DNA of 62,488 bases, the filler included, from Hausera hauseri (lineage: Eukaryota), in the NCBI GenBank assembly GCA_046269625.1. It is 14 parts of 14 records of this genome, joined end to end, with 100 filler letters (N's around TTAATTAATTAA, not from the genome) between each part and the next. Parts side by side here need not be neighbours in the genome. Positions count along the whole stretch, not along the records: positions 58,346 to 62,488 come from JBJURY010737099.1; 13 more parts are not named here. The stretch is one strand, 5' to 3'. Below, in pieces: positions 1 to 62,488 of this stretch (positions are counted from its first letter, which is position 1; the number at the start of each line of letters is the position of its first letter). A model generated the notes under the pieces. That model did no database searches and was not told the origin of the DNA. It saw only the letters and a program-made list of their open reading frames with translations. A program made the translations under genes and the position numbers.

Positions 1-1147
1 CTCGAACTTGATTTCTTACTGCTTTTCAATATATTGCCTGTGGTCTCTATTTCAAATTGCACATTACTGGTCCAAATACCCTAAGGACATTAGTTCACAA
101 ATCAAATATTTCCAGCAAATCAACTATTCACAAGCTCACAATATAAAATCATCGTGGAACCAATTACTAGTCGATTCCATTAATAATGATTCAAACAATT
201 ATTCGGTGATTTGTGATAAAAAAGCACCCGATTCAGGATCGACCAACGCTGATTTAAATCGTCTTTACAGCGATTTGATCTCAACGAATACAGATATTAA
301 ACGAGACAATGGGACCCAATTCTATAATCAGACCACAAATGCCGGTATTTATTCCCATTCGATCGAAAACTCTCGACCTCTCCAACAGGCGACATCCCAA
401 ACCCAACATAGTCCATCGTCCGATTCCAGTGATAACATCAAATCGGAACTGTTGTAACAAACAAATATTCCACATTCCAATTTTGATGAATCGAAAACGA
501 TTATGAACAATTCCGATTCGCTGAAATATTCCAGTTCGAATAACAGTGCACATTTAAACGAATGCAGTAAATTATCCACCTCTCCAACTCCGAAACATTT
601 CCAAAAAATCGAATCGACAACAAATGTTTCCGAAATAAAAATTACGAATTTTCCATTAACCGAATAATCATAGGAATAGCAATCATCTTGACGATACGAG
701 TCCGAATTATTTTCATAGTCTAATGAATTCGGGAATTCTCCGAGTGACCATATCAAACAAATCCATAAGATCGATTCAGTCGAATTACATAAATTCCGGT
801 TCATATTTTCCAACAATTCCGAATATTGATTATATTAATGAATCCTATTTAATGACATGTGCCGGATTTACCGACTCTTGTTTGTGTGGCATTTAATTTA
901 TGACATTGTAAAGTAAAAAAAAATGTTTTGTTTAGAGAATAAAGAATTTTTTACAGTTTCAGTTCAATTCGAATTTTATTTAGCCATTTTGTAAGAATTT
1001 ATCTCTTGATTCGATTTTGTCACTATCAATTGGAATTTACACATCATTCATTGTTTCTTTCGTCGATTTATCGAGTAACAAGTTTCATGTGATCGATTCC
1101 ATTTTGTTCGTAATTTGTACCACGATAGTTCTAAATAACTGTGACAA

Positions 1148-2199
<1,052 letters not shown>

Positions 2200-2214
<15 letters not shown>

Positions 2215-2880
2215 TTTCGCTTGTACAATTAACTCATTAAATAATAGTACTGACCTGAATTCCTGAGTCAATGACATAATAGTCGTAATTTTGCAATGAG
2301 AAACTTCTTTTGGCAGAACTTGAGTTGAGTGGGTACTGTCGAAATCATAATTACAGTCCAAATCTGTGATACAATCACATAAAATTTGAATCAATTTCTA
2401 AATCTTCGCCATGATATCCATGAAACAAACTGCCATTAATTAACATTTGTTGAACGGTATTATTGTTAAATCCAATTAATAACAACTCCAACGTGTCATC
2501 TTTATCATTTTTCCACGGTAGCATTTTCCCAACATTCAACGACGTTATTTGATGAGTCTGTGATAATGCAAACGTGGATCGAGGCAACCAAGTTGAATCA
2601 TTCGTGGTATATTCGCATAAATGCATATAATTTTCCGAATTGATCGAAATTAATCTGGCTTGTCCGTTAATGAATTTTACGAATTTGATCGGTTTCAACT
2701 GATCAATGACAAACGTCGTTGAGACGTCCGGAGAACCGTACACTTTAATTTCACAGCGTTTCATTACGATTGCTGACAGATGCAATTGATTATCGTAACT
2801 TTGGGGCATCATCAGTTACACCGTAAAAAAACGTTATAGTTCTGTGATGACCAATTTTGGCATTTGTCCGACGATTTTTT
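2200..2880 (-). pseudogene. Lethal giant larvae/tomosyn-like WD40 N-terminal fragment
   Basis: YDNQLHLSAIVMKRCEIKVYGSPDV..FINGQARLISINSENYMHL resembles the Lgl/tomosyn AIGTRSGAIKLYGAPGV..LPGQCQLVTLLDDNSLHLW segment; frameshifted. Confidence 0.6.
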
Positions 2881-3290
2881 AAACAGTGGAAGTTGTAGTG
2901 GTATCTTCTTAAATGATACGAATAATCTTACAGCCATGTTAAAAATCAAAAAATTCAAAATGTCGTAATAATAGTTGTGCTTAAACAAAACTTCAAAATG
3001 GTGTAAACAACATTTATTAACTTTAATTCAGTTAAACAACCTATCAAGATAATATTTGAAAAAAAAAACTGTACAATAGTGAGAAACACACACACACATA
3101 TATATATCGAGTTAAAGTAGAAATTTTCCTCCGATCAGTTCGATTACGGATTGAAAATGGACAAAATTTCCAGCGCGAATTTTAGTTTTTTTCTCATTTC
3201 CGACAATGTCAGATGTAACAGTTTTAATTGATCTTCCCGTTGCTTTATTTCAATTTCCAGTTGAAGAATACGTAGTAGCAATCGGTCATT

Positions 3291-4241
3291 TTATTCTTTA
3301 TATTGTACCAGTCGGTTTACTATCAATTTGTTCTGAGCCAAACTTTGCGAATATTTGGATATTTCATTGACGCCTTTGGAATATATTGGCGTTGGAATTG
3401 AGTCTTCATCGATATATGAAAAGAAACATGTTTCTTCATTTTGACACGATCGTATGCTAGTTGTCTGCGTTTCAGTGTTACTGATTCCCATATGTTTACG
3501 TCTCTGCGATATTCGTCTTTTTTGAGTCATCATGATTTGATCGTCTAAAAGAAAATAAGAAATTCTCAGTTACTTGATCAAATTCATCAGATGAAATTAA
3601 GCCGTCTTTGTCATTATCATACACTTTGAAAACAGCCTCGACCATATAGTTTACATGCTGTTTGAGAATTTCGAAATTTGGTGGCTTTACTCTACATATA
3701 AATTCAGCAAATAGCACAGATTTGTTTAATGTTGGAGAATCACTTGAAGACTTTGGATCACGAGCTAAAGTGAATTCATAGATTTCTTCTGTATATTGAA
3801 CATCGAGAGAGCCTTAACGTGTTGCAAAGATCAATATTCTGATGGATATTCATTTGCATAAACTGCTGACCGAAGATAGACTATAGAGTTGGTGCGAGCT
3901 GAGCGAATTTTTAAAAAAGTAAATAGTCGACCTTTGTCGAAGTTATCTGGTAAAACCGTGTGGTAAAAGATTATATCTTTCAAATGAACAGCTAAAACCA
4001 GAATGTGAAATCCGCATGCTTCTTCTTTGAGTTGTCTGTACGTGCTGAAATTATTCGTGGAGACAATTAGTTTGGAGAATTCAAGTATCTTGATTGAAGT
4101 TGCAGATAAAACGGTTATTGTAAATGTGAGTCTGGAAGTTGTTGAATGGGTAATTCCACCGATGACAGTGCAAAAGGAATTGAAATTTTGGAGAATCAAT
4201 AAATGTTTTGCTATATGAAGAAATCTCTCGACAACTTTTGC
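3291..4241 (-). pseudogene. RASGRP: RasGRP/CalDAG-GEF fragment (RasGEF C-terminal part plus EF-hand), intronless
   Basis: LQNFNS..VIGGITHS..SRL, GF.ILVLAVHLKDI..LPD, then KQHVNYMVEAVFKVYDNDKDGLISSDEF EF-hand; stops and frameshifts; runs off contig end. Confidence 0.85.
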
Positions 4242-4341
4242 NNNNNNNNNNNNNNNNNNNNNNNNNNNNNNNNNNNNNNNNNNNNTTAATTAATTAANNN
4301 NNNNNNNNNNNNNNNNNNNNNNNNNNNNNNNNNNNNNNNNN
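4242..4341. other. Artificial contig-joining linker (first of 13; others at 9408, 14078, 18629, 22869, 26919, 31015, 35915, 40073, 44680, 48986, 53759, 58246; each 100 bp)
   Basis: Identical N-run/TTAATTAATTAA/N-run each time; the 12-mer puts stops in all six frames. Confidence 0.98.
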
Positions 4342-5261
4342 CTATTACGACAACGGCAATGATTCAACTATTGGTAAAAGTACGTTCGCAAACACTGATG
4401 AAGCAATGTCATCAAAACGTATTGATGATTCGACAAAAAATTTCCCATATCTGAATTCCTTGCAAAACAGAAACGATGAACTAAATTCATTGATTGCAAA
4501 CCATGATTCTGACATTCTGGCAGCATACCAAGCGTATATGTACAGCGCCATGCCCTACAGGGACTGCATTTCCTACATGCAGCAGTGCACTCTGCTCAAC
4601 AAGTCTACCGACTCGATATCAAACCTCATCAGCAGTTTATCTAAATCACAATCCGTTCCATTGACAAAAGACAACACTACCAATGCCATATTCAGTTGTG
4701 CTGCAACTCATCTGTTTTACAATACATCAGCTCCAATTACCGACTTGACGAAAGACGTTTTGCAGGTCATTTACCGACACGGTACGAATATTATTGCATT
4801 GTTTATTAAAACAAAAAATAATCTCATCCTAATCCGTGATTTAATACGATCGGCAGAGTTGGATACCCCAATATCTTTCATTACATGGATCGTCGAGCGG
4901 CTGCCGGACCCGGTTATGGAGGTTCGGTAACCCACAGGTTGCCACGCCGGCTAGGTAGTGCCGCGCGCCGGGCTGTCGTGCCATTGCCGTCCTAGCGCCG
5001 GGCTTGTTTGCGTCACGCGCCACAAAATCCACCTGTCGCTAATATCCCTTACCTTTCCTTCCATTTTTTAATCAATAACAAAAACATACACACACATGCA
5101 AGAACATACCACACATAACACATATCTATCACCACCTTGCTAACCTTCTAGGCACTTTTGCCTTTTTTATCCTACAAGGTCTCATTATCCACAACTTTTA
5201 TGATCTCCTTTTCATACGGACTTTCTTTCTCATTCAAATCAATTTCAAAATTCTTGGAGGC

Positions 5262-6305
5262 ATGAAATCGCCACCTTCAATCGACACCACTGAAAAGCCA
5301 AAATCTATTCCGATATTACGCTGCGCCGGTAAAGTCACACCTACCGGCTTCCCTTTCGGCCACCACTGTATTAAATTCTTTATCGACAGTCAAAACTCAA
5401 GCCAAACCTGGATTCAATTTCATTGCCTCTGGCTCCAATCTGCAAACATAACCGAATCTCTTTCAAAGGCCCATAGCCTTTTGTACTATTTATCAAATTC
5501 AATCAAGACGCGAATACCCAATCTTCTACAACTCTTCGAACATCCTGATCCTTACAAAGAGCTATACAACGCTGTTCTTAGGCTTACAGAGCCTTCTTTG
5601 GACTCCATTATTCAACGCTACTTCAATGAGAACACCCTAGGCAATCAAAAGCTTTTCCAATTCTTACAAATAGCTCTAAATAACTTGAAGGAACTTGGAG
5701 TAACACAGGAACACAACGCAGATCTTTTAAGACGTTATTTTCTCCAAGCTTTACCCTTACAAATTAGGGGTCCGTTAACCGTGATTGAAGAGTCATTAGA
5801 CCTTAATAAATTAACTGAGTTAGCTGACAAATCATATGAATTGTTGCAGATGCACACCCCCTCACTTATCTCTACTACCATCACACCATGTGACACACAA
5901 CAAAACACATTGCACAAACAAATAATTCAATTAAAAGCGGATAATAAAGCGCTGCTAGAAACCATCAACAGCATAAACAAAAAGTTAAACCAACTGACTC
6001 CCTCAAGACAAAATTTTCCTGGTGCCTCCCATTCTGATAGACCTCCACTGCGCTACAGACGATCGCCATCGCCCGTACGATCGTCTATTTGTTATTATGA
6101 TCATAATTTTGGAAACAACGCACACAAATGTTTCATTGGGTGCAAATTCTTTGCACCTAAATTTAAGTAAGGCAACAACATCTGCATCTACCATTCTAAG
6201 TTCAATACTAAGGCTATAAAATGTTTACCAGGATGCAATTTCAACTTACATGAGAATAGGCAATCCTCAACTAACAAACAAAATCAAATACAGCTAAAAA
6301 ACTAA
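5262..6305 (+). pseudogene. gag: gag with two CHCC zinc knuckles; premature TAA at 6168
   Basis: LLRRYFLQALP..LTELADK; CYYDHNFGNNAHKCFIGC (6090-6143) and CIYHSKFNTKAIKCLPGC (6183-6236). Confidence 0.88.
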
Positions 6306-6343
6306 TAACGCCGCTAGAGTTATCGGCCACCTCTAGCAAAGGC
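6296..6343 (+). promoter_or_regulatory. -1 ribosomal frameshift signal (gag-pol)
   Basis: A AAA AAC directly before the gag TAA; stem GCTAGAG(6313-6319)/CTCTAGC(6331-6337); loop GCC can pair with GGC at 6341. Confidence 0.7.
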
Positions 6344-9300
6344 TCCGCTTTACAAAATTACAGCCGAAACGCAAGATTTGCAGCTTTTACGTTGGAAGCA
6401 ACTGTCGTTACTCCAATGAAACATAACATTAACTTCCTCAGACACAGGAGCAGCTATTTTTCTGGTTCCTCCTGAGTATGAGGTACATAACAAAATAAAC
6501 TTACACAAAAAATTATTCACTGCACCAGGAGCAGCACTAAATACCTTCGGCACTACCAGCATCACTTTTACATTACAAGGCAGCAAAATCACATACAATT
6601 GAACATTCACAGTTGCCAACGTCCAAGCTCCTATATTGGGATCAGACTTTCTGTCCCATTACCAACTACTGGTGGATTGCAGACGCTGTTCCTTGATTAA
6701 CTCAAACCAATTTGAACAATTTAATCTGGTGAATATCATTTCGACGATCGAGCAGACGGTCACCGGCCGTAAACCTGCTCTTAAAAAGTCACATATTAAT
6801 TTAAAGTATTATTATAATCATCCCTTATTTAGAGACTACTATAATGCAGTTAACAAATATGATAATGCCAACTCTTTGACACCTTTAGCTAACGAAACCG
6901 CTCGCAACACCATTTTCAATTTCACAATATTGCAACAAATTCCACTTAGTCTTGATAGTACAACTTTTTCCCTAACTGACGCTAAGCAAATCGAAACATC
7001 ATCATCACCGTCAACCATTTTATCATCACTTCCACTGGAGTAGCAATCCTATGTATCTTCTTCTTGCACTCGTTTGTTGCAGAAATTCAAAGCTTTTAAA
7101 CTAGCCATGCACACTTTTCATCATATTGTCACAAAACACGAGAGACCCATACAACAAAAAGTACGACCATTATCCCCACGTGGCAGACATGCAGTTAAAG
7201 CCGAATTTTCAGAACTACAACGCTTAGGCATCATCAGAAGATCTAAATCTTCATGGGCTTCGCCATTACATGTTGTCTCAAAAAGGACGGATCTTATCGC
7301 CCATGCGGTGACTACAGGCAACTGAATCAGATCACAACCATGGACGCCTACCCTTTGCCTCTAATCAATGACATCCTACATAAACTTCACGGCTCCAGCA
7401 TTTTCTCAAACATCGATCTCCATAAGACATACCACCAAATCCCTGTAGCACTAGCAGACATTCCAAAAACGACAGTAAAAGCTCCTTTCGGACTTTTTGA
7501 ATATCTATATATGCCATTTGGCTTACGCAGTGCAGCCCAAACCTTTCAGAGGCATATAGACACCGTCCTCGCAGACCTAGACTTCTCATATCCCTACATC
7601 GACGATATTTTGATTGCTTCTTCATCTTCTAAACAGCATACTGAGTACCTACGCATCGTTTTCAAACGACTCCACCAAAACAATCTCCAAATAAACTTCG
7701 CAAAATGTTCCTTCTTTAAACAAATAATCAATTTCTTCGGACACATTATTACTCCAACCGGACACGCTCCACAGCAAGACCGCATCACTCAACTGAAAAA
7801 CATTCAATTACCACGCACAACTTCAGAAATGCGTTCCTTCCTCGGTACCTTGCATTTTATTCACAAATACTTACCGCATTGTTCGACCTTAACCGCTCCA
7901 TTCGCTACCCTAAGTGCTGGTAAAAAACAACCTATTATTTGGACACCTGAACTTGTTAATGCTTTTAAACATCTAAAAGCAAATCTCAAAACATTAGAAA
8001 TATTAGCCTATCCAGATTCTACATCAGAACTTTTTCTTACAACAAACGCATCAACTATCGCAGCAGGCGCAGTCCTCCACCAATTTAAAAATAACGAGCA
8101 TTAATTTTTAGAGTTCTTTTCTAGAAAGTTTGCTACAACAGAACAAAAGTACTCTGCCTTTGACAGAGAACTTTTAGCAATGGTCCTCGCAGTCAAGCAT
8201 TTCAAACATCTCTTAATATCACGCACCTTCACAATCCAAACAGACCATAAGCCGCTGCTACATATTTCCACCATGAAATCTCCTTCTCTACGTCAGGAAG
8301 GACATATATCCTATTTGCCAACTTTCAATTTTACAATAAAACATATAAACGGCACAGACAACGTTGTAGCTGATTTTTTATCACGTTCAGTTGACTCAAT
8401 AACATTTAAACCAATTTTATACAACGAGACGCTTCGACGGAATCAACCGGATGATGAAACTCTCACTTCTTATAAATCAGTTATTATCATTGATGGTGTG
8501 ACCTTTGATACCACCGACCCTGGATGGCCTAAAATCATACTAGTTCCTTCTCTCGAAAGAATAGTCTTTACAAATATTCATCCATCCAGGATCTAAGGCC
8601 ACACACCACCTCTTAAAACACCAAGTTACATGGCCATCAATGAAAGCAGACGTACAAGCTTAGGTTAAGGAGTGTGCGGTATGCCAAAAATTCAAAATCA
8701 TTAAACACCTAAAGCCGCCACTTTATCATTTTCCCTGTACGTCACGCTTTGATACTGTCCATCTCGATATCGTCGGCTCTCTTCCACCAGACAGCGGTCA
8801 CCAATTCATCCACACAATAATGGACCGTTCGCCTAGATGACCAGAAGCAGTTCCACTTCGATCCACAAACACTGAGTCCATAGCTGACGCTTTCATACGT
8901 GTATGGCCCAACCGATTCGGCTCACCCAAACATAATCGCCGACCAAGGCCCCCAATTAGAGTCGAGTCTCTTTAAATCACTAGTAAATCGGCTGGGCATA
9001 TCTTATATCCACACAACACCCTACCACTCCCAGTCTAACGGCCTTTTAGAGCGTTTTTATTGTACATTGAAAACCTCTCTCAGAATTTTATCTGAACACA
9101 ACCCCCCCTTCTACCTTTTGTCTTACTCGGATGGTGAAACACCCCATCCACATCAACCGGTTGCTGCCCGTCGGAAGCCCTATTTGGCACACCACTACAT
9201 GTCCTTTTCGAGTTAATTGAGCAGAACAATTCACCTACTGATGAAACAATTCGGGCGGCCCAGGAACATTTTGTTGCAATTAGCAAATACGCTTTTTGTA

Positions 9301-9407
9301 GAGTTCTACATGGCAATCGACCATACATTCCTAACGACCTTTACACAGCTAAATTCGTTTGGTTAAAAAACCAAACTCCGGTCGGTTTTCAGCCACGGTA
9401 CACCGGC
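6306..9407 (+). pseudogene. pol: pol: protease, RT, RNase H, integrase (disrupted)
   Basis: DTGAA, ILGSDFL, YRPCGDYRQLN, MPFGL, YIDDILI, TDHKPL, VADFLSR, DQGPQ, SNGLLER. Confidence 0.95.
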
Positions 9408-9507
9408 NNNNNNNNNNNNNNNNNNNNNNNNNNNNNNNNNNNNNNNNNNNNTTAATTAATTAANNNNNNNNNNNNNNNNNNNNNNNNNNNNNNNNNNNNN
9501 NNNNNNN

Positions 9508-10281
9508 TAAAGCATCTAGATTGTCAATATGCAAAAAATTGCTAAGTATACTTAAGAAAAGGCACCATACAATTCTCTTTACTGCTGAGAAGCTTTATAC
9601 AGTCTATAGTGTTTCCAATAGTCGTACAAATCGTTACATCTCATCCAGGCTACGTAAGATTCTCCTTCCGTACTAAACACCCAGCCTCCGTAATAGTATT
9701 TGGATTGTTCTCATCTGATGGTAAGAAAATTGATTCAGTGTTCATTGAAAGTGGCCAAAAAATAAATACTGATGTCTACCTGAACATCCTAGAGAATTAC
9801 GTTCTTCCTAGGGTGAATGAGAACTATGGTTCATCACGCAATATTGTGCTCCAACGAGATGAGCACCAGTTCACACTGCAAAAAGAACCTAGACATGGTT
9901 AAGGATTAACATTCCAAATTTCTCGTTTAAGGAATTGTGGCGGCCCAGTTCACCAGATCTTAATACTTTGGATTGTAGCATATGGGTGTATGTCAGACAA
10001 AGTCTTGCGGACATTCTCAAAAGTGTTGCCACACTAAGAGCAACCATTATACACCAGTGGAGAGCTATTTCAGAAGACTATATTCGTACCGTTTGTTCAT
10101 CTTTTAGACCCCAGGTTGAAAATGTAATCAATGCTGAAAGAGGCCATATTGAATAGACTTTTTCAAGAATATGTAAATCATTATTTTTTGTAAATATAGC
10201 TTTTCCGAAGTGTTATTTTTCGAGTATCATTAAATCGTTTCTTTCAAATAAACAAGTCTCATTTTTTATCCGCATAAGGTA
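9508..10281 (+). mobile_element. IS630-Tc1-mariner transposon 3' part, maT/DD37D-like transposase pseudogene (CDS remnant ends 10156)
   Basis: KHPASVIVFG, GQKINTDVY.ILE.VLP, LQRD/GAPVHTAK, WRPSSPDLNTLDCSIW (third catalytic residue D); candidate terminus ending in TA near 10281. Confidence 0.85.
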
Positions 10282-10359
10282 TACGTGATGTACCGGTGTT
10301 TTGACTACTATTAGCCATAAGATATTAAAAAATTTTAAATTATTACAGTTGACTAAAAT

Positions 10360-11790
10360 CTACAACGATTTGAAGAACAAAAAAGAACAATGGAGAAATA
10401 ATGTACAAGAAATGTCAAACCCAAAAGAATAAATTTTCGACGGTTTCCACCGACTGACAACAGCCGCGTAGAGGCCCATCACAATTGCAGTAGAATCGAA
10501 TAACATGTGAAAACCATCGGAAATCAGTGCTAAACTATTTATGAGAAATCCATAAAACAATTCCACAAACGCAAATGCCAAATTAATACAAAGATACAAA
10601 AATATCCGTCTCGAATCGTCATCAAACAATATTTCCATCAACATCTTATGGAGATGACTGACAATCGGTGGTCCGGTACGATGGAGAAATTCTTCGCTAA
10701 CAGAAAATGTATACAGCGGCAAACCGCCTTTGGAAGAACCAACGAAATTTCCTTTGTTCGCCTTGGTACGATTGTAACTCGATGCCAATAATTTACAAGC
10801 ATAGGCAATCAAAAACAAACTAACGGCAACAACAAACGACAATTCATGATCGGTATTCTCACTATTCAAGATGACAATTTTATTAAGCAAAGTCCTGCTC
10901 GTTGTATACGGATGATTCCAGAAAACTGACAACAACATGCCAGCAAATCCCATTATCCATTTGCCATAAATGCCAATAAACTGACTACAGTATTTCGTCG
11001 CCGTTATAGAATTCACGTAAAAGTGAACGATGTTATTGCTGATACTGATGTAGAAAATAATGGCTTGAATGTGCCAACTTGATTGAGAAATGGATTCCGG
11101 AACGTTGAAAAAGTTTGCGTATGGATTGGTGAAATAAAATGCGAACAACAACCACGTAATTGACGAAATGATAGATGAAATTGCCGACAGTCGTTTATGG
11201 CCACCAACAACGTGACTGATATTTTTAGCAACAATTTTTTTACGACCCGTATGCAGTAACAGCCCCAAAACCAGGAAAATAACACCAGCTTTACGGTCCG
11301 ATAATCCAAAAGCGGAAAGAATTTTGTTGAATACCCGTGGAATCAGGACATTGTTATTCAATCCAGCATTAGGAACATTTTTCCATGAAGATTTCTCACT
11401 ATGATCGAAAAACAAAATGCGGATTACAGCGCAGATAAAAATAAAAGTTCCACGAGATTTTACCGTACTATTATTGTTTAAGAAGAAAAGACAACTTTAA
11501 ATAGACCGGACAATACTATTATTAACAGTAGATTGAGATTTGGATGTGAACCCACATAGAGGAAGTAGCTTTTCACTGACCTCTTGATTATGACAAATGA
11601 TAAATAGTAGGCACATTGTTAAAGGTGTATTGTAATCATTAATCGTTATATTTTCAACGAAATCTAGAGACTGGAATATAGTTTAAGAAGGTTTGTGAAC
11701 ACGTAATAAGGTATCGCACAACGAATGGTATGGACTAAACGTTTATATGCACGTAGAGCAAGTCCGAAACCACTTTTGCGACCATGTAAA
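10360..11790 (-). pseudogene. SLC30A5: Zinc transporter ZnT5-like, intronless, 3'-truncated
   Basis: KGNFVGSSKGGLPLY, DSRRIFLYLCINLAFAFVELFYG..NSLALISDGFHMLFD, SRWKPSKIYSFGF; long N-terminal membrane region typical of ZnT5; homology stops abruptly near 10410. Confidence 0.88.
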
Positions 11791-12341
11791 TAAGATTCAA
11801 GTATTTCCTTACTTACCAAACCCAGGGAAGACAATGTTGTGCCAGCAAAATAATAGGCAAGGTAATAAGGGAAAAGTAGATAAAAAATATGATGGATAAA
11901 ATGTATAGAAAAAATATTCGCCGACCGAAAAATGTATAATGGTGAATCTCACCTTATCGTGTACCGGTTTCTCCATGATCGGTGGTATCATGTGGTATTT
12001 TGGGGGCTGCAGATCGATGTCTTTGCAGGTCAACCGCGTCATCTTACGAGTAATCTGTCCGAATTTGTGTTGTAACTTTTGGAATACTTCAGTGGCCAAA
12101 TCTGATCGATTCTTTCGAATGTAAAGTATACCGAGTAGAGACACCGATTCTAAATCGTTGTTTCGATCGATATGTCGCTGGTGCTTTCGAACGACTGTCT
12201 TTCACTATAAGTCGGGGGCGTTCCATTGCAATAAATAGACATGTAAGTCACACATTTTGTATAAACCTTCTCCACAAAACAAGGTTCAGTAGTGTGAACA
12301 ACTTTCCTACCAGAGTCATCTTTCAATTCCAAAGTCGTTTT

Positions 12342-12816
12342 ACTATTCAGAGATTCTCCATCGGGCGCTTTTCCGCTAGTAATTACAAGTAGCTGATCTT
12401 TATTAATCACCTGGTTGTTACGTAATTCTATGTAGAACTTTATTTTCATATCTAATTTTAAATTGTCAATGGGATAAAGAGTACCGCTGGTGAGAATTAT
12501 ACTTCGAATATTACGCTTAACCAAACTTTCAGAACTTAGACATGGTATGACACGACAAAAATTACGAACACGGTTCCTTTGTAATGTATTAACTGTATTC
12601 CAACCTGTACTAGTAACTATGTCTTCATCGTGGATATAAATTTTGTAGGACGAAGACAATGTTTGATCGATGAAATTTGATGAAAAAGAATACTCATTAT
12701 CTTTGTGGCCCCCCATTGTGGCCGAATTAATTCTCGCTATAGGCAATGCAAATTTTTTACATTGAACGTTTGTGGCCAAAGACACTTTCTTGAACATATC
12801 TTCAAGTATGGATTGT
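12342..12816 (-). pseudogene. RTEL1: RTEL1 helicase internal fragment, fused in frame behind the ABCC fragment
   Basis: SYKIYIH..ESLVKRNIRSIILTSGTLYPI..IKFYIELRNNQVINKDQL..APDGESLNS matches RTEL1 VRSLILTSGTLAP..LENPHIIDKHQI..GPDGAQLSS. Confidence 0.8.
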
Positions 12817-14030
12817 GAACCATTGGTGACTTGAACAACCACGTCTTCAGATGATTTTTCTGTTATCTCATCCAAATAGTAGATTCCATTGTGACTGAGT
12901 TCTTCTTCAACAAGAAATTTACTTATTCGTCTTAATGACACGAATGCATTAACGGATTCAGTGATACTCCATGGCAGAATTGTCATTGGACTGCGAAGGA
13001 TATTAAACAAAGCCAGTTAAACGAAGGCTTTTTCTGCAGTTATTATTTCAGCTTCATGCGTATAAACGTAAACCAAAAATGATGAAAACATGACAAAAAT
13101 GGAATTATATCCCAAATAATATTGGATACTCCCCATATAACTGCATCCTTACGTATATATCCCACTTCACCAGAACGTAATTTATGCAATTTTGATGCGA
13201 ATGATAGTTCCCACGCATACATTTTCAATACCTTAATTCCTTTAAGTTCTTCAGTGATCAATTTTATTCGTTTGTCTTTCCATTGCAATTCCAGATCCGC
13301 AAAACGTTGCGACAATATCATCATCAATGCATTCACTGGAATGAAAAGTACTATGACGCCAACTCCAGCAAATATTGCATATGATAATTCGGTGTAAAGG
13401 AAAATCATTGCTACTGTGATTTGAAGAGTGCAGGATGGTAAGAACCAAGAATAACCTATCCAATCAACCACCCGTTCGGCATCTACACTCATTAGATTGA
13501 CGATTTCTCCAACAGTAAATTTATGTCGTGCTTCATTATTTAGTCTCAGAGCCTTTCGATAAAGTACTCCTACAATTGCACCATGAATTCTAAAACTAAT
13601 TCTCGTTTCAATAAACTCGCAATAATTATCCATTGTTGTACGAATTGTACCTATAATAAGGAAAAGCGCTGCTAAACTGTAACCATGCCAATGAACTAAA
13701 TTTCTGGCTTCAATATAAGACAATAAAAGTTTGAGCAAAAAAGGTTCAGTAAGCATTAGAATGTCTTGCAAGCATTTCAATAACCATGTAGCCAAAAGAG
13801 AAGGAAAATAGATTTTACCAAGACTAAGAAATAAAGTCCAGCTTGGATTTCGATATTTCTCAGTTTTCGTTTCTTGTTCGTTATTAACAGCATCCAACAA
13901 ATTTTCGCTGCTGTCCGATATATGTCTATTGGCGAAAGATCTAAAATAATCGAATTACATATAGACTTGGTAACGGTGTATAGATTATAAAGACTACAAA
14001 GGGATAGCCGCAGTTTGTGAACAAACATTA
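12817..14030 (-). pseudogene. ABCC1: ABCC1/MRP1-type ABC transporter fragment (TMD1), intronless
   Basis: LYRKALRLNNEAR..TVGEIVNLMSVDA, KDKRIKL..ELKGIKVLKMYAWELSF, FNILRSPM..VSLRRISKFL; ends before NBD1. Confidence 0.9.
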
Positions 14031-14177
14031 TATAAAGTAAAATAAAATTTTTATAATATTTAGAGTGTGATAATTAANNNNNNNNNNNNNNNNNNNNNNN
14101 NNNNNNNNNNNNNNNNNNNNNTTAATTAATTAANNNNNNNNNNNNNNNNNNNNNNNNNNNNNNNNNNNNNNNNNNNN

Positions 14178-17100
14178 TTTTATTGCGTATTTCAAGAATG
14201 GTGCAAACGGAGGAGACATTATACTGTGATGTAAAGACAAAATCAACTTTGTGATGCTGCTTTATTGACAAATGAGTTCGAAGGCAAATAGTAGGTTTAT
14301 TTGTGTCAATGTTAATAATAGTGGCGCGTTCCATCAATTCAGTGAGTGGTATAGCTGTAGTAATGGTGTATGTAGCCGTTATAGGTATTAGGAATGCTAG
14401 AAAGATGGGGAAAAAGATAGCCGAGTATCGGTTCTGAATGAAGTGTGCAGGGTAATATTATGACGTATTCATGGAGTGAGTTTTGTGCATAGCTGCCACT
14501 TTGGGCTCTTCTGTTGTAAGTGATTCTAACTCTTTCGCGTATGAAATCATTATATGATGTAGGTGCTCGAGTCACTCGTTGAACAGGCAGCTTCATATTT
14601 GTCAGGTCCTTTCTGGATAAAAAGTGTTTGTGGACGTACATCAACAACTTTGTACGGTCCTTGACTTGTACATGTTAATTTTAACGATTTACCTTTCTTC
14701 ATCGCAGGGTAGTGAACCATTATGTAATCTCCCATCTTATAAGTATGGGGTCATGCTTTCTTGTTAAATCTCTTTTTATATCCGGCTCTGTACTTTTCTT
14801 CAAACTGTTTTGCTTCGCGTTGAAAGTATTCGAGTCGTTTTAGCAAGATCTGGTACTGATCGTCCATGTGATCTCTGGTTAAAAAGGATTATGGTAATAA
14901 TTCCGTATCTAAGGTTAGTAAAGGTAACTGTCCGAACATTAACTCAGAGTAAATGATTAGTACTTTTGGTAGGTGTCGTATTAATTGCAAAGGCAGTAGT
15001 TTTTAAATGGTTATGCAAATCTTTTTGATCATTTGCTACCTTTGTAGAAAGGATACCTTGGATGGTACGATTCATTCTTTCGACCATACCGTTACATTGT
15101 GGGTGGTATGATGTCGTTAACAAATGTTTGCATTGGAATATTTTTGACAATTTCTCGAAGAATTCGCTAATGAAACATGGTGTACGGTCAGTTAACAACT
15201 GTTTCGGGGTGCCCAGTACAGCAATAATTTTGTAGAAAAAGGCTTCAGCAACTGTGCTACTGGTCATGCTTTTTAATGACACCAATACAACGTAGCGAGA
15301 AAAGTAGTCAACAATGGACAGTATATATTTGTATCCTGAGTCTGAAGCTGGGAAGGGTCCGGAGATATTTATTGAACACACTTTCATTGGCTTTTGTGCT
15401 TTAGGTAAGCTTCCTAAAAACGGCTTTACACGAAATCCTCTATCTTTCCTTGTGGCGCATATTTTACACGAACGTACCCATCCTTCAATATGCTTATTCA
15501 TTTGGGGCTAGTAATATTTTGCGGTTATACACTTCAAAGTCTTATTTAAAGATGGGTGTCCAGCTAAGCGTGAATCGTGTTCTTGCAACATGACAACCTT
15601 GATGGCCGGTGTGGGTACAAGGATCAGTTTTCTTTCTCCGACTCTTAGTCGTAAAATGCCATTTTCGATTTCAATATTTTTTCGGTTCTTTTCATAAAAT
15701 TTTTGAATGTGACTTGATATTGAGTCAATTAATTGTCCGCTGATTAATTGTTTGATTCGAACAATAAAGGGATCTTGGTTTTGTAATGTCTCGATATTTC
15801 GTTCTTGAATTTGGCGTTGTTCTTGCACCACATCGTTAATGATTTTCTCATTCAATTGTTTGTCATTCTCAATATATAATGGTTTATAAACTGCAGCTAC
15901 TATCTTATTGTATGGCATTCTCGAAAGTGCGTCGGCGTCTCTTTTCTTTGCCAGGACGATATTGATATTCAAGATCATAATTCAAAAGTTCCAACTTCCA
16001 TCTTTGGATTCGACTTGATACATGTCTATTGTCGGAGCATAAAGATAAGAGTGCCTTATAATCAGTAAATATTGTGATTTTATGACCGTAAACGTAATAC
16101 TTCTAATGTCGCAATCCATCACGAATAGCTAGTAACTCTAATTCAGTGGTTGAGTATTTTTGTTCTGCATTATTTAACCTACGTCCTTCGTAGGGGATTA
16201 CGTGTTCAGTTGCTTTTTCTGGATTTTGCTGGGCTAATATGTAACTAATAGCTTTTATGCTAGCATCGGTTTTCAGAATAAATGATAACGAAAAAGCTGG
16301 GTATCTCAATATAGGTGCTGATATCATTCGCTTCTTAATCTCGTCAAATGCATTTTGGTTTTTTTCTGTCCATTCTCATTTGTGATCCTTTCTTAAGAGT
16401 TTATATTGAGGCTGGTTAATTTCCGCAAAGTCAGGTATAAATGTAACATAAAATCCTCCCAAATCTAACCAAGCTTTCATTTCGTGGACATTGGTTGGTG
16501 GGGGATATTCCAATATTTTGGATATTAAATCAGGACTAGTCGGAATTGCTTGGTTGGAAACAACAAATCCAAGATATCTAACTTCTTTCTTGCACCATTC
16601 ACATTTTTTCGGATTTAACTTTAATTTCGCGAGTCTAATTCGGTCGAATACTTTTTTAAATTCAGCTAAATGCGCAGACCATGTCTCGGACGCGATGAGA
16701 ATGTCATCAATGTATGACAAACATCGTACTCCTTTTAGCACCAGGCGAATAAATTCTTAAAAGAATGTGGGTGCTGTTTTTAAACTAAATGGCATACAAG
16801 TGGATTGATAGACTCCGGTGCTGGTCTTGAATGCAGTTTTCCATCGATCTTCTTCAGCTACGAGGATTTGCCAAAACCCACTTTGTAAATCTAATGTGGT
16901 GAAATATTTACAATCTTTAAGTTCATCTATAATATATCGTATTCGGGGAATCGGATAAGCGTAATTCATCAGGTGTTTATTTAAGGTAACGTAATTTACA
17001 CAAACCTGGTTTAGTCGTATTAGCCTTCTTGGCCATAACTATGATAGAGGGCCATGGAGATTGACTTGGTTCTATAATACCTTTATTGAGCATGGATTGA

Positions 17101-18628
17101 ATTTGCTCCTTGACTTCCATTTGGAGTACTTTTGGAGGAGGGTACCATTTTGGTATAGGTTGTCGCAATAAATCTTTCTTTTCCTGTTAACGGGTCAATC
17201 ATAAATGATAATTTGAATTTGACTAAATCAATTCGTCCGATATCTGTTTCATTCTTTGCAAAAATATCAAGATACTCAAAATGAGATCTGATAAGTTTTC
17301 TAGATATTCATCTGATAGATTTTTCTTCGCTTTTGCGAGGACAACGTTTAATATATCTTCGGCATTTTCTTGTTCTGTGGTAGAGACGGTCGCGACTTTG
17401 TTATCGTAATTCTCATAAGTTGTTTCAAGGGCTAGTCCAATTTTTGTTTTTGTGAACAACGTGACATTTTGTGGTTGGGTTTAGAACTTCTACTGGAATA
17501 GTTCCTCCGATTACATTAACACAATAATGTGGTAATATATGCCCATTTCGAAGAGTTTTCAGCACAAACTCAATGACACTGTTATCTGGAAAAACTGTTC
17601 TAGCATGTATAACCATTCTAGAATTGGGTGGTATTTTCTCAACATGTCCTACCCAAATGTCTGTTTTGTTGTAATTAGGGGGTTTATCTTCATTATTTGG
17701 ACAAATTGATCCTGATTGTAAGTTTATGTGTACTTCCGATTTTTGCAACACATTCTTACCCAAAATGCATCGCTAATCCAAGGTAACCATTACATCAAAA
17801 GTTATCTTGACTTTCTGTCCACAAATCCATGGTTCACTTTCCTGTATCCATAAGGTTTACTGCATTGTTGAAATGCCGAAATAGTACCAAGCGAGTCTTT
17901 AGTAGCCAATTTTATTTGGCACTGTAATTTTTCTGGAATTGCATGTTTTGCTATTAACGCAACGTTGGCTCCGGTATCTACCATTGCATTCAGTTCAAAA
18001 GTATCAAAGTGGACTGTTGTATGTGGTCTATTTTCTCGTAATAGTTCAAGAAACGTTAATGCTTTGTTGTGGTCATCAATATGACCTTCCATCAAGGTGT
18101 AATTAGCCGAGTAATGTCGGTTTGTGCTGCTGGATAAAACGACCGTTAAACTCTGCAGTGATTGAGTATCATTTTCTGATACTTTGCGTTTATTCTTGAA
18201 TTCAGTTAAGTCTGGATAGCAACTGACATGCTTTATTGTTCTGTTGTTTATTGTTAAGATCGGAAATAGCCAAATGGAATCTTCTGTCTGATTGAGTTTC
18301 TATTGATCTAGTTAATTGATGATAAGGTACTGGGTGTAACGTACCCATTTTGGGTGAAACAGGTGGTGTTACTCGATTATTTTCCATATTCCGTGTAATA
18401 ATGGATTGACGTATCTCTTCCTGAGTATTTTGGCAAGCTACGCAATTTTATATAATCTTCTTTTTTGCGCAAGGATCCATTAAATCTGTTAGATTTGGTA
18501 ATTTACAAATTAGCATTGTTTTATTATCGTATGGTCAGCAGGTAATTTATGTTTATCCTTTTATTTGGCTTCATAAACTTGAATTTTCTCCTCGTATCCT
18601 TAGGAATCCCTGTTGTAGAATAGTACTT
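14178..18628 (-). mobile_element. pol: Large Ty3/gypsy-type element, pol region: pre-PR linker, PR (~17800-18095), dUTPase-like spacer (~17425-17650), RT (~16376-17168), RNase H (~15920-16330), IN (~14580-15600), post-IN extension
   Basis: VDTGANV; LDLQSGFWQI; YIDDILI; TDASIKAI..YSTTELELLAI; HDSRLAGH..CKIC; VDYFSR, TDR, HPQCNGMVERMN; GPY motif. Confidence 0.95.
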
Positions 18629-18728
18629 NNNNNNNNNNNNNNNNNNNNNNNNNNNNNNNNNNNNNNNNNNNNTTAATTAATTAANNNNNNNNNNNNNNNN
18701 NNNNNNNNNNNNNNNNNNNNNNNNNNNN

Positions 18729-20930
18729 TCCCTGGACCTATTTTCATTTCCCTTTAACACGTACGTAATTTTATCCCCTGTTGAAAGCTCTCGGATAAAA
18801 TAATGTACTTTGATTTTAAATTTTTGAGTATTACCCTGGAAGTTCTCCTTATTCCCCACTATAACACTGTACACACCTATAAGCACTTTACGTCTGTGTG
18901 TCTCTTCTTGGCTTGCACATCCTTAGAATTGATTTGAACTTCGTAGAACTCAAAATATATATCCCCGTAAATTCGCAATATCCCTTATCCAATGTATATC
19001 CATAAGAAAAAACATTGAAATAAGCTTTGCATACATACCTGGCCTTTGTTATCGCGGTGCCTTTCCGCGGCGGAGGTTCTCCACCTTTAGGTATTCGTGC
19101 AGATCCAATCAGTCTAATTTTATCAGTCACGCAACTTCCTTTAATATCCGCAGGGACAAAGGGGAAATAACAGTTGTAAACCATAATATTTGCATAACAC
19201 TTTACGTAAACTAACGTTCGTTCCCATACATATATCACTTGATAACGTACCATGAATTTTGAACCTCTTCCATGTCCATCTGTCACAACGTTTTCTCTTA
19301 TTAATACAACGTTGTCAACCCGACGTCTCCCATCCATCTTTCCTTTCATTTCTCTTTTTCCCTTGTTCCTCGATGAACGTCTGAATATTTTTGATAATTT
19401 ATTGTATCTCGTAATCTTATTAGAAACATATAATCTTGTTTGTCATCATTTTCTTTGCATTCCAGTTGCGTATTATCATATGCATAATTTTTTGTTAGAA
19501 AAGAATTTGACCTAGGTAATTTGAGATAATACGTTTGGGACGATCTCGTTATTTGAGTTTCTAATGACATTTCCCTGGCAAATTTTTCGTTCATTACTGC
19601 GGAGCTTTTATATGTGTTTCCTCCGAGAGAATCTGCGTCATTTGAAACAATTCGTTTCTTAATATCTGTAATATTTTCATAAAGCTTCCCGCTTTCCCAT
19701 GTGAAGCGGTACAACATTTTGTGAACAATAAACTTTTAAAATTTCAATTTATCTATTTCAATTTGTCCTGTTAATAATTAGTGATTATTATCACTAATAG
19801 TTGCCTGTCTATATATTCCATACACCCATATCTTTATCAATATTTATATACACATATATTCCAAATTCATTTTCCTTAACCAAATCTGGGCAATCCTGTG
19901 GCAATTGGAAAAATGTTGGTATACTATTAAACATGCAATATTCCTCATCAAAATACTGGTTACATGAGATGCAAATGACATGAGGTCCAGTTGTCAGACA
20001 CTTGATCAACCACAATTAATTTTCATAGGTCTTCAGTGGTCATTCGTCCTGTTTCATAAAATTTAACAATCTGAATTTGATTGGTAAAAAAATGAACTTT
20101 TGTGCTTTCTTTCGTTATTTTGTACACAATGGAGGTATGCTGTTTAATATATGTTCGTAATCTGATTCAACAATAATAGATTTGGCTGGTTTTTCACTGT
20201 CAAGTTTAACATACGATTCTGTTTGAAATTGAATGGATTCTTCGATTTTTTCATTAATTACATTTTCCTCCTCGCTGGAAATTGATTCGTGTCGTAATAC
20301 GGCGCTGTCAAAGGCAAGATGAGTGAAGTTTGGTTTCAATATATCACTGGAACTATTTGACACGTATGGAACGAAACTTTCATCGTTATCTTCAATGTCG
20401 CTTTCAATATTCGCATCTTCGATTTTAATATCCTGTAGAATTGGATCTTCCTTATACTCTTCTGTAACATATTCACCCTTATTTGCATTGAGATCATCTA
20501 CTTTTGCATATTCGAAACCATCTGATGATGAGCTTTGCTCTAATTTTTTTTATCACCACAATAATCAATTTTACTTAATTCAGAAGTTTCGGGTTCAACA
20601 GTGCTTTTGTGTAATTCAATGGCCTCCTTCACAATTGGATCAACAAATTCCTCTGCAAATTTTAGTATTTCTTCTTCGACTACTTTCTCAGTAAATTCCA
20701 CGATAGCATCTTCATCATGAGTTGGAGGATCGTCAAGATCGAGTAATCCTTCGTTCGAAATATTGACGTTGTCTCCAAAGTCTTTAGTCTGATAATCGGA
20801 TTCAATTATATCATTACTAACTTTTATTTCAATTACAGGAGGTTCATCAAGATCAATGATATTTTCTTGTTTGTATGATTCCTCTAATCTGGGAAAATTT
20901 AATTAATTCAGGAACAGTGTCATCCATCAT
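18729..20930 (-). pseudogene. Decayed ~700-codon ORF of unknown function (acidic N-terminus; probable retroelement accessory gene)
   Basis: Collinear same-strand ORF pieces; C-terminal part is homologous to 43270-43660. Confidence 0.5.
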
Positions 20931-21251
20931 GCAATTATAAAACAATAGTTTTGTAAAGACCGTCTAACGGCTTTCAACTCTCGGCGAACCATGGTTATTC
21001 TTCCTCTCCCGTTTTCCGAACCCTGCCAGGGATCATGCAATCATTATTTTGCACTCTGTTTTTATATCACGCACACTCATTTAACAATCTAACCTTTAAC
21101 AACCCGATTTCTAATGCAACCATCGTGCACAGTGTAACCAACATAAACACATACATTTATACATACACTATATATAATTTTATATATACATATATACACC
21201 CTGTATTCCCTTTAGACGTCCTGATACTGGCCGGATTGCCCAACTAGATGA

Positions 21252-22750
21252 TTAGGTTCTGACACACGCCTTCTTCTTGACAAGATCAAATGTAGTGGGG
21301 AATAACTGTTTCGCCTCCTTGAGTTCTTCGGCAGGGCGGTTCTTTACTAAACTATCCAGTGAAGACGACATGAAACGAAAGCCGTTTATGAAGCGAAACC
21401 TGATTTTACGAACATGCTTGGTCAATGTGATGTATTTTTCCTCACTATTAGGGATCACATCAATGTTTCCTTCAATACTGCCCAGTTCCCGAACAATGAA
21501 ATGGGAATCATAGCCACTGAGATTATGGAACACTACAGGAACATGTGTACGTATTTTGCAACGTAGATTGCAGTTGTTTCATGCTGCGTCCCGATATCTG
21601 CCTATAAAATGGCAACGATCCCTGACTTTATGATTCTCCTTAGTGACTGATTTGGAGCACAAGTAACATGCTGTTGCCTTGCGCCATTCTTCTTGCTGCT
21701 TCGGCATGCTCATTGTATCCTTATGCTGCTGCTGCATATCTTCAATCCTATGAGCCATATCTTCAAGTCGCTTCATGAAATGAGCTGCTGCGCCTGGACC
21801 CCTAAATAGATATGGTTCACTGTCCAGTCCTTTCGCATACATGCAATATAATGACAGCTTATGATATTGGTATGCCGTTGTGCTGCTGTGTTGGGGATTA
21901 GGACTGCAACTCTGAACTGGGCGCCGGATTGATTCAAAGTCGTAATAAATAACTATTGGGACCTTGATCTTCTTCTCGAACTCACTGAATTCAATATAGT
22001 CCTCCTGGGGGAAATCGGGCTTGATACAATAATTATTGTTGTAGTACATATTGTGCTTTGCAAACTTCAACACTGCGACATCACCGCTGAAATGGGTTAA
22101 GCATCGTTTACATATTTCTATTTGTCCATGATGTTTTGTAATTTGTGATCTGACTAGCCGCTCAAAGTCTTTGATCCTAACATAATGTTTCTTTTCTCCA
22201 TCATCTAGTAGGAGCATATCCCTATGATCTTCCAATTCAGTATCGCATATCTGCAGAAGGTAGAATTTGTGCTCCTCATCCAATCCCAAGATATTGATGG
22301 AAATGTTGTTGATTCGACTAAACTTCTTGACTTCATCTATGGATGGAGGGAACTTGATACATTGGAAGTCATAGTTGTGCTGCACATCCTTATATAACCA
22401 AACTCGTGAAGAATAATTTTGACCCCTTACAAGTTTTGATAAAATGACATGCATGAAACACGTGTTGTCGATATTATTGACATTGACACATGTCTTTTTA
22501 TTAGCGATCCAATCAGGGAGCTGAATATATGAACTGCTCCGCATGGGAGAGTACTTGTAAACGAACACAAGCAATCTCTTGATGGTTGCCACAGTCCATT
22601 CACCCTTCTTATCCTAGCTGTCCCAGACTTCACTGATCAGCTTCTTGTGCGCCTCTTGCAACCATTCTGTTATATTGGTGTTTTCCAATATAGGTCTATT
22701 TTTGGTCTTGAAGGCCCTCTTTGAAGGCTTTTTTGCCGTCAACATTGATG
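21252..22750 (-). pseudogene. Adintovirus/Polinton protein-primed DNA polymerase B, N-terminal/exonuclease fragment
   Basis: SSYIQLPDWIANKK.CVNVNN.DN.CF, HYVRIKDFERL, VIYYDFES, C-YL-C..VRDRCHFIGRYR, FHNLSGYDSHFIV, RFMSSSLDSLVKN. Confidence 0.9.
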
Positions 22751-22968
22751 TATGATAAAAGTTATTAAGTATCATTTCTGCAGTTTATATTATTATAGTA
22801 GGGAGAAAATGGGGATTCGGGCACAGCCCCCCGGGGGGATTGGATCGATAAATCGATATTGCACATGTNNNNNNNNNNNNNNNNNNNNNNNNNNNNNNNN
22901 NNNNNNNNNNNNTTAATTAATTAANNNNNNNNNNNNNNNNNNNNNNNNNNNNNNNNNNNNNNNNNNNN

Positions 22969-23984
22969 AAGATACATCGTGGATCTAAAGTTGTCATTAC
23001 ATCTAAAATCACTTTTAATTTTTTTCCACAAATTATAGGTTCGCACTTCCAATACCCATATGGTTTCAGACATTGCTGAAATGCTGATGTAGTACCGGTA
23101 CATTCTTTTGGGGCCAATTTTATGTGTGACTGAAACTTTTCGGGTATTGCATGTTTTGCTATTAATGAAACGCTGTCTCCAGTGTCTACTGTTGCGTTTA
23201 TATCGAAAGTATCGAAGTGAACTGTCGTATGAGGCCGATTATCTCTTATCAGCTCGGGAAAGGTCAGTATGTCGTTATGATTATCTATATGTGGTTCCAT
23301 TAAGGTATAACTTGCTGCACAAAAATTTGATGATCCATTTGATAACATGACTGTTAAACTATCTGAAGATTGCGTATCATTTATAGGCTCTTTCATTTGT
23401 TGTTTGAGTTCGGTTAAATCCGGGTAGTAAATTACTCGTTCAGCAAAAACTCGCTGTATTTTAGCAGGTGGCATAGTTGAAATCAAATAATTCGTCCTTC
23501 CATTTGGTTGTTCGATATTTTTATCGATGGTTTGTTTATTTAATTTGACTCTATGATGAGGTATAGGTGGCATTGTGTTTAATTTTGGAGACATTGGTAA
23601 TGATACTCTATTCTCTTCCATACTTTGAGTAATAACTGGTTGAAGTATTTCTTCTTGCAAATATCTAAAAATACTGCGCAGCTTTATGTATTCTTCTCTT
23701 GTAGCATACGGATCATTCAAGTCAGATAACTTTGGTAGCCTATCAATTGTTTGTTCGTCAGTTGGACGGGTTTTCTTTTCATACGGAGTGTCTGGCACTA
23801 CATAATTGCTCTTTAATTTTCTTTTCTTCACTGTAAAAAGTTTGCGGATTTTTCTGTTCTTTTTCTTGGAAATATTCGGTTTTGAGTAGTCTCCAAGTGT
23901 ATTGTCATCATCATCTGAGCTTGATGAATTATATTCCAGTATAGAATTGCCAGTCTTAATCCACATGTTTTTCCAATTTACCAC
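22969..23984 (-). CDS. Start of pol of the large gypsy family: ~250-aa linker plus aspartic protease (cut by contig end)
   Basis: RPHTTVHFDTF..VDTGDSVSLI (DTG at 23178-23186); closely homologous to 17800-18628. Confidence 0.88.
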
Positions 23985-26106
23985 GCCATTGTTTTATATG
24001 GTAAGCTTTAATGAATTTACCAAGTGGGGAAAATAGAGCACCAATTGTTCTCAGAGATAATCCTGTCAAATTGTAAATTTCGTATGCATTTAATATTGAA
24101 TTGATATAAACTTTCGAAATTTGCATGATAAAGTAAATAGCTAGAAATCCGGAAGCTACTTGTCCAAATTTTAAAAATTCACCCTACATTTTGTTCCATA
24201 AACTGGAAACTACTTTTGTATAGGCATCGGGCATCCACAATCGATCCCATTTTCCTTCTCCAGCAGAATCATCAATTACTCTGTGAATTCCTCTATTTAC
24301 TACTTGCTCTCGTTGTCTTGGATAGGCTAGAAATTTTACAAATGAGTCAATTTCTTTTTTACTATACAATGCTGACTTTGATACGTCAGTAAACATGTTT
24401 GTTTCAATGGCATGTCTGAGGTTAGTCATCGTCAACTTTTTTGGTTGTTCCTTTACTCTATCTCTATCCGGTAGTCTAACCCATAAGTCTTGATTATCGT
24501 ATTTGATAAATGGCTTGTTCAGTGCTGTACAGTTTTGAATTTCCGTTGGAATTGTGTGTGGTGCCAGTAATACTCTAGTTATAGGCTGAACATATCGAAT
24601 TTCATCTTTATACTTAACTGGTATTTCTGAGTAGCAAGGGGTACCAGTGATTAATGGTAAGTCCAATCTCTTGCATTTGTAGGTGAACAGCACTTCTCCT
24701 AGGACTCTGCCTTGGATTCCTTCGCCAAATGGCAATGTTATTGTTATCATCTCTGGATTTGAAGCGTAAATGGCCAATCCATTTCGTAATGTCTCAAAAT
24801 TGATTTTACAGAAGTTCTACATTGTCTCAGAATATATTTCTTCTATTGTTTTGTGGGTGAGATAAAATAGGAAATCATCTTGATTAGCGATGTAGTCAGC
24901 AATGTTCACTAATTGTGCTCTGTTAACTGGCGAATTATCTGCCTGTGCAATCTCTTTTTCCAATATGAAATAATTTTCATAGTTTGTACTGAACACTTGT
25001 TGTCCACATTTAACGATAACGTCTTGTTGTATAAATTTAACTCCTTCTTTTATATCCTTGGATATTACAATTTTAGGGGTTCTCACTTCTGGAATCACTT
25101 GAGTGTTTGTATTTTCAAAGTTTGTTTCATAGTGTCGAGCGTAACATTTTCCTGTCCTTACATTAAATTCGACTTTTCGAATCTGTACCAATGAGCATTC
25201 ATAGCTCTTGGGCACTGTCCATACTATAGTAGATGACTTCGTGTGACAATGTCCAATTTATAATCTGCAGAAAGATACATTTATCATTGTATTTGTACTT
25301 GTTTCGAAGATAAAGGTATTTTCTTTGATTTCGACTTCATATTGGTCGTGCATTACTACTCCTGAAATAACACCTTTGCCAGTATCAAAACTTCCAACTT
25401 TGAAATTATCTTTTTCATCCTTATGTCCCGCTATCCATTTCTCTTGCTGAGAAATTTGGCCTTTAATTGCTGTTAGTAGTATGTCTCCATATTTCAGTTC
25501 TTGAGTTTCAGTTGCATCTCGTCAATAAGTTGGATTAATCGACAAATATCTAGGCATCGTAGTAGGCTGTATTAAGCAATCATGGTGTAAATGGCCACAG
25601 TAAGAAATGGTGCAAAATACTCGCAATGAGCATTCTAATCCTTTTATGTAAAGCGTGGTTTTATCGTAATAAATAAATAGGTTTTGTAATATTGTTTCTA
25701 GTTTCCTCGGAAGTGCATCCGGGCATGATAGTAAGTCCATGAGTGAGTAGTAACTTCCTTCATAAATTTTGTCACAGTCATATGCCAATATGGTTCCTGA
25801 CCTTTTGAAATTAGAGAATAAAACCAGTATATATAGAATGAGTTGTAAGAAGAATCCGTTAGATTTTGTTCCGTCTGTCTTTTGTATATCTTCCTGAACT
25901 TGTTGCTTCATTGTCTCCATAACGACTTGAACTACTTCCTCTTGAGGTGTATTCTGAGTGATTTCATGAATGGCTTTTTCTAAAGTAGTTTGGCCTACTT
26001 CTGGTTGAGTTATTTTTTCATTTCGTAAGAACAAATCTTTCCATTTACCATATTGTGGTATAATTATCTTGCTAGCTTGGATTATTTTTCCAGCTGTTAT
26101 TTTCAA
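23956..26106 (-). pseudogene. env: Chuvirus/herpes gB-like (class III) fusion glycoprotein (env), ~630 aa from internal signal peptide at ~25854
   Basis: Hydrophobic signal FFLQLILYILVLF, then ILAYDC..YSLMDLLSC..LEC..SYCG; GEVLFTYKC..CYSEIPV..YVQPITRVL..NC; C-terminal membrane block FLKFGQVASGFLAIYFIMQISKVYINSILNAYEIY; a few stops and frameshifts. Confidence 0.82.
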
Positions 26107-26344
26107 CTCTCATTCACTTGCTGCATGCTGAATAGACACTGGTATGAACTGACAGAATTAGTTTAGACCTTGTTATTTATTACTATGAAATAATTAGTAG
26201 TTTTTTTAATCCCAGTCTGATTAAACATGTTTCACTCATAATGTCTGTGAGTAATTTAACGATTAAGATGTTATCATGGTTACTTGCAAGTTACGTGAAA
26301 ATATATCCTTTTCAAAATATGTTTCATTTTATTTTTGCCTACAG

Positions 26345-26422
26345 GCCATGTTGATGAGCACATGCTTACAGAGCATGGTGGACGAGCTGGTGATGATCAA
26401 GCAAGGCAAAAAGTTTAAGACA
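26345..26422 (+). CDS. SNX17: Internal exon of sorting nexin-17 (FERM-like C-terminal region)
   Basis: tttttgcctacag|78 nt|gtaagt, phase 0; AMLMSTCLQSMVDELVMIKQG matches SNX17 AIMMSICLQSMVDELMVKKSG. Confidence 0.85.
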
Positions 26423-27018
26423 GTAAGTGAATGATGCATTCAGAATGCCTTGAAAGTAATAAATGTTAATATGTGTATTGAAATATGGTATTATGACTTT
26501 AGTATATGATAAGACAATAAACTTGGCTTCCTTTTTTCAACCTCCCTGATAAAATCTTTAATAGCTGTTCTAAAATGCTATGTTAGATCATGAATCAACA
26601 GTAAACTGGAGTTGTCAGTGGATACAAACCGAGGGGGATTCTGAGGAGGAGATCGTAACACCCATGAGTCTGCTTAGAATGTATACCTTAGTACACAGGT
26701 AAATGTTGTCACCTGGCTGTTTTTTTCTCCCTGCAGCATCTCCGGCATCTAATCCATGACCACAGACATCCCCCTCATTACCGCCAAATTACATGCAAAT
26801 TTTCCCCCCAAATAAATGAGTTTTAAGTACTTGACAACCTGTCAGCCTTCGAATATTGAGACGTTCTGACGGCTAGATAAACAATCAACAATAATCACTC
26901 TATGCAAATTTGATATTTNNNNNNNNNNNNNNNNNNNNNNNNNNNNNNNNNNNNNNNNNNNNTTAATTAATTAANNNNNNNNNNNNNNNNNNNNNNNNNN
27001 NNNNNNNNNNNNNNNNNN

Positions 27019-27144
27019 GCTCTCCCCCTCGGTAGTTTTGGTCAGAACGGTAATCTTCAAGTCGGCCCTTTTTTCCGCAATATTGATCGCCGTACTCAAC
27101 CCCCCTATCCCCGAGCCGATGATCAGCACATCTGTTTTTAGCAT
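27019..27144 (-). CDS. nadB: Bacterial-type FAD oxidoreductase N-terminus, probably L-aspartate oxidase (cut by contig end)
   Basis: MLKTDVLIIGSGIGGLSTAINIAEKRADLKITVLTKTTEGES: GxGxxG Rossmann motif plus the TK...ES pattern of NadB; AAGGA just upstream of the ATG. Confidence 0.65.
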
Positions 27145-28095
27145 TTTTCCTTTATTTTTGATTCAAAGTGTTTCAATAGCTCAAACACAGGTGCGGTTGC
27201 CTATGGGCTGAACCAGAGATTGAAAATAAGTCATTTATGTACTTTCTTTCAGAGATAGGAGTAGAATATGACTTATTTTTTCCTCAAAACTTACCTCACT
27301 AATATTTCAAAAGAGTTTTTAGTGTAGTTGAATTTCTTTTGAAGATGGAATTCATAGACAGAAATGCAGTTCATGTTCTATCATATTGAAGTTTTAAAAG
27401 ATACAATTTGAGGTATTCAGACAATTTGTCACAGAAGAACTCTCCTCAGTTCAGCACAACACTTCAGATTACACACAAGACCTTGGAGACATCTTCAGTA
27501 TGTGGGCACCTGTCAACACTAAGAAATCTGCGAAACTAAGGACAACTAAAGAACTTGAAATTGGACTGAGGCCGAAAAAAAAATTCTAAGTGCTTTTTAT
27601 CTCGCTTAGAAATCTATAAATGAGAGTTCACGTGTGCATTGGAAACACGAATGTTTAAACCTGTTCTATTTCTTTGAAATTTTCATTTTGCGCTAAGCAT
27701 AATATGTCATAATTGATCAAGTTTTATCTTTTTGATTTTATTTCATGATAAATTAAATCACTCTGTGTCATCCAATACGTTCCCTGCAAGAGGCATGTCA
27801 GCCGCGCAGCTTGCTCTTTGGATTCATGTTTTTTTTTTCATCTAGAATAAATTAAACGATTGTGGGAAGAACACATTTAATGGACTATAACAATTCATGC
27901 AATTAACGCTTTTGTATTAGTAACCCGCCAAATTTCAAGGAATCCATTTTTGTCAAACAACTTTTAAAGAAGGAGTACTTCTTTCACATAATTTAGTTAG
28001 AGGCACATGCTCAGGACACAATTCAGCATTTTATAAAGAGCGTCTTCGAAGACCTAGGTACGCTACCACGAACCAGAAATTTAGGTTTTTACGTA

Positions 28096-30336
28096 TAGTG
28101 GGGCGGATAAGCAAAATTATTGTGCATTTTGTGATAAAAGCATGAAATTTGGCAGAGATATACCTCTTTATGTGATTTAAAGATATAGATATTGGGCCAC
28201 TCGTGTTCTGCCCTCTGAAGGTAATGGCAGCCATTTTCCAATATGGCTGCCAAACAAAATATAGTATTTGAGAAATGTTCAGTTTTTGGTGGGTTCTAAT
28301 GATTTAATATGTAAATAATTTTGAAAATGTACGATCTTGAATTACTTTCTCTCAAATCATTATTCTTTTGCTTGTGATACTGGAAGGTTTCGATTTTTAG
28401 AAGCCATCATCGGAGTATATAATTCTATTTCTGACTTTTCTAAAAATCATAACCCATCACTCAGTTTGTTACTTTTGGTTTTAATTATTCCTTTTATGTA
28501 ATGTAGAGTTGTCATTGAATGAATACCATCATTATGTGTACACTTCAAGCTTGTTGATCTGCAGAATTCAGGTCCATCAACATTGCGACAGAAAGTTGAA
28601 TTCAACTGGACACTGTGTGTCATTTACTAAGAGGACAAAAAACACGAACGACTTACTTGTCCAGCACAATCTAAGAGAAAGGATAAGGGAAGTGGATACC
28701 TTAGCAAAAAACTTGACTGAAGCTGCTGAACTCGATCTGTTACCAAGAACACTCTCTCTGAAACGGATTGACAAAGATTCTGGTATTGAGGCTGCTATGA
28801 TAGTTTATGGTGCATGATATCATCAGTCATGCAAATTGAAATATAAGATCACGAAGTTAAACAGGGCTAAAAAAGCATTATTGAAGAAAGAGGAAGTTTG
28901 CCAGAAGACAGATGGACATCCTACATTGAAATGTATATGGTCTAAATCACCAGCGATCACCGAAAAGGCAACATGCTTTTTCTGCAATAAGGTAGCTGGA
29001 CGTGGAGGTCTTCATGATGCTTCCACATTTGAATTAGATGCTCGTGTTAGGGCTTGTGAACAACTTGTTGAAGATAGTGACCTTTTGAGTCTTTGATTTT
29101 TAAGTGCAGGAGACATGGTGGCACTTGAGGCTAAATACCACACTAGTTGTTTGATACACTTGTACAACAAACCAAGAAAGCCGAGTGCTGAATCCAAACC
29201 AAACGATCATGAGAAATCTTTGCATGTTTATTATGTCTTTGCTGAATTAGTTATGCACATTGAGGAAGTACATGAGGATAGTGAGAAATCTTTTGTATTC
29301 AAGCTTGCTGACATTGCTGACTTGTACTCAAGCAGACTCAATCATCTTGGGGTCCAAATTGAGGCTAGAGTTCACACAACACGGATGAAACAACAAATTC
29401 TGGCATATTTTCCTGACATGAGGGCCTATACCAAAGGAAGAGACGTACTACTGGCGTTCAATGAAAATGCAGGGTCTTTTCTTACGAAACCATGTAAATT
29501 TGATGCCGATAATGATGTTGTTCAGCTTGCTAATGCTGCAAAAGTTGTCAGACGTCAAATGTTTCCAGAAGAAAAATCGTTTACTGGGTTTTCCAGTACA
29601 TGTCAAAAAGACAGTGTTCCACCTTTATTACTTGCGCTGGTGAATATGATACTTGATAGCCCATGTATCAATAAGGACCAGGTTGAAGTTAATTCAACTG
29701 CAACACTTGGAATAGCTCAGCTCCTCAAGTTCAATAGTGCTAAGCACTGATGTATTAGAAGAACATCTTCCCCTCAGGCTACGGTACAGCACAGTCAATC
29801 GCAGGAAACCCCAGTCCCCATTTATTTAGGGCTCATGTTGCATGCTCACACATAAAAGAGAGAAATAACTGAAAAACTTTACAGTCTTGGTATCAGCATT
29901 TTATACAACCGAGCCCTGCAGCTGTCAACATAGTTAGGTTAATAATGTGTGCCAACAATTCCATCAATAGTAAGTAGCCTGTCCTCCTGGAATGAAGCAT
30001 GTAATATTTACAAGTGCTGCTGTTGACAATACAGACCACAATTCATCATCAACTACATCAAAAAGTTCTTTCCATGGCATTGGAATCGCGATAATCCAGC
30101 ATCCAACTTTTCATGATGAGGGAGTTCCTCAAACAATTAATATACAAAATGAATCTCAACAGTCATGTGGAATTGAAGAAAATTCATCCATTGCCATCTT
30201 CCTACGCAGATGTACCCCCTGTCGATTGCAGTTTCAAGAAATCTATTACATTATTAAGCGTGCTCTGTTCCAAATTTCATGCTTTTATCAGAAAATGCAC
30301 AATTACTGCTATTTTTTGGCGTTATCTGCCCCACTA
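28096..30336 (+). mobile_element. Academ-type DNA transposon, internally deleted, with transposase remnant ~28560-30250
   Basis: TIRs TAGTGGGGC(G/A)GATAA..TTGTGCATTTT.TGATAAAAGCATGAAATTTGG; TAG..CTA ends; 3-bp TSD GTA (28093-28095, 30337-30339); DMVALEAKYHTSC, CFFC, FTSAAVDNTDHN..SFHG. Superfamily named from termini and TSD length. Confidence 0.8.
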
Positions 30337-31114
30337 GTATAAAAAAATTGAAACAAGCAAATCGTCACATAAGTGATTTCCAACACTTTACTTTTACTTT
30401 CGTTTTTCATGTATTTTATGTAGGCTGTAGTACATGTTTTAGCATCGAGTTCATTTATTTCGAACTTGTGCTTAACCGAACAGAAGTGGATCCCAAGTAT
30501 TTCAGTTTAGTGGAGTTCCACTGCATATTCTTCCCATTGATAAATTCACTGTTTAGATCATCACAGTTCAGACAGAAAGTTAAAATAATTTTACATTCAG
30601 GAACAAAACAACACAGTTCAAGATTGATGCTTCCACCTCCAGGATTTGTAAAACGTCTGAGGAAATCTAATTTAAGTCCCTTTTTTGACTTTCATTACGC
30701 TTAAGCCACCATACCTATATCGGTTTGACTAATCCACCGAAAAGGGATAACTTTATTAGCTGCTGTATTGCTATAAATATTCTTTACCAAATTTATTTTA
30801 AATCTGTCTGCTTAAGGTTTCTTTCCGCTGTCTTACTTTTCCAGTGATTCTCATTGATCCCTGAAGCACTGCTCGCATCTGTTTGTCTATTTTAATGATT
30901 TTATTCCAAATATAATATTTTTTCCAGTATGAAAAACATTCACACACAGCTGACTAAATTCCGGCTCATATGAACATGGTACTTTTTATGTCAAGTCATT
31001 CAGATTGATATTTTNNNNNNNNNNNNNNNNNNNNNNNNNNNNNNNNNNNNNNNNNNNNTTAATTAATTAANNNNNNNNNNNNNNNNNNNNNNNNNNNNNN
31101 NNNNNNNNNNNNNN

Positions 31115-31620
31115 AGAAATGACATTAGAGAGATATGCCCAGCAATGTGACAAATATAAAAGGACTAATGATCTCAATAATCGGAATAGAACCGATAATC
31201 AAGTCAACAGACGATTTAGTAATAATAACCAAAATCGAGGTTTTAATAATAGTAATTAATATGCGCACAATAGGAGTCAAAGCAGTTATAGAAATTTTAG
31301 TAATAATCGGAATACATACGGTTCGTATAATAAACCAAGTTACAATTTAGATAGGAACCAAGGTAGTTACCGACTCAATAATAAATACACCGATAATCGG
31401 AATAAGGATAACAGATATGACAGAGATAACAGACAAACATCACGGAGCCAGAATAAGAATATAAACAGATCAAAATCACCCGTAAATGAGAATGCCCGAC
31501 AAAGTATTGGTCACAATGGGAATTTAATTTGTTTTACATGTGGAAAAGAAGGACATATTGCTAGGTCATGTCTAAATCCTAGAAGTGTTACATTCTCTGA
31601 ACCGACTAAAATAAGTATGA
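31115..31620 (+). pseudogene. gag: gag C-terminus: N/R-rich region plus CCHC zinc knuckle
   Basis: CFTCGKEGHIARSC at 31530-31571. Confidence 0.8.
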
Positions 31621-31735
31621 TTAGAAATAATTTAGAAGCCATCTATGGTAAACGAGGTGATATAAGCATTATCATCGAAATGCGAGATCTACGCAGATCC
31701 ATAAGAAACCTAGGCGAAACTACTATCCTCAAGTC

Positions 31736-34700
31736 ATGAAAGCTAGAAAAGAATATAAAAAGAAATTGCTATTAATTAAAGTCTATCATGGATTAAGAGA
31801 ACCACAAACCGATGAAGAATGGACTTTGGCACCAAATAATACTAATATGGCGCGTACGAAGTATATTCCGCAAGAAATAGCAAAATCGGAGAAACTAATG
31901 ACATCTCAGAATGTAGATTTAGACGCAGAATCCGAGAAAAACAAACCAGGTGGAACAACAGATGAGATAGAAAGTGAATTTATTGGGCTTTTAGTTCTTA
32001 AGATAACCAAGAATAGAGGTAGAAGCCTATCGCCTAAGAGAAAATTCAAGACTCGTTCAAGATCTCCCATTAAAAGGGATACAGAAGAAAATGGAGATTT
32101 CTATACTGCTATTCTAAGAGATGACTCGCCCTCAGATATTTCTATTACGCCTATAGGGATTCCAGAAGTGTTAGAAATGCCAGAGATAATAAATATTAAT
32201 GACGAAGTCAATGAAATTTGTCCGCTTCCAGCCAGTGAGGAAGAAACGGACGATAATAATGATCCTGATGCAAAAAAATGGAAAGTTCGACGTTCATGGA
32301 AGAATGCCGATGAATTAAAGAAAATGAAAATTAGATGCCATGATCCAGATATACTCCGACACAATTTAGAAAGGCTTAAACAGATCAGTGAACAAACAGA
32401 CATATCTGGTAAAGAACAACAATTTGCGGGAAAATTATACGAAAGTTTAAAATTATGCAGTAAAGGAAAACTGTACAAAGAAATCGAATTAAAACAACCT
32501 GAAGAGATGCCACAAGACACGTTGATGAAATAGAGCCGTGAATTAGAGTCATGGATCAAAAGTGGAGTCGAATTGTCGGAAGGATGGAGCAAAGACGAAG
32601 TTAGTATCGGTATAAAAGTCGCTGAAGTGCAAACACTACTATCTACACTATAAGCTAATCACAAGTTGAAGAGAGTAGCCCGTAATTTAGAACGTAAGAT
32701 GGAGGAAATCCGTTATGCAACAATCAACCGGTTTAGGGAAAAACCGGTTGGCAATCGAAGAAATATCGATTTAGAAATATTGGGTGTAGACCCGATTGAT
32801 ATTCCTCCCTTAATGGAAATGATAAAAATTGCATTTCTTGAACCCAGGCGATGTGCGGACTTAGAGAGTCGCATTAAAGTAGAGAATGAAAGAAGGTCAC
32901 AGATTAACAGTTTAAGAAATCGAATTATGTATATAAATAACGAAAAAACCGAATATATAATAAAGGCTTGTATCATAGAATTCGACGAATATAAGAATGA
33001 ACTCAATTATGTTAGCCAATTTATGAACTTTATAAAAGGCCCAGACGATGAGTTGAAAGATGCCTATAAGACACTAGACAAAGTAATATTAGCCAAGCCA
33101 ATAATCGCCAATCAGTTGTCAGAATGGTCCGAATTAATAAAGAAATTAATTAAATTAATAGAAGAATGTAAGAAAGAATTTCCGGAAAGCGAACCATCTG
33201 TAAAAAAGCAACTAGATGAAGGTGCACTTAACTTAACCACCATATAAGCAAAAATAGACAGCCAAACACGGTTCGAATCATTACGACGATTAAATTTTAT
33301 GAAGAAGAAGCAAAAAAGACAATGTTAGAAGAAATATATAAAATGATCAAAGAGACAAACTTTGCAGAAAAATGAAATATGACTTGCAATTTTTACTCGA
33401 AGTTAAGAAGCATCCGACAAGAAGGAATCCAATATTTAACAGATAGACCTATCAACAAGATTTCGATCCAAGATATTGAAACTTTGGATATTTGTCCGGG
33501 ACATAGAGCGGCTCTAGCAGAAACAATAAGATTTTTGCTAAACCACGAGAATGGATAGCCGGTACGAATCAGAAGTGCCATACTGAATTGACGAAAATAA
33601 GAAAAAACGAACGTCTTAATGTTGAAGAATCTAACTTCGTAAAGAAATTGCTGGATGCAATGGATCCCGACTCAAAAATTATAAAAGAGATGTATGGGCT
33701 AGCTTACTTATTGGTGGAAATGGCGGAGATTAATGATGAACGGATGAGGCAATTAATGCCCAAATTACAACAAGTTGAAGAGACGTGCATCAGAACGAAA
33801 CAAAGAGCAACGAGCCTAGATGAACTAATAAAAGACTTTGAAAGATATCGGAACAAGTACGCTTTTACGGAATCAGAAATCAAAAATAAGAGAGAATTCG
33901 TGCAGCGTTGGCAAAAAGACGTAATTGTTGAACTAACCGATTATCACCAGAAAGGATTCATCAATTCTGATAAATTAGGCGAACTACTAAAAATGATTCA
34001 ATATGCCTGTGGAAACGGAATAGGTTTCCGGACTACACAGATGAAAGAAATACAACCAAAATTGAGCGAAATTTGAGAAAATGTGCAAAGGACGAACACA
34101 GCTTTAGTAGACTATTGACTCCCAGATATTGGGAATGAACCAGAATGGGATGCTTATTTAGAAGAAATAACGGCCGAAAATCCGGTAATACCAGTACACC
34201 TCGACGAAACAGAAATGTATCCGCAGAACAGAAAATATAAGGTAGAGATGCTCCTGGACTCAGCGTTAACCGAGAAGGACCTGATGGAATCAATTAACGC
34301 AAATATTTCTGAAAATAAGCTCAGACACTTATTCCGACTCTGACTAAATTATGCAATGAAAACACAATTTACAGCACGGTGCCGAAACTTTTAATAAAAA
34401 AGTACGCGAAAATCTTGAAGGATAAGCCTGAGCTTACGATGAAAATAATGATATTATCTGAGTGGATGGAAGAAAAAAATATGTAAGCTACCTACTTATT
34501 CCTACGTAAAGGATTTAAGAGAATGGTTAGTAAATAACGGCGGAACAAAAGAACTAAATTACAGATTTTACTTTAGAGAAAGAATACTCGACGATTTAGA
34601 ACAATTAATAAACGTAGGAATCATTCCCGGCGAAACAAGTAGGATAGTAGTAACAATAACTAATGAACAGAAGAAAGAGGAAGCCACGCGGAAGGCTAAA

Positions 34701-35340
34701 ACGGAACAGTGCGTAGGACAAATCATGGAAGTAAGAGACGCCGCAATGTACTTCGAATATTTACAAACGGACAAAGACAAGGAACAACCCGACAAGAATC
34801 TAGTGCTGCTAAGTGGAATAACAGCCAATGCTCCGAGACCAAAACGCTTAGTCGGCAGACCTAGGAAACTACGAGAAGAAATAGACTATAATGGCGAATT
34901 AATTAGAGAGTAAAGACAGATGTCGATCCCTGCATTTAGCCCAGATAATAAAGAGTTAAGCGAGTTAATGAAGAATTTAATACGAATTTTAAATTATTAA
35001 AGCCTTCGAGGAGATACATTAAACGCTGAATAAAGAGCAATATTCAACGCAGCCAGGACAAAGAGAAGTTCGCGTTTCAAACTGTCAAAATGTAGTCTAA
35101 CTGACGACGCAGTAGTCGAGTAAATTATGGTGGAAAATACGACAGAAGAGCTAATAAAAGTATTACTGTACTTGGCAATCAATCACGAAAATGAACTAAA
35201 TCGAGCTACAAGTTTGGCACGAAGAGCATTTAGTAAACTTCCGTGTGAAGCAAATTAGCTAAAATTGTTCGACAAAGAAGAATACAAAAGAAACAGCAAT
35301 AATTGACTCGGAGACATTATACGCAATCTAACGACAACAG
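31736..35340 (+). pseudogene. Long decayed K/E-rich, probably helical region of unknown function between gag and env
   Basis: Chain of same-strand ORF pieces split by single stops or frameshifts; no PR, RT or IN motif. Confidence 0.65.
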
Positions 35341-35377
35341 ATAATAACAATAGGAAGAACGAATCCAAGCGGTTCAA

Positions 35378-35914
35378 TTGGGTGCCGTTACCGTCTACGA
35401 TTGTTATAGATTTAAACTTAGACAAAATTATTCACTAACGGACTTAGAAGCATGTGAGGACGCCAGACCACACAAATTGGAAACAAAAGAAAAGGGTTAT
35501 TTCCTATACAAACAACAAGAGTTGATATCTTTGGATGGCATGGAATGTATGCTGAGACGATCCCGTAGCATTTTCCATTGTGGGTTAATGCAGTGGACAT
35601 TCCTCGATAATCAAACCAACAACTCCTCCGATCCCAATGAATTTGGAAATTCAACACTGCAAGCAAGCCCGAGAAACCGGAAGACTGAAATGGGGTAATA
35701 TGGAATTAGAAATGCAACCCGGAAGAATAATCAGACCGTATAAGATAGTAATCGGGATGCTAGATATACATAAGGGGCACTTTAGTAGAACGGAATACGA
35801 TACCGGGAAAGGTTTGGAAGCAAATGTAACAGTAGTAGACTTTTACGAATTGGAAATGCTAGTCCAAAAAGTAATGTTCCATAGTGTCACTAAGCTATAT
35901 ACTGAGCATCAAAA
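35378..35914 (+). pseudogene. env: N-terminus of chuvirus/gB-like glycoprotein (paralogue of 23956-26106)
   Basis: VTVYDC..NYSLTDLEACEDARPHKLET..GMECMLR..FHCG aligns with ILAYDC..YYSLMDLLSCPDALPRKLET..GLECSLR..SYCG. Confidence 0.8.
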
Positions 35915-36014
35915 NNNNNNNNNNNNNNNNNNNNNNNNNNNNNNNNNNNNNNNNNNNNTTAATTAATTAANNNNNNNNNNNNNNNNNNNNNNNNNNNNNN
36001 NNNNNNNNNNNNNN

Positions 36015-37330
36015 CTGCAACAAATGAAATATTTTATGCACTATTCACAATTAACAAGTTCAAAAGATCTACTATTAAAAGCTAAAAGGGCAAGATAGCA
36101 GATCCAGATAACATTATTATGATATGAGCAAAACCTTAAGTGACAAAAACAAGAATAGTTCTAGATTTTAATAGCACCACCTGGAAATAGGGAAGCATTC
36201 AAAACCTGTGGAAGACAGCCACCATCATCCCTATCCTAAAAAAAGGAGAAGTCAAAGGACGAAAGAAATAGCCATCGTACCTCTTCGCTAAAAAAACATG
36301 AGCAAGATCATTGCAAGAATGATAGCAGGCAGGCTACAGCTGTGGGTCGAAATAAAACACGCAGCCTCCAACCTAATCAGGCCGGATTTAGGAAAGGCTA
36401 AAGGTTAATGAAAGCTACCGGTGATGACCTTCGTCGAAACAAAAAACACACTGTGGTCGTATTTGTCGACTTTCAGCAAGCATATGATAAAGTCTCGAAA
36501 ACTGGCCTGAATTATGAAATTCTAAAGCCGGGTATACGGTGCATCATGTACAGATGGATAAAGAGCTACCTAAAAGGCGGAACAATCAGCACAAAATACA
36601 AGGGAAGCATCTCCAAGAGAGCTAGAGGAAGACAGAGGCAGAAGATCATAGATGGATTGACAACATGGCATGGTCTAGAAACATCCACAGATTTTATATC
36701 AAACACAAGAGATAGAGAGATGTAGAGAAACATGATCGCCAACGCCGTTGATCAAGGCACATGATGATGATGATCATGATCTCCAAGAAAGAACACTTGA
36801 AGAAGGACTCCCTCACCGGATCAGCACTTCGCTGTATAATATTCCTACCCTATATAAATGATCTTCTTGTCAACCTGCATGCTCTTTTTGCTGGTAATTT
36901 GGTATTGTGGAGCAAGCACACGAAACAGTTTGAAAGAAGCATAAGCAGTGAAGTAAAAACGCTATTGGAATAAAGAAAGAGATGGAAAATTAACATTAAT
37001 ATTGGGAAGACTGTACACACCTTATTCTCCCTAAGCCCAAAGGTAAGAAAGAAAAGCCTGAAATTGAATATAGGAGACACAGAACTCCAACATCACCCAG
37101 AAGCTACAAGAAATATGCCACACAATTATAAGACTGTACGGTGTGGATGTATATATGTAGTGGATTCCAGGCCACACAAACATCTATTTCAATGAGAAGG
37201 CCGATAAACTGACAAAGAGGGGAGCACACATGCCTTAGATAGCATACACATTAAGTTTGGCAACAGCAAAACAGATAATCAAAAGTAATTGTAGAGAGAA
37301 TTGGATGAATAAGCCGGCACAGGCTAACAT
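36015..37330 (+). mobile_element. Decayed non-LTR retrotransposon (RT plus RNase H; I/Nimb/ingi-like)
   Basis: WKTATIIPILKKG, QAGFRKG, VFVDFQQAYDKV, FLPYINDL, WIPGHTNIYFNEKADKL. Confidence 0.75.
36619..36778 (+). mobile_element. 5'-truncated RTE LINE nested in the above
   Basis: RGRQRQKIIDGL..RDREM, (TGA)n tail, TSD ATCTCCAAGA at 36609-36618 and 36779-36788. Confidence 0.8.
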
Positions 37331-38003
37331 CGGAATTAAGCTTTTCAGACACCAAACAGACCCTAATAATGAAGACTGGGTGTAGTAATCGACTCTTAGG
37401 GCATTGCGAGAAACAGTAGTAATAAACCTGTAATGATGTACAAATATAAACACAGAGGCGGGTGTATTTACTTTACTATTTTTCACAATACTCGCAAAAC
37501 GACACACACGCTGACACACATTTTATTCATAATATATAATATTTCATAGTTTTTTTATTCATAATATTTCATAATTTCACAATTTGTGATGTCATACCAT
37601 CTTCCCTTCACACTACAACTAGCAGTCTTATCAATTACTGTCTCACTTTTATAAGAACAAAGAATAAGACCCATACTTCAGTAGTAGTCTATACACTCAA
37701 CACACGTCCCCGAAATTTATTTTACTAATAGCTTCACCATATTGCTCGCGAACGCACTTAGGCAGGGCACATTATGATGATTAAAACCTACAACCGAAGA
37801 AGAATTATACGTCTATACACCCACACTTTATCTAAAGTTATTGTGGGACACAATATACCCCAGGTAATAATGATGATAATGATCATGACCTTGATGATAG
37901 GATGATCAGTCCTGCTACTCAGAGTACATAAGACGAAATTCCTTTCTGGCTTATACATTTGTCACAACACGACCTGAGGACGATTGCTACCAAGGCACTA
38001 ATA

Positions 38004-38450
38004 TCATCATCATCATACCGTATGTCCTTAGCAGAACGTCGTCCTCATCACATCCCGTCTGAGAGATTCTTTGTTTATTGTCAGCTCGCCCGCTTCTCTC
38101 AAGTTCATATTCAAAGTTTCCTTGATGTCTTATGTCCAGCGTCGGCTTGGGCTTCCCTTAACTCTTGTGCCATAAAAAATACCTTCTAACACTATTTTCT
38201 CCAAGCCATCATGACGTTTAACATGGCCAAAATATTTCAGTTTTCGAGACATGATTCTGTTGATGAGCCAGTTGTTCATGATGCTCAGTTCTTGGAGTAT
38301 ATCTTTGTTTGTTCTCTTTTTAGTCCATGATATTCTTAGGACTTTTCTGTAGCGCTTTGATTCGAATTCGTTTATCTTTTTCTTTATTGCTTGTGTGTTA
38401 GTTCATGATTCACTTCCATAGGTCGCCACAGGGAAAATACATTCACTGAA
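38004..38450 (-). mobile_element. RTE LINE 3' fragment
   Basis: Minus strand reads YGSESW..LRISWTKKRTN..LKYFGHVKRHDGLEK..EG..GKPKPRW; (TCA)n tail. Confidence 0.75.
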
Positions 38451-38964
38451 AGTAATACATGCCACTATCATTTCATATATTAAACACGCTTTTTAACTAT
38501 CTTGATCTGCTCGAGAGAACCTTGCATGTATTTCAATCTAGACGTGGTTTAATTATAGGAAAGTTGAAACTTATCTTCCTAACATTGCTTAGTCCAACCT
38601 GAGAATACTTGAACTGACCTACCAAGATGTTCGCATTGTTGAATTTAGAAGCAATGGACACAAACCAGCTAATCGCCACTCACTTTCATGTTGGCTGAAC
38701 TATGTACGTATAATACCATGAAGCAACATCGCCATGCTTATATATGTACGAGGCCGAGGACAGCAGAAGATGTCAATCTGATGGATATTTAAAAAATGCA
38801 ATTTGTAATGAGAAAATTATGAAAAGACGTAAACCTGTAAGGGATACAGTTAATGACCCATACTTCCAAGATAATAGAGGATAATGTTTGTGTATTGTAT
38901 CTTTGCATTTTAAAAACTATTACATTATTACTGAAATAATCCATCGTGTGTCGTCTATCTGGAT

Positions 38965-39375
38965 GTGGTGATGGCCTTGTGGATGCTGGTAACCCTTAGC
39001 GGTATTTCGGATTTATCATATATACTGTAAGGGTCACTAAGACCGGAAAGTTAAAATTGTAGGGGAGACCCAAACTAGGATACCTCATTCCCCCCTGCTG
39101 TCTGAGGTTATGCACAGAGTTTACAGTTATGTTTGTTAAAAATTAAATGTTTCAGAAACAGCAGTGATTTATCTTTCTTCTCTGCAGGACAGACTTCCAG
39201 AAAATCCGTTCTTGAAGGATTAGAACAACTTATCCCTCCAAACAGATAAATTAATTGCAAAATCAATAACAGGATGTCCTTCTGGAACGTTAGATCTATG
39301 AACAAAATCGGAAAACCAAAACAGATAACAACATAAATGACCAGCTACAAGATGCACATCTTGGGAATCAGTAAC
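38965..39375 (+). mobile_element. RTE LINE 5' UTR and start of APE endonuclease
   Basis: FWNVRSMNKIGK..MTSYKMHILGIS; structured leader upstream. Confidence 0.65.
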
Positions 39376-39624
39376 AGTTAAGGCAATGATCAACAGCATG
39401 AAGTACAGCGGAGGAAATACATAAAGTCTTGCTGCAGACTGAAAGAGTGGAGAGTATTTGTGGCTTCCTAATGAGACGATAAATGGTGTACTGGATGATG
39501 GCTGTTATGACGATGTTTTATTCAGCTACAGATGATGATAATAAAGTCCAGCCCAACTCCCATGTTGAATGAAGCACATACGCATAGTGCCAAGTAGGAA
39601 CCGTGCCATGCCCAGACTTTATAG

Positions 39625-39955
39625 TCTGATATCATCAGGTACCATACTACGAAGCGTAGGCTGTCATGGATCACCATTTCTCGCGATTCCTGGTGTCCCC
39701 GATCATCTCTGCTGTTGATCTACTTCCGAGCCATTCTTGCGAATAATCCAGACACTTCATTCTTTGCCGACCACTACTTCTAGTTCCTGGTATTTTGCCC
39801 CTGGTTACCAACTTTATCAGACCTTCTCTTTTTAAAATATGGCCAATCATAGATGTTTGTCTTTTCTGATCTTACTGATAAGCGTTCTTTCTGCGTCTGA
39901 TTCGTGTAAAATCCCTTCATTTGTTCTCATTGCTGCCAATGGGATTTTCAACATT

Positions 39956-40002
<47 letters not shown>

Positions 40003-40072
40003 AAGCTGAGTCCATTCTTTTCACTTTCAGTTATTACCGTGTTTAGCATCTCTTGTAAATCCCTTTCGTTCG
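39625..40072 (-). mobile_element. RTE LINE 3' fragment interrupted by a microsatellite
   Basis: Minus strand: RMLKIP..GHILKREGLIKLVTRGKIPGTRSSGRQRMKCLD. Confidence 0.7.
39961..40000. repeat. (GT)20 microsatellite
   Basis: Perfect dinucleotide run. Confidence 0.97.
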
Positions 40073-40172
40073 NNNNNNNNNNNNNNNNNNNNNNNNNNNN
40101 NNNNNNNNNNNNNNNNTTAATTAATTAANNNNNNNNNNNNNNNNNNNNNNNNNNNNNNNNNNNNNNNNNNNN

Positions 40173-42600
40173 ATCTTAACATCATGAGCACCTTAGAATT
40201 ATTTTCCGCTGATTGCATCAAAGCAACCTGCAAATCAATTTCGCCAAATGCAATTTCTTCCAGAAACGCGTCAACTTCTGAGGCCACATAATTACTCCCT
40301 AAGGTCATTCGTCCCAGCCTGATTGTTTACAACAATTAAAAAGTGTGCATTTCTTACACAAATACGTGCCACATTGCTCCGAACTAACGGCACCTTTCGC
40401 ACATCTCTCATCCGGAAAGAAAAGATAATTAATCCACTGGACTCCCGATCTAATAAGTCAATTTGATCACCTTCGTGAAGATCTGAAAATCCTTGAAATC
40501 TTGGCTTTTCAAAAACTAAACGCGGAATTAAAATTAACTAACGATGCCTCCACCACAGCCACTGGTGCGATATTACACCAAATACACAATGGTGTGGATG
40601 ATCCGTTAGAATTTTATTCACGAAAGCTTACGCAATCAAAAAGCCGATACTCTACATTCGATCGTAAACTCCTGGCCATAGTTCTAGCGGTAAAGCATTT
40701 TAAGCATTTGCTCCTATAACATCAATTCGTCATCCAAATCGACCATAAACTTCAACTTTATATCACGACGTTGAAACAGCCGTCACCCAGACAAGAACGA
40801 CAGATATCATACCTGTCGACATTCAGTTTTTCCATTAAATATATTTCAGGCACCCAAAATTTAGTTGCAGATTTTCTGTCGCGGTCAGTCAACTCAATTA
40901 CAGTTCAGCTAATTTCCTCCTCTGAAGTCTTGAGAAGTAATCAGTCATCATATGATATTCTCCAAACCTTTAAATCAGTCGAGATCATCGATGGAATTGC
41001 CTACGACACATCCAACTCGACTAATAAAAAATCATTCTTGCTCCATCGCTACAAAAGACAGCTTTCACTCACTTTCACTCTCTTTATTATCAGGGTTCAA
41101 AAGCCACATTCCGTCTACTGCAACGCCATGTTGTATGGCCGACTATGCGTACAGATGTACAAGTCTGGGTTAAGGGATGTGTAGCATGTCAACAATATAA
41201 GGTTCATAAACACCTCAAACCACCAATTTATCACTTGCCGTGCACTTCTTGTTTTGACATTGTTCATTTGGATCTTGTGGTCCTTTACCATTCGACTACG
41301 GCTATCAATATATCTTATCCATAATAAACTGCGCTTCTCGTTGGCCAAAAGTCGTTCTTCTTTAATCAACCAACACCGACTCAGTAGCCGATGCATTTAT
41401 CAAGATATGGGTCAGTCGTTTTGATTCACCGCGTCGCATCATAACGGACCAGGGTCCGCAATTTGAAACTGATCTCTTTAAATCTCTGGTAAAACACTTG
41501 GGGATAGTCCATTCCCATACAACTCCGTACTATCCCCAAGCAAATTGTCTTCTTGAGAGATTCCACCGTACCATGAAGATTTCCTTAAAAATCTTGGCAA
41601 ACGACAATCATAACTAGACCTCAGTTCTTTCACTTGTCATACTCAGTTGGCGCAACACGCCATCCACCACCACAGGTTGTGCCTCAGCTAAAACTCTTTT
41701 TGGGACACCAATTCGTGCCCTATTTGAACTCTCCAATTTCGATGAAAGTCCATCAGATGAAGTTATTCCTGCTACACAGTCATACTTTGCATATGTCAAC
41801 TCAAACGCCTTTTGCCGCCTTATAAATAAAGACCAATCCTATATTCTAGGGGACTTATACTCAGCGAAGTTTGTATGGCTGAAAGATCCGTCACCTTCTG
41901 GTTTTCGGCATAAGTACGTTGGTCCTTTTAAACTACTCAACCTATCTTCGCACACCGCTACGATTTTACTTAAGGACAGACCTCAAAAGGTACACATTTT
42001 TAACCTTAAGCCAGCATTCTTCGTTGACGATGACCAGGATAACAGCCCTGTTTCATATTCTAACGCTAACTTCTCTCTTCTCGAGACATCATCTAATTTC
42101 GTCGATGATTTTGATCCGTCGCAGCAATTACTCTCACGTCACAATCAGTTCTCTTCACTTCACTCATCGTCCAGTGCTCCTTCACTACTTACTTTACCGT
42201 CATCGCATGCATATCCTCTACTCATTTCACCTTCATCGCACAATTTGCTTCCACCTCCAGTCTCGCTTTCTTCCTTTTCCCTTTTTCAGCTTCTTCTCCA
42301 CTTTCACCTCTCTATAAAGCATCCTCCCAAAACACCACTAAATCTACAGCATCTCTCTCTAGAAAAACTCCGCAATCACTAGCAACATCTAACTGGTCAC
42401 TCCAAGTACTTACAGTAGGGAGAAGTTCATAGATGGAATCCAACGTCTGACACGTATCAAAATCGAATAGAAACAAGTTCTTCCTTTTCTTACCACAATC
42501 TACACTTATTTTTTTTTCTTTATAGTCTTTCTTTTGCCGCGGGGTTGATGTAGTGCCTGAATTGTGGTCGCACTGAGTGGTTTAGCGAGTCGGTGATGAG
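40173..42600 (+). mobile_element. CsRn1-like gypsy copy 2: RT end, RNase H, IN, Ser-rich tail, G-rich PPT-like tract and putative 3' LTR start (TGTAG at 42549)
   Basis: DASTTATGAIL, PLEFYSRKL..YSTFDRKLLAI, VADFLSR, TDQGPQFE, LERFHRT; collinear with 7650-9407. Confidence 0.9.
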
Positions 42601-43269
42601 ATTTTCCCCGCCATTAAGATAGCCAGCTAAGTACAATAGCTTTAGTAATGATGTGAAATGAGCGTGGGTCAAAGATGGTAAAGATAATACTTATTTTCGA
42701 TCGAAAGGAGAACCTGTGAAATTTCGGAAAGATAGTGTGAATGCACTCATTTATCTCAAAACTGCTGACAAGAAATCCGTTAATACAGAATTTAGAATCA
42801 CTCAACATTTCACTGTTGCGAAGTAAACGATTAAAATGACTACTTTTAATTTCGTTACTTTTGACTGGAAGTAGTTAGACTTTATTGGTATTTTGTCCTT
42901 CTTCGCATTTATTTGAAGCTTCGTTTCAACCTTCCATTTGATGTACATAGAATATAAAGAGTTTAGCCAGTTTGTGTTTGATTGTGTGTTTAAGTCAATT
43001 GTAATAGTACCATTGGTGGTCATTGGAGATTCTTTAAAGAAGTTATATGATATGAGTGTTGTATATGGTACACAAGATGTTTCTATATATGTATTATTTA
43101 ATTCAAGTGTCTTAGAGGTTAACATATCTATTGTTGGACAATTTTTATTTTTCTTGAAACCATTGTTCCCACCAATTCCTAAAGTGCCATTAACGATTTC
43201 CCCGAACCCATGTACCTCTAAACCCATCCAGATACCATAAAACCCAATTCACTGAACTCCTGAAGCCTA

Positions 43270-44570
43270 CATATTTCTTTACACAATATATATTTATAGA
43301 AAAAAACATCTAATTTAATTTTTCATCAAACGCAGCCATTGTTAACGCTGTGCTCCTCCGCGGGGGAATTTCTCCACCTTTAATTGATTGGGTTAAATCA
43401 ATCACACCGATTTTAGCAAACATTCCAACATAACTCACGCCAGCAGCCGAGGGACAGAAGCAACGCGAACAATAATAGCAACGCATCTAATGATGTATAC
43501 CTTCAACGACAAAACTATGTGTCAATCCTGTTCGAGAAAATCTCTCCACAGCAGACTTCATCGTTGACTCAAAATTTTTTTATTCCCTGAGTCTAACAAC
43601 AAATTTTGTTCTCTGACGACATCAAGATCATAATTCTCTTCTCCTACATTATTATTTTCATCTGTTACATAATGTTACATAGATCGCTGTGATTTTCTAA
43701 ATCTTTGGTTTTGATTAATATATTTTTCTAATCTATCATTAACAGAATTTACTTGACCTAAAGAAACTTCCATCTTCACGATGTGATTTCGATTCTGTGG
43801 TAAATGTATTTGAACTATTAAGTCTATGCTTGGGTTCTTTTCTTGAACTACGTTTTCCCAACTGGTAAGGTGTGTTGAGTTAAATCCAATTCTCAACATG
43901 ACAATTAGTTTTCTAGAAATGACTTTCTCATCCACTGTTGTATCGGAAAGTGTGTTTACCATATTAGCCATACAATTAGAATTTAAATTCTTTTCAAATT
44001 TTATTCAATTTTCATTTTCAATATATTTTACGCAATAACCGATGCAAATATTTGTTGTAACCAAAACTTTCCATCGTTAAATAGCCTGTCGTTTTCTTCT
44101 GTGAGGCATAAATTCAGTCAATAAGATTTAATATTTTCTATTAATAATGTTTCGTATGGATGTATTATGTGTATACATGTTTTCATACTATGGATAATGA
44201 GTATTCTTAAAATTGCATGGTTTGGAATTCATTTGAAATACTTAAACAGCAATTAACTATCAAATATATCGTATTTACTGCTTATTGACGTTTTGAAGTT
44301 GAATATCAAAAGGATTTTAATTAATTTTGTTCACATGTATTTCTTTTCGTTTGAAAGATATATGCATATTTTTATTTTGATAGAACATAACTAACCATTA
44401 TATTGGTACTAACTCTACAAACCCACTCAGAAAGCTTTGGTTTGACTCTCAAACCATTTTGAAACGCCCATTTACCATTAATTCGACATATTCCAACCCA
44501 TCTTCAACTTGAACTGAGTAAAGTCTTTTCTTAAGATCATTAGGTGATTACATGGTTGAGCTTGTCCAAG
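43270..44570 (-). pseudogene. Decayed ORF homologous to the unknown gene at 18729-20930
   Basis: KIGVIDLTQSIKGGEIPPRRSTALTMA versus KIRLIGSARIPKGGEPPPRKGTAITKA, with visible DNA similarity (43335-43382 versus 19042-19089); 5' limit is a guess. Confidence 0.5.
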
Positions 44571-45004
44571 ATAGGTAGAGGTAACCTGTGTGAGTATACA
44601 GGGTGCGTGCGCTATTTTCGGATTGACTTTAAAGTATAACCACAACGTAGTGTTTACTTTTAGAAATTCGCTTACCAGANNNNNNNNNNNNNNNNNNNNN
44701 NNNNNNNNNNNNNNNNNNNNNNNTTAATTAATTAANNNNNNNNNNNNNNNNNNNNNNNNNNNNNNNNNNNNNNNNNNNNGCCTTTCCGCTATAAAATGAA
44801 AATCAATAATATTAATATGACACATAAACTGGCAGGTGGAGTACTTGATGTACTATCGTTCAGTGAAATACTCGAGTCAAGTGTGCTTATGGTTACGGTT
44901 GCTAAGGCACTTTTTCACTTTTCACATATTTGTCACTGTGCAGCGTAGAGTTGATGGAATCGACTGGGGTCAAGTGCAGGTAGATAGAGCACATCGAGAT
45001 GCAT

Positions 45005-46490
45005 CTTGCCAAGAACGTCTGGCAGGCTTTTAATGCAGGAAAATAGGGGAATATAGTGATATATATCTCCAAACTGATGTGCTGCTGCTGACAGACATCT
45101 TTAAGAGTTTCAGGGATGTTACAATGAAGAGCCATTCTTTGGATCCGGTTCATTTCTTTACGGCTCCAGGAATGAGTTGGGCAGCAATGCTGCGCTACAG
45201 TGGTTTTAGGCTGCAGATAATTAAGGATTATGATATAATCTTTATAATCGAGAGAGGCATAAGAGGCGGAATATGCCAGGCCATTCATTTGTATAGTGAG
45301 GCCAACAACAATTATATGGCCGAATACGACTCAACAAATGAATCCTCATATATATAATAACTTGATGCCAACAACTTTTATGGATGGGCAGTGAGCGCCC
45401 CATTGCCATATGATAAAGTCAAGTTATTCCAGAATCCTGAAAACATCCTTATACTGGATCTGGATTCCACTGGAGATACGGAATACATAGTGCAGGTGGA
45501 TATGGAATATCCGGTTTCTATCTGAACAAGGTATCAACAGCTGCTATTCGTCCCTGAGAGCAAGCCTGTGCCCCATGGAAAGCAGAGAAAGCTGTTATGT
45601 CATCTGGGTAATAGGAAGAGGTATGTAGTTCAGTACATAAATCTCCAGCAGGCAGTTAAACATGGACTTCGTATTACGAAGGTCCATCGGGCCCTGCAGT
45701 TCAGCCAGTCCAACTAGCTGCAGCCCTACATAGACCTCAATACGAAGTTGCGGACAAATGCCAAGAACGACTTAGAGAATGACCATTTCAAGTTTTACAA
45801 CAGCGTTTTTGGAAAGACTGGAGAATATCTGCAACAGGATCAACATCGACTGGCCTCTGAATGGAAGCGAGCAAAGAAGCTCATTGCCAAGCCCAATTTC
45901 CACAACAGCATCATATATGCGGAAAACTTGGTCGGCATACATATGCTGAAAACGGCATTAGTATTCAACAAGCCCATATATGTGGGTATGGCAATACTGG
46001 ACTTGTCAAAGACCTCAATGTACAAATTTCACTGACATCATGGTTCACAAGTTCGAGTCCATGCAACATATGTGTATGGATACTGATAGTTTCATCTATC
46101 AGATTCATACATATGATATTTATAAGGACTTTGCCCAATTGGCACATCACATGGATACTTCGGATTATCCGGAGGAACATCCCAACAATTCAATAGCCAA
46201 CAAAAAGGTCCTTGGGAAATTCAAAGACTAGGTGAATAGGACAATCATCTCGAGATTTGTACTTCTTAGATCCAAAATGTATACCATTGATATGTGGCCA
46301 AGCAAGATGGCTAAAGTGATTCAAAGGGCGACCTTAGCCAAGAAAATTGGCTCCAATGACTATGTTAGAGATCTGCATGAGCAGACTAATATCATATCAG
46401 AGATGCAAAGGATCCAGTCTAGGGCTCATAACATTGAGACAGTAACATTACAGAAGAAAAGCCTAGATTTAATGGATGACAAGGGGCAGA
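45005..46490 (+). pseudogene. Adintovirus/Polinton pPolB, C-terminal polymerase half
   Basis: IERGIRGGI, LDANNFYGWA, NSVFGKT, KPIYVGMAILDLSK, MDTDS, KKVLGKFKD. Confidence 0.92.
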
Positions 46491-46544
46491 TCCATACAAG
46501 TTCGCATCCAGGTATGATATATGTGACGGTTCCTTTGTTGAGTC

Positions 46545-48930
46545 GTATTCGGCTATATACTTGTTGTTGGCTTCACTATACCGGTGAATGGTCTGGCATA
46601 TTCCGCCTTTTGTCTCTCGATCATAAGGGTCATGTCATAATTCTTAATGATCTGCACCCTGACACCTGTATATATAAGCACTGCTGCCAAGCTCATCCCT
46701 GGAGCCTTAAAGAAATGAGCCGGATCCAATGCATGACTCTTCATTTTAACATCCCTGAAACTCTCAAAGATATCCGTCAGAAGCAGCACGTCCGTATTGA
46801 GGTATATGTCGCTGTATTCTCCTAATGTTCGGCGTTGGAATGCATGCTAGACGTTCTGATCATGCTTGTAGTACATATCACTGATATCGCAATCAGAGTG
46901 GATATTGTAGAAGTCCTTCTTGGCCGGCAATGAGGTCTCATCCAGTGTTTCCCATGATGCCATATAGTTATAGGGAAACACACCTTTCCTTTTGACTAGG
47001 TCAAATGCAGTGGGAAAAAACCGCTTCGACTCCTTGAGTTCTTCTGTAGGGAAGTTCTTCACTAAACTGTCAAATGAAGACGACATGAAAGGGGAACTGT
47101 CTACGAAGCGAAGCCTGATTTTCCCAACATGCTTCGTAAAGGTTATGTACTTCTCATTGTTGGGGATCACATCAATGTTTCCTTCAATGCTGCCCAGTTC
47201 CCGAACAATAAAATGGGTATCATAGCCACTGAGATTATGAAACACTACAGGCACATATGTACATGTTTTGCAACGTAGATTGCGGTTGTTGAAGGTTGCG
47301 TCCCGATATGTGCCTGTAGAATGGCAATAATCCCTGACTTTATAATTCTACTTAGTGAATGATTTGGAGCACAAGTAACATGCTGTTGCCTTGCGCGATT
47401 CTTCGTCTTGCTGCTTCGACATGCTCATTGTATCCTTATGATACTGCAGTATATCTCCAATCCTATGAGCCATATCTTCAAGTCGTTTCATGAAATGAGC
47501 TGCTGCGCCTGGACCCCTGAATAGAAATGGTTCATTGTCCAGACCTATGGCATGCATGTAATATGATAAAAGCTCATGATATTGGTATGCCGTTGTGCTG
47601 CTATATTGGGATTAGGACTGCAACTCTGAACGGGCGCAGAATATCCTTAAAGTCGCAATAGATAACTATTTGGACCTTGATCTTCTTAAACTCCTTGAAT
47701 TCAATGTAGTCCTCCTTGGGAAATTCTGCCCTGATACCATAATTGTTGCTGCAGTACATCTTGTGCTCTTTCAGCTTCTATACAGCTACAGCGCCGCTGA
47801 AATGGGACAAGCATCGTTTGCATATTTCTATTTGTCCATGATGTTTCGTAATTTGTGATCTGACTAGCCGCCCGGTCTTTGATCGAAACATAATGTGTCT
47901 TTTCGCCATCGTCTAATAGGAGCAGATCCCTATGATCTTCCAATTCAGCATCGCATATCTGCAGGGGAAAGAATTTATCATCCTCGTCCAATCCCAAGAT
48001 ATTAATGGACATGTTGACTTTTCCAAATTTTTTAACGTCATCTATGAATGGATGGAACTTGATACATTGGAAGTCATAGTTGTGCTGCACATCCTTATAT
48101 GGTCAAACTCGTAAAGCATGATTTTGATCCGTTAGGAGTTTTGATAAAATGACATACATGAAACATGTCGTTATTATGGACATTGACACGCTTTTTTATT
48201 AGCGATCCAATCAGGGAGCTGAATGTATGAACTGCCCTGCATGGGAGAGTACTTGTGAACATACACAATCAATCGCTTGATGGTTGCCAGAGATCATCTG
48301 CTCTTCTTATCCAGGCTCTCCCCGGCTTCAAGGATCAGCTTCTCGTGCGCCTCTTGTATCCATTCTGCTATGTTGGTGTTTTCCAATATGGGTCTATTTT
48401 TGGTTTTGAAGGCCCTATTGGATTCTTCGCTATCAACACTAATGTATGTGGCCTCCAGTTTCATATTCACCTTAAGGGCTTTGAGCTCAGCCATGTTGTC
48501 CTGAAGAATGCCCTCTGTCTCATCCTTTGTGTATAAGACAAAGTCTCGGAGAGTTGTTTATCCTGTTGCCTCCATAACATCTGCGGCATTTTCTCTTTAA
48601 TGCAGCAGCATCAACTGGCCGCCGTCTTTGGCTTTTTGATGGAGCCGCTGCGTCTGATTTGGCTGCGCATGACACTGCTGCGCATGACACTGCTGCGCAT
48701 GACACTGCTGCGCATGATGCGGCTGCGCGCTTCAATTCTCTAATATTCTTCGCGGCTGCTGCACCACATCCAGCAGCATAATACGAAGCAGATGCGTCAA
48801 TATTATGTTGCTCATTATAGATGGCCTTCTTTTATTTTGATGCTAAGTGACTCAAATGATGTTTGTGATCATAATAAACTGTATGTAATCTGCGCCGCAT
48901 ACAGTCTCATCCTGGACATATATAATAGAG
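46545..48930 (-). pseudogene. Adintovirus/Polinton pPolB, N-terminal half (paralogue of 21252-22750)
   Basis: FHNLSGYDTHFIV, RKGVFPYNY, TDVLLLTDIFESFR, LDPAHF; LKVNMKLEATY..AFKTKN N-terminal region. Confidence 0.9.
48662..48730. repeat. 15-bp tandem repeat GCTGCGCATGACACT (~4.5 copies; SCAAV on minus strand)
   Basis: Seen directly. Confidence 0.9.
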
Positions 48931-49085
48931 GATCCTATTGAATTTGTATCCATAATAGCTCCACATGGCATTGACAGTTATGAGGNNNNNNNNNNNNNNN
49001 NNNNNNNNNNNNNNNNNNNNNNNNNNNNNTTAATTAATTAANNNNNNNNNNNNNNNNNNNNNNNNNNNNNNNNNNNNNNNNNNNN

Positions 49086-52000
49086 TGGTGTGGATTTCTA
49101 TACTGTGGTCTTTCATGGTGGGGACTTCCATGATATGGTCTTTCATATTGTGGACTTCCATGTTGTGTTCTTTCATGGTGTGGATTTCTATACTGTGGTC
49201 TTTCATGGTGGGGACTTCCATGATATGGTCTTTCATATTGTGGACTTCCATGGTGTGTTCTTTCATGGTGTGGACTTCCATACTGTGGTCTTTCATGGTG
49301 GGGACGTCCATGATGTGGTCTTTCATATTGTGGACTTCCATGGTGTGTTCTTTCATAATGTGGACTTCCATACTATGGTATTTCATGGTGGGGACTTCCA
49401 TGATATGGTCTTTCATTGTGTGAACTTCCATGGTGTGGCCTTTCATGCTGTGGATTTTATACTACGGACTTTCATGGTGGGGACTTCCATGGTGTGGCCT
49501 TGCATGGTACGGACTGCCATACTATGGTCTTTCATGGTGTGGACTTTTATACTACGGTCTTTCATGGTGGGGACTTCCATGGTGTGGCCTTTCATGGTGT
49601 AGATTTCTGTACTGTAGTCTTTCATGATGTGTTCTTCCATGGTGTGTTCTTTCATGGTGTGGATTTCCATACTATGGTCTTTAATGGTGTGGATTTCCGT
49701 GGTATGGCCTTTCATGGTGAGGACTTCCATACTGTGGTCTTTCATGGTGGGGACTTCCATGATGTGGTACTTCATGGTGTGGACTTCCATGGTGTGTTCT
49801 TTCATGATGTGGAATTCCATACTATGGTCTTTCATGCTGGGGACTTCCATGATATGGTCTTTCATTGTGTGGACTTCCATGGTGTGGCCTTTCATGGTGA
49901 TGACTGCCATACAATGGTCTTTCATGGTGTGGATTTCTATACTGTGCTCTTTCATGGTGTGGACAACCATGGTATAGCCTTTCATGGTGTGGACTTCCAT
50001 ACTGCGGTCTTTTATGGTGGGGACTTCCATGATGTGGTCTTTCATGGTGTGGACTTCCATGTTGTGGCCTTTCATGGTGTGGATGTCCATACTATGGTCT
50101 TTCATGGTGGGGACCTCCAGATGTGGTCTTTCATTATATAGAATTCCATGGTTTGGTCTTTCATGGTGTGGACTTCCATGGTGTGTTCTTTCATAGTGTG
50201 GACTTCCATACTATGGTCTTTCAATGTGTGGACTTCCATGGTGTGGACTTTCATGGAGTGGATTTCTATACCGCGGTCTACCATGGTGTGCTCTTCCATG
50301 GTATGTTCTTTCATGGTGTGGATTTCCATACTGTGGTCTTTCATGGTGTGGACTTCCATGGTATGGCTTTCATGGTGTGGACTTCCATACTGTGGTCTTT
50401 CATGCTGGGACTTCCATGATGTCGTCTTTCATTGTGTGGACTTCCATGGTGTGGCGTTTCATGGTGTGGATTTGTATACTGTTGTCTTTCATGGTGTGTT
50501 CTTCCATGGTGTGTACTTTCATGGTGTCGATTTCCATACTATGGTCTTTCATGATGTGGACTTCCATGGTATGGCCTTTCATGGTGTGGACTTCCATACT
50601 GTGGTCTTTCATGGTGTGGACTTCCATGCTGTGGCCTTTCATGGTGTATACTGCCATACTATGGTCTTTCATGGTGTGGACTTTCATACTACGGTCTTTC
50701 ATGGTGGGTACATCCATGGTGTGGCCTTTCATGGTGCGGATTGCCATACTATGGTCCTTCATGGTCTGGATTTCCATACTATGGTCTTTCATGGTGTGGA
50801 ATTCCATGGTATGGCCTTTCATGGTGTGGACTTCCATACTGTGGTCTTTCATGGTGGGGACTTCCATGATATGGTCTTTCATGGTGTGGACTTCCATGGT
50901 GTGGCCTTTCATGGTGTGGATTTCTATACTGTGGTCTTTCATGGTGTGTTCTTCCATGGTGTGTTCTTTCATGGTGTGGACTTCCATACTATGGTCTTTC
51001 ATGGTGTGGACTTCCGTACTATGGTCTTTCATCGTGGGGACTTCCATACTGTGGTCTTTCATTATGGGGACTTCCATGATGTAGTCTTTCATGGTGTGGA
51101 TTTCCATGGTGTGGCCTTTCATTGTGTGGACATCCATACTATGGTCTTTCATGGTGTGGACTTCCATATTATGGACTTTCATGGTGGGAAATTCCATGGT
51201 GTGGCTTTTGATGGTGTGGACTTCCGTGGTATGGTTTTTCATGGTGTGGACTTCCATACTGTGGTCTTTCATGGTGGGGACTTCCATGATGTGGTCTTTC
51301 ATTGAGTGGACTTCCATGGTGTGGCCTTTCATAGTGTGGATTTCCATTCTATGGTCTTTCATGGTGGGGACTTCCAGATGTGGTCTTTCATTGTGTAGAA
51401 TTCCATGGTTTGGTCTTTCATGGTGTGGACTTCCATGGTGTGTTTCTTCATGGTGTGGACTTCTATACTATTGTCTTTCCTTGTGTGTACTTCCATGGTG
51501 TGGCCTTTCATGGTGTAAATTTCTATACTGTGGTCTTTCATGGTGTGCTCTTCCATCCTATGTTCTTTCATGGTGTGGATTTCCATACTATAGTCTTTCA
51601 TGGTGTGCTCTTCCATGGTATGGCCTTTCATGGTGCGGACTTCCATACTGTGGTCTTTCATGGTGGGGACTTCCAGATGTGGTCTTTCATTGTGTAGAAT
51701 TCCATGGTTTGGTCTTTCATATTGTGGATTTCCATGGTGTGTTCTTTCATGGTGTGTACTTCCATACTATGGTTTTTCATTGTGTGTTCTTCCATGGTGT
51801 GTTCTTTCATGGTGTGGATTTCCATACTGTGGTCTTTCATGGTGTGGGCTTCCATGGTACGGCCTTTCATGGTGGTGACTTCCATGATATGGTCTTTCAT
51901 TGTGTAGAATTACATGGTTTTGTCTTTCATTGTGTGGATTTCCATACTATGGTCTTTCATGCTGGGGACTTCCAGATGTGATCTTTCATTGTGTAGAATT

Positions 52001-53758
52001 CCATGGTTTGGTTTTTCATAATGTAGACTTCCATGGTGTCTTATTTTATGGTGTGGACTTTCATACTATGGTCTTTCATTGTGTGGACTTCCATGGTGTA
52101 GCCTTTCATGGTGTTGACTGCCATATTATGGTAATTCACGGTGTGGATTTCCATACTATGGCCTTTCATGGTGTGGATTTCCATACTATGGTCTTTCATG
52201 GTTGGGACTTCCAGATGTGTTCTTTCATTGTGTAGAATTCCATGGATTGGTCTTTCATGTTGTGGATTTCCATGGTGTGTTCTTTCATGGTGTGTACTTC
52301 CATACTATGGTTTTTCATTGTGCGGACTTCCATAGTGTGGCCTTTCATGGTGTGGATTTATATACCGTGGTCTTTCATGGTGTGCTCTTCCATCGTATGT
52401 TCTTTCATGGTGTGGATTTCCATATTATGGTCTTTCATGGTGTGGACTTCCATGGTATGGCCTTTCATGTGTGGACTTCCATACTGTGGTCTTTCATGGT
52501 GTGGACTTCCATGATGTGGTCTTTCATTGTGTGGACTTCCATGGTGTGGCCTTTCATGATGTGGATTTCTATACTGTGGTCTTTCATGGTGTGCTCTTCC
52601 ATGGTATGTTCTTTTATGGTGTGGATTTCCATACTATGGCCTTTCATGGTGTGGACTTGTATACTGTGGCCTTTCGTGGTGTGGACTGCCATACTATGTT
52701 CTTTCATGGTGTGGACTTTCATACTACGTCTTTCATGGTGGGGACTTCCATGGTGTGGCCTTTCATGGTGTGGACTGCCATACTATGGTCTTTTATGGTG
52801 TGGATTTCCATACTATGGTCTTTCATGGTGTGGACTTCCATGGAATGGCCTTTCATGGTGTGGACTTTCATACAGTGGTCTTTCATGGTGGGGATTTCCA
52901 TGATGTGGTCTTTCATGATGTGGACTTCCATGGTGTGGCCTTTCATGGTGTGGATTTCCATGGTGTGTTCTTTCATGGTGTGTACTTCCATACTTTGGTT
53001 TTTCATTGTGTGGACTTCCATAGTGTGGCCTTTCATGGTGTGGATTTCTATACCGTGGTCTTTCATGGTGTGCACTTTCATGGCATGTTCTTTTATGGTG
53101 CGGATTTCCATACTATGGCCTTTCATCGTGTGGACTTGCATACTGTTGTCTTTCATGGTGGGACTTCCATGATGTCGTCTTTAATTGTGTGGACTTCCAT
53201 GGTGTGGCTTTTCATGCTGTGGATTTATATACTGTGGTCTTTCATCGTGTGTTCTTCCATGGTGTGTTTTTCCATGGTGTGGATTTCCATACTATGGTCT
53301 TTCATGGTGTGGATTTCCATGGTATCGTCTTTCATGCTGTGGACTTCCATACTATGGTTTTTCATGGTGTGGATTTCCATACTATGGTCTTTCATGATGT
53401 GGACTTCCATGTTATGGCCTTTCATGGTATGGACTTCCATACAATGTTCTTTCATGGTGGGGAATTCCATAATGTGGCCTTTCATGGTGTGGACTGCCAT
53501 ACTATGGTCTTTCATAGTGTGGATTTCCATACTATTGTCTTTCATTGTGTGGACTTCCATGGTGTGGCCTTTCATGGTGTTGATTTCTATACTGTGGTCT
53601 TCATGGTGTGTTCTTCCATGGTGTGTTCTTTCATGGTGTGGATTTCAATAATATGGTCTTTCATGGTGTGGACTTCCATGTTATGGCCTTTCATGGTGTG
53701 GACTTCCATACTGTGGTCTTTCATGGTGGGGACTTCCATGATATGGTCTTTCATGGTG
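49086..53758. repeat. Satellite/minisatellite: 15-bp monomers in 30-bp dimers, consensus CATGGTGTGGACTTC-CATACTGTGGTCTTT; fills the whole contig
   Basis: ~310 monomers by length, scattered 1-bp indels, recurring variant blocks. Confidence 0.97.
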
Positions 53759-54499
53759 NNNNNNNNNNNNNNNNNNNNNNNNNNNNNNNNNNNNNNNNNN
53801 NNTTAATTAATTAANNNNNNNNNNNNNNNNNNNNNNNNNNNNNNNNNNNNNNNNNNNNAGTATATGATTGATCGACAGTAAAATTATTGAGAAATGATGG
53901 AGGTATTTACCAGAGTAGAGTATATTTTTCAAAATCATAAAGGCGACCGGGCAATCGTACGATTTCTTCTCTTGTTACTTAACGTTAAATTACCCGCCGT
54001 TTTGTTTGGAGTGAAATGGCATGAATTTAACCCGAGGGTGGAGATTGAAGTTGATATTTAAAGATACTATACGAAGAGTCTAAGAGAACAACGTTGTTAT
54101 TATGGATGTGGGTATGTGTATATACGTGTGTATATACCTATGAGACTATTGTGAACATATAAACTCAGAATAGCAATCAGAGTATAGATATAAAGGATCA
54201 TTGTTGAATGAAGGTGTTTAAGTAGTGTTAGGTGGATACATTTTAACAAGGAGGATGGTATTTATAGTCTCCAGCACGTGGCCAATTGACATGAATGTAA
54301 TAATATTCGGGAGAGGATCTAAAAGTCCCTGATTGATGAAACAATATATGATCTTATCTTTTAGTGATAAATATAATCTAGTTATAATATGATATTTCCC
54401 ATCTTGAGACTAATGAGAATACAACGATTTCAAGAAATATACAAGACATATAAATGATCAATTATTTTTATTCAAATAGAACTCACGCAGTGGAATTTA

Positions 54500-57400
54500 T
54501 ATGTTGATACGCTTTAAAGGTCATGATATTAAGACCCCTGTACCAACAGTGGATAAAGAAGGAGGAACGGAAATTGGAGTAGGGATTGGAATTGTATTAG
54601 GCGAAAGAATAACAGAGGTAGTGGTAGAGATAGGGCCCCAGATACCGCGGATGAAAACCGCACGGCGTTTGATTTTTAGCCATACGATTTTTGCCGAATA
54701 CAAATCTTCGAGTAAATATGTTTTGTCTTTGTGATGTAACCTGCAGAATGAATCTCTGCTCACCGTAACGAAGTGATTTTGCGCTGCTCGTATCGTTTCA
54801 TCTGTAGGAGAGTCGTCCAGGGCAGTTAGTTAGAATAATGATAGTACAGAAGCTCCAAATAACGCTTTAGTAAGTGAGCATTTTGTAGAATTGAACGGAG
54901 TGTTCCGCCAGACGAGCAGAACAAACGGAAGAAGATTCGTCCAACTAGTTTTGGACTCTGCGAGGATTCGTAGTGACGTTTTCAATGTTCGGTGGAAACG
55001 TTCTATAAGGTCATTCGATTGGGGATGATAAGGCATAGTATGTATGTGATGGATCCCCAATCGGTTAACGAGGGATTTGAACAGGTTGGATTCAAACTGT
55101 GAACTTTGGTCTGTGATGATGAAGCGAGGTGATCCAAACCTGCTAATCCATGTACGAATGAAAACGTCAGCTATAGTGTCGGTATTTGTGCTCCGCAGAG
55201 GGATGGCTTCTGGCCATCGTGAGGAACGGTTTATCATGGTGAGAATGAATTGATGACCGTTGTATGGAGGAAAAGGGCCGACGATGTCAATATGCACGGA
55301 TTCGAAACGCGATCTGCAGGGAAAGTGGAATAACGGTCGCTTTATATGCATAGTTGTTTTGTATTTTGGCAAGCCACACACTCTTTAACCCATGTGTAAG
55401 GTTCCGATATAAGGTTGCGCAAACGGGAAATCTGAGAGAATTGAATCAGTGTCGCTGAAAAGTCTGCGACATTTTGCGAACCGAATGGCATAAACAGGTA
55501 CTTGTAGAGACCAAAAGGAGTAGTTACAGCAGTCTTTTCTATGTTTTCGGGTGCCACCGGTATTTGGTGATATGCTTTGGCCGAATCGATGGTCGAATAA
55601 ATTGCGACTGAATTAAGGCTATGCAAGATATCCTTAATGAGTGGCAAGGGGTACGCATCCATAATGCGTATTATTGTTGTTCAACTGTCGGTAATCGCCA
55701 CATGGTCTAAAAGTTCCGTCCTTTTTTGTACATGTAAAGGTGACGACCAAGGGGATTTGGAACTGCGTACAATGCCCGAGCGTTATAGTTCAAGAAATTC
55801 GGCTTCTACTACCTGCCTACGACGGGGTGACTGTGGTAGTACCTTTTGACGTATTGGTAGTTGGTGCTGTGTAACTATGTAGTGTAATGTTGTGTTTGCA
55901 GGAGTAAACGTACGATCTTTTTAAGTACGCGTGGACATGATGTTTTGACGAATTGCTGCAAACTTGCAGGCAACTTTGAGAGATTCGGTGATGATGGTGA
56001 AGCAACTTGAGTAGTAGCGGATGCAATTTGTGAATTGTTTGCCGATGTAAAGTCAATTGGTATTTGGTGCAAAACGGTGGAATTGAAAATGGTGTTGGAT
56101 GAAATGATTTCGTCGAGTGAATTAACGTTAATAACAGTACCACAATTATCGACATCAAACCTCGACTGAATATCAACGTTATGATTTAAAAATTTACGAA
56201 ATGAAATGTAACTGTTACGAAAATTCGAATTAGTTTTGATTTCCTTAAAATTGATCTCCGCGCCTCGATCGACTACGCAGTAGTCGAAAAGCTGTTTATG
56301 TGCTTACTAACGCTGTAAGTGGTACCACTCCTCAGACATCGTTGACTGCAGTCAACCAATAAATTATAATGTGATAGAAAATCAGAACCTAGAATTGCCG
56401 TCTGGACATTAGCAACTGTGAACGTCCAGTGGAAAGGTGAAGGAAACTTTGATAAGGTAAAAAATAGTTTAGCCATCCCAGAAATGTACAGCGGTTGACG
56501 CGAAGCGGTGTATGAAGACTTGATTTTGAATGGCAAATTTTGGACAGGAAAAGTTTGTCAATAAAGAGATCGCTGCACCTGTGTCAATGAGGGAATCAAC
56601 TGATTGCGTTGTAGGAGCAGTGATTGCAGCGTTTAGAGTAAAGACAGCAAAAGACGTGTGTCGGCATTCAGAAGGTGAAGCAGTGCCTTTGCAAGAGTTT
56701 GCCGTGATCTCTGGCAACAAACTCAGTTTTTTTGAAAAGGTGAACTAAGACGACTATTAGAGGAAAAGGTTCGAATCTGTTTTGAAAGTGCAGCCTGGAA
56801 TACATTTACGGGCTTGATGTTTAAACTTTGCGTGGTAAATGCAAACAATGGTGTCCGAAAAAAAACCTTTATTGTAAAATCTGCACCCTAGGCAGCATTT
56901 TTGTCACTTTTATTGAATCTGCTGTGATAATAGCAGATAGGTGACCGCGCAGGCGACTGTGACCGGTTTGTAGGTACAGAATTAAGGCGATCAGCGACAA
57001 AATCCCTTCGGTGGCACAGCGAAAGTTCATTCAATTTATTATTAATATTGTTAATTGTTTCATACAGTGCTGTATTTTCAGCACGTAGCTGATTTAGCTG
57101 TTGTTCTATCGTTGTGTTGTTACTTTGAATACCATTTGCAGCGACTGCTGCCGAAACGATTGGTGGGAGTTTAAGTGCAACACGTCATGTGTCTTGCCGG
57201 TTAATTCAGATAATTTATCAAGAGCCGTGGAGTTCTCCACGACAGTAAGTAGCGCCCAAATTTGGATGGGCAAGGCGTTGAGGATGTAGTAACTAAGCAA
57301 TTCTGGATTGGGTTCTTTTGCAACGCTGAGGGTTTGTAGGTGTGCCAAAGAAGTACATAAAAAGTCTAATGGTCGTTATGTACCTATGGCATTTTCGTGA

Positions 57401-58150
57401 AAGAAGAGTTTTATGATAGTGTACATTGAGGGGTCTGTGGTTTTAAGAACGGCGTTGAATAAATGTAAATACGGATATGGAAATTCGAAGATTTCAATAA
57501 TATTATGAACTCTTTTTTGATGTTGTTAGGGAGTAAGTAAACGAGATTGTGTGCTTTCGTTAAAGAACCAGTTTTTTGTAACCATATTTGGTGAAATTGC
57601 AACTACGTTTTGCTGAAACCTTGGTTGTCGATAAAGAATTCCGTGTAATGAGGGAAAGGAGCAGAGGAAATAGGGGTTGAAATGTTATTAACAGAAGTAT
57701 TAGTGAATTTTTGGAGTAGTATAATGGGCTTTCGTTTTATGGTGGCTTTATCCTCGATGTCTATATTTGGCGATGAATTCGTGCCGCCACGGATGCGAAA
57801 GTGTATATGGAGGTGAATGTGAGGCGAAAAAGTATTTAGGGTCCCCCAGTAGGTAGGTTAGAGCCGTTCTGCGTGATGTAAAAGTCAGATGTACAGATGA
57901 AATCACAGACGATGTTACAAATTTGTGTGTTGTTTATTTGCGATATCTTGATAGCTTAAATATGTAAGTTCTTAAAAAAAGGCAAAGGAAAAAGGGGTTT
58001 AGTGTGTAGCCAGGAGCGCGATGCGGGATCCCCGCGAACAGTGCCGTCCGACCCAGTGACTTTGTGTTGGCGGTCGGAAATTCAGCTCTACCGCGTGGAA
58101 ACCGAAACTTCGGGGTAGTCAACTCTTCCCCTTCGAGTTCCGTTATTATA
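54500..58150 (-). mobile_element. CsRn1-like gypsy copy 3 with internal RT-to-IN deletion; candidate PBS TGGGGGACCC (57848-57839) and 5' LTR-like ~57850-58150
   Basis: gag with double CHCC (~56790-56935), AAAAAAC (56732-56726), LIDTGAAIS, ILGSDFL, DAYPLPLI..MPFG, HIDIVGP, TDQ, ERFHRTLK. Confidence 0.92.
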
Positions 58151-58430
58151 ACATCATTCAGTACGACTTTCTTATAGACAGATATCGTTTTCATGTTCAA
58201 ATAATTGGAATAATAATTCGAGTTGGTTTCCAGTTCAATATTCGCNNNNNNNNNNNNNNNNNNNNNNNNNNNNNNNNNNNNNNNNNNNNTTAATTAATTA
58301 ANNNNNNNNNNNNNNNNNNNNNNNNNNNNNNNNNNNNNNNNNNNNGGAGCTCGTACTTGCCTGATCTTCTCGAGGGTTTATCTTTAACTCGTAGCTGTGG
58401 TATGGCTTAATTCTAACTATCCGAATATAG

Positions 58431-60752
58431 CTACCGTTTTAAATCGGCCGCCTCGGCTCTGCATACCGGACAGGTGGTTTTTTCCGTTACCCAACGTCCA
58501 TTTTTTAAGCAGTCTCTGCAAAATTTGTGTCGACAATCACGGTTATTTAGCACTACGTATCCCTGTATCAGGTTTGCCTCGCATACCGGGCATTCGTTTT
58601 TCTCTTTTTCCCAATTTTCGTCGTTCAAGTTGACATTGACATGATTTCTATGGGTTCTACTATTAACCCGTCTTCGTCCTGGTATAAATAAGCGAATATT
58701 CTCTTCTGCTTCGGATTTATAGAACTCTTTTTGGGATCACATCCCACGGGTATTAATGTCCAATCGCTGATAGTGTCTCGATCTAAATCCGGAACTTCAC
58801 CAGTCGATAGGTATTTTTGATATTGCTTCTTTAATAACAGTTTAAGTGATTTATCCACGGGAACTAAAAGTTTGCCATTTCTCCTGGACTGGAATATCGG
58901 GGCAACGTATTTTCCTATCTTAGAATTTTTCCAGACATACGTGTTCTCTTAAACTAGTCTGGCAGGCATTAATTTGACAAAAAACATTGCCTCTTTAATT
59001 TTTTATTTTTATAATATTCAGTGGCTATTAGCATCCTGGGGTAATCTGCTGTAGCAGCATAGTGAACATCTTCTGTGGATGTCTTCTTCCGTAGGACGTT
59101 TATTTCTGTTACTTGTTCTTTCTGCTTGCTTGGTTTTCTCGTGGACGTCTCAATGCGGGACTGCATGTCTGACTTTGAGGGTTCTTCTGCTGGTCGTTTT
59201 GATTTTGAATTTCTTCTGACTGATCTCCGTTCCTCTTTCGGTTCCTTCTCTCCTTCTTTACTTCTTTTCTTAAATAAGTAATCGAAGAAGGAGGTTTTTT
59301 TTAGCTGTCTTCCCAGTCTCGATTTCTGAAATTCTGTCTTTTTCTTCTAAATATTTCCGAGGAATTTCGGGTACTTTAAACGGATTATTATTGGTTTTGG
59401 TGTCATAACTTGTACTTTGTTTTTTGTTGGCTGGCCGTTTATCTCCTGTCTTTTCTGTTTTCAATCCCTGGATGGTTATCTGATAGTTCCATTTCGGCGT
59501 AATCTCAACATTTCTTGGTGGTGAGTAAGGACAGAAATGCTTTCTGTAACGTGTACTGATTCCTCCCGGTTTCGGAAAATTCCGTAGGTTTTGTCCGGGA
59601 TTATTGGGAATTTATTCGTGTTCCCACTTAAGTCCAGCATTTATATCCCTTAGGTATTGGGATCGTTGACTAGCGGTCAACAGTCGACTTATTTTTTTAT
59701 TTCCTCCAGTCATGGCTTCTACCATTAGCGTAAATCGGCCTTCCACGGTCGGTGGTAGATAACCCTTCTTCTCTTTGACCTTTATTTCCACTTGTCCCAT
59801 TACAGTTGGATGGGTCTCTATCTCTGTCATTCCGGCTAAGTGCGTTACTGGTATGTTTACTTCTTTTGTCATCCTCTCTACTTCATACCCCACTAAGACG
59901 TATCCGTAGAGACATTGTGCTATTTCCGGTTGTACTAATCAAGAATCTTTCCCATGAGTCAATTGCTCTCTTTTAATCCCAGTAACTTCTGCATAAGTTT
60001 CTAGTACTTTCCTTCTCGGATTAATAATTTTCGAATAGACTTCGGCCCCGTTTTCTTCTCGGATGGATATTTCGATCGGGATATAATTTCCTTCTTCTCC
60101 TTCTCCATTGTTTACTGCGGCAATCCTGATATTCCTGTCGTGGGTTACCAATCTAAACGAATGTAGATTTGCGTCCTGTTCTTCTTCAGTGGGCCTTTGC
60201 CTAAACTCTAAGGGCGGCAATGAGATGGGTATTGTTTCCTCTTCAATTATTTCGATCATCATTTTCACAGTTAAGGCGACCACACGAAATTCCAGCTCGT
60301 AGTTGTGAAAGTTCCTATTGTCAAATATAAAAGTGTTAAATCGGCTTTGCCTTCCTTGGAAGGAGTCCCATTTTTGGTATTTCAACAGATAATAGATTTT
60401 CCCATCGGCCAAATGTACATATATCCTCTGCTCCTTATCCGCTTGGTACTGGGTGATCAGTTTCAAAGGGTATGCTCTGGCATCTTTATTCTCTCTCCAG
60501 GTATATAAATATATAGTTCTGGCCTCTTCGGTTGTTCCTTTCAAACTATTTGGTATCTCGCCAACTTCTCCATATTGAACGAAGTTCTTTCCCTGCAATT
60601 CTGTATTGATTTGCCTATAGCTGGCCTTGTAATTCTGTAACCGTACGCTCACATATTGCTGTAAAAATTCGTCAATACTAAGTTGACTCGTAGTTTCCTC
60701 GGTGTCGATTCTAAGTCAGCTCTGGTTCATCTGGGTCTGATTACTTATCAAT
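58431..60752 (-). pseudogene. 3' accessory ORF of large gypsy element (~770 codons, disrupted) ending in a C3HC4 RING finger
   Basis: Collinear ORF pieces; CPVC..CRHKFCRDC..CPVCR in 58431-58628. Confidence 0.7.
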
Positions 60753-60901
60753 CTAAAAAAGAAAACATAAAGGTTAATCTTTAAACAAAGGATGGTCTTA
60801 AACCAAAACCATTCCTTTGTTTGATTACAAAATAACCTCATCTGTAGTTGTCAGGTTATTTTATCATACGGATTAATAGGAGATTCCAAATCCCTTAATT
60901 C

Positions 60902-62230
60902 TCATTCTACATTTTCATGGCGCTTAGAATGACAGTTTTTGGTAACTAGTCGAAATGTCGCAATTAATATAATGAGAACAAACGTTGATAGTACTGCAAT
61001 AGATACAATCGCTAGGGTAGTTAATTCTAGTAGTGCTCGAGTAGTAATTGACGTTGTAGTCTCGTCATCTATATCCTCATGCGTACGCGATTCTGCGTGC
61101 GTTTTGTCTAAGGTATGCAATATAATTGTTCGGGTTTGTTTGTTCTCTGCATGCACTTGTACTATAAATTCAGATTGTGGTTTCAACAAATTGCATTTTG
61201 TTCTATAGATGTGTTTAAATAATATTAAAATTTGGTTGTTCTGTGTTGTCCGACAACTTATGTATATGTCGCAATTCTGTTTCCTTTCTACAAAGAACAC
61301 GATTTTATACGGATGATCCGAAAATCTGATAGGTATATTCTCCAATTCTGTTTGGGTATGTCGTTTGTGGTGACAGCTAGACGAATCTTTTTGGTTGTGA
61401 TTTCCACTAAAATTTTCCAGATTCTATTTTCTGGATAGTAAATTTATAATTGTATACTTGGTTGATTAGACCGTACCTCGTATAAGTCAAATCTTATTTT
61501 GAACTCCTGGTTCACAGGCACTTTACAACAGGAGCGTTGTACACCTGCGCGAATATAGCAATATTCTATTTTCGGGGTTGATCCAATTGCTGCTTCGAAT
61601 ACGATAGTAATTTCTCGATTGACCGTTAACTCTGTCCGAGTGTCAACCTGAATGCATTGTCTTGCTTTATCGACCGAAATTCTTTGGATATTCTCATCAA
61701 ATAATCTTATGTCTGTGTTGGTAGATCGTAAAATCCCGTTTGGTTCTATTCTATGGTTTTCGTTTCGTTCAGAAATAATTAACTGAAATAGTGGCCTTTT
61801 TTCGTAGATTTTGGATAAGCTCGGTAAGTACAGACGGTATGTAAGATTGTAAGTGTGTCCTAAATCTATGTTACAACATTTCGTGTAATCTCCAAACTCG
61901 AAGTAACAATTCTTGACTTCTTCTATTGCATTATCTAAAACAATTTCGAACCTTCCGAAATCGTGATGTGGTTTCTGCGCCTTAAATCCAACGCATGTGG
62001 AGATGGGTAAGTAATAGGGAATTGACACTGATTGTAATAATCTTTGAATTTCTTTGATTGATGGTTTTCTTTCCGCTTTAGTAGCTTCCAATTTTGCTCC
62101 ACTTTCCTGACTTCTGCAGATATCTTCCAGTATAGGTTCGTTGAGCCACCTTTTTGTTTGTGTTCTCGAAATGTAAGAATCAATTAACGATATTGCTAAA
62201 ACTATCTGAACATACGATATGGGCCTAGCA
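60902..62230 (-). pseudogene. Type-I membrane protein (~440 aa) continuing from integrase
   Basis: Signal-like PISYVQIVLAISLI, Cys-containing ectodomain, Thr-rich stalk, TM LAIVSIAVLSTFVLIILIATF (~61024-60953), short basic tail; one stop (61444) and one frameshift. Confidence 0.7.
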
Positions 62231-62249
62231 ACTATCGAGGAAGTTTTTA

Positions 62250-62488
62250 TTTCGCGTTGGCGTAAGTTGTAACGTTTACTGAGTCGAATCTCTGTCTTAA
62301 CAACTTTTTGGATTGATAAAATTTCTTCCTTTCCATTTTTGTTTATATATATTGTGCTTGGCGTGACTTTGGTAACTTCGTATGGTCCTCTGCCTGTGCG
62401 AGTTAATTTTAATGAAGTGCCTTTCTTGGCTGCTGGGTAATGTACATAAACCCAATTTCCTTGTTCTATATCATACGGTTTTGCTTTC
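62250..62488 (-). CDS. Integrase C-terminal GPY/F region of the large gypsy family
   Basis: GNWVYVHYPAAKKGTSLKLTRTGRGPYEV..RYNLR matches GDYIMVHYPAMKKGKSLKLTCTSQGPYKV at ~14640-14735. Confidence 0.85.

What the first reader, a model, noticed from the sequence alone, without database searches (positions are those of the whole stretch)
22969..26106. Ty3/gypsy element with a chuvirus/gB-like fusion glycoprotein placed upstream of protease
Seen: on one contig a near full-length glycoprotein (signal, AYDC..CG, CYSEIPV, C-terminal TM block) ends at 23956 and overlaps the frame that runs ~770 nt further into the DTG protease. That linker plus protease is homologous to the one heading PR-RT-RH-IN at 14178-18628. 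The signal peptide is internal, with >80 in-frame residues before it. Known: retroviruses, errantiviruses and env-bearing BEL/Pao elements (including those that captured chuvirus glycoproteins) generally carry env 3' of integrase. Inference: an independently enveloped gypsy lineage with env-before-pol order, possibly as one polyprotein cut by signal peptidase and PR.
Basis: partly seen in the sequence, partly recalled or inferred. Interest (0 to 1): 0.88.

Follow-up and report, generated by a model that had tools for sequence, protein, structure and literature searches.

The report
Decayed envelope-before-pol gypsy retroelement
This is a broken copy of a jumping gene in an animal genome, with a virus-type membrane-fusion protein gene placed before its protease gene; the two were likely made as one long protein that is cut afterwards, and this gene order is already published for flatworm, nematode and bryozoan elements.

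Summary
On one 3.95-kb contig, a glycoprotein frame (26109-23956, minus strand, four internal stops) matches 596 of 653 positions of Pfam Monjiviricetes_fusion (E 2e-58). Its model matches chuvirus G (E 2e-28) and herpes gB (E 3e-11). A linker and a DTG aspartic protease follow directly; they are homologous to the head of a Ty3/gypsy pol on another contig.

Chance adjacency is unlikely. In 10 of the 12 homologs over 1000 aa, protease or RT follows this env inside one ORF, and none has env after integrase. The window's env nests in that clade, public runs cover env to protease as one repeat family, and a second contig shows gag-then-env.

The order is not new. Planarian Burro elements have env in frame between gag and pol (Arkhipova and Yushenova 2019). 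GAG-ENV-POL gypsy elements with gB-type env are reported in nematodes, bryozoans and flatworms (Chary and Hayashi 2026).

This copy is a decayed fragment, cut off at its 5' end beside a host SNX17-like exon, with no LTR in view. Host phylum and pol placement stay open. Verdict: new member of a known kind, low interest.

The parts
25855..26109 (-). 85 in-frame residues upstream of the env signal core (end of the gag-side part of the polyprotein); the copy is cut off at about 26136
   Evidence: tblastn of polyproteins P0005 and P0006 extends to 26004 and 26034; family-level depth ends after 26136
25786..25872 (-). internal signal-like hydrophobic segment before AYDC
   Evidence: hydropathy; 9 of the 12 long relatives with this motif have a hydrophobic segment ending within about 10 residues of it
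24187..25785 (-). class III fusion glycoprotein ectodomain (Monjiviricetes/chuvirus G, gB-like), with stops at 25524, 25260 and 24819
   Evidence: PF24664 E 2e-58; model pLDDT 82; fold matches
23956..24186 (-). stop at 24186, membrane-proximal region, TM block (about 24174-24091) and short tail, ending at the stop 23958-23956
   Evidence: aligns with the TM and tail of relatives
23294..23993 (-). low-complexity linker in the protease frame; the frame break between env and pol lies in the 23993-23956 overlap
   Evidence: homology to 18567-18313; contigs of related copies differ in length at this junction (tables 4 and 5)
22969..23293 (-). aspartic protease (DTG at 23186), running off the contig end
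   Evidence: RVP E 0.0014; 62% identity to the protease at 18218-17796
14178..18628 (-). separate contig: decayed linker-PR-RT-RNase H-integrase of a sister Ty3/gypsy subfamily
   Evidence: best solved-structure match is Ty3 RT, E 1e-61
31115..35914 (+). separate contig: gag zinc knuckle (about 31530), about 3.8 kb of decayed ORFs, then the start of a second glycoprotein of this family (35354-35914), with no pol between
   Evidence: zf-CCHC E 1e-5; PF24664 E 1.5e-6; tblastn to the finding's env E 2e-19
26345..26422 (+). host SNX17-like exon with splice signals; the element fragment lies antisense, likely in the intron before it
   Evidence: AG and GTAAGT in the sequence; PDB SNX17 E 0.0076; Pfam SNX17_FERM_C E 0.016; both weak

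Best explanation
This is a decayed fragment, cut off at its 5' end, of a multi-copy Ty3/gypsy element of the published gag-env-pol kind: a class III (chuvirus G / herpes gB-like) env gene lies directly before the protease gene, and in the active element the two were likely one polyprotein. Inferred working: Gag and accessory domains stay in the cytosol. The internal hydrophobic segment would act as a signal sequence cut by signal peptidase just before AYDC, threading the ectodomain into the ER. The TM block would stop transfer, leaving linker-PR-RT-RH-IN in the cytosol on the Env tail until the element's own protease frees them. Shown here: fold, gene order, repeat family, single-ORF relatives. 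Inferred: topology, cleavage, particle formation. This copy cannot make Env (four stops and a frame break).
For: - PF24664 covers positions 5-600 of 653, E 2e-58. Fold matches: chuvirus-type G E 1.9e-28, herpes gB E 3e-11, VIA Z up to 8.9 with rmsd 3.9 over 154 residues of gB domain IV.
- Of 150 listed homologs, 12 exceed 1000 aa. In 10 of 12, PR and/or RT follows env in the same ORF; 4 of 12 go on to integrase; 4 of 12 have a Pfam gag marker before env; 0 of 12 have env after integrase. P0016 is zinc knuckle-env-PR-RT-RH-IN in 2146 aa.
- The window's env nests with 13 polyprotein-type envs, SH-aLRT 100, apart from 25 standalone glycoproteins and a BEL-type after-integrase env.
- Related contigs cover 22969-26136 in every bin at summed depth 1501-11849 in X1 and 30-341 in X2, against 0-4.5 at 26137-26532. 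Four contigs in two runs that cross the env/pol junction differ from the window in length there. Three of the four stops are listed as read otherwise by nearly all depth.
- A second contig has gag, then env, with no pol between.
- Literature.
Against: - No contig or read was seen that spans gag, env, pol and LTRs of this family; no listed Logan piece spans the stretch.
- In X1 only 4.2 of 326 summed depth at 23956 shows a listed length difference, so some copies may share the break.
- Pol trees do not place the window's pol with the six env-pol polyproteins: unresolved, weakly outside (85/84). A joint clade is only not rejected (AU p 0.68).
- The closest envs are only about 30% identical, and the window's env has a long branch (1.46).
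- X1 may be the window's own source and then is not independent.
- The host phylum is unknown.
Confidence: 0.87

Rival explanations
1. Same gene order, but env and pol are separate ORFs in this family: env starts at its own Met (25920 or 25911) on a subgenomic RNA, and pol is reached by programmed frameshift or splicing at the 38-nt overlap.
For: The window copy has a stop at 23958-23956 and a different frame for protease. Two Met codons lie 19-22 residues before the signal core. Most X1 depth at 23956 shows no listed length difference. PMC13524379 never uses 'polyprotein', 'fused' or 'in frame' in its main text, so it does not settle the point.
Against: No X-XXY-YYZ slippery site lies in the overlap; the nearest is at 24080. 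In 10 of 12 long relatives env and PR/RT share one ORF. All X2 depth crossing 23956 (2 contigs) and 2 X1 contigs differ in length at the junction. The frame upstream of the Met codons is still open and aligns with polyproteins.
Confidence: 0.08
2. A chuvirus glycoprotein EVE that happens to lie next to an unrelated gypsy protease, or was captured only by this one copy.
For: The best predicted-structure matches are chuvirus and xinmovirus G proteins. Only one contig in the window shows the env-protease junction.
Against: The env groups with polyprotein envs, not with standalone glycoproteins. Family-level coverage runs across the junction. No long repeat or LTR-like segment lies between the genes. 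A second contig has gag before env.
Confidence: 0.02
3. The glycoprotein has been domesticated by the host (a syncytin-like gene in an SNX17 intron).
For: It is near full length and sits beside a host exon.
Against: It has four internal stops. The family is highly repeated, and the three listed stops are not shared by most related contigs.
Confidence: 0.01

Closest known systems
GAG-ENV-POL 'ancient errantiviruses' with HSV/gB-type ENV, especially the Platyhelminthes C1a group (Smed_errantivirus_1-6; PMC13524379)
   Same: Ty3/gypsy pol, gB-type env, env before pol, multi-copy. By eye, the window's domain I-II cysteine layout and its KCG..V..TNY end resemble the six C1a rows and not the ten Bryozoa C2b rows. 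The exact motif [VI]YQESDF, seen in three C1a rows, is present in P0003-P0007 of the window's env clade.
   Different: The window copy is decayed and lacks that motif. Its host phylum is unknown. It was not aligned to the published sequences. LTR and primer-binding site were not seen.
Burro/GYPSM1 giant planarian gypsy elements (PMC6431247, section 7)
   Same: Env in frame between gag and pol in one ORF. Relatives in the window's env clade show Bcl-2 before env (P0007, E 0.00096) and zinc knuckle-ubiquitin-Bcl-2-env (P0018, weak: E 0.031 and 0.055). Contig 31115-35914 has 3.8 kb between gag and env.
   Different: No Bcl-2, ubiquitin-like, BIR or MATH domain was detected in the window's copies. 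Element length is unknown. That paper describes the env type more loosely.
Non-canonical nematode ERVs (Sacco et al. 2022; known here only as cited in PMC13524379)
   Same: Metavirus with env before pol. P0243 (UniRef, Panagrolaimus davidi) has PF24664/PF00606-PR-RT-RH-IN in one ORF.
   Different: Its env is far more distant (E 5e-11 to the window's profile), and its RT does not group with the window's.
Mosquito BEL/Pao elements with chuvirus glycoprotein (Dezordi et al. 2020; as cited in PMC13524379)
   Same: Same Pfam glycoprotein family.
   Different: BEL pol, with env after integrase. The BEL-type hit P0099 (DUF5641, then env) falls among the standalone glycoproteins.

Membership tests
Ty3/gypsy (Metaviridae) | pol order PR-RT-RNase H-integrase with gypsy-type RT | tested here: met
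   On the sister contig 14178-18628: RVP, RVT_1, RT_RNaseH_2, Integrase_H2C2, rve in this order; best PDB match Ty3 RT, E 1e-61. The finding's own contig holds only the protease, linked by 62% identity.
Ty3/gypsy (Metaviridae) | flanking LTR pair, primer-binding site, target-site duplication | not testable with these tools
   The copy is cut off at about 26136 and runs off the contig at 22969; no long direct repeat; no genome held.
GAG-ENV-POL HSV/gB-type errantivirus | class III gB-like ectodomain between a signal and a TM segment | tested here: met
GAG-ENV-POL HSV/gB-type errantivirus | env upstream of pol | tested here: met
   family-wide coverage
GAG-ENV-POL HSV/gB-type errantivirus | gag upstream of env in the same element | tested here: inconclusive
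   Missing from this truncated copy; seen on contig 31115-35914 and in 4 of 12 long relatives.
GAG-ENV-POL HSV/gB-type errantivirus | placement in the published POL tree and cysteine-bridge class | not tested
   Published sequences were compared only by eye and by short motifs; my trees hold unnamed relatives only and are unresolved.
Burro/GYPSM1 | env in frame with gag and pol in one ORF | tested here: inconclusive
   Broken in this copy; met by 10 of 12 long relatives for env-pol; junction contigs point to a copy-specific break.
Burro/GYPSM1 | accessory domains (Bcl-2, ubiquitin-like, BIR, MATH, ankyrin) and a size near 30 kb | tested here: inconclusive
   None detected in the window's decayed, partial copies; Bcl-2, ubiquitin (weak) and ankyrin hits in relatives.
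BEL/Pao with chuvirus glycoprotein | BEL-type pol with env after integrase | tested here: not met
   Env precedes a gypsy-type protease; the sister pol is gypsy; the env tree separates it from P0099.

The most novel reading that the evidence does not exclude
A deep-branching, high-copy gag-env-pol lineage with several subfamilies in one genome. Its env is of the planarian/Burro clade but its pol comes from another gypsy lineage (an env swap), or its host lies outside nematodes, bryozoans and flatworms. It would extend single-polyprotein enveloped retroelements to a new phylum.
Probability: 0.2. Interest if true: 0.45.

Novelty: new member of a known kind. Interest (0 to 1): 0.2.

Why it matters
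It adds one more family, seen here only as decayed copies, to a published but little-studied class of retroelements that place a class III fusogen inside the gag-pol polyprotein. I saw no experimental work on how such a polyprotein is threaded and cut in the passages read (6 searches). Intact relatives such as P0016, P0002 and P0152 bear on that question better than this copy does. The finding would matter more if the host proves to be in a new phylum or the pol a separate lineage.

Tried and rejected
- Word-seeded protein searches with the glycoprotein found nothing: 0 of 3509 and 0 of 4333 candidates. The index-free search then found 774, so the blanks reflected sensitivity.
- No whole genome is held.
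- A locus search with P0002 in genome contigs gave 21 pattern matches and none was confirmed. The env alignment was too variable for a metagenome scan. So no DNA context or LTRs of relatives were seen.
- No RNA holder was listed.
- Four pol trees did not resolve the window's pol.
- The window's protease, linker and upstream 85 aa gave no phmmer hit at iE < 0.05 among 153 relatives.
- Small profiles of the Bcl-2-like and pre-signal regions found nothing significant in the window's frames (best iE 0.083 and 0.53).
- No tRNA genes.
- CYSEIPV and AYDC do not occur in the eLife supplement of env sequences; the rows seen there cover domains I-II only.
- Sacco et al. 2022 is not held.
- Earlier scan notes: none.
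- No ESM Atlas result was obtained for the glycoprotein.
- Rejected: a programmed -1 frameshift at the overlap (no slippery heptamer); BEL/Pao identity; host domestication.

Full report
Setting. The window is a string of 14 contigs of 3.9-5.1 kb joined by N44-TTAATTAATTAA-N44 spacers, so neighbours across spacers are unrelated. No whole genome is held. The sequence is from an animal-type genome of about 36% GC: it holds gypsy elements, Polinton-like polymerase fragments and a spliced SNX17-like exon. The phylum was not determined.

Observation. Contig 22969-26918 carries, on the minus strand, one frame from 26109 to a stop at 23958-23956, with four internal stops at 25524, 25260, 24819 and 24186. 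Read with X at the stops, it matches Pfam PF24664 Monjiviricetes_fusion over profile positions 5-600 of 653, E 2e-58. A hydrophobic stretch precedes AYDC (25785), 85 codons after the previous stop, and a TM block lies at about 24174-24091. A second frame opens at 23993, overlaps the env end by 38 nt and reaches DTG at 23186. Pfam sees this protease only weakly (E 0.0014). It is 62% identical over 141 aa to the protease heading the pol on contig 14178-18628, the linker also aligns, and the DNA is 70% identical over 468 nt. Differences fall 36/30/76 on the three codon positions, as expected for two coding lineages. That pol has PR-RT-RH-IN order, and Ty3 RT is its best solved match (E 1e-61).

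Fold. A model built on 110 aligned sequences has mean pLDDT 82 and pTM 0.63. All 42 listed PDB Foldseek rows are herpesvirus gB (best E 3e-11; whole-chain TM-scores only 0.2-0.4). The best predicted viral structures are chuvirus- and xinmovirus-type G (E 1.9e-28, TM up to 0.65). VIA-align gives Z 8.9, rmsd 3.9 over 154 residues to gB domain IV, and Z 6.7-6.8 to vesiculovirus G; these Z values are middling taken alone. A profile search of PDB sequences also ranks gB first (E 0.001). The class III fold is supported.

Is the order a family trait? The index-free search found 774 proteins at E <= 0.001 and listed 150; 12 of the 150 exceed 1000 aa, and they take 12 of the top 17 ranks. I scanned these 12 and 7 others with Pfam. 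In 10 of 12, protease and/or RT follows env in the same ORF (the protease of P0008 is weak, E 0.0018). Five of 12 reach RT, 4 of 12 reach integrase, and 4 of 12 carry a gag marker before env. The other two (P0014, P0018) end at or inside env. None has env after integrase. Cluster members P0152 (4844 aa) and P0273 (3003 aa) also run env-PR-RT-RH-IN. In these proteins a hydrophobic segment usually precedes A[YF]DC internally, and the TM and tail align with the window's env up to about 23960. In a quick tree of 41 chosen rows (window, 13 polyprotein-type envs, 25 standalone glycoproteins, 2 others), the window's env lies inside the polyprotein clade at SH-aLRT 100, on a long branch of 1.46. Nearly all these relatives are unnamed; P0002 is filed as a Flavobacteriaceae MAG protein, probably animal DNA in a bin (inference).

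Copies in public runs. Three runs hold part of the stretch (shares 0.32, 0.19, 0.08), and all three were laid. X1 gave 6118 contigs, mostly 80-95% alike, and X2 gave 687. Summed depth is 1501-11849 (X1) and 30-341 (X2) in every bin from 22969 to 26136, including the junction bin, and 0-4.5 from 26137 to 26532. Summed depth is not copy number, and X1 may be the window's own source, but the step marks a repeat family and a copy cut off at about 26136. Among the 40 rows shown (806 not shown), three of the four stop codons are read otherwise by nearly all depth. Four contigs crossing the env/pol junction (two in X1, two in X2) differ from the window in length there, in the way expected if those copies lack the frame break. 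Against this, only 4.2 of 326 X1 depth at 23956 shows a listed difference, and no listed piece spans the whole stretch. Just beyond the cut lies a 78-nt exon-like segment (26345-26422, +) resembling SNX17 (E 0.0076 and 0.016), so the fragment likely sits antisense in a host intron. No LTR is in view.

Second element. Contig 31115-35914 (+) has a gag zinc knuckle at about 31530, then about 3.8 kb of decayed ORFs with no pol domain, then the start of another glycoprotein of this family (PF24664 E 1.5e-6; 33-40% to the first). This is a second case of gag-then-env order in this genome.

Pol placement. By score, the top 3 of 28 rows for both RT-RNase H and integrase are env-pol polyproteins. Trees do not confirm it. 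FastTree on 119 rows and a quick tree on 39 rows leave the window's RT without starred support. Holding it with the six env-pol proteins is not rejected (p-AU 0.68; the constrained tree is 13 log-units better). A careful RT tree on 30 rows puts it weakly outside (85/84), and RT plus integrase on 29 rows leaves it in a polytomy beside the six (84/98). Rows were subsets of the 117 hits plus the polyproteins, chosen by score and spread. The pol tested is from a sister subfamily, not the env-bearing copy.

How it likely works. Shown: gene order, fold, repeat family, single-ORF relatives. Inferred from the anatomy, and by recalled analogy to alphavirus and flavivirus polyproteins: the internal signal threads the ectodomain into the ER and is cut before AYDC; the TM block stops transfer; Pol stays in the cytosol on the Env tail until the element's protease releases it, which would couple Env and Pol amounts. 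The rival of separate ORFs with recoding finds no slippery heptamer in the overlap.

What is known. [quoted passage not shown] It notes decaying fragments in another planarian. PMC13524379 was read as abstract and outline, passages, section 5 part 1 of 2, section 6, section 14, section 22 and supplement rows; its figure supplements could not be read. It reports that elements in Nematoda, Bryozoa and Platyhelminthes carry HSV/gB-type ENV as GAG-ENV-POL and are not monophyletic. Its table lists 36 nematode, 10 bryozoan and 9 flatworm elements (from the term counts), one with 215 copies. Sacco 2022, Grohme 2018, Jurka 2007 and Dezordi 2020 are known here only as cited. PMC11410931 (passages) adds nothing on env. 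The window's env clade links to these groups: the motif [VI]YQESDF, seen in three published planarian C1a rows, occurs in P0003-P0007, and P0007 and P0018 show Bcl-2(-like) domains before env. The window's own env lacks that motif and shows no Burro accessory domain, so it works like these elements and belongs with their env clade, but membership of Burro proper is not shown.

Verdict. Real, correctly described, and a decayed new member of a published kind. Interest 0.2. The residual novelty is an unplaced pol and an unknown host phylum (probability 0.2, interest 0.45 if true).

Noticed in passing
proteins P0152, P0004, P0006, P0003, P0005, P0015: Relatives carry several aspartic-protease domains in tandem after env (six matched stretches in the 4844-aa P0152, with ankyrin and C2H2 domains between them). 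P0152, P0006 and P0013 also have long extensions after integrase with hydrophobic segments, and P0152 and P0006 a further DTG-like motif there.
   Followed up: no
window 58346-62488 (-): Integrase C-terminal tail related to the pol contig (53% over 51 aa), followed in frame by about 300 aa and then 3 kb of further ORFs, including a RING finger at 58733-58432 (E 4.4e-9). It looks like the accessory 3' part of a large element of this group.
   Followed up: partly
window 9508-14077 and 1-4241: Closely packed, intronless, partly chimeric fragments of host-type genes: ABC_membrane (E 2.6e-25), cation efflux (E 3.9e-14), Solute_trans_a (E 6.7e-23), RasGEF (E 4.4e-19), and a helicase-like piece (recalled likeness) fused in frame behind the ABC piece. 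Possibly mosaics of retro-copied mRNAs.
   Followed up: partly
window 21262-22754 and 46978-48448: Two copies, 85% identical, of a protein-primed DNA polymerase B fragment (DNA_pol_B_2 E about 1e-5); Polinton-like by recall.
   Followed up: partly
window 4342-9407, 40173-44679, 53859-58245: Three decayed gypsy elements related to each other and distant from the finding's pol; no glycoprotein match on these contigs.
   Followed up: partly
window 49086-53758: Whole contig is a 30-nt tandem array, 156 copies, 77% matches, with many open frames.
   Followed up: no
protein P0002: A 2627-aa env-PR-RT-RH-IN retroelement polyprotein is filed at NCBI as a hypothetical protein of a Flavobacteriaceae MAG; likely animal DNA in a bacterial bin.
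   Followed up: no
protein P0074: A chuvirus-type glycoprotein fused directly to a gypsy-type RNase H domain in one 797-aa ORF.
   Followed up: no
window 45012-45385 and 46490-46857: Inverted repeat pair, 80% identical over 375 nt; possibly the ends of a DNA transposon.
   Followed up: no

Follow-up and report, generated by a model that had tools for sequence, protein, structure and literature searches.

The DNA at positions 31115-35914 of the analysed sequence very probably represents a broken gag-to-env part of a Ty3/gypsy retrotransposon, the host of which is likely a triclad planarian and the intact form of which would likely encode one gag-X-env-pol polyprotein similar to those of the Burro elements and of other GAG-ENV-POL errantiviruses. 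The window, i.e. the whole stretch of 62,488 nucleotides from Hausera hauseri (GCA_046269625.1) that was analysed, consists of 14 short contigs that are joined by N-spacers and represent internal pieces of 4-5 kb, and the region under study corresponds exactly to contig 8. The location of env ahead of pol is well supported by sequence comparison, since the closest intact relatives encode env, protease (PR), reverse transcriptase (RT), RNase H (RH) and integrase (IN) in one open reading frame (ORF). The likely assignment of the host to the triclads is derived from one gene of contig 3, encoding a zinc transporter that is 65% identical to a protein of Schmidtea mediterranea and at most 42% identical to the other 38 of 39 matches. 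The features of contig 8 are as follows:

31115-35914, + strand: contig 8, one decayed coding path with gag CCHC knuckle, region X and env start
31116..31736, + strand: gag, C-terminal part, comprising a nucleocapsid-like stretch rich in Asn/Arg and a single CCHC knuckle
31572..35380, + strand: region X, decayed and rich in K/E, about 1275 codons of helical or coiled-coil character without pol domain
34452..34700, + strand: weakly supported candidate ubiquitin-like (beta-grasp) domain in X
34911..35315, + strand: helical stretch directly 5' of env, noted for its position only, which is the Bcl-2 slot in Burro and in the relative P0008
35381..35914, + strand: N-terminus of env (about 175 codons), a fusion glycoprotein of the Monjiviricetes type, broken and ending at the contig edge

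The cheapest coding path on the + strand of contig 8 contains 12 stops and 7 frameshifts at a cost of 26, compared with a cost of 45 for the - strand and of 84+-5 (minimum 73) for 100 Markov resamples. This copy of the element is dead. The path costs, along with a CCHC knuckle at 31530-31571 that was detected above the cut-off (Pfam zf-CCHC, E 1e-5), confirmed a sequence-only reading that had described a knuckle, a long decayed frame and the start of a glycoprotein on one strand. The same reading had placed no pol between gag and env, and 0 Pfam matches to PR, RT, RH or IN were indeed obtained in the seven scanned segments of contig 8 (E<=1). The base composition is even across gag and X (A 41-42%, AT skew 0.27-0.32), with a skew of 0.20 in env, and no LTR- or TIR-like boundary was found within the contig. 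In run X1, 10,887 contigs were placed on contig 8 with a likeness of 80-99%, and the share of contigs running on unlike was 0.02. They covered 30 of 30 bins, which would fit a single repeat family comprising gag, X and env. Among the X1 contigs listed on contig 8, none was longer than 434 bases and none bridged the stretch, so that the linkage of gag, X and env across many copies is putative. Moreover, contig 8 stops inside env and its own pol is therefore out of sight.

Only one knuckle is visible in the gag stretch, the capsid part and the N-terminus of gag lying beyond the edge of contig 8. This stretch matches the knuckle region of the polyprotein P0007 (0 of 500 shuffles, z 5.5). At the other end of the contig, the env start aligns with positions 20-88 of the profile PF24664 (E 3.5e-5; 22.4 bits, below the cut-off of 27) and was matched by 12 long relatives in tblastn searches. 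The near-complete env of a second family on contig 6 covers positions 5-601 of the 653 profile positions (E 1.7e-58). We take PF24664 to describe the gB-like class III type, also in view of PMC13524379, and on these profile matches both contigs carry an env of the gB/chuvirus type. The two env sequences are 40% identical over 68 aa and 33% over 98 aa (about 35%), indicating that the glycoprotein previously regarded as the same on both contigs is paralogous, and not the identical protein. No hydrophobic signal was detected before the env of contig 8 in any of three frames, the best mean over 15 residues being 0.87, and no hydrophobic window of the contig 6 env reached the 1.6 threshold. Scans for loci related to env resulted in 6 pattern matches in viral contigs and 69 in metagenome contigs, with 0 confirmed in either set. 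A word-index search with env among proteins of 1265-3610 aa gave no match; this negative result and a corresponding one for X, described below, are weak, since an index-free search later detected 197 env relatives at E<=0.001.

Of these env matches, 150 were examined as listed. Eleven of the 150 are longer than 900 aa, including seven that rank in the top 20, and PR and/or RT are located behind env in the same ORF in nine of the 11 (E<=0.001) and in a tenth at E 0.0018. The complete series PR-RT-RH-IN is carried by four of the 11 and by the cluster member P0153 (4844 aa). The remaining 139 of the 150 listed matches have at most 900 aa, and accordingly env alone does not settle the gene order. 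Gag precedes env in one ORF in P0007 (CCHC) and P0026 (Retrotrans_gag). As deduced from sequence, the order gag, env, pol thus appears as gag-env on contig 8, as env-PR on contig 6 and as a whole in P0007 and P0026, and relatives with env followed by pol in one ORF agree with the gag-X-env-PR-RT-RH-IN arrangement that the earlier reading had proposed. The proteins P0004, P0007, P0008, P0009, P0041, P0054 and P0153 resemble the elements of the window with 26-30% identity to the contig 6 env, 37-42% identity to the RT-RH region of contig 4 and long, variable regions before env. This region comprises about 1345 aa in P0041, which is near the spacing of contig 8, and P0041 ends just after env. A hydrophobic window ahead of env was found in eight of the 11 relatives scanned. 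The relatives differ in their cargo, P0153 having several proteases in tandem as well as ankyrin and C2H2, and P0008 having Bcl-2 directly 5' of env (Pfam E 9.6e-4, below the cut-off; PDB Bcl-xL E 0.0099).

Region X is a long stretch, as noted before, although its length from the knuckle to the first env residues was measured as about 1275 codons instead of about 1250. The profile search of X that had been suggested was performed and revealed no Pfam match reaching the cut-off, and the first 507 codons of X were without a match among 7998 scored candidates of 889-2535 aa in the word-index search. The majority of X is also unmatched in any of 12 relatives. A 30-aa match to the pre-env region of P0004 (2 of 500 shuffles, z 4.9; one of 84 tests) marks the candidate ubiquitin-like stretch of X, which gave no PDB sequence match and no Pfam match. 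The predicted fold of the P0004 stretch (pLDDT 43) has a beta-grasp order, and ubiquitin-like/SUMO proteins are among its weak neighbours (best Z 4.9); searches with this fold yielded 0 Foldseek matches at E<=0.001 and 0 VIA-align matches at Z>=5. The ranking of ubiquitin-like neighbours in this fold model is only suggestive. An alignment profile of two relatives gave one match among PDB sequences, which was irrelevant. In the helical stretch adjoining env, Bcl-2 was detected neither by Pfam nor by PDB search, and a profile of three sequences reached E 4.3; these tests are weak, the copy being decayed. A single-sequence fold of the same stretch was uninformative (pLDDT 35). The three-sequence Bcl-2 profile, the ubiquitin-like stretch of P0041 and the whole pre-env region of P0041 gave nothing significant in the six frames of the window, and the pre-env part of P0041 had no usable match in the ESM Atlas. 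Likewise, MATH, BIR and ankyrin were without Pfam match in the seven contig 8 segments (E<=1). X is likely a cargo slot for host-modulating domains, ubiquitin-like and possibly Bcl-2-like, the content of which would vary between families.

Further element parts are located on three other contigs of the window:

24004..25842, - strand: env of a second family on contig 6, near-complete and broken by stops
22971..23993, - strand: linker and aspartic protease on contig 6, directly 3' of env (Pfam RVP, E 0.0013)
14610..18628, - strand: linker, PR, RT, RNase H region and integrase on contig 4, decayed (Pfam RVP, RVT_1, Integrase_H2C2, rve)
60905..62487, - strand: C-terminus of integrase leading into a predicted type I membrane protein on contig 14, in frame, broken
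59395..60712, - strand: further ORF of about 440 codons on contig 14, without Pfam match at E<=1 and unmatched in four relatives
58458..58598, - strand: RING finger on contig 14 (Pfam zf-RING_2, E 6.7e-9)

The Ty3/gypsy pol with its order PR-RT-RH-IN, as read from domain matches, is found on contig 4 and not on contig 8. The RT-RH region of contig 4 is 31% identical to that of the gypsy element on contig 2, as opposed to the 37-42% found with env-bearing polyproteins, and a RT tree (two outgroup rows, midpoint root, with a long contig 4 branch of 1.43) places contig 4 with the env-pol polyproteins. The stretch between PR and RT, the site of a dUTPase-like domain in Burro, had no Pfam match at E<=10 and matches the PR-RT interval of one of six relatives (0 of 500 shuffles, z 5.5). 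In the predicted membrane protein of contig 14, a hydrophobic stretch is followed by an ectodomain and a transmembrane helix (windows 1.74 and 2.96), and two hydrophobic stretches after integrase likewise occur in P0004 and P0009. The second ORF of contig 14 resembles the post-integrase region of P0009 (0 of 300 shuffles, z 4.0; one of 32 tests), and the post-integrase ORF had no usable match in the ESM Atlas. The RING finger, which verifies the RING ORF named in the sequence-only reading, has no counterpart in the post-integrase part of four relatives. A post-integrase membrane protein like that of contig 14 recurs in relatives and may be undescribed: no description of it, or of a RING ORF, in such elements was found in the literature as far as accessible, and the Grohme 2018 supplement and the Repbase entries may contain them.

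The joining of contigs 8, 6, 4 and 14 by homology, as proposed earlier, is reflected in three existing links: the paralogous env of contigs 8 and 6, 70% nucleotide identity over 468 bases between contigs 6 and 4 (57-62% aa in the protease region) and 54% over only 50 aa between contigs 4 and 14. No match was obtained in three frames between the 100 residues before env of contig 6 and the pre-env region of contig 8, or between the tail of contig 4 and the post-integrase ORF of contig 14; consequently, no single family was seen that carries both X and the RING ORF. The composite is not readable as one element, and this interpretation was rejected in favour of a mosaic of at least three families, in line with the earlier suggestion that different subfamilies are present. 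Contigs 6, 4 and 14 are parts of families that are related yet distinct. Instead of the 16 kb or more of coding sequence claimed for the composite, the non-overlapping sum amounts to 14,143 bases, without the gag capsid part and the LTRs, both of which are outside the window.

The proposed polyprotein has to be weighed against an organization in which env and pol of these planarian families are separate ORFs or are connected by a programmed frameshift. This is unlikely, although on contig 6 the linker-PR ORF starts in a different frame from that of the env end, which it overlaps, so that the in-frame fusion is deduced from the relatives, and although three ORFs are described in PMC13524379, where ENV and POL were allowed to be as much as 2 kb apart. 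Contig 6 is decayed, with 14 stops and 3 shifts in its cheapest path, whereas nine of the 11 long relatives run continuously from env into PR or RT, as does the continuous ORF1 of Burro according to PMC6431247. It is quite improbable that contig 8 represents a non-autonomous gag-X-env family without pol that depends for its mobilisation in trans on the pol-bearing families of contigs 6 and 4. Such a family would account for the lack of pol on contig 8, for a pre-env region unlike that of contig 6 and for the end of P0041, with its similarly long pre-env region, just past env; but contig 8 simply ends within env, most of the long close relatives continue into pol, and P0041 may be a cut gene call.

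Nested insertions that placed separate gag, X and env sequences on the same strand by chance are very improbable. The largely unmatched X, the lack of a long record bridging contig 8 and the contig 8 env without visible signal point in this direction, but they are opposed by a single coding path far below chance cost, by the uniform skew, by the absence of terminal repeats, by the repeat cover in 30 of 30 bins and by relatives in which a single ORF combines gag and env with long inserts. In the favoured gag-X-env-pol polyprotein, env would enter the ER lumen by means of an internal signal and a transmembrane helix, whereas Gag-X and Pol would stay cytosolic and be freed by signal peptidase and the protease of the element. 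The element would copy itself through reverse transcription, and its class III-type env may let particles pass between cells. More tentatively, these families could belong to a modular in-frame gag-env-pol lineage that is wider than Burro and has two cargo slots. The slot between gag and env would here comprise the roughly 1275, largely unmatched codons with the ubiquitin-like domain, and the post-integrase slot would hold a conserved second type I membrane protein (contig 14, P0004 and P0009), which would be an attachment or decoy glycoprotein that has yet to be described; one family would have a RING ligase there as well. Such a polyprotein would cross the ER membrane several times and provide two surface proteins. 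A family with a different X and a shared post-integrase membrane protein would mean that the slots swap content and would offer new domains to characterise.

Of the two element types to which the contigs had been likened, Burro holds as a comparison; Ogre, a plant Tat/Ogre lineage with very long LTRs and no env, is a poor one and was rejected as the closest family, as a triclad-like animal host and env are present here. In the accessible text of PMC6431247, Ogre denotes large Ty3/gypsy elements with extra coding sequence, and Burro or GYPSM1 denotes giant gypsy elements of Schmidtea mediterranea and Dugesia (Girardia) tigrina (citing Grohme 2018 and Jurka 2007), with decayed copies in D. japonica. 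In Burro, two or three CCHC knuckles come after retrotrans_gag, and env is inserted between gag and pol without a break in the frame, preceded by Ubi2/SUMO-like and BCL2-like domains. PR and RT are separated by a dUTPase-like domain; ORF1 also encodes MATH/TRAF, BIR and ankyrin, although it lacks MATH in the D. tigrina element, and the internal region reaches 25 kb, or more than 30 kb including LTRs (PMC6431247). Apoptosis and ubiquitin modules seem to be carried inside the polyprotein of Burro-type elements, and an envelope does not distinguish the present elements from Burro, as had been supposed. Judged by the published description of Burro, the contigs resemble Burro in the likely triclad host, in the unidirectional order of gag with CCHC, long accessory stretch, env and PR-RT-RH-IN, in an env related to mononegaviral fusion proteins and in the ubiquitin/SUMO-like candidate ahead of env. 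They differ in that MATH, BIR and ankyrin were undetected and Bcl-2 is unconfirmed in X of contig 8, and in that up to 25 kb of internal region compares with a 14.1 kb coding composite of different families. The accessible text of PMC6431247 likens the Burro env to gypsy Env and mentions no post-integrase membrane protein.

GAG-ENV-POL errantiviruses (Metaviridae) with an HSV/gB-type env were catalogued by Chary and Hayashi (eLife, PMC13524379) for Platyhelminthes, Bryozoa and Nematoda, the supplement listing 830 ENV-POL pol regions of S. mediterranea, 59 of Girardia tigrina and 16 of Dugesia japonica. They share with the present elements the gene order, a Ty3/gypsy pol and a gB/chuvirus-like env, and six S. 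mediterranea env rows are similar by eye to env of contigs 6 and 8. In the 13 pairs presented, identity among their families spans 27-64%, a range that includes the 33-40% found for contigs 8 and 6. The terms accessory, additional ORF, RING, fused and Burro do not occur as whole words in the main text of PMC13524379, and the screen sought GAG at most 5 kb upstream of ENV-POL, so that elements with an X of this length are at its edge. The accessible parts of PMC8532177, PMC11410931 and bioRxiv 10.64898/2025.12.11.693146 added nothing on element structure. The order env before pol looks odd but is known from giant planarian gypsy elements already in print (PMC6431247, PMC13524379), and the chief addition of the present finding is therefore a divergent family of high copy number, apparently from a further triclad.

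Contig 8 (31115-35914, + strand), one of the 14 short contigs which, with N-spacers between them, make up the 62,488 bases of the window, carries a decayed gag-X-env piece with the following features.

31530-31571 (knuckle), + strand: Asn/Arg-rich gag tail with one CCHC knuckle (Pfam E 1e-5)
From the gag knuckle to env, about 1275 codons, + strand: region X, a decayed reading path
From 35381, about 175 codons, + strand: start of the fusion glycoprotein env (PF24664 Monjiviricetes_fusion E 3.5e-5, under cut-off)

The cheapest reading path through contig 8 contained seven frameshifts and 12 stops and had a cost of 26 on the + strand, compared with 45 on the opposite strand and 84+-5 in 100 Markov resamples. 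The base composition is even across gag and X, a Pfam scan of seven segments of the contig found no pol domain, and no terminal-repeat-like boundary was found within it. The succession of gag knuckle, region X and glycoprotein with no pol in between, as described in the sequence-only reading, was thus confirmed by Pfam, path cost and composition. The copy itself is dead. A total of 10,887 contigs of run X1 align to contig 8 and cover 30/30 bins, with 413 at >=99% likeness, 1493 at 95-99%, 4047 at 90-95% and 4934 below 90%. This cover identifies contig 8 as a repeat, and long-range linkage lies beyond the reach of the pieces, which measure at most 434 bases among those listed.

Relatives were collected with an uninterrupted piece of the contig 6 env as query in an index-free search, yielding 197 matches at E<=0.001. 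Among the 150 matches listed, 11 exceed 900 aa, seven of them within the top 20; the remaining 139 are not that long, and many have the size of a glycoprotein on its own. Protease and/or reverse transcriptase follow env in the same ORF in nine of the 11 long relatives at E<=0.001 and in a tenth at E 0.0018; the remaining one, P0041, stops just past env. The complete PR-RT-RH-IN set is present in P0004, P0009, P0054, P0112 and the cluster member P0153 (4844 aa), and gag domains lie upstream of env in P0007 and P0026. The RT-RH part of contig 4 is 37-42% identical to the env-bearing polyproteins, and a midpoint-rooted RT tree with a long contig 4 branch and two outgroup rows only placed contig 4 with them, apart from contigs 2 and 10 (100/100). 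These relatives support gag-env-pol as the probable gene order. Tandem aspartic-protease domains were observed within single polyproteins (six stretches in P0153, four in P0007, three in P0009), and P0153 additionally contains ankyrin and C2H2 domains. The env-pol polyprotein P0004 is filed under a Flavobacteriaceae MAG and likely represents animal DNA that was assigned to a bacterial genome during binning.

The gene order of the contigs and the single ORFs of the relatives are directly seen, and from here we infer the processing of a single polyprotein across gag-X-env-pol, an explanation that is probable overall. An internal signal and a transmembrane helix would place env in the ER lumen, and the cytosolic Gag-X and Pol would be freed by signal peptidase and the protease of the element. 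The element would replicate by the ordinary Ty3/gypsy route, env may serve cell-to-cell spread and X may carry host-modulating cargo. Separate ORFs for env and pol, in line with the different frames of env and protease on the decayed contig 6, are improbable beside the nine of 11 long relatives that continue from env into protease and/or RT. A pol-less family, in line with the pol-free contig 8 and with the end of P0041 just past env, is very improbable, as contig 8 breaks off inside env and most long relatives run on into pol, and the assembly of gag, X and glycoprotein by nested insertions is highly improbable given the single-strand path and the even composition.

Three links join the contigs. 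The env sequences of contigs 8 and 6 are 40% identical over 68 aa and 33% over 98 aa; that of contig 6 spans PF24664 positions 5-601 (E 1.7e-58) and is followed by protease. Contigs 6 and 4 have 468 bases at 70% nucleotide identity in common, and contigs 4 and 14 the integrase tail alone (54% over 50 aa), a tail also matched by four relatives (34-44%). The 100 pre-env residues of contig 6 did not match those of contig 8 (109, 49 and 364 of 500 shuffles in three frames), nor did the contig 4 tail match the post-integrase ORF of contig 14 (358, 159 and 88 of 500 shuffles). Because these regions are unmatched, the four-contig composite, with a non-overlapping sum of 14,143 bases excluding LTRs and the capsid part of gag, is a mosaic drawn from three or more families. 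Upstream of the contig 6 env ORF, 0.8 kb (26110-26918) lack the A-rich skew of the element (0.02) and match no other window contig, representing either a truncation or an unrelated insertion.

Region X yielded no domain at the Pfam cut-off, and its first 507 codons had no match in a length-limited word search. Positions 34452-34700 contain what we take, by eye, to be a ubiquitin-like pattern; 30 aa of it align with the pre-env stretch of P0004 (2/500 shuffles, z 4.9), one of 84 tests and marginal after correction. A low-confidence model of this P0004 stretch folded together with that of P0041 (pLDDT 43) has beta-grasp strand order, and its nearest structures are mostly SUMO or ubiquitin-like domains, at scores short of significance (Foldseek best E 0.66; VIA best Z 4.9, rmsd 4.3, 76 aligned). 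A helical stretch just ahead of the contig 8 env occupies the Bcl-2 position of Burro, a giant planarian gypsy element; Bcl-2 was not detected there in four tests. P0008 has a Bcl-2 domain immediately before env (Pfam E 9.6e-4, under cut-off; Bcl-xL structures E 0.0099), and P0005 and P0041 are Bcl-2-like by eye alone, the searches being without match. A pre-env hydrophobic window of >=1.6 occurs in 8/11 relatives; none reached this threshold for the contig 6 env, and the part of contig 8 ahead of env shows no visible hydrophobic signal (best 15-residue mean 0.87). A short basic Gly-Arg-Pro motif at 34839-34892, presumably AT-hook-like, recurs ahead of env in P0006 and P0153 (3 and 11 of 500 shuffles).

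On contig 14 the reading frame of the integrase tail continues into a hydrophobic stretch, and a strong transmembrane helix closes a second ORF; the same two-stretch pattern follows the integrase in P0004 and P0009. The second ORF matches the post-integrase region of P0009 (0/300 shuffles, z 4.0; one of 32 tests), and the first ORF and the RING, itself clear at E 6.7e-9, had no match in four relatives. The post-integrase protein has what we assume to be a fibronectin-III-like look, with no Pfam match to fibronectin-III in contig 14 at E<=5. It is a tentative and rather doubtful proposal that these elements form a modular lineage in which cargo occupies two slots and a second membrane protein, as yet undescribed, follows the integrase.

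The zinc transporter gene of contig 3 has its best match in Schmidtea mediterranea (65% identity, E 9e-142), and the remaining 38/39 matches reach at most 42%. Because of this difference the host is likely to be a triclad planarian, though not S. mediterranea itself, given one source organism for all contigs. Contigs 3 (9508-14077) and 1 (1-4241) consist of tightly packed, apparently intron-less host-gene pieces, including this transporter (unbroken over 362 aa), an ABC transporter membrane domain, OST-alpha and RasGEF, which may have arisen as retrocopies or as fragments of captured cDNA. Contig 12 (49086-53758) is entirely a 30-base tandem repeat (156 copies, 76% match, 15-base subunit) that is open in several frames. 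Contigs 5 (21267-22754) and 11 (46982-48448) are two copies with 84.6% identity over 1.5 kb, resembling, by eye, Polinton/Maverick polymerase-associated sequence, with no Pfam match at E<=0.001. Contigs 2 (4342-9407), 10 (40173-44679) and 13 (53859-58245) belong to a second gypsy group, of the ordinary type; their DNA is 63-67% alike, and none of them matches the env of contigs 6 or 8.

According to Arkhipova and Yushenova (PMC6431247), Burro ORF1 comprises 4873 aa with gag knuckles and Smc, MATH, SUMO-like, BIR, ankyrin and BCL2 motifs; its env sits between BCL2 and PR, with a dUTPase-like stretch ahead of RT. Chary and Hayashi (PMC13524379) describe GAG-ENV-POL elements with a gB-type env in flatworms, bryozoans and nematodes, among them six families of S. 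mediterranea, each present in 1-215 copies, as well as ENV-POL regions in Dugesia and Girardia. The earlier interpretation is partly supported: the gene order was borne out by the relatives, and the enveloped Burro-like element that it proposed is already in print (PMC6431247, PMC13524379). The literature search, which did not cover Grohme 2018, listed no description of a second membrane protein behind the integrase in such elements. Membership in Burro proper is unproven, and the MATH, BIR and ankyrin motifs of Burro were not found on contig 8. The contig 8 element would therefore work like Burro and fits the GAG-ENV-POL group.

Follow-up and report, generated by a model that had tools for sequence, protein, structure and literature searches.

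A decayed gene for a membrane protein in frame behind the integrase of a Ty3/gypsy element in Hausera hauseri

In a multi-copy Ty3/gypsy element of Hausera hauseri the frame of the integrase runs on, without a stop, into a gene for a membrane protein. The window, i.e., the whole stretch of DNA analysed here (62,488 nucleotides), consists of 14 contigs of 4-5 kb which are joined by N spacers and are all internal pieces. Contig 14 occupies positions 58346-62488, and the gene sits at one end of it, on the minus strand. The open frame and the anatomy of the protein can be read directly from the translation, an intact relative exists in the databases, the first stop in the gene is private to the window copy, and the integrase end is tied by lineage to contigs which carry a fusogen. 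The gene is real and conserved, an accessory membrane gene within a gypsy lineage that is complex and Burro-like. The full explanation that we prefer stands at about an even chance: a decayed accessory gene of the element would have coded, in frame with the integrase, for a type I protein of about 460 residues with three fibronectin type III (FN3)-like domains, acting in attachment or adhesion beside a class III fusogen, itself inferred.

The open frame, the membrane protein and its relatives

The minus frame of contig 14 is open for 347 codons from position 62487 to a stop at 61446-61444. It begins within the GPY/F module which Ty3/gypsy integrases have at their C-terminal end (62299-62487, cut by the contig end, with GPY at 62388). 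This module alone has no Pfam match, and it is 53% identical over 51 residues to the integrase end of contig 4 (E 5e-15). Then follows RYNLR (62260-62274), a basic motif close to where gypsy Pol usually ends; the protein P0009 ends 22 residues past the same motif, and on contig 14 no stop comes after it. A reading made from the sequence alone had stated that the frame is open through RYNLR and a hydrophobic stretch to 61444, which is correct, and had put GPY at 62487, which is the first base of the frame and not the motif. The 267 codons behind the integrase contain no stop in the frame of the gene vs. 15 in each of the other two frames, and an open run of 267 codons did not occur in any of 2000 order-2 Markov simulations of contig 14. 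There is no Met in the 347-codon integrase/ectodomain frame and none in the second frame, which carries the transmembrane segment (TM); the gene has no introns.

What lies behind the integrase, in the same frame, is one type I membrane protein. It starts with a predicted cleavable signal peptide which is internal in the frame (62155-62232) and has its h-region at 62214-62182 (11-residue KD 2.34); ahead of the signal stand seven K/R residues against two D/E, which fits insertion from cytosol to lumen. The signal is followed by a charged spacer predicted to be helical (62032-62154) and by two four-Cys beta sandwiches, domain A (61753-62031) and domain B (61447-61701), both predicted to be FN3-like and both with the pattern C-x(28-31)-C-x9-CC. 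Then come the premature stop of the window copy (61444-61446), a poorly conserved linker in which the frame of this copy is broken (61316-61443), domain C, predicted with low confidence to be FN3-like (61103-61315), a Ser/Thr-rich acidic stalk in which 9 of 24 residues are S or T (61016-61102), and the transmembrane anchor (60953-61015; 19-residue KD 2.96). The cytoplasmic tail (60851-60952) has a juxtamembrane Cys which is shared with the relative described below, an internal stop at 60904-60902, a YxxI motif at 60868-60857 and the final stop at 60853-60851. Tail motifs such as a juxtamembrane Cys and YxxI serve acylation and endocytosis. Hydropathy and charges give the pattern of a type I protein, i.e., a signal, one C-terminal TM and positive-inside charges, and the pattern is repeated in the relative. 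A Thr stalk and a strong TM beyond one stop and one change of frame had been proposed from the sequence, and both are there. The name glycoprotein, used in the same proposal, looks thin here, with one N-glycosylation sequon in the window protein where 2.6 are expected from the composition (the relative has four).

A HMMER scan of 1.84 billion representatives with the contig 14 protein gave two matches, P0010 and P0011. P0011 comes from a dinoflagellate, is repetitive and was set aside as a spurious match, and the number of true homologues found is one. P0010 is an intact protein of 479 residues from a single ENA contig of 4939 bases (HMMER E 1.8e-38). Beginning at the signal and ending with the last residues it is collinear with the contig 14 gene, and the alignment passes through the first stop, the change of frame and the stop at 60904-60902 (E 8e-61), with identities at 89 of 265 and 43 of 143 aligned positions and 11 of 13 Cys in common. 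The signal is the best conserved region (17 of 26 residues), and the folded domains are 30-39% identical (33/85 in domain B; 26/82 in domain C, where two Cys are shared); the charged spacer has 6 of 39 residues in common, and the linker piece 61316-61443, where the tblastn alignment of P0010 switches frame, could not be aligned with P0010 (p 0.74). The TM is found at the same place in both proteins. The gene had been thought to end at 60902, which is probably wrong, since P0010 aligns through that stop to the YxxI end at 60868-60854 (p 0.03 for the last piece alone). The unbroken frame of P0010 together with the shared Cys at one-third identity argues for long-term constraint on the gene.

A signal (62155-62232) that is more conserved than the folded domains is unusual for a plain signal peptide. 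The excess has a p of about 7e-4, calculated for a region that was picked post hoc among eight, and this comparison hints that the signal may do something more at the junction, be it at the level of protein or of RNA. Other searches were negative within their scope: word-index protein searches gave nothing near or longer than the contig 14 ORF, no related locus was found in the JGI metagenomes, and none was found in a scan of IMG/VR with the contig-4 integrase.

Further copies were looked for in run X1, which comprises 1,213 million letters of contigs; this size and the transposon content suggest that the host is likely an animal, probably an invertebrate, whose genome is large and rich in repeats. 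X1 contains pieces identical to the window, and it may therefore represent the same species or sample and not be independent. On contig 14 fall 5019 X1 contigs which cover all 30 bins, and 4130 of these are under 95% alike; the whole contig 14 stretch is therefore a repeat family. Peaks of depth in X1 were not taken as copy numbers. At the stop codon 61446-61444 the window copy differs from 28 X1 contigs, which make up 98% of the summed depth. As the first stop is absent from the other X1 copies, this break is decay of the window copy. The sequence-only reading had noted one stop and one frameshift. To judge from the X1 copies without the first stop and from P0010, which is open and collinear here, the breaks in the gene are decay, their private nature being seen for the first stop. 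In the linker (61316-61443) at least five X1 contigs differ in length, and of the seven length differences among the X1 rows listed none shifts the frame between the linker and the contig end. One X1 contig spans the region from RYNLR to the start of the h-region without a gap.

At 88% likeness 523 X1 contigs match within 61400-62330. The majority of them differs from the window at 29 positions, one of which is on the stop; the other 28 differences create no stop and no ATG. Five of these 28 are synonymous (stop row left out), where 22-29% are expected; the pattern looks neutral, as mutations private to a dead copy should. Use of the synonymous counts as a dN/dS test was rejected, since they reflect the decay of the window copy and not the family level; they give no support for selection either.

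Predicted fold of the ectodomain

From structure prediction the three beta sandwiches of the ectodomain are likely to be FN3-like. Domains A and B are repeats of each other, with an alignment score of 61 where the best of 5000 shuffles reached 53, and the A/B repeat is also seen in P0010. As a third copy of this repeat domain C gave p values of 0.09-0.87 for the window pieces and 0.025-0.76 for P0010, and its tie to A and B is therefore weak.

The AlphaFold model of P0010 was built on three rows, i.e., P0010 and two rows from the window. It has a mean pLDDT of 51 and a pTM of 0.34 and consists of beta-rich domains at about 77-161, 191-262 and 327-399, plus a helix at 32-74 which corresponds to the charged spacer and a TM helix at 430-465. 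The pLDDT of the domains is about 52-78; the blocks which correspond to domain A are at 41-78, those of domain B at 62-66, and domain C is at about 45-55. A model from the single sequence (pLDDT 31) was discarded.

The best Foldseek match is to fibronectin repeats 10-12 (E 7.6e-4). Among the 43 Foldseek rows listed 26 name fibronectin or FN domains, 10 further rows are what we take to be FN3-bearing receptors, and 7 are other folds. With VIA-align the best Z is 6.5, to an Fn3 domain of ROBO1 (rmsd 2.8 over 84 of 88 residues, domain C barely covered), and it is tied with bacterial DUF3244 Ig-like sandwiches; the tool regards a match as specific only from a higher Z, and a value under 8 may mean merely a common sandwich. 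The structural alignments to FN3 neighbours have 2-14% identity. The Atlas matches for P0010 at 0.85-0.87, which we use as leads only, are FN3 membrane proteins, and for the window ORF the Atlas scores go up to 0.84. A Pfam scan of the ORF, of P0010 and of the single domains gave no match to an FN3 profile (PF00041 and its clan), and PDB sequence searches with the contig 14 protein and P0010 gave no match. On the E and Z values given, the sandwiches are FN3-like at moderate confidence.

The protein behind the integrase has no match among the Pfam fusogen families, no viral fusogen or Gn/Gc is among the top structural rows listed, though the protein may be of a family outside these rows, and BFVD gave weak phage and unnamed matches with no fusogen listed near the top.

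Expression, role and lineage of the gene

In the contig 14 subfamily the membrane gene is in the frame of the integrase at the DNA level. As pol has no stop of its own here, every Pol protein made from unspliced RNA would end in the membrane protein. In the mechanism that we propose the signal peptide likely threads the membrane protein into the ER, and signal peptidase likely cuts it from the integrase. The basic residues before the signal would set the direction from cytosol to lumen, so that protease, reverse transcriptase (RT) and integrase remain cytosolic, and at the budding site the protein would be anchored and recycled through the Cys and the YxxI in its tail.

The strongest competitor is separate expression, in which a spliced subgenomic RNA or a start of its own yields most of the protein and the gene shares the frame of the integrase by accident, as with the ORF behind the Cer1 integrase; we give it a real but clearly less than even chance. 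Among the first ten residues of P0010 are three Met, one of them right at the start of the signal, which makes a textbook N-terminal signal, and because P0010 begins with its own Met the fusion may be specific to a subfamily. On contig 4, a badly decayed copy, the signal is in a different frame from the GPY module and has Met codons upstream. A strong splice acceptor 1.5 kb downstream of the signal on contig 14 suggests that the element splices, and the conservation of 17 of 26 signal residues could reflect an RNA signal. In the accessible parts of the literature gypsy env is made from spliced RNA (PMC4276936), and the downstream ORF of Cer1 is numbered inside the polyprotein yet is part of a spliced protein (PMC10309623); in PMC3383448 no mention of splicing terms was found. 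Against a separate start stands that there is no ATG in the window copy nor among the 28 majority differences classed, and against the spliced route that the acceptors near the signal are weak, the best with 11 of 18 pyrimidines vs. 16 of 18 at 60753. Moreover, a pol that lacks its own stop would yield a fused product either way. The in-frame fusion that the sequence-only reading described therefore holds for the contig 14 subfamily but may not be general, as the Met of P0010 and the other frame of the contig-4 signal argue; judged from these sequences, only some subfamilies are likely to have the membrane protein fused to the integrase.

The acceptor just mentioned belongs to a region (58434-60773, minus strand) which probably serves the element as an accessory cassette expressed by splicing. 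At 60753-60773 is the strongest splice-acceptor-like site of contig 14, with 16 of 18 pyrimidines before AG where the next best has 14, and it lies ahead of the next accessory ORF (59615-60715; 258 residues plus 108 after a frame break). This ORF is covered by X1 like the rest of contig 14 and has no known family in Pfam and no PDB sequence match. A RING finger at 58434-58736 (PF13639, E 4.5e-9, above cut-off), also on the minus strand, probably represents a ubiquitin ligase which the element carries as a further accessory protein, to judge from the profile match. Between the ORF and the RING finger there is a Lys/Arg-rich region.

For the membrane protein itself we propose attachment or adhesion, on particles or on producer cells, beside a class III fusogen which would be located ahead of pol. 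This role is the least supported step of the proposal and falls somewhat short of an even chance. The protein could instead be a captured, receptor-like decoy or surface modulator which damps host signalling or defence and is encoded in a 3' accessory cassette together with the RING ligase. The receptors gp130, IL-4R, IL-9R, Tie2 and Torso are indeed among the fold neighbours, the short tail has a YxxI motif and no enzyme domain, a RING finger is found downstream on contig 14, and apoptosis and ubiquitin domains are reported for Burro in the available part of its description (PMC6431247). However, the same set of neighbours includes the adhesion proteins fibronectin, tenascin, ROBO, LAR and Dscam, with Z within 1, and the protein searches gave no host homologue which could name a ligand; we give the decoy clearly less than an even chance.

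Class III fusogens are found elsewhere in the window. Contig 6 (22972-26109, minus strand) has a broken class III fusogen of the gB/chuvirus type (PF24664, E 4.7e-24 and 1.7e-3) with an internal signal ahead of it, followed by a spacer and an aspartic protease (PF00077, E 1.4e-3, below cut-off); by hydropathy the internal-signal design is shared with the contig 14 protein. On contig 8 (31260-35695, plus strand) a gag zinc knuckle (PF00098, E 1e-5) is separated by about 3.6 kb of decayed coding DNA from the beginning of a second PF24664 fusogen (E 1.5e-6), which is 40% identical to that of contig 6. With PF00098 before PF24664 on contig 8 and the protease after PF24664 on contig 6, the class III fusogen falls between gag and protease. 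Within contig 8 (31115-35914, plus strand) the decayed coding DNA has charged coiled-coil-like ORFs; the order gag, accessory, env is Burro-like, and the contig represents a further subfamily.

Contig 4 connects these contigs with contig 14. It has the protease-RT-RNase H-integrase order of Ty3/gypsy elements (PF00077, RT and RNase H motifs read in translation, PF17921 and PF00665), of which contig 14 has the integrase end alone. Translation, alignment and profile place at 14179-14750 (minus strand) the integrase end of a sister subfamily and then, in another frame, a strong signal peptide after which a domain begins that may be related. The GPY modules of contigs 4 and 14 are 53% identical, with a score of 141 against at most 76 for nine other Pol proteins, and the DNA is 72% alike over 72 bases; the nearest integrases in the databases are 30-37% identical. 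Between contigs 4 and 6 the identity is 57-61% in the protease and 42% in the post-env spacer, and 70% in the DNA. From this homology, which runs through contig 4 only, the integrase end of contig 14 appears to belong to the fusogen-bearing lineage, and the earlier suggestion that this integrase is of a family with an upstream glycoprotein gains support: its GPY module is like that of contig 4, whose protease and spacer match those behind the contig-6 fusogen. Since contigs 4, 6 and 14 are about 70% alike in DNA they are regarded as sister subfamilies, and the two-protein design is for this reason inferred and not seen on one molecule. Of the earlier claim of two surface proteins the membrane protein after the integrase stands; the fusogen and the gene are on separate contigs of sister subfamilies, joined by homology.

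A faint likeness between the tail behind the contig-4 integrase and the contig 14 protein had also been noticed. In pairwise alignment it is at chance level (score 28 vs. a shuffle mean of 28-29, p 0.46-0.56; 6 of 29 residues identical). With a profile built from P0010 and four repeats in the window it is weakly seen in the 64-residue tail (7.7 bits, p 0.005 in 5000 shuffles). Among 669 segments of the window that are free of stops the tail ranks fourth, and two of those ahead of it are unrelated; it fits the first domain better than the second.

It is improbable, in our judgement, that the membrane gene comes from a subfamily without an upstream fusogen, where it would be the sole ORF at the env position as the short TM ORF3s of rotifers are. 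No contig carries both the fusogen and the membrane gene, the likeness of contigs 4, 6 and 14 at the DNA level is no more than about 70%, and ORFs with TM domains are common at the env position according to the available part of PMC5408684. On the other hand, contig 4 links both ends by homology, as it starts with a match to the spacer that follows env on contig 6 and has at its other end, past the integrase, a signal peptide, and the window has two different fusogen copies in gag-env-pol order. The contig 14 gene was likely paired with an upstream class III fusogen.

That the frame is open by chance, or belongs to a host gene beside an inserted element, is hardly credible: the neutral-looking majority differences and the lack of a Pfam family would suit it, but none of the 2000 simulations reaches the length, P0010 is an intact homologue with shared Cys, thousands of diverged X1 contigs cover the gene as they cover the integrase end, and introns are absent.

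The boldest form of the proposal postulates two captures, a class III fusogen of chuvirus/herpes type before pol and a host-derived FN3 receptor-binder after the integrase, in one polyprotein with two ER crossings and with a spliced 3' RING cassette. We think that it is more probably wrong than right, and by some distance. If true, it would be the division of labour between fusogen and attachment protein of herpesviruses and paramyxoviruses, in a retrotransposon. Herpesvirus class III fusogens need separate receptor-binding partners. For the choice of target cells by non-insect env-bearing retrotransposons published surveys give only the fusogen; a conserved FN3-like surface protein is a concrete candidate for the receptor-binding partner of the fusogen, or for a decoy receptor. 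Surveys that end at the end of pol would miss such a gene, and the several 3' accessory genes show these elements to be complex. If the link to the fusogen fails there is still an unusual captured ORF at the env position.

Other parts of the window deserve mention in their own right. Contig 10 (41618-42382, plus strand) has a gypsy integrase end with 153 codons open past GPF into a Ser/Pro-rich low-complexity tail, and this tail has no link to the contig 14 membrane protein. On contig 3 (9508-14077, minus strand) a PF00664 ABC transporter membrane domain, a PF01545 cation-efflux gene and a piece that reads as helicase-like are packed in 4.5 kb; the long open frames may be from the compact genome of another organism, or captured gene pieces. 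Contig 12 (49086-53758) consists of a long tandem array; both of its strands have open frames, 150-390 codons in length, and CpG is very low (observed/expected 0.14). The stretches 21579-22613 (minus strand) and 46232-47347 read as DNA polymerases of the Polinton/Maverick type, the former without a Pfam match.

Comparison with known systems

Chary and Hayashi (PMC13524379) have described, in the part of the paper available, errantiviruses of the GAG-ENV-POL type with an HSV/gB-type env in Nematoda, Bryozoa and Platyhelminthes. Like contigs 6 and 8 these have a class III fusogen ahead of a Ty3/gypsy pol. The available text describes no second membrane protein after the integrase, which the contig 14 lineage has, and no accessory protein is described in the accessible text or in seven supplements, nor a fibronectin protein in these supplements. 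It should be noted that POL was taken as the 3' end in that study and that other ORF arrangements were not sought.

Burro (GYPSM1), the giant gypsy element of planarians, has gag, a long accessory region, a mononegavirus-type env, protease and pol (Arkhipova and Yushenova, PMC6431247). In the accessible part of its description it has RING, apoptosis and ubiquitin domains and thousands of copies, and its accessory ORFs are separate or inside the polyprotein (PMC6431247). Burro elements are over 25 kb long and have a single ORF of about 5000 residues which extends from gag to integrase; the window has decayed fragments on separate contigs. It shares with the lineage of contigs 14, 6 and 8 the env before protease and pol, a RING domain (its place in Burro aside) and the thousands of copies, whereas no FN3-like membrane protein is named for it in that part. 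Eight broken pieces of contig 8 gave no Pfam match to BCL2, BIR, MATH, ankyrin or SUMO-like domains. A fusogen before pol, one half of the design which the sequence-only reading had called unusual, is in view of the accessible portions of these two papers (PMC13524379, PMC6431247) already published.

Atlas virus, of the BEL/Pao type, has its env fused behind the integrase in one polyprotein (PMC9094657). As far as the available text goes it resembles contig 14 in having membrane proteins in frame behind the integrase, and it combines a receptor-binding and a fusion glycoprotein in one element; in Atlas virus, however, Gn and Gc (class II) come from one captured phlebovirus gene, and here a predicted FN3-like protein after the integrase would be combined with a class III protein before pol, in a gypsy element. 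The Cer1 CERV of C. elegans and the ORF3s of rotifers are likewise ORFs of a non-env or doubtful-env kind at the env position of a gypsy-type element. According to the available parts of the sources CERV is a nuclear RNA-export factor which is used through splicing (PMC10309623), what the ORF3s of rotifers code for are F proteins, enzymes or short proteins with a TM (PMC5408684), and no upstream fusogen is described for either.

The FN3 type I proteins gp130, Tie2, ROBO, LAR and FNDC5 have, like contig 14, tandem seven-stranded sandwiches (predicted here), a stalk and one TM. The contig 14 protein differs from them by a structural identity of 2-14%, by having no Pfam match, and by the Cys pattern of its own in domains A and B. 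A literature search, with most subscription journals and Repbase outside its reach, gave no gypsy element with an FN3-like surface protein and, within the same limits, no element in which a fusogen ahead of pol is joined by another membrane protein behind it. The fusogen before pol was known; what appears to be new, as far as this search reached, is the second, predicted FN3-like surface protein in a gypsy element likely of the gag-env-pol type.
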